Assembly (NCBI GenBank): GCA_965637545.1 | Contig: OZ281494.1 | Coordinates: 3,410,001 to 3,474,000 of the forward strand | Source: Phallusia mammillata | Taxonomy: Eukaryota | DNA: 64,000 bases | Reading direction: 5' to 3' | Part shown: piece after piece, positions 1-64,000 of the stretch | How positions within the stretch are numbered: position 1 is the stretch's first letter | How the letters are laid out: the number at the start of each line of letters is the position of its first letter | Notes under the pieces: generated by a model | Seen by the model: the letters and a program-made list of their open reading frames with translations, nothing else | Database searches by the model: none | Told to the model about the DNA's origin: nothing | Translations under genes and position numbers: made by a program

Positions 1-223
1 ATTTTATTGTTCTGAGATCACAGTAACTTTGTGAAATTTAGAGTGGTATTTACGGGACAATAATGACAAATTCCGGTTAGAAATTGTTCTATTATGAAAA
101 CTGCTTGCAGGCAAAAATAATGTGCCCTGTTCAGTAACAAAACAGGAGCATGTGGTATTTCATCGACTTAGTAATATTGACCAGCCATCGTGAAATTAAT
201 GTAAAAGCATTTTTGCAGCTTAC

Positions 224-950
224 GTTTGAAGACTATTTTCCTGCCCAAGCTTGAGTTGGTTAAAGAGTTCTCTACCTCTCATCGCAAGGCGAACTTTCCT
301 ATTCTTGTGATCAAACCGAACGATCAGATATTCAATCTGTTTGATATAGTTGCATTTAAGTCATGCCAATAACACAGTGAAGCATGCCGACGTGCACACA
401 TACAAGATAGTAAATTATTAAACCGACTGGGAGATGGAATCAAAAAGGTGGAAGTGCAGCACTACTTCAATGGTGACGCAATCCCAAATCCTCTACACAT
501 TCTATGCAACACAATGTTCGAACCAGTGCTTGTTAAGGTAAAGGGTTTCTTAACCAAACAATCAAAGCCAGGACCATCAGATATGATGGCAAAAGTAGGG
601 TTGCGTAAACCAACCGACGAAAAAATTTCAGTTGCGATGAAAAAGTTTTTTTCTAGTCATGGCAACTGAACACACTTTAGCCTTGCGAATTTCTAACCCC
701 ATGAAATAGCCCAATGTTCCAATCGAGCGCGCGAGCTTCGTTCTAAGTCACAGGTTTTACATTCATACTTACAAACTTACAACCATTTCTTTGTTACCTC
801 GTCTCCCCACTTGAGAGGTTCGTTTTTGCGCATTTTATGATCTTTATAAGTTCGAATACAATGGCTGATTCCGTTCATCTTTACGTCATCGGCAAACTGC
901 TGAATTTCAGACCAAGTAAGAGGCTTCTCTTTAAAAGCTTGGGGCGCCAT
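224..950 (-). CDS. GCLC: Glutamate-cysteine ligase catalytic subunit-like gene, copy 1: exons 1-2; gene continues off the left edge
   Basis: Exon 1 at 950-798 reads MAPQAFKEKPLTWSEIQQFADDVKMNGISHCIRTYKDHKMRKNEPLKWGDE with a GT donor. Exon 2 at 336-224 reads IEYLIVRFDHKNRKVRLAMRGRELFNQLKLGQ. Both match the eukaryotic GCLC N-terminus (PLSWEE...HGI..F...Y......D.LKWGDEVEYMLV.FDHENKKVRL), with the intron after WGDE. Confidence 0.85.
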
Positions 951-3900
951 TACTATATGTGTTAAAATATCTTTAACCTTTTGCAAATGTACGTAAACTA
1001 TTTAAGCATAATTATCTGTTAGGGCATTACATTCGCACAAAACAGTTCGACAAACTTCTACACAAACGAAAGGCCCCAAACATTTCATTCCAACTGAAAC
1101 GCAAACCCGAATCAGTAGGCCTACTAGAACTCTAGTGCGTACATTCACAAATGTGGCGAAATTTACATGGTGTTATGGCAAAACAGACAATAAAAAAAAC
1201 TCTTGTGACATAGCTATTTAAATTCAGCTTTTAAAGACGCCAAGCAGGCCTTAGCTAAAGCAACTCTGCTGCACCACCTGTTACCGCATGCTCCAACTGC
1301 CCTCACCAACGATGCATCGAAAAATTCTGCTGGCGCTGCAAATCAGATTCCTTCACGAAATGCGATCACTTTTTATTCTGTACGCCGTATGTTTTGCCGG
1401 CAGGATATCGGTTTTCTCGGATTGTGACAAAAACGTTTAGGCTTGCCGTTGTTAAAAATAACCAGAAACATGCATTTCAAAAATGGATAATTTTATTCAA
1501 AAAAGAAAATAGATTAACTTTTATTCGCATGTATTCCCTTTTTGAGTGTAAAAAGAAACCTACGACGCCAGCGAGGGGATGGCATATTAACGCTTCGCCT
1601 TAGCTGCGTCGGAGCAGATGTTTTATGTTCAGTGTTGGGATTGGTTGTATTGAGACTGAAACCTAGTGTTCAGTCTTATGTTGAAGCCCCGTGTTTGTAT
1701 AATCTATAATGTGTTGTTGATATTTAGGGTAGTCGTCATATAATGTGTGTAATCAGGTAGTCCACCATTTCTGCCCCGTGTGTTAAATGGTATCTCATTT
1801 AATAAAATAAGATGGTGGTGTAAGGGGTTGTATGCATTTAGAGGTATTGCCCTGCTAAATAGTTTAACTCTAATTTAAACTGAAATTAGCAAACAATAAT
1901 CCATAAGCGTAAGAGTGAATTCACGCTTGACAAAGTATAAATTGTCGGTTAATCTTTGTTAACATCAAATTGTATTTTAATTTGTGACGTCAGTTTGGAC
2001 ATGAGATAGATATTACAGTCTTAATAAGAGTCTGGGCTATTTCTGCATGCGTTCGAATGAACGTTGTTGTGCATGCAAACAATACTCTTACTGGAATGGA
2101 ATGACCCGGTTTTGGCCAAAGTCACCGAAGTAAAAGCAACAGGCTGTCTAGTTTATAACTATCCTATACACTTTTTGCAGCCATTAGGAACCCTGGCTTA
2201 CTATATACACTGCCCACGTGGCATTGGACAAAGCTTCTACTTTCAGGAATCAAACGCATTTACTTCGACAATTTGAATTTAATTAAACCAAATTCAGTAA
2301 CACTTCTATACGGCCCTATGCTGAAATTACGGCAAACTTAGAACCTTATTTCTATGCGTGTTTGGAAAGTAATAAATATTCGACGTCAAATCTGATGACA
2401 CGTCAATAAAAAGTCGTACGTCATCGATTCGGAAACTATTGAATCGCGTTTGTAGTCTTTGTGTGACGTTATAAAGTTCCGAATCTTCTGTGCCGTACTG
2501 ACATGCTGCAAACTTTATATGGTTTCTGAAATAAAACATTTCTGTCAAAACGGCGTTGTTTTGTTGAGCTCTTCTCATTTTCTCATCAATCTGTAAAAAG
2601 TAAACTTCATCACTGCAGTTGTTATATCAAACCAATAATAGTTTAAACAATATTCCCAACATAATATGTAATCATAATAGCTGGACGTTTAGTCGGTTTT
2701 GAGTTTGCCTATTCGTCCAAACTTTGTTGGTGTAATAACGTCGACGTTCACCAAAGTGATTGTTGAAACTTTTACTTGCTTTTGATCAAAAAAACAATTT
2801 CAGCTTTGACTGATACATTTACAATTGACTATTGAACGCAGTGGTCCAATTTGAATCGAATTATGTTTTTAAAAAGACTCGTTTTGACCCGAGTCCTGCC
2901 TTAAAAAGACACGTTTAGTATATATATCCTTACCACCGGTATAGGAACCAGAATATCGAGTTTATTGGCCAGAATTACTCTGCTGAGAAGTATGACGAAG
3001 ACAACAAAAGCCGCATTCTTAAAGTCGCTCAATTGAGCTTCCATTATCCTGAACTCGACTCTCCATCCAATATCACTACTGTCTGGAGGAGGAGGCTTGA
3101 AACGAACCGTTTGCCAGTTGGTCGACTGAATGTTCTGAAAGTAGTTGAAGGTTTGAAAAACTATTTTGTTACATATCAATGTTAGAAAAATTGTGATTAT
3201 GGATTTTCTGAGATATATGTAACATCCAAAACCCGACTTAAAAGCAACATGCTTCACACCCGTTTGTGTACATATTAATTCACTGCAACATTACGTTCCT
3301 GCTTTGCACATTTAATACCCATCTTTTTATGACACCGAAGTTTATACAAACGGGTATGACTGATGTAGCCTTATATCACTGATAGTGACATAAACATTTG
3401 CCGAAACGTCTGAACATTAAACCATGTTACATTTGATGTTTACTTGGGTCGGTATATGTCGGTACTTATGAACAGTTCCGGGTTTATTCAAAAAATTATC
3501 ATGAAGCTTGATTGAAACAAACTGCCACGTGTCAATAAGTACAGTAAATACAATTTGTTGTAAAAGTCATAGCAATTGCTGTTGTTGTAAATCAGTAACG
3601 ATTTTCTGGCAGTGTTATTAATCGAGTGTCTCAATGATCAAGCAGTGCTTGACAAGCACACACCTCAAAATGCTCGTAACCAAGTTGTGGAGTAAATAAG
3701 AGTTGGCTTCGTTCCAACGAAAGTAGCTTTCTCACCCACAAGTGTGAAAAGTGGCGACTGATTGTGTTTTCCACACCTGATGTAAACAATGCGGTATCAA
3801 AGCTTTGAGGTAACGCGAAGTGAATCTTGATTGCTCACAAAATCAAGACATTGACGATTATAAACACCTTATAAGTTTTCCGCGCCTAATGTACGCATTA

Positions 3901-5372
3901 AAGAATTAATTTAAGGCCGCTACATTGCTCACAAAATCAACACATAGGTCATTCTAAACACAGAGATTTTAACACCTGATGCACAAACAATGCGGCGTTT
4001 AAACAAAAGAAATGGATGACCCCTAAAAGGGTTAACGGCATTAAGGTTGCTGATATTTTGTAGAATGTTCACTGCTATAAGAAGCTGAAACCTGCAATTG
4101 TTTACTTATAATACACAAACGTTAAGGTTTGTCTCAGAAGTATACGAAGCTCTGCTGACAATTGTGTATTAACCAACTAGCAAAATGCCTTCACAGACCT
4201 CTCTTAACTTCTCAAAGCCTATTTGAAATCCGCAAAACATCAGATTAAAAAACGATTCCACTAACAAACGTAGACTGAAACCGTCCTCGAAAATGCTGTG
4301 AAGTGTCAATGGGAATATTGCTGAAACGCAATGCGTGTGTTCGGTACAGAGCTATCGTGAAACAAAGGAACCCAACCTGACATTTTGTTGAAATAAAGCT
4401 CAATTTAGGCCCCAATGTTAGATTTTCCAATGCGAAATTGCGACACGAAGGCATTCGAGTGTTTATAATCAAACCCTTTTATAAAGTGAAGCGCGAATCC
4501 GACTGATTACTCTAATTCGTTAAGTCTGATCGAAGTAAATAACACCAATAACGAGCCAGGCCGCTGCTTTGCTTCGTGCAAATATGACTTTACACGCACT
4601 CAAACACCAATTCAAACCTGCATTGCTGAGCATTTCAAACGCGCGTGCATTCATTTCCAATGGTACGACGTTCAGTGTAGGTTCATCATTCGAGAGATAA
4701 CTTCTAATTGAAGTAACTCTCGGTGTATGGATCCTTGCCACTCTACATGGTAAGTCAATAACCTAAATGTTAATCAATTTACTTGGTTAAAGTTCGATTG
4801 AATAACTTAACTGTTTGTTGACGTTCAGACCTCTTTCTTCATTAGTTCGATCATCTAAACATTCTGCGAACGCCTGCCACCTAGTGTCTGTATCAACGAG
4901 GTATCCACGGTGGATTGGTGACGCAGCAGTGAGTGCGAGCTGTGACGCAAACACGCAAAACTTACACATGATCATCAATCAAAATAATTGTGCCATTTAC
5001 GCCACCTATCTTTTGGTATTTATAAATATTGTCTGATGTGAGTTATGTTGTTGGTACTTTAATGTTTAACAAGTCCAATGGTCGGCTAAAAAACGATGTT
5101 TGATATTAAAGTTTGTTTTTTTCGTGGAGTGATGGCAAACTCAGGCAAACCTATGCAAGACACAACACGGTCTGTGGACTTAGGGTTGAAAATCTCCGAT
5201 AATGTTAACACACACAAACAACCAATATTGCAATCTGAAACTTATGACTAACCATAATGGGGACAGAGAACAGCTAGTCGATCGTACAAATACTTTGCTT
5301 CATCAATATTAGCTGCTTGCAACGTGCATTGAATACAACAGCTGCCTCCACCAAAACCGAAAGAGTCTAGAT

Positions 5373-6447
5373 CAGGGGTGGCCAAACTTTTCAGTGCAAG
5401 GGCCGCATTCAAATGTTCATAATCTTATGGGCCGCATAGTATTTCACCAACGGCTCCCAATTACTTACTGGTGTAAAAAATTAGATTTATATCATATATA
5501 TATATACCATTTAAAGCCGCCTAAAATGCTCAGGTGTATAAGTTTAACTGAATGGAGATAACTGTTTATGACGTCATAATCTGTATTGTGACGATTACTG
5601 TGCCTGTTCTTTTCGCATTGTTTGCTCACAATAAGCGGATAAAAAGCCTTGCGCATATGGCCAGTCTCACGAAATCTCGTTTTAGCAGTTGAAAATCGAA
5701 ATATTTGGCAAAATACTTTTAGTCACGTCACGGCAGCCAGTATATATATTTTAACATACAAGGTCACGGCCGCACAAACTCGTCTCCGCGGCCGCATATG
5801 GTCGTACGACCGCAGGTTGTGCACCCCTGATTTAGCCCAAAATATTAACATAGTATATTTTCAGATATGTGCAAATACGTTTGTTATCACTTTGTTTGAA
5901 GAAACATTGGTTGAAACGCTACAATTAGGCTTTTCTTGCAACATAGGCTACACCACGTTTTTTTGTGAATAAATTCCTTGCGCCAACATTAAACAAAGCG
6001 AGCGGGTCTGTGTTAACGATTCTAAAGCCGTGTTTAATGTCCGTTTGCAATGTACTCCTAAACTTGATCCAAAGTGACCAAAGTTTTGGCGTCAACGGTG
6101 CAAAGTGGGCTGTAATTGAAAACGTGAATAGCTTTTACTTTTATCGAACGAAGAAATTGTGTCAAGTGACGATTTGTATAATAACGTGGCAGAAACAACA
6201 GGCTAAAACATGTAAAACGTATCTGTGTTTATAGTTCCAAAGTATGGTACTGGTACAGATTCTGCATATGGTATAGGTATCGGCAAGTCGCACCTTCGGT
6301 ATTTTTTAAAACTCTACGCCTGTGCTTATAATACTATTCAGCGTTGCTCAGTAACTTTCTTTTTAAAATTTGCTAACATTTGGCGGGCCGCATAAACTCC
6401 TTTGCCGGGCCGCATGCGGCCCGCGGGCCGTAGTTTGCCCACCCCTG
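5373..6447. mobile_element. Non-autonomous hAT (Buster/Charlie-like) element, composite, inserted in a GCLC-like exon
   Basis: Termini CAGGGGTGGCCAAAC...GTTTGCCCACCCCTG. 8-bp TSD gtctagat at 5365-5372 and 6448-6455. An extra internal terminus GTTGTGCACCCCTG ends at 5829. Confidence 0.9.
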
Positions 6448-8096
6448 GTCTAGATGCACGTGATCTGGCCTCGCATCCTGATTGGCTGACGAATTATCAA
6501 ACTCCTCGATAAAAGGCGAAGGCGTGTTAACATCCCGAAAAACTGCAACAGAAATCGTTTTAGCTGATGATAACGTTGCAAAATTTCGTTTCGAAAACTG
6601 ACTTGGAATATTAGCTGTTGCGTTTGATCCTCGGCTTTGTCGCAATCCTTCAGCGAGTTGCCTAAAAGGTCAGAAATAGTTGAACTCAGAACAAACTTGC
6701 CATAATTATGGCAAAGACATTTACATAGTTAATTACGCAGACGTTTCGATCCTTCAAGTCCTTGTCCTAAGTACCAATGTTATAAATGCCACTGATCACA
6801 CCATTATAGCATTGTTAAAAACATTTCACCATGATTTATGGCTTCGTTTAAGTTCTTGGCAGTTTCATATTTTTGTATTTAAATAGCTACGATAGTAATC
6901 CTGTCTACAAAACTTGTTACAAACAGAAGTGATTAAAATGAAGTTTTATGGACCGTTGCGGATAGGACATGTGTGGGATTAAGACATAAATCAAATTAAG
7001 ACCTGCATCTTGTGATGTTGATTATCGTCTGATCTGGCAGAAACGTTGAGTGTGTGATAAGATTCGAACCATGTTGTGACATTTTAACGACAGGATTCGT
7101 GAAATCTGGACAACCAAGCCTAAATATGTTTTTTAATGTTACACAATTTCAAAATAATCATGTAAATCTTGTGGTGTAGCTGCAGCGCGTTTAGTCATCA
7201 ATTTGCCTTTAATTTGCGTGCGTCCATAACTTTTCAACGTTGCGAAGTTATTTCTGGTTTGGTGATAGTTTAAGTGCTTTTAATTTGTGTCGCTATGAGT
7301 TTAATTTGTGTCGCTATGAGTTCCTTTATCAAATAAACTGAACTCAAACTTCATTTTTATTTTGTTATATTACCTTGGAAATATGGTAAAGGTGAGAACC
7401 ACATTGTCAGCCTGCAAGTGTTTCTGAATTTCCTTTCGCCTAAAAACATTCTGAAAATGACTTGAATCGTAGACAAAAACAGAAACTGATCAAGCACCAG
7501 TTACCTGTTGCGCATGTTTTCTTCCACATCCAAACAACTGGACAATATCCCATCATAGGGTTTACCAGGTGAACTCTCCAGCATATAGCTCCCATACTCT
7601 TTGCTCCAGAGAAACGAAACACTGTCAAAACATTTTTGCTTTATCTGAAGTAACACATATTGGAACAAAGCATCCCAACATTTAAATTGCTTGAATTAAA
7701 ACTATTTTGTGTTTCGTGATAACTTGTTTCAAACGTGGACTGAAAGAATAAAACTAACCAATAACAAAAAGCCAAACCGTATGTTATACTATGTGTGGGA
7801 AAAGACACACAAACAATAAATACATATCACATAATGGAGTTGGTCTAATGGAAACATGTTTGATCAAAAAATCGACATTGCAGAATTAAACATTCTGATC
7901 AGTGATAGCTCGATGCAATCTGTCTCAAAGTTTTCCAAAGACGCAAAACAGACTCTTACCCAGTTTGGGGACTTTTCTGCGCCTTTGTTAGCTTTCTCCA
8001 AACTTCGTCACCGCACAACGAAAGCTGCACTTTTCGATTCTCGTGATCAAAACGAACAATCATGTAAAATGGTCTATGACACGTAACATAAGTTTT

Positions 8097-8505
8097 GCCG
8101 AGGTTGTCAAGTGGTTTAGGTAGCCGCCTTGTGCCCAGAAGGTTGTTGGTTCTAACCCCGTCCCGGCGGTAGAGCTACTTACACCATAACTCACGTCAGC
8201 CGCACATTTAGCTAATTTTCGTAAGATGTCGCAGGACGTGAACTATTTATTTAGCGGCTAAAACAGTGGTACGGTTGGGATCTATGTTTTTGTAACTTAG
8301 GTGTTAGTAGATTTTCCCGTTTCGGCTGGTGGCATTGCTCTGGCCCAGGTAAATCTTATGGGTTGAAGTCAAGTTTAGTCAACTAACACACCGAGACAAG
8401 AAAATCCAATAGACTAACAAGGAGACAGACAGCCCGTAGGCGGAATCATACCCCATTTAGGGGTTCGCCCACCGAGAGTAAGAATGAAATAAAACAAACA
8501 AACAA
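8097..8505 (+). mobile_element. tRNA-derived SINE
   Basis: tRNA-like head with A-box (TGTCAAGTGG) and B-box-like (GGTTCTAACCC) sequences, a body of about 330 nt, and an AATGAAATAAAA(CAAA)n tail. Lies in intron 1 of GCLC copy 2. No TSD seen. Confidence 0.6.
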
Positions 8506-9591
8506 CTCGGAAGCAAAATGATTTTTTGATTACTTTCCCTAGTGGTTTTAAAAAACAGCACTGAAAGACATCGAAAACCTTCAGTCGCAATTACCTCGTC
8601 TCCCCACTTGAGGGGGTCATCGAGTCTGCGTTTATGCTCTCTATAGGTTCGAATAAAGTGACGAATGCCGTTCGCCTTAAGGTCATCAGTGTATTCTTGT
8701 ATTTCTGACCAGTTGAGAGGAACGTCGTTAACACTTGGGGGCGCCATTTGGGTTGAGTTTCTTAATACCATTTCAAGACAGGCTCTAATTAAACGTGGTG
8801 CTTTTTGTACAGGTTCTTCTGTGTGGCATCGAATTTATAAAGCAAGTATTTTTTTCTAGACAGCACCAAAGCAGCCAAATCAGTGTAACATTATTAGGTT
8901 ATCTGTTCATATCGTATTTATTCGCTTGTTAAACGCCCTCGATTGTAAACGGGAGGGGTTTTGAACTTTTGATGTAAATAAATGAGCAAAATGTAACAAA
9001 CGTCTACACTGACCACTTTTTAACTGAATCTAATTCAATGCCACTTTGTATTTGATGTACTGCACAGGGCCCGATTAAAAACCAGCATTTACTGAACCAC
9101 AAGTGTAACTGAATTCATCCAAAGCATAAACTCACTATAGAGCGGTTACTTTTGAATTGCTTGACTATTACCGCTATTTGGAAAAGAAAATACAACGAGG
9201 GATAATATAAAGCCGCATCTTCTGACAAATAAAATTCCTTAACTGCTGCGTTGGGCACTTAACAGGCTGACCAAAGAGGTCGAACATTTATTGGTAACCA
9301 ATCAACCACTCAGGTTACTTAGGTGACCCCACTTGAAATGTTTGACTTGCACATTTTCGCTGACGCACCACAACGCAGTTATGTCAATACACGTCAAGGG
9401 AGACAACATAATGAAGTATCGCCCTAATCATCGGCGATATACAAGTTGTACCTGTAACCACGCGTTACCGATTTATCGAAGAATGAAATACTTTTTTAGG
9501 CGGGGGTTTGGGGACCTCTAGGGGTCTGCAAAGCGTTTCCAGGGGGTCCTCGACAATTCTTAATTTGCACATAAATTGCGATATAAAAAAC

Positions 9592-10030
9592 CAGGGAGTC
9601 GAACCGAAACTGAACCCGAACCGGTTTGAGCGGTTTATTTCATTAAACCCGAACCGAACCCGAACCGCTAATTACGATTTCCTAAAAACTCGAACCGGAG
9701 CTGAACCCCATATTTTGTTTGGCGTTGGACCCAAACCGGAACCGAAGCAGTAAAAAAAAATTTTTTTCAGATTTTTTTAAAACAGCGCACTGAAGATAAA
9801 AATACGCAATATAACAGCTATAGGGCGTGTCAAAATTAACAAATTTGAAAGTGTCTGCAATACACGGTCAAAATTCTTTCGGAGTTTAATAACGCCATGC
9901 AGATGACGGACAAAATCAAAATTAATTGAAAGAGGATTGAACCGGTTTAAAAACCGCAAACCGGTTCGGACCGAGTAATTTGCCCGAACCGGAACAAAAC
10001 CCGAACCCGAAATCGAACATTTCTAAAAAC
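9592..10030 (+). mobile_element. Truncated copy of the CAGGGAGTCGAACC hAT MITE family
   Basis: Same left terminus and CCCGAACC-rich body as the elements at 17577-18098 and 56083-56603; right terminus missing. Confidence 0.85.
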
Positions 10031-10373
10031 CTTTTTTAAAAGACAAACAAAATGCATTGTAACATTTAAACCCCATGGTGATGCAACAGGCGTTAATTAT
10101 CAGCGACAAACAACGTCACATCACCATATAATGGCTCTTTCCTGTTGATTCACGATGTTTCAACCAAAACTAAGCAATTAAAATTATGATCCTGGACCAA
10201 ACGTGGCGTGGTCGGCATTTTATGTAACATGTTTTAGTTTCTTGTTAATGAAAAAAAGACAAAAATACCTAAAACTCAAAGGGTCCATAATTAGATTACA
10301 GCAGTAGTTCTCAAACTGGGCGTTGATGATTATAATTTTCAATACTGTACAAACTCATGCAGATGCAAACAAA

Positions 10374-10638
10374 CAAGTGGTTCCCAACCTTTTTGTCACA
10401 TTCCTCCCTTTGCCCATTTTCGAACTATTCATTCCTTCCCATAAGACGAAAAACAAATATAACATAAAAAATTATAGCAATTTAAAATAGACCTTATAAT
10501 TAGGGATGTCCATTTTAGAATCCTTTACAAATATTCTGTAACATTTTCAATGTATTTTTTACAGTTTTTATAAATTCCTTCCCTAAAATCATAAAATTCC
10601 TTCCTAGGGGGGAATTCCTTCCCGGTTGGGAACCACTG
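10374..10638. mobile_element. hAT (Charlie-like) MITE, old
   Basis: Termini CAAGTGGTTCCCAACC...GGTTGGGAACCACTG; TSD not preserved. Confidence 0.65.
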
Positions 10639-12106
10639 CAGTATAGACAATATAAACTAATGGACTTGACCGTGTGGCCTTGAAATAAATAGTTGAAATA
10701 GTTTAATGCCACACAAATATTTGTTTGTGCAGTTGGAAATGTGAATACGATCACTGTTCTGTTACAATTGCCACAATTTAAAACGTTCCCAGTTCAGAAT
10801 CACAGACGAAGAGACTTGCTTGGACCGTGTTTTGAAAATTAGGGACAAGTGTGAGAAAGAATGCGATATGTTACTCTAGTAATCCAGCTAACAAAGCAGC
10901 CTAAACAAGTTTCAATATTGAAAATGTCTTAGATAATGAGAAAGCGGCAATTGTGCCGTGGTGTTAAAAAATGTCCAAGTTAAACGCAGCAACCAAGTTG
11001 TTCCAGTTAAACATAAATAGGCCAACAAGGGCCAAACAAGTACAACGTGTACAAGGTGCACAGAAACAAAGTGGAAATTTAAATGACTTTTAAACAGTTT
11101 TCCAGTTGTGTTTTGAAAGCCTGAAACAAAAATAGGTTTAATTACGCAAGCAATTGTCAAATGACCAACAAATTTTCAATGCCAGTACACCAGCGATCTT
11201 AATGCGAGCACACCGACGATGAAAATGAATCAAACAATAATTAAACCATCTCTTCTTATTGATGATATTTTCTTGCAAGTAAAGCAAAGGACTGCGCCGA
11301 TTCAGGGTCATTAAATAAAATCAAATAAATTTCAGCGTGAAAACACTAAATCGGTTCCGTAGTTACATACCTTTGTGTACAGACGGATGATGCTTGTGAA
11401 AGCAGATGAATACAACGACCGACGTAATGATTTTCACCTAAAACAACTAAAACATTTATATAATAGTTATAATGTTTCTACCTGCTTCGGTTAGATTTGC
11501 AATATTAGCCCAACCCGGATAATGGTTCAAATCAAAGAAGTGTTGATGGACAATGAGATGAAAAATAATCCGACCAAGTTGAGAAACCAACCTGCTTTCA
11601 GCTAAATCACAAAATCGCGTAATGACGTGAGGTCTGAGGTTCCAATCCCAAGAAAAATGTAATGTTTTATTTCATCAAAATTCACAAATGTTGGGAAACA
11701 TAGTCAATTAACTGATTTTGGCATACCCAAGTCAATAAACTGAAAGGAACATAAATTCATAAGTGAAATCAGCCCTGAACCATTGATGCAGACTGGCACG
11801 TATGCATCACGACAAGTCATTGTTTCTGTGTTAAGAAATCATCGGGAACAGGTTTATCGTGCTTGTTGCATTCATTCAAACAGATAACCCAGTGGTGCCA
11901 AAAGTGATTGGTTCTAATTACGTATGTCTGGTTCCAAGCGTTAAAGTATGAACCATTAAAAGGTATAAGCAGGTCAGACAAGCGGGTAAGAATAATCACA
12001 CCCCGTCGATTATATTTAAAAAAAACAGATTAGGTATATCCTACATGTGAAGCATATTTTGTACAAAAAGACGAAGTGAGTATTCGTGACTGATAAGCCA
12101 CTAAAC

Positions 12107-12378
12107 CACAGGTTCTCAACTGGTGGTCCATGATGACTTTTTGTGTGGTCCACTAAGTTTGTTGATAAACTAGAGATTATTGCATCTTACATATTGAAAG
12201 AGTATCGAAATGTTAGCTGTTAATAGTTCTTGAAAATCGTTTTTTTGAAGAATTATGTTTCAAGCCCGAATAGTAGTTTTGTACGTGTACTTCAATCTTG
12301 CTCAAAAATAAAATGGTCCACGATGTTTTTTTTTACTTGCGCTGTGGTCCATGGCCCGAAACGAGTTGAGATTCACTG
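12107..12378. mobile_element. hAT (Buster-like) MITE
   Basis: Termini CACAGGTTCTCAAC...GTTGAGATTCACTG. 8-bp TSD cactaaac at 12099-12106 and 12379-12386. Confidence 0.85.
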
Positions 12379-13209
12379 CACTAAACCCTTCATACGACGT
12401 GTAAGTGTGTATTAATCCACTAAGTCAACCAGGTTCATAATTTTGCGCATTTTTTTGTGTTTTAATACCTGTAGCGTCTAATTTTACTATAATTTTCTGT
12501 GAAATGTTTTGGCGAAACACAGCACGTAATAAGCTTCCTACCAAGCTGATATATCATTGTGTGTTGTCATAAATGCAGAGCAAATATCTTACTATAGCAA
12601 ATTTAACCAACGTGTATAGTTTGATGCAATTTGCTGCTACTGTTTCTGGAGTTATAAGTCGGGCAAGGGTTTGAGGTCAGGTTGAGTTGAGTTTATTTCG
12701 CTCGGTGAAAAAATCGCAGTAACACAATTGCACTAAAATATTCACCTTGCCAGAGGTTCGGGTGTAAAAAGAAACAGGTTCAATTAGGGCCTGACTCGCT
12801 AACACTCCATAGTTTCACTTCGGTTAAACAAGTTTTAGGGTAGAGGTCAGGTTTTGTTTTTGTTTTTAAAATATATTTCGGATTAGGTTTTTATTATTGT
12901 ACGTTCGGATTTGGGCTGCGATTTCGGGCCAGCTTACAACTCTGCTACAAATGAAAACATGTTCGGTTGCAATTTTTTTACGTACAAGTTGGCCGTTAGA
13001 GGACAAAACATGAGGTTCGACTGGTAAAGTCAGTCTTGATAAAAGGTTTGCTTTTTGCGAAGTGTTGAATCTCTAAGACCAAAAGCACGGTAAAAAACAA
13101 ACTGGTCGCAAAATCAGCTTAAATGTCGATTTGATATTAGGCGAAATTTGTGTTTTGCTTTAATTACATTTTATAGAACTGCAGAAATTTTTGTGGATAA
13201 GTTCCAAAA

Positions 13210-16200
13210 ATGGGTTTGAATTTGTCATTTAACATTAAATCTTGCTTTGTCTATTTCTGGATGTTGATCTTCGCTTCAGGCATTCGGGAAACTGTGCAAC
13301 AACACCCTGAACACTGTGGTAAGCGTTTGTTTTGATTTTATCGACCAAGTATGGTGTATTATGTTTAAAATGCCTGCTACCGTACCAAAACCTCCAGTCA
13401 GGATAACTGAGTGGAGAGTTGTAAGAATGCCGTGTTTTTACCAAAAACTAAAGGAGTTTAATTTTGTATTTCTTAATTTGTTTTTGTTTTTGTACCCTTA
13501 CTCTGCTTTTATCCCCTTACACTGTATTTGCTCGTTACATTTTGGGTTTAAGCATTGGATCGTCAACAAGTTTTTATGCAAACAAAACTTTTTGAACATA
13601 CAGTGCATGGGAAATTGAATTTTCTTTTCAAACATTTCATATCAGATTTTTTTTATATTTTACGATAACGAAAACATGCAATTGTGTTTGTTTATCAGAT
13701 CGTGGACCAAACAACTGTACAGTGTTTTTGTGCGACGTCGAAAGTAGCAAAGCATCCTGCGGTGAGTATGATCGTACAAATGCACTTACTGAGTGTCATT
13801 ATCAGCTATGTAGTTTGCTTAACTACCTTTTATGCTTGGCCCATAATGGTTCGTAAATTCCATATCTTATCAACATAGCAAGCTTTCTTTAACTTGTTGT
13901 GACACTTATGCGTTTTGAAAAGTGCATGTTTCTTTTTTGACAGTCTTTGCTCCACGCAATGTGTCTGAGTCGGTTTATATTGGCGTTGTTAAAAAATGTG
14001 AGTATTTCAATTATTTGCACATTCCATGTGACTTGAAATGAAAGTTTTGCAATGTTGTTTTAAAAGTTACTGCGGGCGCTGCTTCTGCACAGCTGGAGAT
14101 CTTTATTACCGGAGGTAAGCACCAAATTATCTTATTTGTAGTAATCACACATTTTATTGTCAATAATTGATACTAAAGTAAATCACCATCAAATTTAACG
14201 GAGTCTGTATGAGCAACTTAAGGCATATGTTGAAAACGTGGAATAAGTTTGTTACATTAAATCTCTTACAGAGCTAAGTTGTTGGGATTCGAGTTGTTGT
14301 ATGACAAACTTTACCCACATACCTGAAGATGTTGCGGTGAAACTTCAATTGTTAAGCGAAGGTAATTAGATAGTGAAATATAAATACTTACCTCCTTAAA
14401 GTGCGCAAATAATAAATGTTGAACTATTTCCAAACTAGGTACAAATCAAGAAGGTTGCAATATATAGGATATGTTGCATTTGAATGTTAAATGCATAGTA
14501 AATACAATAGGTTTAAATTTATACTCTTTTAACTTTTAGTTCCACGATCTGCATAACATACTTGTGCAAACTGATTATTATATTATGCGTACAATTACAT
14601 CTGTTTGGCAGATTCATTACATGAAGCCTTTGAAATTGAGACCATTGTTATAACGGATTTCCAACCTTGTAAGTATTTACATTGTTATTAATAGGTTTTG
14701 TGTCAAAATTACATGAAAAGACACTTATAAATTTGTGCCACTAAGTCTGTTTATTTTCTGTTTGGTGATGAAAGCATAATACAGTTACGTGGGTGAATAA
14801 TGTACGGACAGACGGGTGTGTAGTGTAAGATACAAACAAAGGACAAACACCAGTATGGTTAAATTTCTTAACTGAAAAGATGTATTTGCAAAGGTTTTCC
14901 TGGTGTCGATGCGGTGACATTGCCACAGAAATTGAAACAGAATTTCAACAAGTGCCTTAATTTATCATTATATTGTCGTAAGTAATTTTTCATTATGATA
15001 ACATAGCAATTACTGGAATCAAAAATTCTTTTTTCGTACCTCATGCATCTAGAAAATAAGCACGTTCAGACCAAAACGATGTGATTTTTTAAAGCTTTAT
15101 CAAACCCGAATAAACCAACCGCAGAACCACCAAACAAAAGTCCAAGCACACAAAAACCAATGACCAACCCTACTACAAAACAACCAACGATAAACCCAAC
15201 CACGTATCCAATAAGGGAGGGTATGTAAAAAAAGCATATAATTTGCCAGATTGAATATTGTGCTTCATTGACAATAAAACGTAACGTGCACTTTTTTGAC
15301 TAAAAAAAAACAATAGACAATTACTTTCAAATGTTGGTTAAATATAGTTTAAAAGTCTTTCATTTTCTAGAATTGGAATTTCTGGATAGATTTGTACTTT
15401 CGGAACCAAACAGTGTGGATGCTTTGGAGGAAATTGAAAAACAACTGGCAGATGTTGCAATATATTTTGCATCAATGAACGAATCAATTTCTGACGTTAG
15501 AAATTCTCAACTGCACCAAGTTTTTAAAATCAACCAAACTGAATATAACAAAAACTTCCAACTGGGGTCGTCGCACATAAGCATCTCATTCCAGACACTT
15601 AACGTAAAAAGAATTGTAACTTCCGTTCTCACCTTTCAAACAAATCGAACCGAAACAGTACAGACTCAACCCAACATACAAGGATCCCTTACTCAAACGC
15701 AATACATAGCTGCTGTAAATAGCACTTATATTGCTGTGGTTGGTTGGGATGCTGATCAACTTCTTAATTCAACCACCAGTCCCACGGTAGAAAACAATCA
15801 GCTACCCGGAAATGTGAGTTTCGTCATACCCCCAACGTCACCAACAACCATCTGCAAGCTGATCAAAGCGGGACATATATTCAATGCCAAACTAAATTTC
15901 AAAAAACTTGAACCAATCTGTCTCTTCTTCGACAGAGTTGATCGAAAATACTCAGACCGCGGTTGCGTCACAACCACTCATGACGTAACAGGCAACGTCA
16001 CTTGCAAGTGCAACCATCTTACTTTGTTCACAGTTTTACTGGCTGTCCAATCCACCACCATACCAAAGGGGGTCAAGGTAAAGATTTGAATGTGAATTTT
16101 GAAGCTATTGCTCACATTTATGCAGCATTTTTTTTTCAGATCACATCTTACACCACAGAATCAACTTCAGTCGTGTTTCTGATCTCCACCATAATAATCC

Positions 16201-17498
16201 TTTACAAATCGAAACACAACGGAGATCGGGTTTCTGTTCAAATCAGTTTGTCACTGGCTCTTCTGCTTTTCCACGCTGTCAACATATCACATGATCTTGC
16301 CGTGATGCATGAGATTCCATGCGTGATTCACACAGCAGTCAATCAATATCTTCTGCTATCTTCAGGTATATGAAGTAACAAACCAATTTACGATTTTAAG
16401 CGTTGATTTGTTCTGACGCAATATTTGTTGTAGGAATATGGTTGCTAATGGAAGGTATTCGTCTCTTTATGGCGACGTCGTATCCAGTCAAGTTCCGAAC
16501 CCAAAATCCGTCAAAACGTCTTAAAATCTTCATGATGATTGGTTGGATTGTTCCAGTCTTTGTAGTGGGAACATCCATGGCAGTGGGTTTTCCCCTCGAC
16601 ATCTACATGAAGCTCCAACCATTGTACGAGCAATGTAACGAATTTATACAGGTTCCAAAGTACGACAGATGCTGGTTGGCTCCCGGTACTCCAATCTTCT
16701 ACTCTTCGGTCATCGCTCCTCTTGCTCTCGTCATCCTCATCAACTTCATGATCATCCTGAAGACGACACATGTGATGCTGCACTCGAGGAAGATGCGGAA
16801 CAGAGGAGGTCCAGGGAGAGGAGATGCGTTGAGAGCAGCAAAGTCTTTCATGTTGCTCTTCTTCATGCTTGGTGGAGCTTGGGTTTTTGCTTTCTTTACG
16901 GGTAATATTTATGCGTGTGAACTTTTTAATTTTATTTGCAGCTGCATCAACTTAGGGTTATATCTTAACTACGAATCTCTTTTGACTTTTAGGGTTATAT
17001 CTTTAACTAGGAATCTGTTTTGTAGGTGTTGGAAACGAGATTTCGAACGAGGTGATCATGTACATCCACAGCTTGGTGAACGGATCGCAGGGAATTGTCG
17101 TCTTCCTGCTGTACTGCGTCATGGATGACGACATCAGACAGGAAATGCTGACGTGCAAGCGTGAAGCTGATGTTGGGCCGAAGCAGCAGAGAAACGGGGC
17201 CAAATCAAACGGAGGTGAAAGTTCAAATGCTAAAGGGGGTGAAATTTCAAAGGCGGAAATGGGTGAAAGTTCAAATGCGGAAAGGGGTGAAAGTTTAAAT
17301 GCGGAAAGGGGTGAAAATTCAAATGCGGAAAGGGGTGAAAGTTCAAATGCGGAAGAAGGTGAAAGTTCAAATGATGAAGGAGGTGAAAGTTCAAATGCGG
17401 AAGAAGGTGGAAGTTCAAATGCGGAAGAAGGTGAAAGTTCAAATGCTAAAGGGGGTGAAAGTTCAAATGCAGATGGAGGTAAGAGTTCAAAGATCTAG
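13210..17498 (+). CDS. Adhesion GPCR type A1: signal peptide, unassigned 10-Cys ectodomain, P/T stalk, GAIN/GPS, 7TM, repeat tail; about 834 aa, intact
   Basis: Exons: 13210-13318, 13699-13761, 13944-13997, 14067-14114, 14272-14361, 14612-14668, 14894-14977, 15095-15220, 15371-16077, 16140-16365, 16434-16901, 17026-17498. All introns are GT-AG, phases are consistent, total 2505 nt open. N-terminus MGLNLSFNIKSCFVYFWMLIFASG is hydrophobic. GPS reads GCVTTTHDVTGNVTCKCNHL/TLFTVLL. Secretin-like motifs include WLLMEG, CWL and VNGSQGIVVFLLYC. Confidence 0.9.
17214..17498 (+). repeat. Coding 24-bp tandem repeat (about 11.8 units, GESSNAEx) in the A1 cytoplasmic tail
   Basis: Unit GGTGAAAGTTCAAATGCGGAAAGG or variants repeated 11 times, plus a partial unit ending in the stop codon. 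Confidence 0.95.
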
Positions 17499-17576
17499 TT
17501 CGCAGATGCGCTGATCAATAACAATCGTCATGAGTTGTCTCAGTCGAACTAGAATTGAGGTGTAGCTTATATGAAC

Positions 17577-18098
17577 CAGGGAGTCGAACCGGAACTGAAC
17601 CCGAACCCGCGAACCGGTTTGAGCGGTTAATTTCATTAAACCCGAACCGAACCCGAACCGCTAATTGCGATTTTCTTAAAACCCGAACCGGTGTTGAACC
17701 CCGTATTTTGTTTGGCGTTGGACCCGAACCGAAACCGAACCAGTAAAAAATGCAGTCTGATTTACATTTTGTGATTTTTTTTTCAAAACAGCACACTGAA
17801 GAATACGCGACATAACATTTATAGGGCGTGTCAAAAATAACAGTGCACGGGCAAATTTTTTTTGGAGTTTGATAAGGCCAGGTAATGATGGGCAGAATTA
17901 AATTGAAACCAATAAAAAATTGAACCGGTTTAAAAACCGCAAACCGGTTCGAACCGGATAATTTGCCCAAACCGGAACAAAACCCGAACCCGAAAATTTA
18001 CATTTTTAAAGACCTGAACCGAACCCGAACCCTTAAAAACAAAACCAAGTGAACCCGAACCGAACCTGAACCCATATGACAAGCGGTTCGACTCCCTG
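17577..18098 (+). mobile_element. hAT MITE (CAGGGAGTCGAACC family)
   Basis: Perfect TIR CAGGGAGTCGAACC/GGTTCGACTCCCTG. 8-bp TSD atatgaac at 17569-17576 and 18099-18106. Confidence 0.95.
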
Positions 18099-18899
18099 AT
18101 ATGAACCTCCAAGATTTTCACATAATTACATTACATCGTTTCAACCGCTTAGTGTCTTCTTGGCGTTGGAGGTTAGTGAATAATGCTCCTAATGTATCTC
18201 TTATCAGTCAATTACAAGTCGTGTGTTTGTTTTTTAACTTCTGATTTTTTTGGGATTTTTTTTACTTTGATTTTTTTTGTGTGTATTTGTGTCGTGGGTT
18301 TATAATAATTGCACAGTGGAATATGTAATTTGTGCAACGCTTGTGCCTTGCACTTTGGAACGCATTTTCGTCTTATTTTACACGCTGACACTGTCACGCG
18401 TTTGAAATGCCTACATGTGAGCTTCATTTCGGCTTCTCTGGGCACCAGTGAACGTTAATATCCCAAAACTTATCAGGAAAAAACATGAATTGTAATACCA
18501 CAGCTCCTCCACCGATGTAGTGTTGTTGCGTTTTGTTGTCATCACATCACATGCCTTTTTGACCCTTTGCACTGAGAACGACTGCATTGATATCATGTTA
18601 TATGCGCGTGATAATAAACGAGTGTGAATGTGTAATAAACTAGTGACTGATTTTTGAAATGTGTGTTTCTATGGGTTCTTTAATTAAAAATTTAGAACGT
18701 GTAAACACAATTTAAGATGCGGATTTGCATGTATTTTAGACAATACTGGGGCATACTAATAATATAGTCTTAAATGCATAAGATTTGTTAACATTGGTCT
18801 TGCGTAGGAAGTAGGCAATATTGTTTGAACATTTGACCGCATTTTATGTTCAAACAAACGTACAAGATATATAAGCTATTGCTGTCAGGCATAATATCA

Positions 18900-20675
18900 A
18901 GTTTGTAGAGCTCTACTGGCAAATGCAATTTTATTCCGACGTTTCGACGTCCTATACAGGTCGTCTTCATCAGGGTAAATAACACTGAATGCGACTAGTA
19001 CAATGCAAACAAAGAAAAAAAGAATGAAACGCAAGCACGTCACAACGCAAAGAAAACACAGCGCGATAAGGAATGATTGGGCCTCTAATCTTAAAGCAGG
19101 TGGCCTGTATCACGCTGAAAGCATCACGTCTGTTTTGATGTTCATTGTGTTGCCCCTTGGTGAATATTCCATGACTCATAATCTATTACTGTAGTCAGGC
19201 TCCCGGGCCACAACAGACGCCCCATTGAAATCAATACGGTGGCCTTGTGATACCGCGTGAATGGAAAGGGCCGACTTCTTCGCGTCGCTGTTGACAACAT
19301 CCAGTTGATGTTCTTTTCGGCGGGTGTTGAGTGACCTTCCCGTCTCCCCGATATATAAGACGGACACTCGGCGCAGTGAATAGAATAAACAACACCACGT
19401 TGTTCAAAGGTGTTGATTGGATCTTTCGGGTGACTCAGTAGCTTGCGGAGACGCCAACCACTACGTCGAAGTCACACAACATACGCCGTAGAATATTCGT
19501 CAGTTTCGGTATGTACGGAAGTGTCACAAAACCATCTGTTTTTGGATGGGTCACCTGTTTGGGACAAGTTGCCCGTCGATCAAGGAGAATCTAGTTGACG
19601 TAGCCGTTATCTTTCAAGGCTTTACGAAACCAGTTCCGCCTCGCAGTCGTCGCTATGAGTGCACAAGCGTCGTGCCTGATCTTTAAGGGAACGAAACGAA
19701 CCACCCCTCTTTTCTGGTATGTGGGTGATGAGATCGAAAATTGAGATACCTGCCGGTACTCGTTGGCTTGTGGTACACTCTCGAGCACAAGACACCGTCA
19801 TCGGTTCTTGTGACTTGACCATCTAAAAGTGAAAGACAATTTACCGATTGGAGTTCCATGGTAAACCGAATGCCTGGTTGGGCCTCGTTGAGATGCCGTA
19901 GAAATGCCTCAACCTTGTTCTTAGCAATGACACAAAAAATGTCGTCGACATATCGCCGCCAGAATCTTGGTGGGTTGACAAATGTTGATGAGGCTTTTTC
20001 CTCAGGCGCTTCCTTTGTCATGTTTATGACAACCACAGGCACCGGGGATCCCATCGCTGTGCATTGAACCTGCTGGTAAAAGCTTCCCTCGAATGTTAAA
20101 AAGGATTGCTTCAAGCAAATCCGCTAACCGTCCACAATATCCATCGGGGGCAAAGGTGTTCTGTCTTTTGGGCTATGGTCGTTTAAAATCATAGATGACG
20201 CGATGTTCATCGCCAATTCCACAGGAACACTTGTAAAAAGTGACACGACGTCATACGACATTTATCTCTTCGTTGGACAGGGGCGGCAACTGTAAAATCT
20301 CTTGAACAAACTTGGAGGAGTTCGGAACAGTCGAATCTGTATTGCCCACGAGCGGAGAGATAAATTTCGCTAAGTACTTCGCAAGATTGTAGGTTGGAGA
20401 ACCAACAAACGAAACAATTGGTCGCAGAGGGATGCCTTCCTTGTGGTTTTTTTGGTAAGCCGTAGATGCGCAGGGCGGAACCGTCCGCGTTATGCAGTTG
20501 ATGGAATAAGGCCTCACAAATGCATCGTCTCAATGTGTGCAATTTCCCCACGAACTTATTAAGGACGCGTTCCGACTTACGTGTTGGATCACGCTTTAAA
20601 CGCTTGTAAGTCGAAGTATCCAGTAATAAATGTCTGACTTGATTGTAAATGTCACCAAACCCTACGTATCGCCTT
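18900..20675 (-). mobile_element. Penelope-like retroelement remnant (RT + GIY-YIG endonuclease), frameshifted and 5'-truncated
   Basis: ORF fragments: GIPLRPIVSFVGSPTYNLAKYL, TAMGSP, FWRRYVDDIF, YHKPTSTGRYLNFRSHHP, and the GIY-YIG motif VLYIGETGRSLNTRRKEH. A hammerhead motif lies in the 3' terminal region. Boundaries are approximate. Confidence 0.9.
18931..18982 (-). ncRNA. Minimal type I hammerhead ribozyme motif of the Penelope-like element
   Basis: Minus strand reads TTATTTACC-CTGATGA-A-GACGACCTGTATAGGACGTC-GAAAC-GTC-GGAATAA. The CUGAUGA and GAAA core is intact. Stem II is GACG/CGTC plus CCT/AGG. Helix III is loopless (AC/GU), as in PLE hammerheads. Confidence 0.75.
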
Positions 20676-21328
20676 ATAAGTGTGTATTAATCCAAAAAGT
20701 CAACGAGGTTCATAATTGTGAATATTTTTATGTGTTTTGATACCTGTAGCGTCTAATTTCACTATAAATTTCTGTGAATTGTCTTGGCGAAACACAGCAC
20801 GTAATCAGCTTCCTACCAAGCTGATGTATCATTGTGTGTTGTCATAAATGCAGAGCAAATGTCTTACTAGCAAATTTTGCCAATATTTACATACTGATGC
20901 AATTTGCTGCTACTGTTTCTGGAGTTGTAAGTCGGGTAAGGGGTTTAAGGTCAGGTTGAGTTTATTTCGCTCGGTGAAAAAATCGCAGTAACACAATTGC
21001 ACTAAAATATTCACCTTGCCAGAGGTTCGGGTGTGAAAAGAAACTGGGTCAATTCGGGCCTGACGCGCTAACATTTCACCTTGGTTAAACAAGTTTTAGG
21101 GCAGAGGTCAGGTTTTTTTTTTAAAAAATATTTCGGAATAGGTTTTTATTATTGTACCTTCGGATTTGGGCTGCAATTTCGGGCAGCTTACAACTCTGCT
21201 ACAAATGAAAACATGTTCGGTTGCAGATTTTTTTCGTAAGTTAGTTGATTTACGTGTTTATTGGTCGTTAGATAACACAACATGAGGTTCGTTTGTTAAC
21301 GTCAGCCGTCATAAACGATCATAAACGA

Positions 21329-24300
21329 CGGGAAACTGTGCAACAACACCCTGAACACTGTGGTAAGCGTTTGTTTTAATTTTATCGACCAAGTATGGTG
21401 TATTATGTTTAAAATGCCTGCTACCATGCAAAAACCTCCAGACAGGATAACTGAGTGGAAAATGGGAAGAACGGCGTGTTTTTTATCCAAAAACTAAAGG
21501 AGTATAATTTTGTCTGAATGCGTTTTTGTACCCTTACTCTGCTTTTATCCCCTTACACTGTATTTGCTCGTTACAATTTGGGTTTAAGCATTGGATCGTC
21601 AAGTTTTTATGCAAATAAAACTTTTTGAACATACAGTACATGGGAAATTGAATTTTCTTTTCAAACATTTCATGTCAGATTTTTTTATTTTACAATAATT
21701 AAAACATGCAATTGTGTTTGTTTATCAGATCGTGGACCAAAAAACTGTACAGTGTTATTGTGCGAATATAAAAGTAGCAAAGTATCTTGCGGTGAGTATG
21801 ATTGTACAAATGTACTAATTGAGTGTCATTATCAGCTATGTAGTTTGCTTAGCTACCTTTTATGCTTGGCCCATAATGGTTCGTAAATTTCGTATCTTAT
21901 CAACATAGCAAAGTTCCTTTAACTCGTTGTGACACTCATTCGTTTTAAAAAGTGCATGTTTCTTTTCTGACAGTCTTTGCTCCACGCAACGTGTCTGAGT
22001 CGGTTTTTCTTGGCATCGTTACAAAATGTGAGTATCCTAATTATTTGCACATTCCATGCGACGTGAAATGAAAAGTTTTGCAATGTTGTTTTAAAAGTTA
22101 CTGCGGGCGCTGCTACTGCACAGTTGGAGATCTTTATTACCACAAGTAAGTACCAAATTATCTTATTTGTAGTAATCACACATTTTAGTGTCAATAATTA
22201 ATACTAAGGTAAATCAGCATCAAATCTAAACGGAGACAATATGAGCAACTTAAGGCATATATATGTTCAAAACAAGTTTGTTACATTAAATCTCTTACAG
22301 AGCTAAATTGTTTGGAATCGATTTGTTGTATGACAAACTTTACCCACATACCTGAAGATGTTGCGGTGAAACTTCAATTGTTAAGCGAAGGTAATTAGAT
22401 AGATAAATATGAATACTTACCTCCTTAACGTGCGCAAATAATAAACGTTCAACTATTTCCAAAGTAGGTACAAAGCAAGAAGGTTGCAATATATAGGATA
22501 TGTTGCATTTGAATGTTAAATGCATAGTAAATACAATAGGTTTAAATTTTTACTCTTTTAACTTTTAGTTACACGATCTGCATAACATACTTGTGCAAAC
22601 TGATATGATATTATGCGTACAATTACCTCTGTTTGGCAGATTCATTACATGCAGCCTTTGGAATTAAGACCATTGTTACAACGGATTTCCAACCTTGTAA
22701 GTATTTACATCGTTTTTTCAATTGTTATTAATAGGTTTTGGGTCAAAATTACATGAAAAGACACTTATAAATTTGTGCCACTGAGTCTGTAATTTTCTGT
22801 TTGGTGATAAAAGCATAATACAGTTACGTGGGAAATTATTTACGGACCGATATGTTTGTAGTGTAAGATACAAACAAAAGACAAACACCATTATGTTTAA
22901 ATTCCTTAAATGAAACGATGTATTTCCAAAGGTTTTCCTGGTGTCGATGCGGAGACATTGCCACAGAAATTGAAACAGAATTTCAACAAGTGCCTCAATT
23001 TATCATTATATTGTCGTAAGTTAATTTTCATTATGATAACATAGCAATCACTGGAACAAAAATTCTTTTTTCGTACCTCATGCATCTAAAAAATAAGCAC
23101 GTTCAAACCAAAACGATGTGATTTTTTAAAGCTTTATCAAATCCGAATATGCCAACCGCACAACCACCAAACCAAATTCCAAGCACACAAAAACCAATGA
23201 CCAAGTCAACTACAAAACAACCAACGATAAACCCAACCACGTATTCAATACAAGAAGGTATGTAAAATGCGCTTATATTTTGCCAGATTGTATACTGTGC
23301 TTCATTGACAATAAAACGTAACGTACACTTTTTTGACGAAAAAAAAACAATAGACCAGTGGTTCTCAAACTTTTTTTGTTGCGACGCCTCTGGAAAAGTT
23401 TTCTGGACTTGCGACGCACCATCAAATAAAAGTTAATGAGGAAACTTATCAATAAACAGTTAAGCACTTAGAGAACAATCTTAGCCTAACTGTTTTTCGA
23501 CAAAGTTATAAGACTGCACTCAACACTTTCAGTACACCCGGCAATCACGTGCGGGCTTTTGTTAATTGTTTCAATTATTGCGCACAGTTGCATTGTCTTG
23601 TCTGCAGCAAGGCCTTAACAGCATCAATAACGAATTACAACGAAAGTAATGTTTCACCTTACGCACAATACAAACTGATGCAAAAAAATTTACTGCTGTA
23701 ACTCATGCACAATAATTACTTCAAACTTTGCTGACAATTATAAGTTATAACTACCTCAAGCCTTTGAAGCGAGAATCCGTTCACATAATCAAGTTTAATG
23801 CCCGCCAAGCGTCGCCCCAGACACGCGCCTATCACGCACTTGTTGCTTGTACTGTTTGGTCTCAACGGACAGCCGCATTTTTGATCAAAAACTTATTGGG
23901 TAAATTTACGTCAATCCGCACTCTACACAAAAAGTATTTGGACGTAGATATACGTCAACCGCACTGAAACCTCATTTTTACGAGATAAACTGAGTTCAGC
24001 CACGAAACGGAAATATTCTGCGACGCCCTTGGAAAATAGAAACGACGCACCAGGGCGTCGCAACGCACAGTTTGAGAACCACTGCAATAGACAATTACTT
24101 TCAAATGTTGGTTAAATATAGTTTAAAAGACTTTCATTTTCTAGAATTGGAATTTCTGGATAGATTTGTACTTTCGGAACCAAACAGTGTGGATGCTTTA
24201 GAGGAAATTGAAGAACAACTGGCAGAAGTTGCAATATATTTTGCAACAAAGGACGAATCAGTTTCTGACGTTAGAAATTCTCATCTGCACCAAGTGTTAA

Positions 24301-26881
24301 AAATCAACCAAACTGAATATAACAAACACCTCAAACTGGGGTCGTCGCACATAAGCATCTCATTCCAGACACTTAACGTAAAAAAAATTGTAACTTCCGT
24401 TCTCACCTTTCAAACAAATCGAACCGAAACAGTACAGACTCAACCCAACATACAAGGGTCCCTTACTCAAACGCAATACATAGCTGCTGTAAATAGCACT
24501 TATATTGCTGTGGTTGGTTGGGATGCTGATAGACTTTCGAGTTCAAACAGTCGCACGGTAGAAAACAATCAGCTACCCGGAAATGTGAGTTTCGTCATAC
24601 CTCCTATGTCACCAGAAAGGGTCTGTATGCTGATTAGGGAGGAAAAAATCAACAATGCGAACATGAATATCAAGAAACTGGGGCCAATATGTCTCTACTT
24701 CGATAGAGTTGAAAGAAAATACTCGGATCGTGGTTGCGTCACAATCACTGATGACGTAACAGGCAACGTCACTTGCAAGTGCAACCATCTCACTATTTTC
24801 ACCGTTCTTTTGGCGTTGGAATCAGTCACCATACCTGATGGTGTAAAGGTGAAGACATTGTTGTAGAAGTGATGTTTAAAACTATTAACTAGCAGTAGTT
24901 TGCATTGGATCTTTCCTCTGGTAAAGTGCAGTAAAGTGCAACGTGACCGTACGACGTGTTTTATTTACTTTGCTTTTCTCTTTTATTTGATGCCAAGTTT
25001 TTGATACTTGGTATGTCATTATACTTTTTCCTTCCTACACAGAAATGAGGTTAACTTTTGTTGAATGATGTAACATATCACTTAGTCAGATCTATATCAA
25101 AACATTTGTGACCATCTGATATATATACTTGTTTGAATGGGTAGGGCGTGTTTTTAAAAGTTATACTGGTTAACATAAAGCATAATGTGCTGTATAGTTT
25201 AGTACAAATAGTGAAGCAATGTTTTTGCCTCAAACACAGTTCCATAAATGAGTCATACATATACTTAACACATGCCTTCATATTTCCCTATTTTCTATTA
25301 AATTCAATCATCTTTTGTCTAACAAGTGCATATATTTAACGATGAAATTAATATTTTGTTTTCAGTATTTATCCTATGCCACAGAGACGATCTCGGTGTT
25401 CTCTCTTTTTGCGACAATCGCAATCCTCTACAGATACAGGCGAGGTGAAGACAGATTCCCGGTTCAAATCAATCTGTCAGTTTCACTTATGCTTCTCCAT
25501 TCGGTGAACTTGATGCACGATCTTGTAGTGATGCATGAAACATCATGTGTCACTTTTGCTTTAGCCAACCACTGGCTCCTGTTGTGTGTAGGTGAGTTAC
25601 TGTCGAACATAATAGAATACTCACGACTAAAAGTAGAAGTTTTACAATTTAAACACCGATTGTAAACGTTTTAGAGTGTTACAAACGGCGCTTGTTCTGT
25701 TTAAGTGGCGTATATCTACACAGTTACAGCTCCCTTTATCCAATTTGGAATTATCACAGGATTTCAATATTCTCTGTAAAGTCTGTCTTTAATGCTTAAC
25801 GATCTATTGGCAAAGTCAGAAATGAGTACAAACGATATCGTATTAACAGTAAGCTTAATCATAACTTGTTTGTTGCAGGAATGTGGTTCCTTGTTGAAGG
25901 ACTCCGCCTCCTAATGGCAACCTCCTTTCCGTACATTTTTGGAGCTCAAGATCCAGAAACACGTCTTAAGATCTTTATGCTGATTGGTTGGATTGTTCCC
26001 GCTTTTGTAGTTGGCTTATCAGCGGGTGTGGGTTTTTCCCTCGGCGCCTACATGAAGCCCCAACCGTTGCACGAGCAATGTAACGAATTTATGCCGGTTC
26101 CAAAGTACGACAGATGCTGGTTGGCTCCCGGTACCCCGATCTTCTACTCCACGGTCGTCGCTCCTCTTGCTCTCGTCCTCTTTACCAACTTCATAATCAT
26201 CCTGAAGACGACTCATGTGATTCATAACCTGAGGAGGTTGCCCAACAGAGAAGAGGAAGACAATAAAGGAGCTGCAAAATCCGTGCTTGTTTTCTTTGTC
26301 ATGCTTGGAGGGACTTGGATTTTAGCTTTCTTCACAGGTGGGTTTACATCAAGCCTAATAGCCACACGCTTGAGTTAAATTGACTGTTTCGCTTGGTCAA
26401 AGAATATATAGCAACACAGTTACATTCAAAGAACCAAGAGTTCGGAAATAACAGCGAAACGTTAAAATGTTATGAACGCTGCAGCTACACCGTATTATAA
26501 GCGTTATGTGACTGGTGCATACAAAAAAGTGATGTCAAAAAACACGACTGGGGAGACGTTGGTGGAACCAGTTTAGAGGGCCCTAAAACTAACCAACCGA
26601 GTAATGCTAAGAGGGTTGGGCTCGAAACTTACTAATAGCTTAGCGGCCTAATTTTGTGTGTGCTTTCTTTACTGGTTATTTATTGATGCTTTTAAACTCC
26701 ATAATTTCCATGTTTAATATCGTCGCAATAAGTTTTAAGTTTTTAATGCTAGGAGACACATGTGCTTTATCAATAAATCTCTCTTGCAGGAATCGGGAGC
26801 GAGATTTCGAACGAGGTGTTCATGTACATCCATGCCTTGGTGAACGGATTGCAAGGAATCGTCGTCTTCCTGCTGTATTAA
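21329..26881 (+). CDS. Adhesion GPCR type A2: exons 2-12 open, start codon and signal peptide deleted, no cytoplasmic tail; possible pseudogene
   Basis: Colinear with A1. GAIN exon 24145-24848 (CKCNHL/TIFTVLL); 7TM exons 25366-25591, 25879-26337 and 26790-26881, ending ...GIVVFLLY-TAA. The ATG and signal-peptide part of exon 1 is replaced upstream of 21329. Confidence 0.8.
23356..24084. mobile_element. Non-autonomous hAT (Buster-like) element in the A2 intron
   Basis: TIR CAGTGGTTCTCAAACT. TSD caatagac at 23348-23355 and 24085-24092. Empty paralogous site at 15311-15318. Confidence 0.95.
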
Positions 26882-27619
26882 ATATAAAGTCTACCACAGC
26901 TTTAAACTTGCATCAATAACCCTATAACCATGTTTGCCGTACCATAATGTAGCTGGGATATTCAAAACAGCGCTTGAGAAATTGCATTGTCTGTGTGGCT
27001 CAGTTGATACAATATCTGTTTTGTAAATCTTAAACTCTACGAATAACTTTAGTCATTTATATCTGTTGCTTTGCTTATGTTTGCATGGAAAACTTCTAAC
27101 AACACAATCAGCATGAGTAAAGTATATGGGAGTTTTCAAACGGGAAAATTACTTTTACAAGATCGTAAGGTTTATGAATCACATTATGTTAGTTGTTACA
27201 GAGATCTGTCGCTTGGCTCGTCTGTCGATCTCAGACGGTTGGCTAAATTGTTATCGAAGATGTAAGTGTATAATTGCGCTCCCTATTTTGTTGTCATAGA
27301 AACGATAAAGTTGATTTTTTTCTTTCTTTTTTATCGTGGCGTCTTTTGTACATTGTATATCTTGACGTTTAGGCGTATATGTTTGGACGGTTATACAAAT
27401 ACATTTGTTCGAAAAGGTACAATATATTCGGTAATACAAGTTTCTCTAACTTGTTTTACTTTGGCCCCTTTCGAGACACGAGAGCTGGACTTCAGGTAAG
27501 CTGTAACAAAGGTTACGAAAATGCAATACTCCATTTCTGCAGCCATTTAAGCATTATTAGGTGATCAGAGGCATCGTATTTTGTGGAGTTTAAAAGGCCT
27601 TTGCATAAATATATCGTCA

Positions 27620-27894
27620 CCATCGCCACCATAATTATCCTCTACAATTTGAAACACAGCGGAGATCGGGTTCCGGTTCAAATCAGCTTGTCATTGGTTC
27701 TTCTGCTTTTCCACGCGGTCAACATATCACATGATCTTGCCGTGATACATGAGATTCCATGCGTGATTCACACAGCAGCCAATCAATATCTTCTGCTGTC
27801 TTCGGGTATATGAAATAATAAGCATTGTCTAATATTATGTGTTCTGGTGCATTTGTTTGTTTTCAGGAATATGGTTCCTAGTGGAGGAAATTCG
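27620..27894 (+). pseudogene. Orphan exon-intron-exon fragment of an A1-like receptor flanked by 14-bp direct repeats
   Basis: Similar to A1 at about 16185-16455 (TM1-TM3 exon, intron, start of the next exon). Flanked by taaatatatcgtca at 27606-27619 and 27895-27908. Confidence 0.8.
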
Positions 27895-28528
27895 TAAATA
27901 TATCGTCATCAGGTGACGCTAGAGAACAAATTAGTTTATTTATTGATTGAAACTAGAAAATATCAATGGTTAAATATAAGAGAATAGAGTTCTTCTGACC
28001 AAGAACCAGCCACCAAATTTTCTAAACTAAGCAGTGGTTCAGAAGATTTTGTGCTTATTAAACCCACCAAACGTTATTTATTTGCAAACAAAAACACTTA
28101 ATCTTAGGGTTACAGTAAATAAACACTTGCATGTCGACCAATACTAATAACCAGATTGTAACACATTGGGTCCTCATTATGTTCGAATAAACCCAGGTTA
28201 TTGACTGTTGTTGAGCATCAACATGTTCTGCTGTATTTGTTGTTAGGAAAACAATATTTTTCCGACTCTGTGTATATTTCATCCAGGTAGGCAATAAACG
28301 TTCTAAGACATCAGGAATCTGGCCCTTCTTTTCTACGCGTTTCCTTGCATTTTCTGAGATGCAGAGCCCATTTGTTTATAACGCAGCACCTTTGCTTGTC
28401 CTTTGTTGTATGAACACTCAGGTGCCAGTTGTCGGTCTGATCAATTAGTAAATTATCTCCTTTTCGAAGTTCTTTTATTCAATGTAATTTATTTAAAGTC
28501 AAAAGTTTTTATTAGAAATAAACACAAA

Positions 28529-31500
28529 ATGCCGTTTATTTTGAGAGTTTCATTGGTGCGTTTAGTAGCTGGAATGCTCTTTCTTCTGCCAGTTTCGATT
28601 TGGGGTAAGTGGCTTGATTTTTAAAACCTATGATATAAAAGTGCATCTGTAAGTTTCCTAAACTGATAAGTTATAACTTATTTAGCGTTTGCACAAACAT
28701 TGTAAAGTAAATCGGTTTAGAAACAATTTAGAAAAACATAGTCAAAAATGTTTAAAAAATCTGAAGAAATGGTGATTATTACTTTGTCGTAATTTTCAGG
28801 TTTTTATTTTTCAGCTCAAGTACCTCTTTTGACCGGCTGTCTGGGGGAAATAAACAACACCCGATGCATCGGTAAAAATTATGTTACAAGAAACTAGAAT
28901 GAATTTAGCTGTTTTATAGAGAAATATACAAACTTTTTGATTTTTAAATTAGTTTGTGAAGGAAATTGGTTGTTTATCCCCTGCCCTGATGGAACAGTTA
29001 TTGACATAAAATCAGCTCTTTATGGTCATGAATTTCCTTACGCAGGGTAAGTAAATTTAACATCGTGGATTTCATAGATTTTTTTTTCTCAAACGATCCA
29101 ATTATGATATAAACAGATAAATTTTGAAATTGTGAGCTGCAACTTTTAGTTTTTATAATGTATAAAAACATTTTTTTGTACTACAGTTGCCGAACGGCTT
29201 TAAAGTTAAGCAAGTTTTAACATAGCTTTTGGAATGAAATATTGAGATTTATTGGGTGTTTTATTCATACAAAAAGTATTATTTACAAAATTGCATTTTG
29301 TTTTCACTATTGGTTTGTAAAGTTTTGCAAATATTTAATCTCTACATTTTTTGGATAAGGGTGTTGCTCACGGTCAACGACAAAGAAGATGTTTAAACCA
29401 ACTTGTATTCAGTCAGTATTAAATCCGAAATTCTGTACTCGTAGCGACTTTGCAAACTATCATTTTGGTCTGAACAATCGTACTTTGCGTTTACTTTGAC
29501 TCGGTAAATCCAATTCAAAATGATATGTTGTGTTTAAAGAGTGTGCAGGATGACTTCCCCTACGGCCCAATGCAATGGAACTGATGGAGTAACAGAGATA
29601 CTTAGGAAGTGTCAACAAAAACCTCGGTGCGTAATTATTCAATCAGCCATTCCTGGTGACCCATGTTCTGGTTTCGTCAAATACATAGACATCAACATGA
29701 CATGCTCCTTTCCCAGAGGTTGGTTTTAATATCAATATTGCGCGGCATCACACCAATTAACACCCGTAATATTACCATCAAACGCAACATGTATAACAGA
29801 AAGTAATTCGGTACTTATTTTTCCAAGTTTTCTCGCCATCATGTTACCTTTCACGCTAGGTTTGGTTTGTCGTTTGTTGTTATACACAGCTTAGTATTTG
29901 CAATATTTAGTTTATCGAGAGTACAGGCGAATGGATGCTTTAAGAAGCGTTTTGTTGTTGCAGCTCTATCGTTTATGAAAGACTTAAAAAATGTGAATCC
30001 GGCAAATTCTGAGGCATTAGAAAACGGGGAAGATAGAATTGGAAAGTTTTCCCGAAATCATCTTGATACCAGTGGAGTCAACTATACAACCGGAGATGCT
30101 CAACTGCACATCGTGGTTTCCAACATCAGTCAGGAAGCATTTAACTCATTCCTTCAGTTAGAGTCATCTCACATTGACTTTACACTGCAAACAAACAGCA
30201 CCAATCGTACAGTGAGTGCAGTTCTAACCTTTAAAATAAGCAAGACAGAAGCTGCAGAAACCATGTTCAACAACGCCAGTTTTCTCTCCGCCAAAACGCG
30301 CTACATAAGCACCCAGAATACAAGCTTCTTCGTTATTGTTGGCTGGGACGACAATGACAACCGGTTGCCTGGGAACGCGAGCATCATTGTCAATTCTACG
30401 TCACCGAAATCGGTCTGCGAGAAGATCAAAGAAGAAAAGAAGAACACAAGCAATCTGATGGTCAAAAAACTAGAACCGAAATGTTTGTTTCTAGACATGG
30501 TGACAAAAACGTACTCGGACAAGGGTTGTGTCACAATCACTGATGACGTAACAAGCAGAGTCACGTGCAAATGCAGTCATCTTACCATTTTCACTGTTCT
30601 GCTGGCTGTGGAAACCACCGTTATACCGGAAACTTTGAAGGTAGGCAAAACACAAGTGTGCTTGATACAGACTTGAATTGAGCTTATTTCGCTTGGTGAA
30701 AGACAACATAGACAACAAATGTGGCGGGTACGAATGGTTGATAATGGCTGAACGCGCCGGAGGCTGCAGCTACACTGTTTTGGGGCCTTGTAAGCCGATA
30801 TATGCATGATGGGAGTTTGGGCGCCAGTTCAACTCAGTCTTAGGAATTAAAGACCAAATTTGAGCTCTAATTCAAAAGGGCTTCGACTTAAAGTAAAGCG
30901 GTCAATTAAAACACATGTCTACCTGACTTCCACATTATCAAGTCAACCAGTTCAGGCCTAAATAGCCCTTTCATAAGATGGTTGCAAACTTGTTTTTTTC
31001 CTAAATTCCCACTATTATTCTATTTTCAGATCATATCATACACAACTGAATCCATCTCTGTCGTGTTTCTGGTGGCTACCATAGTGATTCTCTTTAAATA
31101 CGGACGGGGCGATGACAGGACTCCAGTTCAAATCAACTTGTCAGTGGCTCTTCTGCTTCTTCACGCCATCAACTTGACCCATGACGTTGCTGTTTTGCAT
31201 ACAACTGTGTGTGAGGTTTTCACAGTAACCCTTCATTTCATCTTACTGTCTGTAGGTAAGCTGTCAACCAGCTGATTTACTATCTGATCTAGATCATTCA
31301 AGGGTAAGCAAACTATTAAAAAGTAAAATTAATCTCGGTTGCTCCCTTAGAAATAATTTCTGGATCCGCCCTTGCTATACTTACATTACAACCTGCCATC
31401 TTCGTGAAGAAAAACTTTTGTTGTTGTTGTGTTTAGGAATGTGGTTTCTGATTGAAGGAGTCCGCCTCCTAATGGCAACTTCTTTTCCATATTCTTTTGA

Positions 31501-34500
31501 GGCTCAAGATCCGAAAACTCGACTTAAGATTTTCGTTTTCATTGGTTGGATTGTTCCTGCTCTTATAGTGGGACCAGCCGGGGGTGTCGGTTTTTTCCTT
31601 GACATCTACATGAAGCCCCAACCCTTATATGAAAAATGCCACAACCACCAAAATCAATCTTCACCGATTCCAAAGTATGACAGATGCTGGTTGGCTCCCG
31701 GTACTCCGGTCTTCTACTCCACGGTCGTCGCTCCTCTTGCTCTCGTCCTCCTTATCAACTTCATGATCATGCTGAAGACGACACACGTATTGTTCAAAAC
31801 GAGAAAAATGCAGAGCAGAGATGAAAATGATACCGTGATGATTGCTATGAAAGGAGCCAAGTCCTTCTTCCTCTTGCTCCTGATGCTCGGAGGAACATGG
31901 GGTCTAGCATTCTTCACAGGTTGGTCGATTGAGACAATTTAAAATGTAGAGTGGTTGTATTCAACCAGTGTGTATGGAAAATCATTCATAAAATGCACAT
32001 AGTTAATAATATTTAGGTTATAACTTTATCTGTTTATGCTTTTTTTATGTTTTTCATGGTTGCTATGTTTGAAGCTTGTTTAAACCAGGATTGCGGCATA
32101 ACAGGTTTATTATTATTATTATTATAGTTTCCCACGCTCTTGGGCGCATTGGGCAGCAAGATTGTTCCACTTTTTTCTGTCTTTTGCAATTTCCTCTATC
32201 TCCTTTATGTTTAACCCTCTCATTTCTAGATCTTTGCGGAAAGTCTCCCTCCAGGTAAGCTTTGGTCTACCTCTTTTTCTTTTCCCTTGCGGTGTCCAGC
32301 TCATAGCGATTTTTGGAGCCCGTTCGTCTGACATGCGTAACACATGCCCTGCAAGTCTAAATCTCCGCGTCGACATGATGGTGCATAAAGGCTTGGTACC
32401 ACTAATTTGGTACACCTCATCATTTGTAATGTGGTCCTTGTATGTGATATTTAGGATCCTTCGAAGACAACGCTGATGGAAAGCGTTTATGTGCTTTTTC
32501 AGCTTGACTGTCATTTTCCAGGTTTCACTGGCATATAGAACGGTGGGCATTACAATTGACTGGTACAGTTTGATCTTTACCAGTTTCGAAACCTTCGAGC
32601 TTGACCAAACTGTTTTGAGCCTTCTGAAGGCCGAAGCAGCTTTTCCGATGCGGGCATTTATGTCGGCCTCCACATCAGCATCTGTTGTGAACACACTGCC
32701 AAGATAGGTAAAGCTTGTGATGTTGTTAATAGGCTCAATTCCATTGATGGTTAAATGTACGTTGGACTGAGTTTCCCCTCCAACTCGAAGTAACTTAGTC
32801 TTGTCGCTGTTGATCGTCAGACCGGCTGTTGCTGCATTTTTGGCCAATGAGTTGGTCATTTCTTGAAGATCTGTCATCGACTCTGCGAGCAAGGCGATGT
32901 CATCTGCAAAGTCGAGATCCGTAAGACGCTTGTGGTTTGTCCATGAGATGCCGAACTTTGGATAATTCATTGCCTTTCTCATCACATAGTCGATAGTGGT
33001 AATGAATAGTAGGGGTGATAAGACACAGCCTTGGCGCACACCTGTGTTGATTCTAAAGAACTCTGTGTTTCCTGACTGAACTTTTACGCAGCAGCTTGAT
33101 CCTTCGTAGATGTTTTTGAAGGTATCTATAAACCTGAGTGGAACACCGTATTTTTGTAACACCTGCCATACAGTGTTGCGATGCACACTATCAAATGCCT
33201 TCCTGAAGTCAATGAAGTTGACAAACAGGGGTTTCTGAAATGCAAGGCACTGCTCCACAATGTTTCTGAGAACAAAGATCTGGTCACAGCACGACCTGTT
33301 GTATCGAAAGCCTGCCTGTTCTTCTCTCAACTTCTCATCTAAGGATGTCTTTAATCTGTGCAGAAGCACGCAGCAGAACACTTTCCCTGGAACAGATAGC
33401 AGTGTGATTCCTCGCCAATTACCACAAATGCCTAGATTTCCCTTTTTTGGAAGTTTCACAATTACTCCTTTTTTCCAATCAGATGGTACAGTCTGCATTT
33501 TCCAACATAAGTTGCATAGCTTTGTCAACTGTGCAATCAGTGCATTCCCTCCATTTTTTAGCATCTCAGCAGAAATTTGGTCGAGACCTGCAGCTTTGTT
33601 GTTTTTGAGTTTTTTCAGTGCACTGGAAATTTCTTCTGTTGTGATGTCACCCATATCTACTTCCATCGTTGGTCCATCTTCATCTTCAAAAGTAGGCAGT
33701 TCGTAAGGTTCTGGTTGGTTCAGAATTTCCTTAAAGTGTTCGTACCATCGCATGTTTTGTTCTTCCTCGGTTAGAAGAGTTTTTCCAGTTTTGTCCTTAA
33801 TTGGTACACCGGAGCTTTTTCCTGTCTTTGTCAGATGCCTAATTATTCCAAATAGCGCTCTAGTGTCATTTCTGTTCATTGCTTTCTGTGCGTCCGCACA
33901 TAGCGTTTCAGTCCAAAACTTTTTGTCGTCTCTACAACTCTTTTTAACAACTTTGTGTGCTTGTTCGTACTGTTTTCCTATCTTCCAGTATTCATCAGAA
34001 GATTTGGCGCTTTCCCTTTCATGTTTAATCTTTCTTCTCTGATCAATCAATGCCCATGTTTGTGGTCGAATCCAGCTTTCCCTTCTCGTCCCGCGCCTTC
34101 TGCCGAGGGTTTGATCTGCAGCTGTTGTCACTATTTTTTGAAATTGTTTCCATTGCTCTTCAATATTATCTTTTACTTGTACAGCCTGGAATCTTGTGCT
34201 CAAATTTTTGTGAAACATTTTTACTATTTTTTGATCTTTTAGTTTTATAAGGTCGTATGGTTTTGTTCCACTGTGTTTGATAATTTTTTTCAGTTTTAGT
34301 TTCAGTGACCCTTTGACGAGGTAGTGATCGGAGGCTACGTCTGCACCTCTGCAGCTACGTACATCCTGCAGTGCGCTGCGCCATCTTCTGCATATGCAAA
34401 TGTAGTCAATTTCACTTGTTGTTTTGCCGTTTGGGGATTTCCAGGTTTGCTTGTGTATTCGTTTGTGATTAAAAAAAGTGTTCCCTATACATAACTCGTT

Positions 34501-35741
34501 TGTACTGCAGATGGTAAGAAGTCTGTGCCCGTTGTTGTTAGTTTTGCTTGCTACACCGAATGGTCCTAAGATGTCACTCCAACCAGCTCTGTTTCCATCA
34601 ATCTGTGCGTTAAAATCGCCCATTAATAATTGTAGATCATGTTTAGGGATACCATTTAATGTATCCTGGAGCTGGTCATAAAACAAATCCTTTTCTGACT
34701 CTTCTGCCTCTTCTGTAGGGGCATACACCTGAACAATAGATGTTTTCCCATGGCGCGAGTGAAAACGTGCAGTAATTATTCGATCACTGATTGGTTTCCA
34801 TCCAACCAATGCCTGATTTGCTTCATGGTCCAGCACGAACCCAACACCATGTATATGCTGTTTGTTGTGTCCCGAAAAGACAACTGTCTTTCCCTCGCTA
34901 GTCAGTTTGCCACTTCCAATCCATCTCATTTCACTAACACCGAGAATATTTAATCCGTAGGTGTGAAACTCGCGCAATACTTGCGCCAATTTTCCACATT
35001 GGAACAAAGTTCTTACATTCCAGGTTGCTAGTTTTGTAATTGTTGTAGCAGAGAATATGTTGCTCTTCATCGGGACCAGAGCTTCCCTGGGGCTTTCACC
35101 CTGGCCCGTCATGAATGATTGGGTCGAACACACATTCCTGCCACTGCTTAAAGTAGTAACTCTTCTTGCTGTTTCTGTAGCGGTAAATTGTTTTACGGGG
35201 TCGGGTTGCTGGCCCGACGCCCAACCCTCCTTCTTTTTCAGCCGGGCTTGGGACCGTCCTTGGCGAAGTTCATTCATAAAATGCACATAGTTAATAATAT
35301 TTAGGTTATAACTTTATCTGTTTATGCTTTTTTTATGTTTTTCATGGTTGCTATGTTTGAAGCTTGTTTAAACCAGGATTGCGGCATAACAGGTTTACCA
35401 CTCTATTTTTGTAATGTTGATAATTTACGGTTTTTTCTGTAGTTCGATTTGCAACAATGGGGTTAATGGCTGTGTCAAATTGACGAAAAACACTTGAAAC
35501 CCTCAGATATAAACACATGAGTTCTGTTTTTTGTTTTGCAGGAATTGGGAACGAGATTACGAACGAGGTGTTCATGTACATTCACACCTTGGTGAACGGA
35601 TCGCAAGGAATCGTCGTCTTCCTGCTGTACTGCGTCATGAGTCACATGATAAGACAGGAAATTGTGCCTTGTAAGCGTGAAGCTGATGGGTCTGAGCAGC
35701 AGAACAACACAGCAAACACTACTGATGGAAACCGACACTAA
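28529..35741 (+). CDS. Adhesion GPCR type B1: signal peptide, SUEL/Gal_lectin domain, GAIN/GPS, 7TM; about 663 aa, intact
   Basis: Exons: 28529-28604, 28815-28871, 28953-29046, 29540-29718, 29964-30640, 31030-31255, 31437-31919, 35542-35741; 1992 nt open. Lectin domain VCEG..PCPDGTVIDIKSALYG...GDPCSGFVKYIDINMTC has 8 Cys. GPS reads CKCSHL/TIFTVLL. An RTE LINE lies in the last intron. Confidence 0.9.
32110..35269 (-). mobile_element. Full-length RTE-clade non-LTR retrotransposon with 128-bp TSD
   Basis: Single APE+RT ORF, (TAA)n tail, and a twister motif at the 5' end. Identical 128-bp direct repeats at 31982-32109 and 35270-35397. Empty paralogous site in B2 at about 49390-49517. Confidence 0.95.
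32122..35112 (-). CDS. RTE ORF: apurinic endonuclease + reverse transcriptase, about 996 aa from the likely ATG (MTGQGES...)
   Basis: Motifs ATWNVRT, GVSEMRW, YAPT, GDFNA and SDH (endonuclease); WRGITLL, QAGFR, DFRKAFDSV, GVRQGCVLSP and FADD (RT); C-terminal KRKRGRPK. No stops. The tracked ORF start at 35286 lies in the TSD and is not the element's own start. Confidence 0.95.
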   Translation of the reverse strand: MTGQGESPREALVPMKSNIFSATTITKLATWNVRTLFQCGKLAQVLREFHTYGLNILGVSEMRWIGSGKLTSEGKTVVFSGHNKQHIHGVGFVLDHEANQALVGWKPISDRIITARFHSRHGKTSIVQVYAPTEEAEESEKDLFYDQLQDTLNGIPKHDLQLLMGDFNAQIDGNRAGWSDILGPFGVASKTNNNGHRLLTICSTNELCIGNTFFNHKRIHKQTWKSPNGKTTSEIDYICICRRWRSALQDVRSCRGADVASDHYLVKGSLKLKLKKIIKHSGTKPYDLIKLKDQKIVKMFHKNLSTRFQAVQVKDNIEEQWKQFQKIVTTAADQTLGRRRGTRRESWIRPQTWALIDQRRKIKHERESAKSSDEYWKIGKQYEQAHKVVKKSCRDDKKFWTETLCADAQKAMNRNDTRALFGIIRHLTKTGKSSGVPIKDKTGKTLLTEEEQNMRWYEHFKEILNQPEPYELPTFEDEDGPTMEVDMGDITTEEISSALKKLKNNKAAGLDQISAEMLKNGGNALIAQLTKLCNLCWKMQTVPSDWKKGVIVKLPKKGNLGICGNWRGITLLSVPGKVFCCVLLHRLKTSLDEKLREEQAGFRYNRSCCDQIFVLRNIVEQCLAFQKPLFVNFIDFRKAFDSVHRNTVWQVLQKYGVPLRFIDTFKNIYEGSSCCVKVQSGNTEFFRINTGVRQGCVLSPLLFITTIDYVMRKAMNYPKFGISWTNHKRLTDLDFADDIALLAESMTDLQEMTNSLAKNAATAGLTINSDKTKLLRVGGETQSNVHLTINGIEPINNITSFTYLGSVFTTDADVEADINARIGKAASAFRRLKTVWSSSKVSKLVKIKLYQSIVMPTVLYASETWKMTVKLKKHINAFHQRCLRRILNITYKDHITNDEVYQISGTKPLCTIMSTRRFRLAGHVLRMSDERAPKIAMSWTPQGKRKRGRPKLTWRETFRKDLEMRGLNIKEIEEIAKDRKKWNNLAAQCAQERGKL
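35220..35270 (-). ncRNA. Twister ribozyme motif (3' cleavage product) at the RTE 5' end
   Basis: Minus strand reads AA-CTTC-GCC-AAGGA-CGG-TCCC-AAGC-CCG-GCTGAAAAA-GAAG-GAGGG-TTGGG. This matches the twister layout AA-P2-GCC...CGG UCCC AAGC CCG..AAA-P2'-GAGGG-P1', with P2 formed by CTTC/GAAG. Confidence 0.85.
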
Positions 35742-35837
35742 TCTCTCCCAGATTGAAGGTTCATTTAACCAAATGTCTATTTAAGTTGATTGAATGTTAA
35801 AGATATTTTGAAAGCTGATCAAATAAATGTACACTGA

Positions 35838-36325
35838 CATAGGCGCCGAGTTTTACAAAAATGCAAGGTGGCGGACGTAAATTATGACGTCACTTCAACT
35901 AGAAAATAAAATGCAACGTTCGTCAAATTCTGAACAAAAATAATATTCATTTGAAACACTTTGCTTTAACGTTATTATTGGTTTCGCAACGTTTAGAAAA
36001 TGTTTCGTCAAGTTGTCGCTCTCGTATCACCTGAAATAACCATTTACAACAGTACAATTGCATTGCACATAATAATGGTCATACATTCAATGCCAACCAT
36101 TGTGTGTTTGACGTCATAAACAAAGCACTAACCACAACAGGTTGCAGTTTTGGCACGTTTTGTTGTTTTTTGCCAGTACGCTTGTTTAAGCAAAATTGTT
36201 CCAAATTTAACTATGTTTCGTACGATACCGCTACAAACAAATCAAAATATCCAGGGTGGCCGCCACCATGCTTCACAAACCCAAGGTGGCGGCGCCACCC
36301 CGCCACCGCCCACTCGGCGCCTATG
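35838..36325. mobile_element. Non-autonomous DNA transposon with 8-bp TSD (hAT or P-like)
   Basis: TIR CATAGGCGCCGAGT. TSD tacactga at 35830-35837 and 36326-36333. Empty site at 49949-49956. Confidence 0.9.
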
Positions 36326-37740
36326 TACACTGATGTTTTAAAGCTGCTGTTACTGGTGATAGTAAAGCCCCATGTCACATTATTTATCATAAAATTCTAG
36401 CGGTTTGGTGAAACTTGATCTATCAATTGTGCCTGTAAATATTAATTAGTAACTTTGAAACCAACATTTAAACCTGTAAGTTATACGCCTCTCGAAACCA
36501 AGGTTCGCTAACAGTTACCAGCAACTTTGTATGAATTCAGCCTTAAACATGTTGTTCAAAACCAACTTAAGGTTTACGCATTTTCCTATTGCGAGTGTCT
36601 CTGTTTGAAATCACTGTGTGTTTTTCTTGGTTATTGATGATGTAAGTCTTAATGTTTATCTTTTCTAATGTTATATTTAGCTATTGGTCATATACAGTAG
36701 TAATTAATTAGCAACCTTTGTCATAACAAATCACACGTTGTCTTTATTGTGTAATTTCCACATGTATGACTATATGAAACATGTCTTACAACCGTTTTCT
36801 TAACGCGAATTAGTGATCAACAATAACGGCGGGTCAGGTGGTATTTCTCTATTTCATTTGATTTCAATTACGCACCTGCACCGGATAGGTAAATGTCTCT
36901 TCAGTTATCGGAAAATTTCTTACATTCTCATGTTGTACATTATAATAACACGCCAACCATGTACGTTTTAATATCATGTGAATATTAAAATGTGTTTGCC
37001 ATTTTACAAACATGTATTTTTTGTCCTTTACCTGCATACAGTGACGAAAAATAATGGAAAATATACGTCACAAAGCTTTTTGTTACATGTAACATGTTTT
37101 GCCGCAGTGGTTGCCTGATATTAAACACAATCTTAAACCAGAAAAGAGATTTTAAATGTTTTAGATTTTTGGTTAGATTTTTCGCAGTGATGCCTTGCCA
37201 CACTGAATATTTGGGAGACTGGTTTGATTCGGTATACGCCGCCAATGGGCCATGGCGTACTATGATTTTGAATAAATCTTAAACCATCGCATTTTTATCT
37301 TTCACTTTACGCTCCCGTTCAAAAAAACTGTTCGTCACAAATTGAAACAAAGCGTCTTGTTACACCCTTTTTTACATTATGTGATATTTAAGCTTTATCC
37401 TTAAGCTCCCACCGAACACCGAATTACCTATAAATAGCCACAAAAATATAAAACATCCCATTGCAAAAAACGTACAGAAACCCGCCGGTTTTGTGTTTTC
37501 TGTTGAATATTGTCATTGATTTGATCATAATGTAAAATGTTCTTTATTGACTTTGTACAGATATTTATTTGATTGAAATAAATCTGTGTGAAATTGTAGC
37601 TGTTTCTATTTGTAACATACACTGATTGTAGGTAAAGTCTCATCAGCAAGAAAAGAGGGTTTTTAAACAGGCAAAGTCTTGCGAAAGTACATGTTCGAGT
37701 AACCGTTTCGTGCATTGCAAAACCTAATAGAGTACGTACC

Positions 37741-37903
37741 TAGTGGTGGGATTCAAATGTTTTGTCAGCTGGTTTAATCACAAAAGTCATATTTTTTAGC
37801 CGGTTCTGTTACAAAAAGTCCATGGACATGGGTTCGCTGATCTCAAAAAAATTCACGAGATGGTTCTATAGAAACGGTGCGAACCAGTTAAATCTCACCA
37901 CTG
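37741..37903. mobile_element. Short hAT-like MITE, old
   Basis: Termini TAGTGGTGGGATTC...AATCTCACCACTG; degenerate TSD tacgtacc/tgcgtaac. Confidence 0.65.
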
Positions 37904-38215
37904 TGCGTAACATGTTTTGTTTAAAGTTGTAACTATATCCAAAGTTTGGGAGCATCAACTTAAGTGTGACAGTGTCATAACCAAAAATGTATCAATTTAT
38001 GGTTGTAAACCTTTTTGTTCGTTTGCCTTCCCAATCTCAAACATACAGTTACTCAAAACACCTAAATGTTCTCACTGAGATTAAATCCCGAAACATGCTG
38101 AATGCGAAGATTAATGTATCCCAGCATGCTTAGAATCTCTCTAGATTTATCACTGGTGGTGTTCAACACATTTTGCGAACGGAATTGAAAACGCTGGATG
38201 GCGTCAGTGGGTAGA

Positions 38216-38292
38216 GGGGTCGCGGGATTTAAACCCGCACACGCAGGAACGATTTCGAGTCGAATGCGAAGTAACCACTTGACTAAGCCAGC
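38216..38292 (-). ncRNA. tRNA-Ser(CGA)-like element (pseudo-tRNA or SINE head), copy 1
   Basis: Minus strand reads GCTGGCTTAGTCAAGTGGTTA...GACTCGAAATC...GCGGGTTTAAATCCCGC, with A-box, anticodon arm, long variable region and T-arm. The acceptor stem does not close. Confidence 0.6.
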
Positions 38293-39067
38293 GCGGTTAC
38301 GTAACTCTCTAAACAGCCTTTTATACAAAGAATAGGCCAGACAAAAGACCAGGCACGGCATTCAGGTAAGAGCATCGAGCAAATGTTTTTAGCGTAAGCT
38401 GCCCTTTGCCTCTAAGAACATAAGAATCATGCACCGCTGAACAACAAATATGTGATTTTGGAATAGGGCAACGTTGGGCAGTTAGAACGTCAAATATATT
38501 AACAGTACAAAGTGTAAACCTATTCTTACAATAGTTTAGAACAGAGGGATTATATCTTTGTGTTTTGTGGTCTTTGATATGTTCACATGCCCGGTAATTA
38601 GTACATAATGGCTTAGATCATAGCTTCCCAAACTGGGGGTCGCGACCCCGGAAGGGGTCGCTTAACAAACTTGAGGGATCGCAGAGAGCTGTACCAATTT
38701 TGCACAAAGTACTCCATACACTAGCGTAGAGTACGGGGGGCGCACACCTCCGGCCTTGACCTTTGTATAACGTCACAATGTCATTTTTGTTCAAGTAACG
38801 TCGGTTTTGAAACGTTTCCAGGTAAGGTTCGCTTGTAGTGACGCCATTAATCGAACAAACGTCGGTTGAAACGCAACAATTGCAATTGCCTTGAAATACA
38901 CAGGCATTTTAATGTAACATAAAGATGACTTATAGAGTTATAGACTGGCGTTTAAGTATTGTGTGGCGCAACAACTTTCTCTAATAAAAATAGGTAATAA
39001 ATTTACGATTTCTAAGCAGTGTTTAATGTCCGCAATTGCAAAGCAGTGTTTAATGTCCGCAATTGCA

Positions 39068-39790
39068 ATCCCAAAGCCAAACAAACCTCTGGATGAATCA
39101 AAGAGCTCCCGTCTAATCTCGCTGCTCGGCATCACATTTTAGGCCTTCGAGCGCTTGATTCACAACCGCGTCGAGCCAGTCATTGACCAACAACTCCCCC
39201 AGGAGCAGGTTGGAAACGCAAGTTGTCTGTCCAGACTAATAGAAGAACTCTAGACATGCTGTAGCAACTTATCTCGGTGTGCAGCTGGATAGATCACTCA
39301 CCCACCACAAATACCCTAAAACGACAGGCACTGGTCCACTTGTCTTCGCCCAAGCTGGATACTGCGCTCCTGTGTGGGGCAGAACACCCATCCTATCGGC
39401 AAGCGCCTTGACGACGCCATGCGTATTACACTGGTTGCCTGCGCCTAACAGCAGTCGACTATTTACCCATCCTGTCAGGTATCCAGCCGGCTGATCTCCG
39501 TCGCAAAGGACCCACCTTACGTCTAGGATGCCGCGCCCTAATAGAAGAACACCTTCTCAAGTACAAGATTACAGAGCCGGCCAACCTCAATCATCGATTA
39601 ACATCAAGGCGGCCCTTCGCACCGGCTGCCGTTGAACTGCTTGGCGACAACAACAGCTCAGATGCAACAGACTGGGTGACCATCCAATGGGAAAAGAGAT
39701 GGGGAAATACAAGCACTCCACTTCATTTCTACTGCCCCGACCCATCTAACAAACCATCAGGGTTTGGTCTGCCTAGGCGGGTCTGGACCG
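39068..39790 (+). mobile_element. Internally deleted LINE remnant (RT fragments)
   Basis: IPKPNKPLDESKSSRLISLL..., then FERLIHNRVEPVIDQQLPQEQ in a shifted frame, then LGVQLDRSLT, GYCAPVW and a C-terminal LPRRVW. The RT core is missing. A hAT-like terminus CATAGCTTCCCAAACT lies upstream at 38619. Confidence 0.75.
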
Positions 39791-40437
39791 ACACGTGGCC
39801 GTTTTGTTTCTTAGTTGTTGTGCCTTTAGCTACACAACACGAAACCACCTCTGAACATTTAAAATTATAGTGGTTGGTGCTTTTGTCATATAATACATAA
39901 ATTTGTGTGTAGCATAATAAATAATAACGGGTCACCAGAGGAACTGCATATAGATACGGGACAACAGTCGCATATAATAACAGACTGAAACTTTTTGGTA
40001 ATCCACGCTTTCTCTCTTGCTAACACTCCATAGTTTCACTTCGGTTAAACAAGCTTTAGGGTAGAGGTCAGGTTTTGTTTTTGTTTTTAAAATATATTTC
40101 GGATAAGGTTTTTATTATTGTACGTTCGGATTTGGGCTGCGATTTCGGGCCAGCTTACAACTCTGCTACAAATGAAAACATGTTCGGTTGCAATGTTTTT
40201 ACGTACAAGTTGGCCGTTAGAGGACAAAACATGAGGTTCGACTGGTAAAGTCAGTCTTGATAAAAGGTTTGCTTTTTGCAAAGTGTTGAAAAATGAATCT
40301 CTAAGACCAAAAACACGGTAAAAATCAAACTGGTCGCAAAATCAGCTTAAATGCCGACTTGAAACTGGGCGAAATTTGTGTTTTGCTTTAATTACGTTTT
40401 ATAAAACTGCAGAAATTTTTGTGGATAAGTTCCAAAA

Positions 40438-43400
40438 ATGGGTTTGAATTTGTCATTTAACATTAAATCTTGCTTTGTCTATTTCTGGATTTTGATCTTC
40501 GCTTCAGGCATTCGGGAAACTGTGCAACAACACCCTGAACACTGTGGTAAGCGTTTGTTTTAATTTTATCGACCAAGTATGGTGTATTATGTATAAAATT
40601 GTTTCTACCGTGCCAAAACCTCCAGTCAGGATAACTGAGTGGAAAATGGCAAAAATGTCGTGTTTTTTAACCAAAAACTAAAGGAGTGTAATTTTGTCTG
40701 AATTTGTTTTTGTTTTTGTACCCTTACTCTGCTTTCATCCCCTTACTCTGTATTTGCTCGTTACAATTTGGTTTTAAGTATTGGATGGTCAAGTTTTTAT
40801 GCAAACAACACTTTTTGAACATACAGTGCATGAGAAATTGAATTTTCTTTTCAAACATTTCATATCAGATTTTTGTATATTATACAATAATTAAAACATG
40901 CAATTGTGTTTGTTTATCAGATCGTGGACCAAACAACTGTACAGTGTTTTTGTGCGACGTCGAAAGTAGCAAAGCATCCTGCGGTGAGTATGATTGTACA
41001 AATGCACTTATTGAGTGTCATTATCAGCTATGTAGTTTGCTTAACTACCTTTTATGCTTGGCCCATAATGCTTCGTAAATTTCGTATCTTATCAACATAG
41101 TAAGGTTCCTTTAAGTCGTTGTGACACTCATGCGTTTTGAAAAGTGCATGTTTCTTTTCTGACAGTCTTTGCTCCACGCAACGTGTCTCAACCTGTTTTT
41201 ATTGGCATCGTTGAAAACTGTGAGTATTTTAATTATTTGTACATTCCATGTGACGTGAAATGAAAGTTTTGCAATGTTGTTTCAAAAGTTGTTGCGAGCG
41301 CTGCTTCTGCACAGTTGGAGATCTTTATTACCGCAAGTAAGTACCAAATTATCTTATTTGTAGTAATCACACATTTTAGTGTCAATAATTGATACTAAAG
41401 TAAATCACCATCAAATTTAACAGAGTCTGTATCAGCAACTTAAGGCATATATGTGTTCAAAACGTGGAAGAAGTTTGTTACATTAAATCTCTTACAGAGC
41501 AAAATTGTTTGGATTCGAGTTGTTGTATGACAAACATTACTCACAAACCAAAAAGTACGATGGTGAAACTTCAATTGTTAAGCGAAGGTAATTAGATAGA
41601 AAAATATGAATACTTACCTCCTTAACGTGCCAAATAATAAACGTTTAACTATTTCCAAACTAGGTACAAATCAAGAAGGTTGCAATATATAGGATATGTA
41701 GCATTTGAATGTTAAAGACATAGTAAATACAATAGGTTTAAATTTTTACTCTTTTAACTTTTAGTTACACGATCTGCATAACATACTTATGCAAACTGAT
41801 ATGATATTATGCGTACAATTACCTCTGTTTGGCAGATTCATTAGATGCAGCCTTTAGAATTAAGACCATTGTTACAACGGATTTCGAAGCTTGTAAGTAT
41901 TTACATCGTATTTTTACATTGTTATTAATAGGTTTTGGGTCAAAATTACATGAAAAGTTACCTATAAATTTGTGCCACTGAGTCTGAAATTTTCTGTTTG
42001 GTGATAAAAGCATAATACAGTTACGAAGGAAATAATTTACGGACAGATGGATGTGTAGTGTAAGGTACAAACAAAGGACAAACACCAGTATGTTTAAATT
42101 TCTTATGAAACGATGTATTTGCAAAGGTTTTCCTGGTGTCGATGCGAAGACGTTGCCACAGAAATTGAAACAGAATTTCAACAAGTGCCTTAATTTATCA
42201 TTATATTGTCGCAAGTTATTTTTCATTATGATAACATAGCAATTACTGGAAAAAAAAATTTTTTTTTCGTACCTCATGCATCTAAAAAATAAGCACGTTC
42301 AAACCAAAACGATGTGATTTTTTAAAGCTTTATCAAATCCGAAAAAGCCTACCGAACAACCACCAAACCAAATTCCAAGTACACAAAAACCAATGACCAA
42401 CTCAACTACAAAACAACCAACGATAAACCCAACCACGTATTCAATACAGGAAGGTATGTAAAAAACATATATATTGTCAGATTGTATATTGTGCTTCATT
42501 GACAATAAAACGTAACGTGCACTTTTTGACGAAAAAAAAACAAAAATATTACTTTCAAATGTTGGTTAAATGCAGTTTAAAAGTCTTTCATTTTCTAGGA
42601 TTGGAATTTTTGGGTAGATTTGTACTTTCGAAACCAAACAGTGTGGATGCTTTGGAGGAAATTGAAGAACGACTGGTAAAAGTTGCATTATATTTTGCAA
42701 CAAAGGACGAATCAGTTTCTGACGTTAGAAATTCTCAACTGCACCAGGTGATAAAAATCAATCGAACTGAATATAACAAAAACCTAAAACTGGGGTCGTC
42801 GCACATAAGCATCTCATTCCAGACACTTAACGTAAAAAAAATTGTAACTTCCGTTCTCACCTTTCAAACAAACGAAACCGAAGCGGCACAGACTCACCCC
42901 AACATACAAGGGTCCCTTACACAAACGCAATACATAGCTGATGTAAATAGCACTTATATTGCTGTAGTAGGTTGGGATGCTGATCAACTTTCGAGTCACC
43001 GGAAACTGTCTCAGGATTTCAATATTCTCTGTAAAGTCTGTCTTTAATGCTTAACGATCTATTGGCAAAGTCAGAAATGAGTACAAACGATATCGTATTA
43101 ACAGTAAGCTTAATCATAACTTGTTTGTTGCAGGAATGTGGTTCCTTGTTGAAGGACTCCGCCTCCTAATGGCAACCTCCTTTCCGTACATTTTTGGAGC
43201 TCAAGATCCAGAAACACGTCTGAAGATCTTTATGCTGATTGGTTGGATCATTCCCGCTTTGGTGGTTGGCATATCAGCGAGTGTGGGGTTTCCCCTCGGC
43301 ACCTACATGAAGCCCCAACCGTTGCACGAGCAATGTAACGAATTTATGCAGGTTCCAAAGTACGACCGATGCTGGTTGGCTCCCGGTACCCCGATCTTCT

Positions 43401-44166
43401 ACTCCACGGTCGTCGCTCCTCTTGCTCTCGTCCTCCTCATTAACTTCATTATCATCCTGAAGACGACTCATGTGATTCTTAACTTGAGGTTGCCTAACAG
43501 AGAAGAGGAAGACATTAAAGGAGCTGCGAAATCCGTGCTTGTTTTCTTTGTCATGCTCGGAGGGACTTGGATTTTAGCTTTCTTCACAGGTGAGATTACG
43601 TCAGGCCTAATAGCCACAAGGTTATGTTGAAATTTTAGTTTTTAGAGTTTATTTTGCTAAGTGAAAGTAATCATGGCGACACAATTGCATTAGAACAGTC
43701 ACCGGAAATAGCTGGAAGAAACGGAAATTGCTGCGAAACATTGTAATGTTATAGATTGCAAAACAGTGCATGGCACAGTTGGTGGATATTGGCTAAACGC
43801 GCTGCAATAAAGCGTTATGTGGCTGGGGCTCAGTTAAATCACGGCTTGATGGGACGTTGGTGTGACCTGTCGAGAGGGCACCAAACTAACCAACCGTGTT
43901 AGGGAAAGAGGGTGGGTTCAACACTTTCTAATAGCTTGGCGGTTCGTTGGTTTTTTTCACTCCCTGATTATTTTTGATAGCAAACTTTATAATTTCTGTG
44001 TTTGGCATCATCGCATTATCCTTTAGTTGTTTATGCTAGGAGACATAAGCTTTATCAACAAATCTCTCTTGCAGGGATCGGGAGCGACATCTCGAACGAG
44101 GTATTTATGTACATCCATGCCTTGGTGAACGGATTGCAGGGAATCGTCGTCTTTCTGTTATACTAA
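40438..44166 (+). pseudogene. Adhesion GPCR type A3: intact signal peptide and ectodomain exons, internal deletion of GPS and TM1-TM3, downstream TM exons open
   Basis: Exons 40438-40546, 40921-40983, 41166-41219, 41289-41336, 41498-41587, 41836-41892, 42127-42210 (GC donor) and 42328-42453. The GAIN exon starts at 42599, breaks at about 42997-43011 and reads on to a stop at 43045-43047. About 1.2 kb is missing relative to A2. Exons 43134-43589 and 44075-44166 are still open. Confidence 0.8.
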
Positions 44167-46143
44167 AACTGATGTCTACCACAGCTTTAAACTTGTAACA
44201 ATGTTTGATGTGGCATAACACAGCACAGCTCGCCTCAAAACTCCGCTTGGAAAATCGCTTTGCCCTTGCAGCTCAGTTTATACAATATCTGTTTTGTAAA
44301 ATATTAAACTATGCGAATACCTTAATTTATTTCTATCTGTTGCTTTTGTTTTATCCGAACACAACTTTTAGGATTCGCATTTTACATTTATGATGGTGGA
44401 ATAATTGTACACTGTAAATTGAGCAGATAATTTGAGTGGGAAACTTTAACTACACAATCAATATTGTGAGTGTTTCCAAAGGGGGAAATTACTTCCAGAT
44501 CGTAAGATTTACGAATCACGTATATTTAGATGTTACAGCGATCTGACTTTAAACGCATGGTCGAATTGTTATCGAAGAAGCAAGGCGTATAAATATTTTG
44601 TTGTCATTGAAACGGTAAAGTTGGTAACGTTTTATCGTGGCGTCTTTTGTACGTTGTATTATTTTGCGTGGATGTTTGCACATATGTACAAATATATTTG
44701 GCTAGAAACTTACAACGTATTATCTGAGTCAATATGCGTCTCTCTAACATGTTTTGTTTAAGTCCCATGAATAACAACTGGACTTCAAATAAGATGTAAA
44801 CCTATGTTACGAAAATGCAATACTCTATGATAGATGATCAGAGTCAGCGTAGTTTGTGCTTTTTGTGTTACCAACACATAAAATTTATTGTCACCAGGGG
44901 ATGCCAGAGAACAAATGATATCATTCATTGGTTAAAACAGAATTGAAAAAAAATCAAGGCATCTTTCTCATAACCTAACATAATATCTAATTTTGATTCC
45001 CATTTAGAGATCATGGAATTTAACTGCTTCCTAAAGTGGTTGGGGTTGATCTATTCCAGAACATTGACAGAAATTGTAAACTAAGACAGTGGTTGGAAGA
45101 AATTTTGTTCTCATTAATCCAATTTTGAAATTTTGTTCTCATTAATCCATTTTTTTATCATGTGTTAAAAATCCATAAAAACTTAAGGTCACAATAAGTG
45201 AACACTAGAATGCTGATGAATTATAAATAGCCAAACTATGACACAGTGTATAATGTTCAACCAAATCCAAGTTAGACTGTTGTTGACCATCAACATGTTC
45301 TGCTGTCTTTGACGGGAAAACAAAGCTCCCAGGCCGGCAAATGTGCTTTAACCCGAGCGAGGTATATCAGCATGTTTAGCGACGAAGTAATTTAAACGGG
45401 TTTGATTCGGGTCTGACATCACACTTTGCCACACTTGGGTCGTATTTGCCTTAAAGCTCAAATAGCGTAAAAAAATATTAATTGTTAAGAACGCTGTTTC
45501 GGGTCTGCTTACAATCCGATTTTATTTTCAAAACTATTGTTTTTACTGATTATTTAATACAAGTTTCCTCGTCCCAACAGTTTTATTCTTGTTATTTGGT
45601 GATTTAATTTAAATGATAACATCTTCGACCAATGGAGCATGTTGTAAGTCGGTTTGGTCTTAAGTTTGAAAAAAAAACACATACTTGGTTAAGGCCTGAC
45701 TACTAACTCAGTCGTTTAAACGTAATGCGACTTGTAAAACAGTTGCGGGCTTGTACTTTTAGGTTAGGGTCCGGCTATATAACACCTGCAGCGAAGCGGA
45801 TGTTCAACCGTAAAAAAATGCTACTATTGTTTCAGGTCGACGTGGTATGAACTACTGGCATAGGGGGTTGGCTCTTAACCTTTTTCCAACTCTGTGTTTA
45901 TTTTACCCAAGCGACAAAACGTCCTAAGACGTCAGGAACCTGCTGTTGCCTTTTTACACATTTTCTGAGATGCAGAGCCCATTTGTTTATAACGCAGCAC
46001 ATTTGCTTGTTCTCTGAGTAACCGCTGCGACACAAACAATCAGGTGCCAGTTGTTGGTTTGATCAATTAGTATATCATCTCCTTTTCGAAGTTATCTTAT
46101 TCAGTTATTTAAAATCAAAAGTTTTAGTAGAATTAAAGACAAA

Positions 46144-49100
46144 ATGCCATTTCTTTTGAGAGTTGTATTTGTACATTTGGCAGCAGCAATGTTTTCTCTT
46201 GTGCCAGTTTCAATTTGGGGTAAGTGCTTTGATTATAAGTTGGCCGACTAAAACAAAACATTACTTTAAACCTGGCTTATGGTGTAGTTTGATATTAAAC
46301 AACGTTATGAGTAACAAAACCTATTTTTAGTTTCTTGTAGTTTGGACATAAAAGTGCATCTATAAGCTTCACTAACTAATCTGTTTTGGGTTTGCACAAA
46401 TGCTGTAAAGTATTTAAGTTAAGAAATGATTTTAAAAATATCGAATGGAATGGTGTTATTGTGTCCTAATTTCTAAGTCTGTAGTTTCAGCTCAAGAAAA
46501 TCTTGGGACCGATTGTCTGGGGGAAACAAACAAAATGCGGTGTATAGGTAAAAGTATCTAAAAGTTAAGAAGTTTTTAAATTAATTTTGCGATGTTAAAA
46601 AGTATATCCGGGTTTTTGAATTTTGTTTAGTTTGTGAAAACCATTCACTGAATATCTCTTGCCCTGCTGGAACTGTTATTGACATAACATCAGCTCTTTA
46701 TGGACAAACATTTCCATATGCAGGGTGAGTGAGTTTAACATCGTATAAAATAGTATTGGCTATGAGACTTCGACAAATATAATATATACAGTTAAGTTTT
46801 GAAATTGTGAACTTTAATTTAGTGTTTTTCCTCCATGAAAAAAATTTGGGGTCTTGTTGACTGTGTGTTTGTGGTTTAAGTCAAATTTAGGCATTTATAT
46901 ATCAAGATTTCAAGTATCAAGATTCATTCAGTATTTTAATTCACAAAAAAATGATTTGCAAAAATCGCTTTTTTGTTTACTAATAACTTGTGAAGTTTTA
47001 CAAATATTTCATTCTTGTATTTCTGTTAAGGGTGTGTGGGACTGCTGGTGTAATGGAAATCTGCAATGGCACTATGGGAGTAACAGAGATACTTAGGAAG
47101 TGTCAACAAAAACCTCGGTGCGTAATTATTCAATCAGCCATTCCTGGTGACCCATGTCCTGATATTCCCAAATACATCGACATCAACATGACATGCTCTT
47201 TTCCTAGAGGTTAGTTTAAAAAATCAATCTTACTCGACATCTTACCAACACCCAATATAAACATCAACGTAATAATGCGCAAAAGGTTATGTAGTAAGTA
47301 AGAAATTCGGTATTTATTTTCTCATAGTTTGCTTATCATCATATTACCTTTTACGATTTTTTTTATTGTTTGTTGCTATATACAGCTTAGTATTTGCAAT
47401 AACTTAGTTTCTCGATTTCGGTACGAACAATCGGGTGCTTTTCTTGTTGCAGCTCTATTGTTTATGAAAGATTTAAAAAGTCTAAATCCAGCAAATTCTG
47501 AAGCATTAGAAAATGCCGAAGATAGAATTGGACATTTTTCCCGAAATCACCTTGAAACAAGCAAAGTCAACTACACAACCGGAGATGCTCAACTGCACAT
47601 CGTGGTCTCCAACATCAGTCAGGAGGCATTTAACTCATTCCTTCAGTTAGAGTCATCTCACATCGACTTTACTGTGCAAACAAACAACACCAATCGTATA
47701 GTGAGTGCCGTTCTAACCTTCAAAATAAGCACCACCCAGGCTGCAGAAACCCGGTTGAACAACGCCAGTTTTCTCTCAGCTAAAACACGCTACATAAGCA
47801 ACAAGAATACGAGCTTTGTGGTTATTGTTGGGTGGGACGACCATGACAACCAGTTGTCTGGCAACGCGAGCTTCGCTGTCAATTCTACTTCACCAAAATC
47901 GGTCTGCGAAAAGATCAAAGAAGAAAAGAAGAACACAAGCAACATGATGGTCAAAAAACTTGAACCGAAATGTCTTTTCCTCGACATAGTGAGAAAATCG
48001 TACTCGGATCGTGGTTGCGTCACAATCACTGATGACGTTACGGGCAGCGTCACGTGCAGATGTAGTCATCTCACCATTTTCACTGTTCTGCTTGCTGTCG
48101 AAACCACCGTTATACCGGAATCTGTAAAGGTAGGCAAAACACCAGTGTGCTGGATACAGACTTGCAAGCCAAACCAAGTTTGTGAGCCAGTTTAATTAAG
48201 CCTTAGGAGTTTTGGAGAGCATTTGGGTCAAATTTAAGCTTTAATTCAAATGGGATACCATTGTCAAAAAGCAAAAAGTTATTTTTACGACATACGACAA
48301 TAACGTTATCAAATTATACGCATGTCTGGCTGACTGTCGTATTACCAAGTCAATCCAACTTTTTTTATAGTCCTTTAATTACATGGTTGCAAACTTGGTC
48401 TATTTCTCCCAAAGTCCTGTGATTATTGTATTTTCAGATCATATCTTATACAACTGAATCCGTTTCTGTCGTGTTTCTGGTTGCTACCATAGTGATCCTC
48501 TTTAAATACGGACGGGGCGATGACAGGACTCCAGTTCAAATCAACTTGTCAGTAGCTCTTCTGCTTCTTCACGCCATCAACTTGACCCATGACGTTGCTG
48601 TTTTGCATACAACTGTGTGTGAGGTTTTCACAGTAACCCTTCATTTCATCTTACTGTCTGTAGGTAAGTTGTCAACCAGCTGATTTACTATCTGATCTAG
48701 ATCATTCAAGGGTAAGCAAACTATTAAAAAGTACAATTAATCTCGGTTGCTCCCTTAGAAATAATTTTTGGATCCGCCCTTGCTATACTTACATTACAAC
48801 CTGCCATCTTCGTGAAGAAAAACTTTTGTTGTTGTTGTGTTTAGGAATGTGGTTTCTGATTGAAGGAGTCCGCCTCCTAATGGCAACTTCTTTTCCATAT
48901 TCTTTTGAGGCTCAAGATCCGAAAACTCGACTTAAGATTTTCGTTTTCATTGGTTGGATTGGTCCTGCTATCATTGTGGGTGCAGCCGGGGGTGTGGGCT
49001 TTTCCCTTGACAACTACATGAAGCCCCAACCCTTATATGAAAAATGCCACAACCACCAAAATCAATCTTCACCGATTCCAAAGTATGACAGATGCTGGTT

Positions 49101-49859
49101 GGCTCCCGGTACTCCGATCTTCTACTCCACGGTCGTCGCTCCTCTTGCTCTCGTCCTCCTTATCAACTTCATGATCATGCTGAAGACGACATACGTATTG
49201 TTCAAAACGAGAAAAATGCAGAGCAGAGATGAGAATGATACCGTGATGATTGCTATGAAAGGAGCCAAGTCCTTCTTCCTCTTGCTCCTGATGCTCGGAG
49301 GAACATGGGGTCTAGCATTCTTCACAGGTTGGTCGATTGAGACAATTTAAAATGTAGAGTGGTTGTATTCAACCAGTGTGTATGGAAAATCATTCATAAA
49401 ATGCACATAGTTAATAATATTTAGGTTAGAACTTTATCTGTTTATGCTTTTTTTATGTTTTTCATGGTTGCTATGTTTGAAGCTTGTTTAAACCAGGGTT
49501 GCGGCATTACAAGTTTACCACTCTATTTTTGTAATGTTGATAATTTACGGTTTTCTGTAGTTCGATTTGCAACAATGGGGTTAATGGCTGTGTTAAATTG
49601 ACGAAAAACACTTGAAACCCTCAGATATAAACACATGAGTTCTGTTTTTTGTTTTGCAGGAATTGGGAACGAGATTACGAACGAGGTGTTCATGTACATT
49701 CACACCTTGGTGAACGGATCGCAGGGAATCGTCGTCTTCCTGCTGTACTGCGTCATGAGTCACATGATCAGACAGGAAATTGTGCCTTGTAAGCGTGAAG
49801 CTGATGGGTCTGAGCAGCAGAACAACACAGCAAACACTACTGATGGAAACCGACACTAA
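46144..49859 (+). CDS. Adhesion GPCR type B2: signal peptide, SUEL lectin domain, GAIN/GPS, 7TM; about 663 aa, intact
   Basis: Exons: 46144-46219, 46491-46547, 46631-46724, 47031-47209, 47453-48129, 48438-48663, 48845-49327, 49660-49859. All have the same lengths as in B1. GPS reads CRCSHL/TIFTVLL. Confidence 0.9.
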
Positions 49860-50274
49860 TCTCTCCCAGATTGAAGGTTTTATTTCACCAAATGTCTATT
49901 TAAGTTGATTGAATGTCAAAGATATTTTGAAAGCTGATTAAATAAATGTACACTGATGTTTTAAAGCTACTGTTACTGGTGATAGTAAAGATGATAGTAA
50001 AGCCCCATCTCACATTTTTATGACAAAATTCCAGCGGTTTGGCCAAACTTGACCTGCCAATTGTGCCTGTAAATATAAATTAGTAGCTTTGAAACCAACA
50101 TTTAAACCTGTAAGTTCTACGCCTCTTGAAACCAAAGTTCACTAACAGTAACCAGCAACTTTGTATGAATTCAGCCTTAAAACTATTGTTTAAAACAAAC
50201 TTAAGGTTTACGCATTTTCCTATTGCGAGTGTTTGTGTTTAAAATCCCTTTATTGTGTTTTGCTTGGTTATAGA

Positions 50275-50600
50275 CAGGGTTGCCATCGACTTGAAGCCAA
50301 AAATAAGGACAAACGAAAAATTATATTTTTAGATGAAACGATTTAAACGTTTTTGAACAAATCTTTGCATTTACACGAGCTATGATACATCATATGCAAT
50401 ATTTTGGCCGGAAACAATCCATTGCAGTAACTTCTAATTGTTCGAAGAAAATACTTTTTGCATCTTACAACAGCACAGGTCTAGGTTTACTATTAATTGT
50501 AGCACGGATTTGACTTGTAGTTGTTTAAAATAAGACAAAAGAAGGACTCAAGTCAAAAACAAGGACATTTCTTAGAAATAAGGACGGTATGGCAACCCTG
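50275..50600. mobile_element. hAT MITE
   Basis: TIR CAGGGTTGCCAT. TSD gttataga at 50267-50274 and 50601-50608. Near-identical empty site at 36630-36637. Confidence 0.9.
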
Positions 50601-52034
50601 GTTATAGATGATGTAAGTTTTAATATTATCTTTTCTGGTGTTATATTTAGCTATTAGTCATATACTGCAGTAATTAATTAGCGACCTTCATAACAAATCA
50701 CTCGTTGTCTTTATTGTGTAATTTCCACATGTATGAATATAGGAAACATGTCTTACAACCGTTTTCTTAACGCGAATTAGTGATCAACAATAACGTCAGG
50801 CCAGGTGGTATTTCTCCATTTCATTTGATTTCAATTACGTACCTGCACCGGATGAGTAAATGCCTCTTCAGTTATCTGAAAATTTCTTACATTCTCGTGT
50901 TGTACATTATAATAACACGCCAACCATGTACGTTTTAATATCACGCGAAGATTTAAATGTGTTTGCCATTTTACAAACATATATTTTTTTGTTCTATAGT
51001 TGCATACAGTGACGAAATATACGTCATAGAGTTTTTATTACATATGTAACATGTTTTGCCGCAGTGGTTGCCTGATATTAAACCGAATCTTAAACCTGAA
51101 AAGGGATTTTAAGTGTTTTAGATTTTTGGTTAGATTTTTCGCAGTGCCTTGCCACACTGAATATTTGGGAGACTGGTTTGTTTCGGTATACGCCGCCAAT
51201 GGGCCTGGCGTACTATGATTTTGAATGAATCTTAAACCATCGCATTTTTTGTTCACTTTACGCTCCCGTTTGACATAACATGCTAACTGTTCGTCACAAA
51301 TTGAAACAAAGCGCCTTGTTACACCCTTTTTTACATTATGTGATATTTAAGCTTTATCCTTAAGCTCCCACCGAACACCGAATTACCTATAAATAGCCAC
51401 AAAAATATAAAACATCCCATTGCAAAAAACGTGTAGAAACCCATTCGTGTGTTTTCTGTTGAATGTTGTTGTTGATTTGATCATAATGTAAAATGTTCTT
51501 TATTGACTTTGTACAGATATTTATTTGATTGAAATAAATCTGTGTGAAATTGTTGCTGTTTCTATTTGTAACGTACACTGATTTTAAGTAAAGTCTCATA
51601 AGCAAGAAAAGAGGATTTTTAAACTGGGAAAATCATGCGTACATAGAAGTACATAGAAGATTTACACTACCCAGCAACATTTCAGCGGATCAGTGCTTTT
51701 CAGAGCAAAGGTGTTCGAGTAACCGTTTCGTGTATTGCAAAACCTAATAGAGTACGTACCTAGTGGCGGGATTCAGACAGTGTCATAAACAAAAATGTAT
51801 CAATTTATGGTTGTAAACCTTTTTGTTCGTATGCCGTAGCAAATTTCAAACATACAGTTACTCAATCACTCAAACAATTTTATCTAAATGTTCTCACTGA
51901 GATTAAATCCCGAAACATGCTGAATGCGAAGATTATTGTAGCCCCATGCTTAGAATCTCTCTAGATTTATCACTGGTGGTGTTCAACACATTTTGCGAAC
52001 GGAATTGAAAACGCTGGATGGCGTCAGTGGGTAG

Positions 52035-52111
52035 GGGGTCGCGGGGTTTGAACCCGCACACGCAGGAACGATTTCGAGTCGAATGCGAAGTAACCACTTG
52101 ACTAAGCCAGC
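52035..52111 (-). ncRNA. tRNA-Ser(CGA)-like element, copy 2
   Basis: Paralogous to 38216-38292; B-box GGTTCAAACC. Confidence 0.6.
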
Positions 52112-53282
52112 GCGGTAACGTAACTCTCTAAACATGCAGCCTTTTAAACAAAGAATAGGCCAGACAAAAGACCAGACAACTCATTCAGGTAAGAGCATCG
52201 AGCAAATGTTTTTAGCGTAAGCTACCCCTTTCCTCTAAGAACATAAGAATCATGCACCGCTGAACAACAAATATGTGATTTTGAAATAGGGCAACGTTGG
52301 GCAGTTAGAACAATATCTGTCCGAACGACTGACTTTAAATAGCCACGTCAAATATATTAACAGTACAAAGTGGAAACCTATTCTTACAATAGTTTAGAAC
52401 AGAGGGATTATAACTTGTATTTTGTGTTCTTTGATATGTTCACGTGCTCAGTACATAATGGCTTAGAATGTCGCTATGCTGCACTGCAACAGCTTATTAC
52501 ACTACATCATAACATGTAAAGTGGAAAAAGGTCGAAATCTAGATCATATAGAAAATATTTGCAAGTATCTAATTTTAATTATTTGTGGCCCGAAAGTTGA
52601 TAGAACCGATAGGAAATTACCAATTAAATGTGTTCGAATGTGAAGTCAGGCCCGAATTAAACCTTTTTTTTTTAATTAAGCCCCAATCCCATCCGAAACG
52701 CTGAGACTCGTATAGAAAAGTTCACAAACAAGTGATTTTTTTTAATTATCAATCTAAACAAAAAATATTATCGCGTCATAAATGCTATGACTCTGTCTTG
52801 TCTCATCTGTAAAGCAAGGCAAATCATTCAAAGGTACCAGAACATTTTGCACTCTATAGCAACATTCCAGCAGATAGTCTTGTGATTAGTGCTTTTACGG
52901 GTTAAGGTGTTTCAGTTTCGTGTATTGTAAACCTATAAGAGCAGGTAACATTTTTTGTTTAAAGTTATAAACTATTTCCAAATCTTAGGAGCATCAACTT
53001 AAGTATGACAGTGTAATTACCCAAAATTTATCAGTTTATGGTAGTAAACCTTTTTCTTCGTTTGTCTTAGCAAATGTCGAGCATACATTTACCCCAATTA
53101 CCCAAACAATATTTCTGCATGTTCTTTGTTATCATCTCGCTGACATTACATTTCGAAACAAGCCAAATGCGAAGGGTAAATTTGCCCCGACTAAGAGTCT
53201 CTCTAGTAAGGTTTAACACTGGTGGTGTTCAACACATTTTGCGAACGGAATTGAAAACGCTGGATGGCGTCAGTGGGTAGGG

Positions 53283-53359
53283 GGGGTCGCGGGATTTGAA
53301 CCCGCAAACGCAGGAACGATTTGGAGTCGAATGCGAAGTAACCACTTGACTAAGCCAGC
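53283..53359 (-). ncRNA. tRNA-Ser-like element, copy 3
   Basis: Paralogous copy inside a local tandem duplication (about 51720-52810 vs 52910-56030). B-box GGTTCAAATCC; anticodon changed to CCA. Confidence 0.55.
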
Positions 53360-53900
53360 GCGGTTACGTAACTCTCTAAACAGCCTTTTATACAAAGAAT
53401 AGGCCAGACAAAAGACCAGACAACTCGTTCAGGTAAGAGCATCGAGCAAATGTTTTTTAACGTAAGCTGCCACTTTGCCTCTAAGAACATGAGAATCATG
53501 CACCGCTGAACAACAAATGTGTGATTTTAGGAAAACAGTTAGGTCTTAAGTCTTAGGACAACATTAGGCAATTAAAAAAAGAAGAGTGTCTCTTTAAACG
53601 ACCGACTTTAAGTAGCTACGTCAAATATATTAACAATACAAAGTGGAAACCAATTCATACTAAGTTATAGTTTAGAACAGAGGGCCTAAAAGCATTGTTT
53701 TTTGTGTTGATTGATATGTTCACAAGCCACGTAACAAGTGCAGAATGGCTAAAAAAGTAGAAAAAAATCCAAAGCAGGTTTGGTTCGAACCGACTTCACA
53801 TATTGGAAAAAAAATCGAAATCGAGATCATGCAGCGAAATGTAATAGAAAATATTTGCAAGTATCTAATTTTAAAGATTTAACCCAAAAGTTGATAGAAC

Positions 53901-54913
53901 TAGGGATGGCCCGATAGTACTGTATCGGCGCCGATACCCGATGCTTCGAGCAGTATCGGTACTCGTCCGATACTTTAGCGGTATCGGTACAAGTACCGAT
54001 ACTTTTTTTGAGACTTTATCATGTGTAAAATTGAAAATGAAAGGAGGCAAAAAACAACAACCATCGGCTGTGATAAAATATTTATGGGACTACAACTAAA
54101 AACGGGTTCGTTTTGGATTTAATGAAATATGATGACCTAAATCGCTACAGCGACTTAATGCCGTAACATGTTTTTTAGGCCCGCGTTAATTGCGAGCGAG
54201 CGTCACAACGCACAAAGTTCATTGTAGACGTTTGTAAGCATAAGTTTCGAAACGGCAGGTGTTTAATTTGTATGGCCAAGTGTATTTAGACATTCCTAGT
54301 GTTATCAGTGACAAATTATTTTCTATGCCGTTAGGTGAACTTTTAAATCCCAATTAAACTACCTGCGATTTTGCAATACAAAAGTTGGCGTTAAGAAATG
54401 ACCCAAACGTCATATGTTTTTGGATTCCTTCACTGTTTTGGGGATATTAACAGACAATCCCATTCTCTGCCTAAAGCCATGATCGTTAAATGTTTTTTGT
54501 TGTCAAAGTCGTAAAACATTAACGCCGGTAAGACGTTACAAACAATAGACGCCGGTAAGACGTTGCAAAGCGCGTAGCATAAACGTAATCACGTGATCAG
54601 ATGCGTAACAACAAGTGCACCAATCGTTAGTTATGCCTCCAATGCACCACCGTCGTTAGGGCATCGTTAGCTCGCCAGCTGATTTGCCAAAGAGTCTTTA
54701 CCAGATCTGGGCATTTTACGGCCTTAAGTGATTTATTAGACTGAGTGTGTTGTTAAATTAACTGTGATGGGAAAACACATTACAAATACATCAGTTTGAA
54801 AATGTTTTTGCTTGTTTGCAAAGTATCGGGTATCGGTATCGGATCGCAGTACTTTTGGGGTAAAATATCCGGTATCGGTATCGGTTGAAAATATTGGTAT
54901 CGGCCCAACCCTA
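53901..54913. mobile_element. Non-autonomous hAT (Ac-like) element
   Basis: Termini TAGGGATGGCCCGATA...TATCGGCCCAACCCTA with subterminal GGTATC/GATACC repeats. TSD gatagaac at 53893-53900 and 54914-54921. Empty site at 52599-52606. Confidence 0.9.
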
Positions 54914-56082
54914 GATAGAACCGATGAGAAATTACGATTTAATGTGGTCGAACGTGAAGTCAGGCCCGATTTAAACCTGCTTTATTAAAACGTAAGCTCC
55001 AATCCCATCAAACGCCGAGACTCCTATAGAAAAGTTGATAAACAAGTATCTTTTCGAAACAAGTTGAAGAGGCATTAGTTAACAAACTACGCCGGAAAAA
55101 CATTTTGAGTGTTGCTTAGTACTTAATTGTATGTGCCCACTGTAACAAGCTATGTCGCCATGAAAACAAGGAAATAAGAACAAAATAAAAGTACAAACGC
55201 TGTTTAAGACTTTTTCAGTGGCGATTAGTACGAGATAATAATAAAACTGGTTCACGAGGAAGTTTTGTGGGGTGACAGAAGTAACTACATTTTTTTGAAT
55301 AGCAAAATGTCTGAAAGATTTCGTGAAACTTGGAATTTTAACTTATTTGGTGAACTTTTATTTTTAATTTTACCATTAAACTTTAAAATTAAATGTTAAT
55401 CAATTGTGGATCAAGTCATGAAGATGCCGACACCATATAAGTAAATTCGAATAAAAATAAGCAATAATAACCTTTAGTGGGTCGTAAAAGGAATTCTTTA
55501 AAGTGAATGTCACAAAAGGATAAACGTGACGGCAAATTTATTTTGTAATTTGGCAACAAAACATCAACGTGTACTTTTGTGAAAAGGAGTAGACTTTTAT
55601 AGCAGTGCGTTAAATGTTCAGCTTCCCAACGTTATGTTGTTGTTATCCACAAAAACATGCACTATAGTTTATTGCGCCCTTTAACACCGGAACAAATTAG
55701 GAAATCGTGCGACTGGAAATCAACAATATCCTTCAAGCGCCTATCAAATCTGAATATTAAAAACGGATGTAATTTCAACTAAAAATAGCATCCGAGTCGC
55801 ATCGTAAAATGCACACTATATATACGTAACTACTGACGATTTTAGAGACTAATTAATCTTTAACATTTGTAACTGAGACAGATTTAGTCATTCGGAAGTT
55901 TAGGGAGGATATATGTCACCCGGAAACCTCAACACAATACGCATTATTACGTATGTGGAAAGTAATTATCTCGTCATAAATACTATGACTGTGTCTTGTC
56001 TCACAGTGACGCGTGAAGTCGGTTTAACATCCTGTAAAGCAGGGGTTCTTAAACATGGGTGAATTTATATTCCAGCTTAAAG

Positions 56083-56603
56083 CAGGGAGTCGAACCGCTT
56101 GTCATATGGGTTCAGGTTCGGTTCGGGTTCACTTGGTTTTGTTTTTAAGGGTTCGGGTTCGGTTCAGGTTTTTAAAAATGTACATTTTCGGGTTCGGGTT
56201 TTGTTCCGGTTTGGGCAAATTATCCGGTCCGAACCGGTTTGCGGTTTTTAAACCGGTTCAAATTTTTATTCGTTTCAATTTAATTCTACCCATCATCTAC
56301 CTGGCCTTATCAAACTCCAAAATAATTTTGCCCGCGCACTGTTTTTTTTGACATGCCCTGTGAGTGTTATCTCGCGTATTCTTCAGTGCGCTGTTTTGCA
56401 AAAAATCACAAAATATAAAACAGACTGCATTTTTTACTGGTTCGGTTCCGGTTCGGGTCCAACGCCAAACAAAACATAGGGTTCAACTCCGGTTCGGGTT
56501 TTTAGAAAATCGTAATTAGCGGTTCGGGTTCGGTTCGGGTTTAATGAAATTAACCGCTCAAACCGGTTCGCGGGTTCGGGTTCAGTTCCGGTTCGACTCC
56601 CTG
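56083..56603 (-). mobile_element. hAT MITE (CAGGGAGTCGAACC family), inverted relative to 17577-18098
   Basis: Perfect TIRs. TSD gcttaaag at 56075-56082 and 56604-56611. Confidence 0.95.
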
Positions 56604-58786
56604 GCTTAAAGTGACAAGTGAAAAACATGGCTGTTGAAGAAACAACCATTTTAATGTTATTCAAGCTTTTCTTGAAGTCCGTGTTTTGTGTATCTATATT
56701 TTAGAACAATTACAAATTTTGACAACTTCTATTATAAAAAATAGCTGATGAGTACGTGTATTTAAAAACCAATGAAAACAGGCCAAAGTATTGTGATGGT
56801 TTTAATATGTTGTTGTATAAGACCATAGGCTACCTTAAATAAACTTGCCACACTTTTTAACAAAATTAGAGTAATAGGGCATATTTCGGTAACTATAAGG
56901 ATTCATTTAACTCACGACCTCTGACCCTTGCCCTTTAACCTCGCCTAATGCCCTTATATGTCCAACCTGTGGACATGCAGTCGTTAACATTTTGGAACGA
57001 GCGTTCTTTCTACGAACAAACATCAAATGTTTGTTGCAGCTAATAATAAACCTTGATTTGGAAAGCTCACGGGCGTTTTATTACGCATTCGAACGTCACT
57101 TTCGTCCAACGCATTTCGAGTCGCGATTTCCCGGTAAATTGTGACGTAACAAAGTGGCCTGCACGATTTTTGACGTCACGGGTCAGTGCAAGGCAGCGGC
57201 GTGAAGTAGTAAACGCGCGATGCGGTTGTTTGTTGCGTCATAAGGGGTGTGCGAGGACAGAGCGCGGTCGGAGAAATTGGCTGGCTTCTAGTTCGTGATT
57301 TTACGAGTAATGTGCTTGGTTCAACAGTAGCCAAGTTTTTCTGAATAGCTGAATTGAGTCAAGGCCAGCATTTACACAGAAATTGTTTAAAGGAGCTTCC
57401 GTCGAAAACCTAAATTTTCGCCATAATTGCAAGTCATTGCGTTAAGATGTGTTTTTGGAGTGTTTTTTATTGTTTGTTTGTAAACGTTGGTTTCGGTTAA
57501 ACGTGTTGAAGTATGTAAAACGCTACCATCGGAGTTTTACTAGAAGGATAGTACATGGTTATGAGTAATAGCCTGCTTTATAACACATACTTAACAATCG
57601 CTGTTGTCACCAAGAATAAATTTCCAGTTCGTCAAAGCAGAAAAAAGTCTCCGTAGAAAAGATTTTAAAGCAGACTTTATTAACATACGGAAATCTTTAA
57701 TTATGGCGTTTAATGCTTTTTGTGAATTACTAGTGTCAACGTCAATTAGTTACGGCCATTATCGGCAGCCAATTAACGCGTTGAGAGATTGAACGACAAA
57801 AAAATCAACTTTCCACAAACGGGGATTCCCGGCGCGGTGACGTTGACGTCATAATGGTGCGTCGCGAGGCTTCGCGGTAAACAAGATTGTAAGTCGTTCG
57901 AGAATTTCGTTTCCGATCGCCTTCTATGGAGTTGGCAGTCGCATCGCCGTCAATTCTCTGCTGAAGGTGATGACAGACGATCGCACATAAAGATCTTATC
58001 TGACAGAGGCTCTGAATTAAGTGTTGTCAAAACGTTTAGTTAGAGGTATAAGTTGCGACTAAAGTAAGATTGTCAATGTTTTGACTACTTTTTTGTAACA
58101 ACTACAAAGACATGTTTGACTTTGAAACTAAGCGGCCAAAATCTGGTGGGATACTCCTCAATATGAATGTTATGTAATATGAGGTAACTGAGAAACAGAA
58201 AACGAAAAAAAAAACGGTAGCATTATTGTCTTAATGTGGGCGGGAGGTTATAGTAAACTGAATCTAAAAACCTCCGCCTTACAACCAAAAATATTTTCAA
58301 AAATGTCTTGTTGTGATCTTTTGCTATGCGGACATAATATTCTTTATTCTTAGGGTTTAGGCAAAACTCGATTCTTAAAGTTGGTCAAAACATTCAGTTT
58401 AAGAAAAAGTTTAAAAGATTTTGTGATGATATTGGCACAAAACGAGGTGACCAACTTGTGTCCCTATTTGTGGCGCGGGAATTCAGACCTTGCCATAGAA
58501 ATAACAACCGGCTTTGACTTGTAACCTAACGGCATGCAATTTTCCCACACTTGCAAAATCTTGGCAACGGATGCATACGAGCGCGCATCAAAGCCACATC
58601 GCAGCCCGCATACTTGCATAAAAGGATACTTTTGTGCAGCAATATAGCACAAGACAAGTTTTTCAAGAGTTCGTCTCAAAAAACAGGAAATACCGTCGTA
58701 AAATGCCTTTGCCAATTGCAAACGCTTTCTGAATTTATTTTGGTCCTGTTTACACTTCACCGCGTGCAACACGTGCAGGTGTAAGT

Positions 58787-58869
58787 CCTTTTATGGCAGT
58801 AACATGTGCTTCGAACATTCCTTTTTTGGAACCGTATCACCATATTTGTCGAGTGCCCTCCATATTTGG
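58787..58869. promoter_or_regulatory. CArG box cluster upstream of SRF
   Basis: CCTTTTATGG (58787-58796), CCTTTTTTGG (58820-58829), near-match CCATATTTGT (58840-58849) and CCATATTTGG (58860-58869). All lie about 350-430 bp upstream of the ATG. Confidence 0.75.
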
Positions 58870-59217
58870 GCGTACGCTCCATCGCCATGTATTCATCCGC
58901 GCGCAAGAATGCGACCTGAAATTCGCCTTCCTGTTGATGCACGGCAAATTTATTTCGGTAAATTATGTAATGCATATATATTGAGTCAAATTGGATGAGT
59001 TTTAAACTAAATGTGTCGGCAAAGGAAGCAATTACCGCTGCGACAATTTTATTTTTTCGCGCGGATGGTTTGTTTCGTCACAAACCCAGTCAGCTGTTCG
59101 CGTCAGCAGCCAAATACGGAACTGAAGCAGCTGCGAACAACACAGCGCGAAATTTTAAGCCAGAATTCTCGTTTTTTGCAGATTTCGTAAATAATTTAAC
59201 ATTTTTTGTCAACAAAA

Positions 59218-62200
59218 ATGAAAAGCCTGAAAAGATCAAGAATAGACGCTGGTTTAGACAACATGAGAGCAGATGAACATTTAGCTTTAGACTCAGACGA
59301 CGACGATTCTTTGGCTTTGGACGATAATTCAAGCCATGGTTCCCGTCCTGGAACCCCGCAACCGAAATCAGGGAAGAAAACCCGCGGTCGTGTGAAGATT
59401 AACATGGAATTCATCGACAATAAACTTAGACGCTACACGACTTTCAGCAAAAGGAAGTCTGGAATCATGAAAAAGGTTGGTTTTATTGGTTAAAATTGTA
59501 CTTTATACACGAGGTACTCAAAAGTTAAATATGAAAAATGACAGGCAAACTTTGTACAAAAGTTTACCATGCTATGAAGTACTAATCTAAGCAGCATAGT
59601 GCAAGCTTGTATAGAGTAAGTTTGAAAAACAGGTCATATTTTAAACTAAAAAATGGTAAATATATTAACTTTAGTCTCAAATGATTGGTTTCCTTGCAAT
59701 GAATAAATGAATATAAAGTCAAATTTTAGGAATAGTTTTCAGAAGTATCTAGATAATATTATCAGTTACAGCACCATGTTTTCATAACTTAGCTTATTGT
59801 AAAGTGTGATGCTAATTGCTAACTATCTGTACCTAATGTACATGTGTTGTTGTAAATTTAGTGGGTCACTCTTAAATTAACCATCAAGACAGTGAATTTG
59901 TTTGCATTTTTTATCAGTGCTGATGTAAAACACCCAATTTTTTATTAAATGGTATCTGAATATAATAGCACGAATCAGATTATGTGTATTAGTAAATTGT
60001 GATATCATTTAGCACAGTTACGTAAACTACCTTCTTGAGTCAGCTTTTTCTGTTGAATCAACTGATCTGGTGTCATTGTATAGTACGAGAAGACGCAGGA
60101 AACGACTTGACGTCATAATTCATTCATAGACCAGTCAGAGCATGCCCTCACGTTGCAAGACGTACATCGCCCTCAGTTTAATTCAATACGCGTCAGTTGA
60201 CCTTTTTGGCCAGTGTGATGTCACAAAAATTCCAAACATGGCCAAATTGCAGAGGATTCCTGTTCGAACCTTTCATACCAAATTATGTCACGTCCTACAC
60301 ACTATCGCATTCTGATGATTTCCTGGACTAATGACCAGCCTAATGGCACCGTTGCATGTAGTTTTATTCATAGAATCTGGTTTCCTTGCTACTTTGTCAA
60401 TTGAGTTTAACATGTACTAAAGGTTTGCTTCCATATATGGTCAATCAAGTGAGTTTGTGTCTTCCTTATTAGGAAGCTTCTCATTGGCAGAAAGTTTCTG
60501 CTGAACTAAATATAAATTTATATTGATGTTCTGCCAACCTAATATCTTTGGCTTGAAATTGGTGTCAGGGGATAAGATAGCTGGTACATCATGCCCAAAA
60601 ACATTACAGCTTACCATGAATTTGCCTTATTCCATGCTCCTTTTGTTTCATGAGCTAAGATTAAACTGTATTAATGTTTTTTATAAGAACATTAGTGAAA
60701 TAAATACAATCACACATTGTAATATTGTTGGACGAAAAACAAAATTTTTTGTACTTTCTATTATTGGTGAAACATTTTTTCAATCTTTGTACCTTACTCC
60801 ACAGGCACATGAACTTGCTACACTTACCGGAACTCAAGTAATGTTGCTGGTTGCCAGTGAGACTGGACATGTGTACACCTTCGCCACACGAAAACTTCAA
60901 CCAATTTTATCAAGTGAAGCAGGTAATTACATAATATCACCAATGCAAATTTGTATGTAAGTGCCATTTCCAACCTAAATCTTCAAAAACAAAATGAATC
61001 ATTTATTTGAATGTCCCTGAAGTAAAAAAATGCACTTGGGTATTAAAATTTGACTATTTTGCAAAAAAATTACGTTTCAAAAATTTTGATGACACTTTAC
61101 AATTAAAACTTAACTGTCCCTTTAAATAGCCTTTTAAATTTTGCATAATTTTAAAAATTGAGTAGAGCATAGTGGGTATATCCATGTTACATTATATTAG
61201 AGTTTTTAAACAAACAATCATTTACCTGTGTTTGAAACCGGCCAATATAAATTTGATAAACATAATAAACAAAGGTCAATTACAAATTTGTGCAGGAAAG
61301 CAATTGATCCAGACATGTTTAAATTCTCCTGACCCTGGAGATTCATCGGCAGCTGTGAACTCCGCACAAGATGAACAACGCATGAGCGCACAAGGCTTCG
61401 AAGAACCTGAATTGTCATACATTCCTGAAGAAACAAAGGTAAAAAAATGCTTTTTCAATTTTTGGGCTGCACAATTAATGGTTAAAATCCTGCCAAATTG
61501 TATACAATAAAAAATGTTGCAACTCAACAAATTTGTAAAGCAAGTAAGATAGCATTGTGTTTTGTAAAATTGTTTGATACAGTTAGTAATAAAAAAAAAA
61601 ACATTTCAACGAAAACACTTCTCATAATTTTTTTTACTTTCATTGTCATTCTTTGCTGCCAAATGTAGTTACTTACAATGTTCATTTTAATTGCAGGATG
61701 CAGTCCTAGCACAGAAGACTTACCATATCATGAACAGCATATCGTCACAACAGACCGAGCATTCACCAACTCCACCAGCTCAACAGGTAAGAAAAAAATT
61801 ACTTGCAAGTCAACGAAATGTCCAATCTTCGTTTCTCGTTTAAAAAAACCGAACAATTAATATAAAAATAGATAAAGAATTTACAATAAAACATTTTATC
61901 TTTGAAAAAAAGGAAAAAAAGTGCTTGTTGTTTGATAGCTGTAATGTACATAGCTTTTGTAACAAAGCAATTTTTCGTTTTTAGCAGCAATCATCCCTGC
62001 CCGTAAACCTTGTGGCCATGAGCAATTCAGAAAGTGTGAAAGGGCCAACAATTCATCTGCCTTCTGCCCAGGGCCTGGCACTTATGCAGACGCACCATGG
62101 TATGTTTGCAGTTCTTTTTGATTCATATTTTGTTCCCCTGTTGGTGTCAGGTTCGAATTTCCAAAATGGTTGGTTTCAACCTGTGGCAAACATGTGTTTT

Positions 62201-63872
62201 TGTACTGTAAAACCATTTAGCAACTGTGCTAGTGTATCACAACACATATGTAGTCCAATATTATAAACAACACATACAGATAAAACATTTCATACATTTT
62301 CACTGCAAAACAACCCTGTTACCTTAAAAATAGGGTGTCAACTTGAAATACACTAAAAAAAGAACATAAAATAGGCCAGTGTACACCAAAGTATATGGTA
62401 GCATTATCATAGATAACAAGATTTCACATAGATAACAAGATTTAAACTTTTTTGCTTGTTTTAGTATTTCATTCTTTGTTGTTAGCTGCACTGTAATGTG
62501 AGCCATCGCCAACCACAAGTTTTTAATTGTATTGTGTTTTATTCTTTAGGTGGAACGCAATTGGATCATCAACACTTACTATCATCACACTCTCCTTCCA
62601 GGTAAACAAAAGTTTTTGTCATTTATTCACATTTGTTTGAGAGGCACATGGTCGAAAAATAACTGAATACATGATGTTAACAAAGAAAGGTTTTGTCAGT
62701 CCACATGAAATACATTGAACCCCGGACTGTTTTAACCCAAAAATTTGTCTGCATTAAGATTAACCGTTCCGTTTACAAATCAATTGTGCCTCAAGTTTTG
62801 TCCCAATTAGGCGAAGATCCAGAATAGCTGATGTCGATTAGTTAAAGCATGGGTGGGCAACCTTTGTCACTGTGGGGCCAAATACAATTGCAATAATTAG
62901 ATTGCGGGCCGCACCTTTATATAACACAAAGTGATTTTACTTCGTTGTATACCAAAAATGCCTTAATACAAGTAAAATTCGCATTTGATTCTAGCAGCAT
63001 ATTGTCAGGTCGCAGAAAAATAGCACCGGGCGCATTAATCTGCTCAAAAATATATAATAGTTCAACTCGTTTGCCAGTACATTTGAAATTCAAGTGTCTC
63101 TGCGGGCCGCACAACTTTAATTAAAGGGCCGCAGGTTACCCACCCCTGAGTTAAAGCATTACCACTAGTGATGGAACGGGTACCTGGTACTCGGTACTCG
63201 GTATCGATACTCGTACTCAGTATCGAAATTTTTTGTCTCAGTTTTCGATACCAACGTGCGAGTACCAAAGGCCGATTTACACCATAAGAATACAGGAAAC
63301 TTTATGCCAATATTTGCTTCGGACAGCATAAAATTGGAAAAGAGTTCTGCCAGTTTACGTATATCTTTTTCACTATCACGTTGAGATTACATTTTTCGGC
63401 ATGTGTGTGTGCACGCTTGTACCCCGACCATGGCAGATAAATTAGCGAGTGATATACAACTAAGTACAACACTGTAGTTAAGTACTCGGTAATCGTACTC
63501 GGTACCGAAGGTATCTACATGTGGTACTCGTACTCGGTATCGATACTCGCTTCAAAACCTGGTATCGTCCCATCACTAATTACCACATTACAAATCTTTT
63601 GTAACTAGAGTTTTGTCTGAATTAGATGAAGATCCAGGTTTACCGCATCCAGTTAAACCAATGTTTACTGTATAACTGCATTTTTAGCAGGAAAGTCTCA
63701 TTAAAGCTTAGTTTGTGTTAAGAGTTGTAGTTCTAAATTGACTCACGCTTAACATTTCCCTTGAAGAGGCGAGATGAACATGTTGTTGTTTTTGTTTGTA
63801 GCATGCACATGCTTCCTTCACATGACCCATCGACCAATATACATCACAGTCCACAACATAAATACCTTTACT
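59218..63872 (+). CDS. SRF: Serum response factor (MADS-box), 5' portion; continues beyond the window
   Basis: Exons: 59218-59475, 60805-60922, 61296-61438, 61697-61786, 61985-62099, 62550-62601, 63802-63872; phases consistent. MADS/SAM region reads GKKTRGRVKINMEFIDNKLRRYTTFSKRKSGIMKKAHELATLTGTQVMLLVASETGHVYTFATRKLQP...GKQLIQTCLNSPD. The distal exons are less certain. Confidence 0.95.
60431..60473. promoter_or_regulatory. Paired CArG boxes in SRF intron 1
   Basis: CCATATATGG (60431-60440) and CCTTATTAGG (60464-60473). Confidence 0.6.
62848..63148. mobile_element. hAT (Buster-like) MITE in an SRF intron
   Basis: Termini CATGGGTGGGCAACC...GGTTACCCACCCCTG. TSD agttaaag at 62840-62847 and 63149-63156. 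Confidence 0.9.
63166..63578. mobile_element. hAT (Ac-like) MITE in an SRF intron
   Basis: Termini TAGTGATGG...CCATCACTA with subterminal GTACTCG repeats. TSD attaccac at 63158-63165 and 63579-63586. Confidence 0.9.
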
Positions 63873-64000
63873 GTAAGTAGAAATTTGGAAACAATTGTAA
63901 AAAGTAAATACTTAACTTTACTGTATAATTTTGTTCAAAAAAATTTGTAAAAAAGGTAAATCCTTTGTAATGTAAGTAAAATTTTACTGCAAGTAAAAAC

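What the first reader, a model, noticed from the sequence alone, without database searches (positions are those of the whole stretch)
15853..16636. Two extra unpaired cysteines, one in a GAIN loop and one in ECL2, conserved in both receptor types: possible covalent tether between the cleaved halves
Seen: all four copies with a complete GAIN have the four GPS Cys plus one extra Cys in an insertion about 22 residues upstream (TGC/TGT at 15853, 24624, 30416, 47905). All five copies have the usual ECL2 CW Cys plus one extra Cys in a lengthened ECL2 (16634, 26079, 31637, 49045, and A3). The other extracellular Cys are even in number: 10 in the A ectodomain, 2+8 in B, and the TM3-ECL2 pair. Exactly two are left over in both subfamilies. 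The HL/T autoproteolysis motif is intact. Known: aGPCR tethered-agonist activation normally involves a non-covalent NTF-CTF association. Inference: a GAIN-ECL2 disulfide could lock the NTF on the 7TM after cleavage, giving a redox- or force-gated activation mode I do not know from described aGPCRs.
Basis: inference. Interest (0 to 1): 0.75.

Follow-up and report, generated by a model that had tools for sequence, protein, structure and literature searches.

The report
Possible disulfide staple across GPS cleavage
A sea-squirt family of adhesion receptors always carries two extra cysteines, one on the self-cleaving outer (GAIN) domain and one on a loop of the membrane domain; they probably bond to each other and would then hold the two cleaved halves together covalently, which is not described for this receptor class and is still untested.

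Summary
The window holds five tandem adhesion-GPCR genes of an ascidian; the nearest database proteins are from Phallusia mammillata.

**Observation.** The even cysteine counts claimed for the N-terminal ectodomains could not be reproduced.

**Where the two cysteines sit.**
- The GAIN cysteine lies in a helix inserted in the s9s10 loop. Cryo-EM work on ADGRL3 reports this loop as facing the 7TM.
- The second lies in a short helix of a long ECL2 that AlphaFold2 predicts with high confidence.

**Conservation.**
- All seven genes in which both regions can be read have both cysteines. This includes one gene from another ascidian sample.
- In ten sequences the GAIN cysteine is the only invariant residue in about 35 variable residues. 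Relatives carry mostly polar residues there (S/Q/E/D, also L/A), so the site is probably exposed.
- The carriers form one clade, so this counts as one evolutionary event.
- The sister clade (Clavelina) has a different pair: top of TM1 plus ECL2.
- More distant relatives have neither cysteine.

**Cleavage.** The known sequence determinants are intact: HL|T, an aromatic residue at S10.49, and Gly before GPS Cys2.

**Verdict.** A cis GAIN–ECL2 disulfide is the best reading, at about 0.4. The tools returned no model coordinates, so the S–S distance was not measured. No RNA or biochemical data exist. It would be a new variant of a known kind. Another array in this genome carries an unchecked note of the same pattern.

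The parts
15317..16077 (+). A1 GAIN exon: end of subdomain A, all of subdomain B, GPS and Stachel
   Evidence: Pfam GPS hit. Acceptor atag|AC in phase 1 and donor AAG|gtaaag. Aligns with P0001.
15853..15855 (+). A1 surplus GAIN cysteine (TGC), in the helix inserted in the s9s10 loop, 22 residues before GPS Cys1
   Evidence: Equivalent to Cys189 of P0001, which lies in helix 186-198 of the AlphaFold2 model.
15919..16023 (+). A1 GPS core: Cys1 15919, Cys2 15964, Cys3 16003, Cys4 16009, then N-H-L|T (H-L-T codons 16015-16023). An aromatic residue sits at Cys1+2 and a Gly before Cys2.
   Evidence: Determinants as defined in PMC13062082.
16140..16365 (+). A1 exon for TM1 to the first half of TM3, with the TM3 disulfide Cys at 16320
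16434..16901 (+). A1 exon for the second half of TM3 to TM6, holding ECL2
   Evidence: Pfam 7tm_2. Splice sites.
16634..16636 (+). A1 surplus ECL2 cysteine (TGT), 12 residues before the canonical CW cysteine at 16670
   Evidence: Equivalent to Cys406 of P0001, at the end of ECL2 helix 401-406 (pLDDT above 90).
17026..17498 (+). A1 exon for TM7 and a repeat-rich tail
24105..26881 (+). A2 from GAIN to TM7 (exon ends 24848, 25366-25591, 25879-26337, 26790-26881). Surplus Cys at 24624 (GAIN) and 26079 (ECL2).
29945..35741 (+). B1 from GAIN to TM7 (exon ends 30640, 31030-31255, 31437-31919, 35542-35741). Surplus Cys at 30416 (GAIN) and 31637 (ECL2).
47437..49859 (+). B2 from GAIN to TM7 (exon ends 48129, 48438-48663, 48845-49327, 49660-49859). 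Surplus Cys at 47905 (GAIN) and 49045 (ECL2).
42559..44163 (+). A3, a truncated copy. The GAIN exon breaks off near 43044, before the s9s10 helix and the GPS, and no TM1-3 exon is seen. The ECL2 surplus Cys is kept at 43334.

Best explanation
These genes encode adhesion GPCRs of an ascidian-specific clade. In this clade the GAIN domain sits almost directly on the 7TM: in the models the Stachel strand runs into TM1 with about two residues between them.

The clade gained two cysteines on its conserved GAIN-7TM part. One is in a helix inserted in the GAIN s9s10 loop, which belongs to the N-terminal fragment. The other is in a short helix of a lengthened ECL2, which belongs to the C-terminal fragment. 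The most likely reading is that they form an intramolecular disulfide that staples the GAIN domain onto ECL2.

The sequence determinants of GPS autoproteolysis are intact. The staple would therefore keep the two fragments covalently joined after cleavage. Shedding of the N-terminal fragment, and full release of the tethered agonist, would then need reduction of this bond. Otherwise signalling would have to run without dissociation.

**Shown:** the positions, the invariance, the co-occurrence, the fold and the cleavage motifs.
**Inferred:** the bond itself, the cleavage and any gating.
For: 1. **Co-occurrence.** All 7 genes in which both regions are readable have both Cys: A1, A2, B1, B2, P0001 and P0005 of Phallusia, and contig L004 from another ascidian sample. 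Three further GAIN-only fragments have the GAIN Cys. Three further 7TM-only sequences and A3 have the ECL2 Cys. No sequence has one without the other.
2. **Invariance.** In a 10-sequence alignment the GAIN Cys is the only invariant residue in the roughly 35 residues between the S9 motif L-x-G and the S10 motif P-x-C. In ECL2 only Q-P, this Cys and Y-D-R-C-W-L are invariant.
3. **Exposure.** In relatives without the Cys, that column holds S, Q, L, E, A, D, T, K, R and others. The flanking -1 and +3 positions stay hydrophobic. This is the pattern of a surface position, not a core one.
4. **Shared part.** Carriers have three unrelated N-terminal ectodomains: type A, type B (no cross-hits) and a weak C-type-lectin match in P0005. 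A conserved partner should therefore lie on the shared GAIN-7TM part, and the ECL2 Cys is the only other surplus Cys there.
5. **Geometry.** GPS Cys1 is S10.47, so the surplus Cys lies in the s9s10 loop. ADGRL3 residues S810/E811 of that loop face the 7TM in the holoreceptor cryo-EM model (PMC11697300, PMC11615224).
6. **Models.** AlphaFold2 gives pLDDT 89.6 and pTM 0.84 for P0001, and pTM 0.72 for P0005. Both Cys lie in confidently predicted helices. The pTM values suggest a fixed GAIN-7TM arrangement.
7. **Sister clade.** Clavelina P0009/P0116 carry a different surplus pair: a Cys at the top of TM1 plus an ECL2 Cys six residues earlier. More distant relatives have neither.
8. **Cleavage determinants.** H-L|T, an aromatic residue at S10.49 and Gly before Cys2 are present in 10 of 10 sequences (criteria from PMC13062082).
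Against: - No S-S distance could be measured, because the structure tool returns no coordinates.
- Foldseek aligns the model to the inactive CD97 holoreceptor 8IKJ only as two domains in a different mutual orientation (TM 0.49, rmsd 12.6). The predicted arrangement therefore has no experimental counterpart.
- All carriers form one clade (100/100). Co-occurrence is one event, or two if the Clavelina pair is counted.
B is unresolved. P0001 and P0005 look N-terminally incomplete, since neither has a signal peptide.
- RNA runs of the species showed no coverage of the locus.
- Cleavage and disulfide formation are untested. The literature describes the association of the two fragments as non-covalent throughout (PMC13197933).
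Confidence: 0.4

Rival explanations
1. Both surplus cysteines stay unpaired. They could act as free or redox-sensitive thiols, or as metal ligands, without forming a GAIN-ECL2 bond.
For: - No structural distance is available.
- Several ECL2s have His next to the Cys: C-H-N-H in B1/B2, C-H-K-H in P0125 and C-H-K-Y in P0123/P0124. This could be part of a metal site.
- Free cysteines do occur in extracellular domains.
Against: - Two exposed unpaired Cys that are invariant in a secreted-pathway protein are unusual.
- The A-type and P0001/P0005 ECL2s lack the His.
- The GAIN Cys column is mostly polar and variable in relatives, so a hydrophobic-core role is unlikely.
Confidence: 0.2
2. The cysteines form intermolecular disulfides. 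These would give covalent receptor dimers or oligomers, or a covalent bond to a partner protein.
For: - Both positions appear surface-exposed.
- From my own recollection, not checked here, disulfide-linked dimers have been reported for one adhesion GPCR (Ig-Hepta/ADGRF5).
Against: - Two sites on the same face of a compact GAIN-7TM unit, gained together, are explained more simply by one cis bond.
- The sister clade pairs ECL2 with the top of TM1 of the same chain.
Confidence: 0.15
3. Each cysteine has another partner. The s9s10 Cys would bond to a Cys of the N-terminal ectodomain, as GAIN C177 bonds to PLL C121 in ADGRG1. The ECL2 Cys would be free or bond elsewhere.
For: - The ADGRG1 PLL-GAIN disulfide is a precedent (bioRxiv 10.1101/2025.08.14.670383; PMC13197933).
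- The Cys parity of the ectodomains is not settled.
Against: - Carriers have three unrelated ectodomain types. A partner would have to be re-invented in each.
- The ECL2 Cys would be left unexplained although it always co-occurs with the GAIN Cys.
Confidence: 0.12
4. The GAIN-ECL2 disulfide exists but the GAIN domain is not cleaved in vivo. The bond would then be only an interdomain staple of a single-chain receptor, with no cut to tether across.
For: An H-x-S/T motif alone does not guarantee cleavage: ADGRB2 has HLS and is not cleaved (PMC13062082).
Against: The additional determinants named in that paper are present in all ten clade sequences: an aromatic residue at S10.49 and Gly before Cys2.
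Confidence: 0.12

Closest known systems
Canonical cleaved adhesion GPCRs (ADGRL1/L3, ADGRG1, ADGRE5/CD97)
   Same: - GAIN fold with GPS and two GPS disulfides.
- H-L|T site and a Stachel of the T-x-F-x-x-L-L type.
- 7tm_2 domain, TM3-ECL2 disulfide and the C-W-L triad.
- The s9s10 loop faces the 7TM in ADGRL3 (PMC11615224, PMC11697300).
   Different: - In the known receptors the two fragments are held together non-covalently only (PMC13197933).
- Here a surplus Cys on each fragment could add a covalent link.
- The linker between Stachel and TM1 is almost absent.
- The s9s10 loop and ECL2 are both lengthened.
ADGRG1/GPR56 interdomain disulfide PLL C121 - GAIN C177
   Same: A surplus GAIN cysteine bonds to a cysteine outside the GAIN domain and fixes the arrangement of the domains (bioRxiv 10.1101/2025.08.14.670383; PMC13197933).
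   Different: In ADGRG1 both cysteines lie in the N-terminal fragment, so the bond does not cross the cleavage site. Here the candidate partner is in ECL2 of the C-terminal fragment.
Engineered disulfide locks in the ADGRG1 GAIN domain (SS_h2l10, SS_h1h2)
   Same: They show that a disulfide restraining GAIN loops near the 7TM changes the GAIN-7TM interface, mechanical resistance and signalling. In those models ECL2 is the main 7TM contact of GAIN (bioRxiv 10.1101/2025.08.14.670383).
   Different: They are artificial, lie within GAIN and do not reach ECL2. The case here would be natural and would join GAIN to the 7TM.
[quoted passage not shown] 2012, known to me only from the reference list of PMC13197933)
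   Same: It is a precedent, by title, for redox control of the release of an adhesion-GPCR ectodomain fragment.
   Different: The paper could not be read here. It concerns thrombin-induced shedding, not a GAIN-ECL2 bond. The details are unverified.
Sister clade in Clavelina lepadiformis (P0009/P0115, P0116)
   Same: - Same ascidian subfamily.
- Same s9s10 helix insertion and long ECL2.
- Also exactly one surplus ECL2 Cys plus one surplus partner.
   Different: The partner sits at the extracellular end of TM1, inside the C-terminal fragment. The ECL2 Cys is six residues earlier. That pair would not cross the cleavage site.

Membership tests
Adhesion GPCR (class B2) | GPS motif with four cysteines at the end of a GAIN domain | tested here: met
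   Pfam PF01825 is above its cut-off for A1, A2 and B1. Four C-x-C-x-H-L-T motifs are present. The AlphaFold2 model has helices followed by a beta-sandwich. The best PDB match is the inactive CD97 holoreceptor 8IKJ, E 1.5e-17.
Adhesion GPCR (class B2) | Secretin-type 7TM domain directly after the GAIN domain | tested here: met
   Pfam PF00002 hits. Spliced models with canonical introns match P0001. Foldseek hits to ADGRD1, ADGRG2 and ADGRL3 7TM structures give target-normalised TM-scores of about 0.8.
Adhesion GPCR (class B2) | Conserved TM3-ECL2 disulfide cysteines and the C-W-L triad | tested here: met
   TM3 Cys and Y-D-R-C-W-L are present in all copies. The triad is as described in PMC9489211.
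Cleavage-competent GAIN domains | H-x-S/T triad, an aromatic residue at S10.49 and Gly before GPS Cys2 | tested here: met
   H-L-T (H-L-S in P0004), F or Y at Cys1+2 and G-C are present in 10 of 10 clade sequences. The criteria come from PMC13062082.
Cleavage-competent GAIN domains | [quoted passage not shown] | not testable with these tools
   This needs a western blot of expressed receptor.
Hypothetical class: adhesion GPCR with a covalent bond between N- and C-terminal fragments | One surplus exposed Cys on each fragment, always co-occurring | tested here: met
   7 of 7 genes with both regions have both. There is no one-without-the-other case. The column is mostly polar and variable in relatives.
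Hypothetical class: adhesion GPCR with a covalent bond between N- and C-terminal fragments | The two sulfurs lie within bonding distance in the folded receptor | tested here: inconclusive
   The models are confident (pTM 0.84 and 0.72), and the s9s10 loop is the literature's 7TM-facing loop. No coordinates were returned, so no distance was obtained.
Hypothetical class: adhesion GPCR with a covalent bond between N- and C-terminal fragments | All other extracellular Cys are paired (even count) | tested here: inconclusive
   The GAIN-7TM part leaves exactly two surplus Cys. N-terminal ectodomain counts are not established.

The most novel reading that the evidence does not exclude
A natural clade of adhesion GPCRs is autoproteolytically cut at the GPS, yet its two fragments stay joined by a GAIN(s9s10)-ECL2 disulfide. 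The receptor then cannot shed its N-terminal fragment unless the bond is reduced. It would signal either without dissociation, by force transmitted straight into ECL2, or after reduction by an extracellular thiol oxidoreductase.
Probability: 0.3. Interest if true: 0.75.

Novelty: new variant of a known kind. Interest (0 to 1): 0.55.

Why it matters
The field still debates how adhesion GPCRs are activated. One view is that the N-terminal fragment must dissociate to free the tethered agonist. The other is that the intact complex signals allosterically.

A natural receptor whose halves are covalently stapled at the GAIN-ECL2 interface would bear directly on this. It would be obliged to use the non-dissociative route, or to add a redox step. 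The two sites could be tested by simple Cys-to-Ser mutations.

It would also mark s9s10-ECL2 as a real contact in a holoreceptor. That contact has so far been inferred from low-resolution cryo-EM, FRET and simulation.

If the cysteines prove to be free or to form dimers, the finding is a minor family-specific feature.

Tried and rejected
1. **S-S distance.** Two AlphaFold2 jobs ran well. The tool returns only confidence and secondary structure, and no model file appears in /data. My attempts to deduce strand directions from disulfides and published contacts gave contradictory answers, so I dropped them.
2. **RNA evidence.** The two runs that hold the locus are DNA, with even depth over introns. 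The two RNA-guess runs I laid (X3, X8) cover only repeats at 12111-12153 and 12681-12755. No splice or expression data resulted.
3. **Word-index protein search.** It was saturated by generic adhesion-GPCR words and gave few clade members. The exhaustive profile search found only five close GAIN relatives.
4. **Contigs of the other ascidian sample (DRR090687).** L001 and L003 stop just before ECL2, and L005 starts just after the s9s10 helix. Only L004 spans both sites.
5. **Parity.** Ab initio phase-1 exon chains for A1 give 6 or 7 Cys, not 10. B is unresolved. I first counted P0001 as a complete minimal receptor with exactly two surplus Cys. I withdrew that because its N-terminal hydrophobic helix aligns with GAIN subdomain A of A1, so it is not a signal peptide and the protein is probably 5'-incomplete.
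6. **Buried-core cysteine.** Rejected, because relatives carry mostly polar or charged residues in that column.
7. **Foldseek against the PDB.** It confirms the fold but not the domain orientation.
Full report
**What is in the window.**
- The + strand carries five tandem adhesion-GPCR genes. Four have C-x-C-x-H-L-T GPS motifs and five have TM3-6 exons with the ECL2 C-W motif.
- Pfam confirms GPS and 7tm_2.
- I built gene models from the GAIN exon to TM7 for A1, A2, B1 and B2. All introns are AG/GT, and all junction positions match a database protein (P0001) from Phallusia mammillata.
- A3 is truncated. Its GAIN exon breaks off before the GPS, and no TM1-3 exon is seen.
- Earlier notes of this scan call the genome Phallusia mammillata. 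The closest database proteins are from that species, but they are paralogues, not products of this window (48-51% identity in GAIN, 64-70% in the 7TM).
- A1/A2/A3 and B1/B2 are young duplicates whose introns are also 80-97% alike. Agreement among them says little. Only A versus B, and comparison with sequences from outside the window, is informative.

**The observation.**
The surplus GAIN Cys are at 15853, 24624, 30416 and 47905. The surplus ECL2 Cys are at 16634, 26079, 31637 and 49045, and at 43334 in A3. The canonical CW Cys lies 12 (A) or 16 (B) residues later, and the TM3 partner Cys is present.
- The stalk, ECL1 and ECL3 hold no Cys. The GAIN-7TM part therefore has 5 + 3 extracellular Cys. 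Three canonical pairs leave exactly two.
For A1 I found a signal-peptide exon at 13210-13318 and a chain of phase-1 micro-exons. It gives 6 mature Cys, or 7 with another donor. B stayed unresolved.
- No RNA covers the locus in the runs available.

**Where the two cysteines sit.**
- GPS Cys1 is position S10.47 in the generic GAIN numbering (GPR56 C346; PMC11697300). The surplus Cys, 22 residues upstream and after strand S9, is therefore in the s9s10 loop.
- In this ascidian clade that loop is about 30 residues long and contains a helix. Vertebrate ADGRG4/G6 have about 11 residues there.
- AlphaFold2 models were made with an 87-90-sequence alignment. P0001 gave pLDDT 89.6 and pTM 0.84. P0005 gave pTM 0.72 despite a disordered N-terminus.
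- In both models the GAIN Cys is in the first turn of the s9s10 helix, and the ECL2 Cys is in a short ECL2 helix with pLDDT 82-94.
- In both models the Stachel strand runs into TM1 with about two residues between. Together with the pTM values, this suggests a fixed GAIN-on-7TM arrangement.
- The literature names the s9s10 loop as the GAIN region that interacts with the 7TM. [quoted passage not shown]
- In ADGRG1 models ECL2 is the main 7TM contact of GAIN (bioRxiv 10.1101/2025.08.14.670383).
- The tools return no coordinates, so I could not measure the S-S distance.
- Foldseek's best PDB match is the inactive CD97 holoreceptor 8IKJ, but with a different domain orientation (TM 0.49, rmsd 12.6).

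**Relatives.**
- An exhaustive profile search with the four GAIN exons found 98 proteins. Only five are close.
- The s9s10 Cys occurs only in those five: P0001 and P0005 from Phallusia, and P0002-4 from one other ascidian sample.
- Both Phallusia proteins also have the ECL2 Cys.
- One contig of the other sample, L004, holds a GAIN exon and an ECL2 exon of one gene. Both Cys are present.
- Three 7TM-only sequences (P0123-5) all have the ECL2 Cys.
- In total, 7 of 7 genes readable at both sites have both, and none has one alone.
- About ten more distant ascidian relatives, several from Clavelina lepadiformis, share the helix insertion and the long ECL2 but have neither Cys.
- In a 10-sequence alignment the GAIN Cys is the only invariant residue in about 35 residues.
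- Relatives carry S, Q, L, E, A, D, T, K and R in that column, while the neighbouring -1 and +3 positions stay hydrophobic. This is the signature of an exposed position. It argues against a buried free cysteine.

**Phylogeny.**
- The carriers form one clade (100/100). Its sister (91/91) is a Clavelina pair.
- That pair lacks the s9s10 Cys. It has a surplus Cys at the extracellular end of TM1 and a surplus ECL2 Cys six residues earlier.
- So in two sister lineages a surplus ECL2 Cys comes with exactly one surplus Cys near the GAIN exit or the top of TM1. This fits ECL2 being disulfide-tied to that region.
- These are at most two evolutionary events, so the co-occurrence has little statistical weight.

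**Partner logic.**
- Carriers have three unrelated N-terminal ectodomains: type A, type B (no cross-similarity) and a weak C-type-lectin match in P0005.
- A partner in the variable ectodomain, like the PLL-GAIN bond of ADGRG1, would have to be re-created each time.
- The only other surplus Cys on the shared part is the ECL2 one.

**Cleavage.**
- Beyond H-L|T, all ten clade sequences have an aromatic residue at S10.49 and Gly before Cys2.
- PMC13062082 finds these two residues characteristic of cleavage-competent receptors.
- Cleavage is therefore likely, but it is not shown.

**Conclusion.**
- The best explanation is a cis disulfide between the s9s10 helix of GAIN and ECL2 (about 0.4). If the GPS is cut, it would covalently tether the two fragments.
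- Rivals are free or metal-binding thiols (some ECL2s read C-H-x-H), intermolecular bonds, other partners, and a staple in an uncleaved receptor.
- A 2026 review describes the association of the two fragments as non-covalent (PMC13197933). My literature searches found no natural GAIN-ECL2 bond.
- If real, this is a new variant of a known kind.
- The scan holds an unchecked first-reader note of the same pattern in another adhesion-GPCR array of this genome (s1-382302).

Noticed in passing
P0009, P0115, P0116 (Clavelina lepadiformis proteins; not in the window): The sister clade has its own surplus pair: a Cys at the extracellular end of TM1 (G-V-K-[IL]-C-S-Y) and an ECL2 Cys (K-P-C-Y-L). This suggests an ECL2-to-TM1 disulfide that would lid the agonist pocket.
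   Followed up: partly
window 42559-44163: A3 looks like a broken copy. Its GAIN exon ends near 43044 without the s9s10 helix or GPS and runs almost directly into the TM3-6 exon (43133 onward). TM1-3 is missing.
   Followed up: partly
window 27565-27810: There is a stray TM1-TM3 exon, 87% identical in protein to that of A1 but lacking the start of TM1. It lies between A2 and B1, away from any GAIN exon, and is probably a duplication remnant.
   Followed up: no
window 17150-17495: The cytoplasmic tail of A1 is a run of imperfect 8-residue repeats (G-E-S-S-N-A-E-x). A2 stops right after TM7, and the B genes have a short non-repetitive tail.
   Followed up: no
window 31640-31651 and 49048-49059; also P0123-P0125: In B-type and several other ECL2s the surplus Cys is followed by His-rich motifs (C-H-N-H, C-H-K-H, C-H-K-Y). 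This could be part of a metal site. A-type ECL2s read C-N-E-F.
   Followed up: no
window 31920-35541: The last intron of B1 is 3.6 kb, against 0.33 kb in B2. An earlier scan note places an RTE retrotransposon here.
   Followed up: no
window 13210-13318: The first coding exon of A1 has a clear signal peptide (M-G-L-N-L-S...I-F-A-S-G), followed by phase-1 micro-exons and a Pro/Thr-rich linker exon at 15095-15220.
   Followed up: partly
window 12111-12153 and 12681-12755: These short stretches have very high depth in DNA runs and are the only parts covered in the RNA-guess runs. They are probably dispersed repeats.
   Followed up: no

What the first reader, a model, noticed from the sequence alone, without database searches (positions are those of the whole stretch)
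35200..35270. RTE retrotransposon begins at a twister ribozyme cleavage site
Seen: the first bases of the element are AACTTCGCC, followed by a full twister scaffold (P2 CTTC/GAAG, P4 CGG/CCG, loop TCCCAAGC, GAGGG pseudoknot partner, P1 3' strand TTGGG) and then a hairpin GTCGGG/CCCGAC. The first A is shared with the TSD. The U at the cleavage site and the 5' P1 strand are absent and replaced by host DNA (TGAATG). Known: twister cleaves at U/A of UAA, and twister motifs have been reported at the 5' ends of Schistosoma RTE (Perere-3) elements. Inference: the parent transcript was processed by self-cleavage and fully reverse-transcribed. I know of no such report for this kind of host. The new flank pairs poorly with TTGGG, so this daughter copy may be unable to self-cleave, meaning the insertion site would decide which copies can propagate.
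Basis: partly seen in the sequence, partly recalled or inferred. Interest (0 to 1): 0.85.

Follow-up and report, generated by a model that had tools for sequence, protein, structure and literature searches.

The report
Twister ribozyme heads a sea-squirt RTE
A recently active jumping gene (RTE retrotransposon) in the sea squirt Phallusia starts exactly at the cut site of a self-cutting RNA (twister ribozyme), an arrangement already published for a blood fluke and here extended to a chordate and a snail.

Summary
On the minus strand, 35270..32110 is a full-length RTE element. It has an intact APE+RT ORF, a (TAA)6 tail and a perfect 124-128 bp target-site duplication. A public DNA run holds the empty site, so the insertion is polymorphic.

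Its first 51 nt form a P3-less twister (Rfam twister-P1, 35.8 bits, E 1.8e-5, below the gathering score). Ten genomic copies start at the same AACTTCGCC next to unrelated flanks. TSDs place the boundary at the predicted scissile bond.

Relatives with twisters in the same place occur in Littorina and in unnamed marine samples. P2 and P4 show compensatory changes across them.

This is not new in kind. Liu et al. 2021 described it, including the TSD-as-P1 idea, for Schistosoma Perere-3. De la Peña 2020 noted truncated twisters in the RTE superfamily. I found no tunicate report.

- P1 is reported as dispensable.
- Flank pairing with UUGGG is at chance level.
- The GGG of the supposed P1 3' strand covaries with a downstream CCC as the base of a conserved hairpin.

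The scan noted the same thing on another piece of this genome (s1-361582).

The parts
32110..35270 (-). Full-length RTE-type non-LTR retrotransposon, 3161 nt
   Evidence: Boundaries are set by the TSD. Four other full-length copies are 99.4-99.9% identical.
35220..35270 (-). P3-less, P1-less twister ribozyme: AA / P2 CUUC / GCC / AAGGA / P4 CGG / UCCCAAGC / CCG / GCUGAAAAA / P2' GAAG / GAGGG / UUGGG. The predicted scissile bond is between 35271 and 35270.
   Evidence: Rfam RF03160 35.8 bits, E 1.8e-5. Across relatives P2 is 92.9% paired with 3 of 4 pairs compensatory, P4 is 100% paired with 1 compensatory pair, and T1 is invariant.
35197..35222 (-). Conserved stem-loop SL-A: GGG-C-GUCGGG [CCAGCAA] CCCGAC-CCC. 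Its first three G are the 'P1 3' strand' of the Rfam and reader model.
   Evidence: In 14 relatives 94.4% of cells are paired and 6 of 9 pairs have changes on both sides: 27 such cells against 7.0+-2.1 in shuffles (0/500). Slid controls reach 60% or less. The MFE fold gives the same stem.
32122..35112 (-). Intact ORF of 996 aa encoding an AP endonuclease and a reverse transcriptase
   Evidence: Pfam RVT_1 7.4e-35 and Exo_endo_phos 1.5e-7. A UniRef Phallusia mammillata protein is 98% identical. The ATGACGG start is conserved in relatives.
35070..35111 (-). Hairpin at the start codon: UGAC + 9-bp stem + GAAAGCC..GGAAG + stem + CGA
   Evidence: RNAalifold on 9 relatives finds 8 of 11 pairs with compensatory changes. 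Weak Rfam SECIS_1 hits fall at the same place in the window, L036, L041 and L042.
32110..32124 (-). (TAA)n 3' tail. The stop codon is its first unit, so there is no separate 3' UTR.
   Evidence: Sequence and boundary.
35270..35397 (.). 5' copy of the target-site duplication, 124-128 bp. The end bases are shared with the element's A and with the TAA tail.
   Evidence: Exact 128-nt match to 31982-32109.
31982..32109 (.). 3' copy of the target-site duplication
   Evidence: In run X11 one contig joins 35589..35270 directly to the sequence right of 31982, which is the empty site.

Best explanation
This is a young, probably still active RTE retrotransposon of Phallusia mammillata whose RNA begins with a twister ribozyme.

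Proposed cycle:
1. Transcripts that start upstream, from read-through or a nearby promoter, are cut by the ribozyme between N-1 and the first A of AACUUC.
2. The 5'-OH RNA that begins at AAC is translated, probably with help from the structured leader (SL-A and the start-codon hairpin).
3. That RNA is copied to its last base by target-primed reverse transcription.
4. The cDNA end is joined to the target, often through A/AA microhomology.

Each new copy therefore keeps the whole catalytic part of the ribozyme and loses everything upstream of the cut. The ribozyme works without a flank-derived P1. The nucleotides usually drawn as the P1 3' strand form the base of a conserved downstream hairpin, so all the required structure lies 3' of the cut. 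This resembles the HDV-like ribozymes of R2 and other LINEs.

Shown here: the anatomy, the copy termini, the TSDs, the polymorphism and the covariation. Inferred: cleavage in vivo, the translation role of the leader, and SL-A as a stand-in for P1.
For: Twister identity:
- Twister match with every conserved loop nucleotide.
- P2 and P4 show compensatory changes across relatives from a snail and from unnamed marine samples.
- All 11 twister hits in the 240-Mb genome are 5' ends of this family.

Termini:
- Ten copies start at AACTTCGCC (nine read directly, a tenth).
- TSDs of 8-13 bp abut that base. L026 and L031 show that both A's belong to the element.
- The same rule holds in Littorina L043 (12-bp TSD) and in L039 (9-bp TSD).

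Recent activity:
- Five full-length copies are 99.4-99.9% identical.
- 16 of about 40 3' ends are 99-100% identical to this copy.
- An empty-site allele is present in run X11.

No flank-derived P1:
- Flank pairing with UUGGG averages 2.27 of 5 against 2.51 at random, and 58% of cells are paired across relatives.
- SL-A covariation includes the GGG.

Literature:
- The same arrangement, with in vitro and in vivo cleavage, in Perere-3 (PMC8501958).
- P1 is dispensable (PMC5408937).
Against: - No cleavage assay and no mapped RNA 5' end were available.
- The public runs were only available as contigs, and their RNA label is a guess. One contig of run X1 ends at 35268 with no flank coverage, which is compatible but weak.
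- The Rfam score is below the gathering threshold.
- Liu et al. found that P1 composition changes rates in two-strand constructs, so the flank may still modulate efficiency.
- This copy lies antisense in an intron of an adhesion GPCR gene, so host read-through cannot supply its sense transcript.
Confidence: 0.85

Rival explanations
1. The reader's model, also Liu et al.'s Figure 5D: the ribozyme needs a P1 helix made with the new 5' flank. Most daughters, this one included, would then be cleavage-dead, and only copies landing next to a complementary flank could propagate.
For: - P1 is phylogenetically conserved in canonical twisters.
- In Schistosoma, T-variants with different P1 strands cleave at different rates (PMC8501958).
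- One copy, L027, has a flank that could make five pairs with UUGGG, four of them wobble.
Against: - A mini-twister without P1 cleaves at near wild-type rate (PMC5408937).
- The five young, near-identical full-length copies have unrelated flanks with chance-level complementarity.
- The GGG of UUGGG covaries with the downstream CCC in 14 relatives, including lineages without a twister.
Confidence: 0.12
2. The 5' end is set by something else, such as a transcription start at AAC or template-end effects, and the twister is an inactive relic that merely sits there.
For: No direct cleavage data exist for this element. The Rfam score is below the gathering threshold.
Against: - The core nucleotides are conserved from tunicate to snail, with compensatory P2 and P4 changes.
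- The DNA terminus matches the scissile bond to the base in three hosts.
- Old copies show core decay (L030, L047), while all young ones are intact.
Confidence: 0.03

Closest known systems
Twister variants (T-variants) at the 5' end of Perere-3 RTE elements of Schistosoma mansoni (Liu et al. 2021, PMC8501958)
   Same: - The twister sits directly upstream of a single APE+RT ORF.
- The TSD abuts the AA of the cleavage site.
- The 3' tail is a short tandem repeat.
- L1' GAGGG and the following UUGG are shared.
- The twister-to-AUG distance is 107 nt here, against about 112 or 147 nt there.
   Different: - The host is a tunicate.
- P3 is absent here (5-nt linker), whereas the Schistosoma examples carry a P3 stem.
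- P2 is CUUC/GAAG instead of CUCC/GGAG.
- The family has few copies, about 11 5' ends against hundreds.
- No cleavage assay was done here.
- Here the UUGGG segment is shown to be part of a downstream hairpin. I could not check whether that also holds for Perere-3.
HDV-like ribozymes at the 5' ends of R2, RTE, Baggins and L1Tc elements (reviewed in PMC6765202)
   Same: A 5'-terminal self-cleaving ribozyme frees the element RNA from upstream transcript. Its structure lies entirely downstream of the cut, so it is inherited intact.
   Different: A different ribozyme class and fold. Sister RTE lineages in amphioxus and a loach carry another, unidentified 5' module instead of the twister.
Mini-twister lacking P1 (Kosutic et al. 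2015, as reviewed in PMC5408937)
   Same: There is no P1, and only a single nucleotide upstream of the scissile bond is needed.
   Different: That is an engineered construct. Here the P1-less state is the natural, inherited form and is followed by a conserved hairpin.

Membership tests
Twister ribozyme, type P1 (Rfam RF03160) | Conserved loop nucleotides: AA at the cut, GCC, UCCCAAGC, GAGGG | tested here: met
   All are present at 35270-35225. They are invariant in 7 relatives apart from single changes.
Twister ribozyme, type P1 (Rfam RF03160) | P2 and P4 helices | tested here: met
   P2 is 92.9% paired with 3 of 4 pairs changed on both sides. P4 is 100% paired with 1 compensatory pair.
Twister ribozyme, type P1 (Rfam RF03160) | Pseudoknots T1 (CCC with GGG) and T2 (GC with GC) | tested here: met
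   Complementarity is present and invariant. T1 is paired in 7 of 7 sequences and the tested T2 pair in 6 of 7. With no variation, there is no covariation evidence.
Twister ribozyme, type P1 (Rfam RF03160) | P1 helix closing the motif | tested here: not met
   The 5' strand is host DNA. Pairing is at chance in 11 copies and 58% across relatives. The literature reports P1 as dispensable (PMC5408937).
Twister ribozyme, type P1 (Rfam RF03160) | Score above the Rfam gathering threshold | tested here: not met
   35.8 bits against 67.2. Relatives score 40.8-59 bits.
Twister ribozyme, type P1 (Rfam RF03160) | Self-cleavage 5' of the first A | not testable with these tools
   The only evidence is indirect: DNA termini and TSDs at that bond.
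RTE clade of non-LTR retrotransposons | A single ORF of about 1000 aa with an N-terminal AP endonuclease and a reverse transcriptase | tested here: met
RTE clade of non-LTR retrotransposons | Very short 3' end finishing in a simple repeat with no poly(A), plus TSDs | tested here: met
   The (TAA)6 tail starts at the stop codon. TSDs are found in 9 copies.
RTE clade of non-LTR retrotransposons | Phylogenetic placement of the RT within RTE | tested here: inconclusive
   No tree was built. The best named hits are 'craniofacial development protein 2-like' and unnamed RT proteins. The RTE assignment rests on architecture.
Perere-3-type twister-RTE arrangement (Liu 2021) | Twister at the element's 5' terminus with the TSD abutting the AA | tested here: met
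   Also met in Littorina and L039.

The most novel reading that the evidence does not exclude
RTE-type twisters are natural P1-less ribozymes. What has been drawn as the P1 3' strand is the base of a conserved downstream hairpin (SL-A) that may take P1's stacking position. The whole ribozyme would then lie 3' of its cut and work at any insertion site.

SL-A and a start-codon hairpin would form a shared leader onto which different 5' modules have been swapped between sister RTE lineages: a twister in tunicate, snail and fluke, and another unidentified module in amphioxus and fish.
Probability: 0.4. Interest if true: 0.55.

Novelty: new member of a known kind. Interest (0 to 1): 0.4.

Why it matters
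- It extends the twister-RTE partnership from a flatworm to a chordate and a mollusc. This supports the view that the twister is an old, inherited 5'-processing device of part of the RTE clade and not a Schistosoma oddity.
- It offers a small, young and polymorphic family in which the process can be studied.
- The covariation data argue against the published idea that the target site supplies a needed P1 strand. That changes how the activity of individual copies should be predicted.
- Rfam's gathering score misses these elements, so a model without P1 and P3 would be needed to annotate them.

Tried and rejected
- The reads tools gave only assembled contigs whose RNA label is a guess. They cannot show RNA 5' ends. 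One X1 contig stops at 35268 and the flank has no depth. I count this as compatible, not as proof.
- The 5' modules of the relatives without a twister (L036 3650-3960, L037 1-200) gave no Rfam match at E up to 10. Hand attempts to fold them as HDV-like ribozymes failed. They remain unidentified.
- No supplementary files of Liu 2021 are held, so I could not test whether Perere-3 has SL-A.
- A test for enrichment of a flank-derived P1 was negative.
- The mechanical ORF that runs through the twister from GTG 35286 was rejected as coding, because the ATGACGG start at 35112 is the conserved one.
- The minimum-free-energy fold of the first 121 nt is not unusually stable (z = -1.28). A nested-only fold cannot show the pseudoknotted twister, so it is uninformative for that.
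- I did not build a tree for the RT.

Full report
**What is there**

On the minus strand, window 35270..32110 is a 3161-nt non-LTR retrotransposon.
- One intact ORF runs from ATG 35112 to the stop at 32124-32122 and encodes 996 aa. Pfam finds an AP endonuclease (Exo_endo_phos, 1.5e-7) and a reverse transcriptase (RVT_1, 7.4e-35).
- The stop codon is the first unit of a (TAA)6 tail, so there is no separate 3' UTR.
- The element is flanked by a perfect direct repeat of 128 nt, 35397..35270 and 32109..31982. Its outer bases overlap the TAA tail and the first A of the element, so the target-site duplication is 124-128 bp.
- The best protein hit is a Phallusia mammillata UniRef entry at 98% identity. 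Earlier notes of the scan also call this genome a sea squirt.
- The element lies antisense in an intron of an adhesion GPCR gene: a GPS exon at 29867-30673 and a 7tm_2 exon at 31418-31939, both on the plus strand.

**The observation**

The first 51 nt read:

AA-CUUC-GCC-AAGGA-CGG-UCCCAAGC-CCG-GCUGAAAAA-GAAG-GAGGG-UUGGG

- Rfam's twister-P1 model matches 35275..35221 at 35.8 bits, E 1.8e-5 in a 2.5-kb search. All upper-case consensus positions are met. The score is below the 67.2-bit gathering score because P3 is deleted and the four P1 pairs are non-canonical.
- From memory, and not tested here, the same P3-less layout with a 5-nt linker occurs in the rice Osa-1-4 twister.
- Scanning the whole 240-Mb assembly with the model gave 11 hits, and every one is the 5' end of a copy of this family.

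**Copies and termini**

The first 200 nt find 12 places in the genome.
- Five are full-length copies, 99.4-99.9% identical.
- One is truncated by 22 nt.
- Three are internally deleted: element nt 1-110 or 1-123 joined to the last 67-74 nt, or to nt 681-3161.
- Three are older, more diverged copies, two of which align only over the first 660-720 nt.

Nine copies were read directly as starting at AACTTCGCC next to unrelated DNA. A tenth does so in the flank table.

TSDs of 8-13 bp abut that base in the other copies. In L026 and L031 the host base after the TSD is not A, so both A's belong to the element. In five of nine copies the target itself continues with AA, and in the window copy with one A, which indicates microhomology at 5' joining.

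The 3' end finds about 40 places, 16 of them 99-100% identical to this copy. So most young copies are 5'-truncated at scattered points, while the full-length ones pile up on one base.

**Recent activity**

In run X11, which is DNA-like with element depth several times that of the flank, one contig runs from 35589 to 35270 and then straight into TTTTCCATACA.., the sequence that follows the 3' TSD copy. That is the empty site with a single copy of the 128-nt segment. The insertion is therefore polymorphic, and the long TSD arose at insertion.

Runs labelled RNA by guess hold the element:
- One X1 contig ends at 35268 and the flank has no depth.
- X9 holds a contig with the junction of the internally deleted copy.

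Contigs cannot show RNA ends, so this is only compatible evidence.

**Relatives**

The ORF has hundreds of relatives at 40-58% identity. I fetched 13 loci. A twister-P1 match lies roughly 100-160 nt upstream of the start codon in seven of them (in L040 the called gene starts inside the twister match):

| Locus | Source | Rfam bits |
|---|---|---|
| L035 | Tara Oceans metagenome | 50.4 |
| L038 | Tara Oceans metagenome | 48.8 |
| L039 | ENA assembly | 42.4 |
| L040 | ENA assembly | 59.0 |
| L041 | Logan contig | 46.2 |
| L042 | Logan contig | 40.8 |
| L043 | Littorina saxatilis | 42.0 |

- The Littorina twister differs from the Phallusia one at three positions. Two of them are a compensatory U-A to C-G change in P2.
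- On an alignment of seven lineages, P2 is 92.9% paired with three of four pairs changed on both sides. P4 is 100% paired with one compensatory pair. T1 is invariant.
- In Littorina (12-bp TSD) and in L039 (9-bp TSD) the TSD again abuts the AA.
- Two amphioxus loci (L036, L044), a loach locus (L045) and two unnamed ones (L037, L046) lack a twister. They carry another 130-190-nt 5' module with no Rfam match where tested (L036 and L037).

**P1 and the downstream hairpin**

- In 11 Phallusia copies that pairing averages 2.27 of 5 positions, against 2.51 for random genomic 6-mers.
- Across relatives it is 58% paired, against 93-100% for P2 and P4.

Together they form one stem, GGG-C-GUCGGG [7-nt loop] CCCGAC-CCC (35222..35197), which the MFE fold also predicts.
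- On a gapless alignment of 14 relatives, including those without twisters, 94.4% of cells pair.
- Six of nine pairs show changes on both sides: 27 such cells against 7.0+-2.1 in shuffles (0/500).
- Sliding the partner drops pairing to 60% or less.
- The two outer pairs alone show GC, AU, UA, CG, GU and UG.
- I chose each sequence's register by best pairing. The register nonetheless coincides with invariant landmarks: the bulged C, GG/CC and the following GUAAAA.

A second conserved hairpin encloses codons 2-13 (35107..35073), with 8 of 11 pairs compensatory. It is flanked by the conserved UGAC and GA and gives weak SECIS-like Rfam hits at the same place in four loci.

**Literature**

- Liu et al. 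2021 (PMC8501958) report twister variants at the 5' end of Perere-3 RTE elements in S. mansoni. They show in vitro and reporter cleavage that generates a 5'-AA end. TSDs abut the cleavage site. Any base is tolerated at N-1. In their model the TSD forms the P1 5' strand and so links insertion site to activity.
- De la Peña et al. 2020 (PMC7761336) state that truncated but competent twisters are conserved at the 5' end of the RTE superfamily, citing work in preparation.
- Gebetsberger and Micura 2017 (PMC5408937) report that P1 is dispensable and that a P1-less twister removes a single nucleotide at almost the wild-type rate.
- I found no paper linking twisters with tunicates.

**Verdict**

It is a new host for a published arrangement, not a new kind of system.

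The evidence favours a ribozyme that needs nothing upstream beyond one nucleotide. The flank may still tune the rate, and only a cleavage assay can settle that.

The most interesting residue is structural. The 'P1 3' strand' belongs to a conserved downstream hairpin shared with RTE lineages that carry a different 5' module.

The scan's index holds an unfollowed first-reader note of the same phenomenon on another piece of this genome (s1-361582).

Noticed in passing
window 31982-32109 and 35270-35397: The TSD is unusually long, 124-128 bp and perfect, whereas other copies of the family have 8-13 bp. A public DNA run (X11) holds the empty site, so the insertion is polymorphic.
   Followed up: yes
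window 35197-35222 (-): Stem-loop SL-A, with a bulged C and a 7-nt loop, is conserved in 14 RTE relatives and covaries strongly. It includes the GGG usually drawn as the twister P1 3' strand. It is also present in relatives without a twister.
   Followed up: yes
window 35070-35111 (-): A 9-bp hairpin covers codons 2-13 right after the AUG, with 8 of 11 pairs compensatory in 9 relatives. It is flanked by the conserved UGAC and GA (SECIS/K-turn-like; Rfam SECIS_1 at 26-27 bits, below threshold). It may serve translation of the uncapped RNA.
   Followed up: partly
L036:3737-3905, L037:1-135, L044:2150-2200, L045:1210-1380, L046:1190-1430: Sister RTE lineages (two amphioxus loci, a loach, two unnamed) keep SL-A and the CUACAGAAACAGCAAG motif but carry another 5' module in place of the twister. 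Several share GGGG..C.CUCACC .. UAGCAGCU .. AUGGGAG.ACC. There is no Rfam match in the two modules tested (L036, L037). This may be a different ribozyme swapped in at the same position.
   Followed up: partly
L031:608-796, L033:601-773, L032:594-3174 (element orientation): Internally deleted copies keep only the first 110-123 nt (twister, SL-A and part of the leader) and the last 67-74 nt, and they have their own TSDs. These ends therefore seem sufficient for mobilisation in trans. A contig in run X9 carries the L032-type junction.
   Followed up: partly
window 32107-32124 (-); L043:5510-5521; L035:3259-3275: In this clade the stop codon is the first unit of the terminal microsatellite: (TAA)n here, (GGTGA)n in Littorina and (TAAC)n in a Tara contig. 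There is no separate 3' UTR.
   Followed up: no
5' junctions of L024, L025, L027, L032, L033 and the window copy: In five of nine copies the target continues with AA, and in one with A, matching the element's first bases. This is far above the roughly 10% expected and points to microhomology-guided joining of the cDNA end.
   Followed up: partly
window 29867-31939 (+): The element sits antisense in an intron of an adhesion GPCR gene (GPS and 7tm_2 exons). Host read-through therefore cannot supply the sense RNA of this copy.
   Followed up: partly
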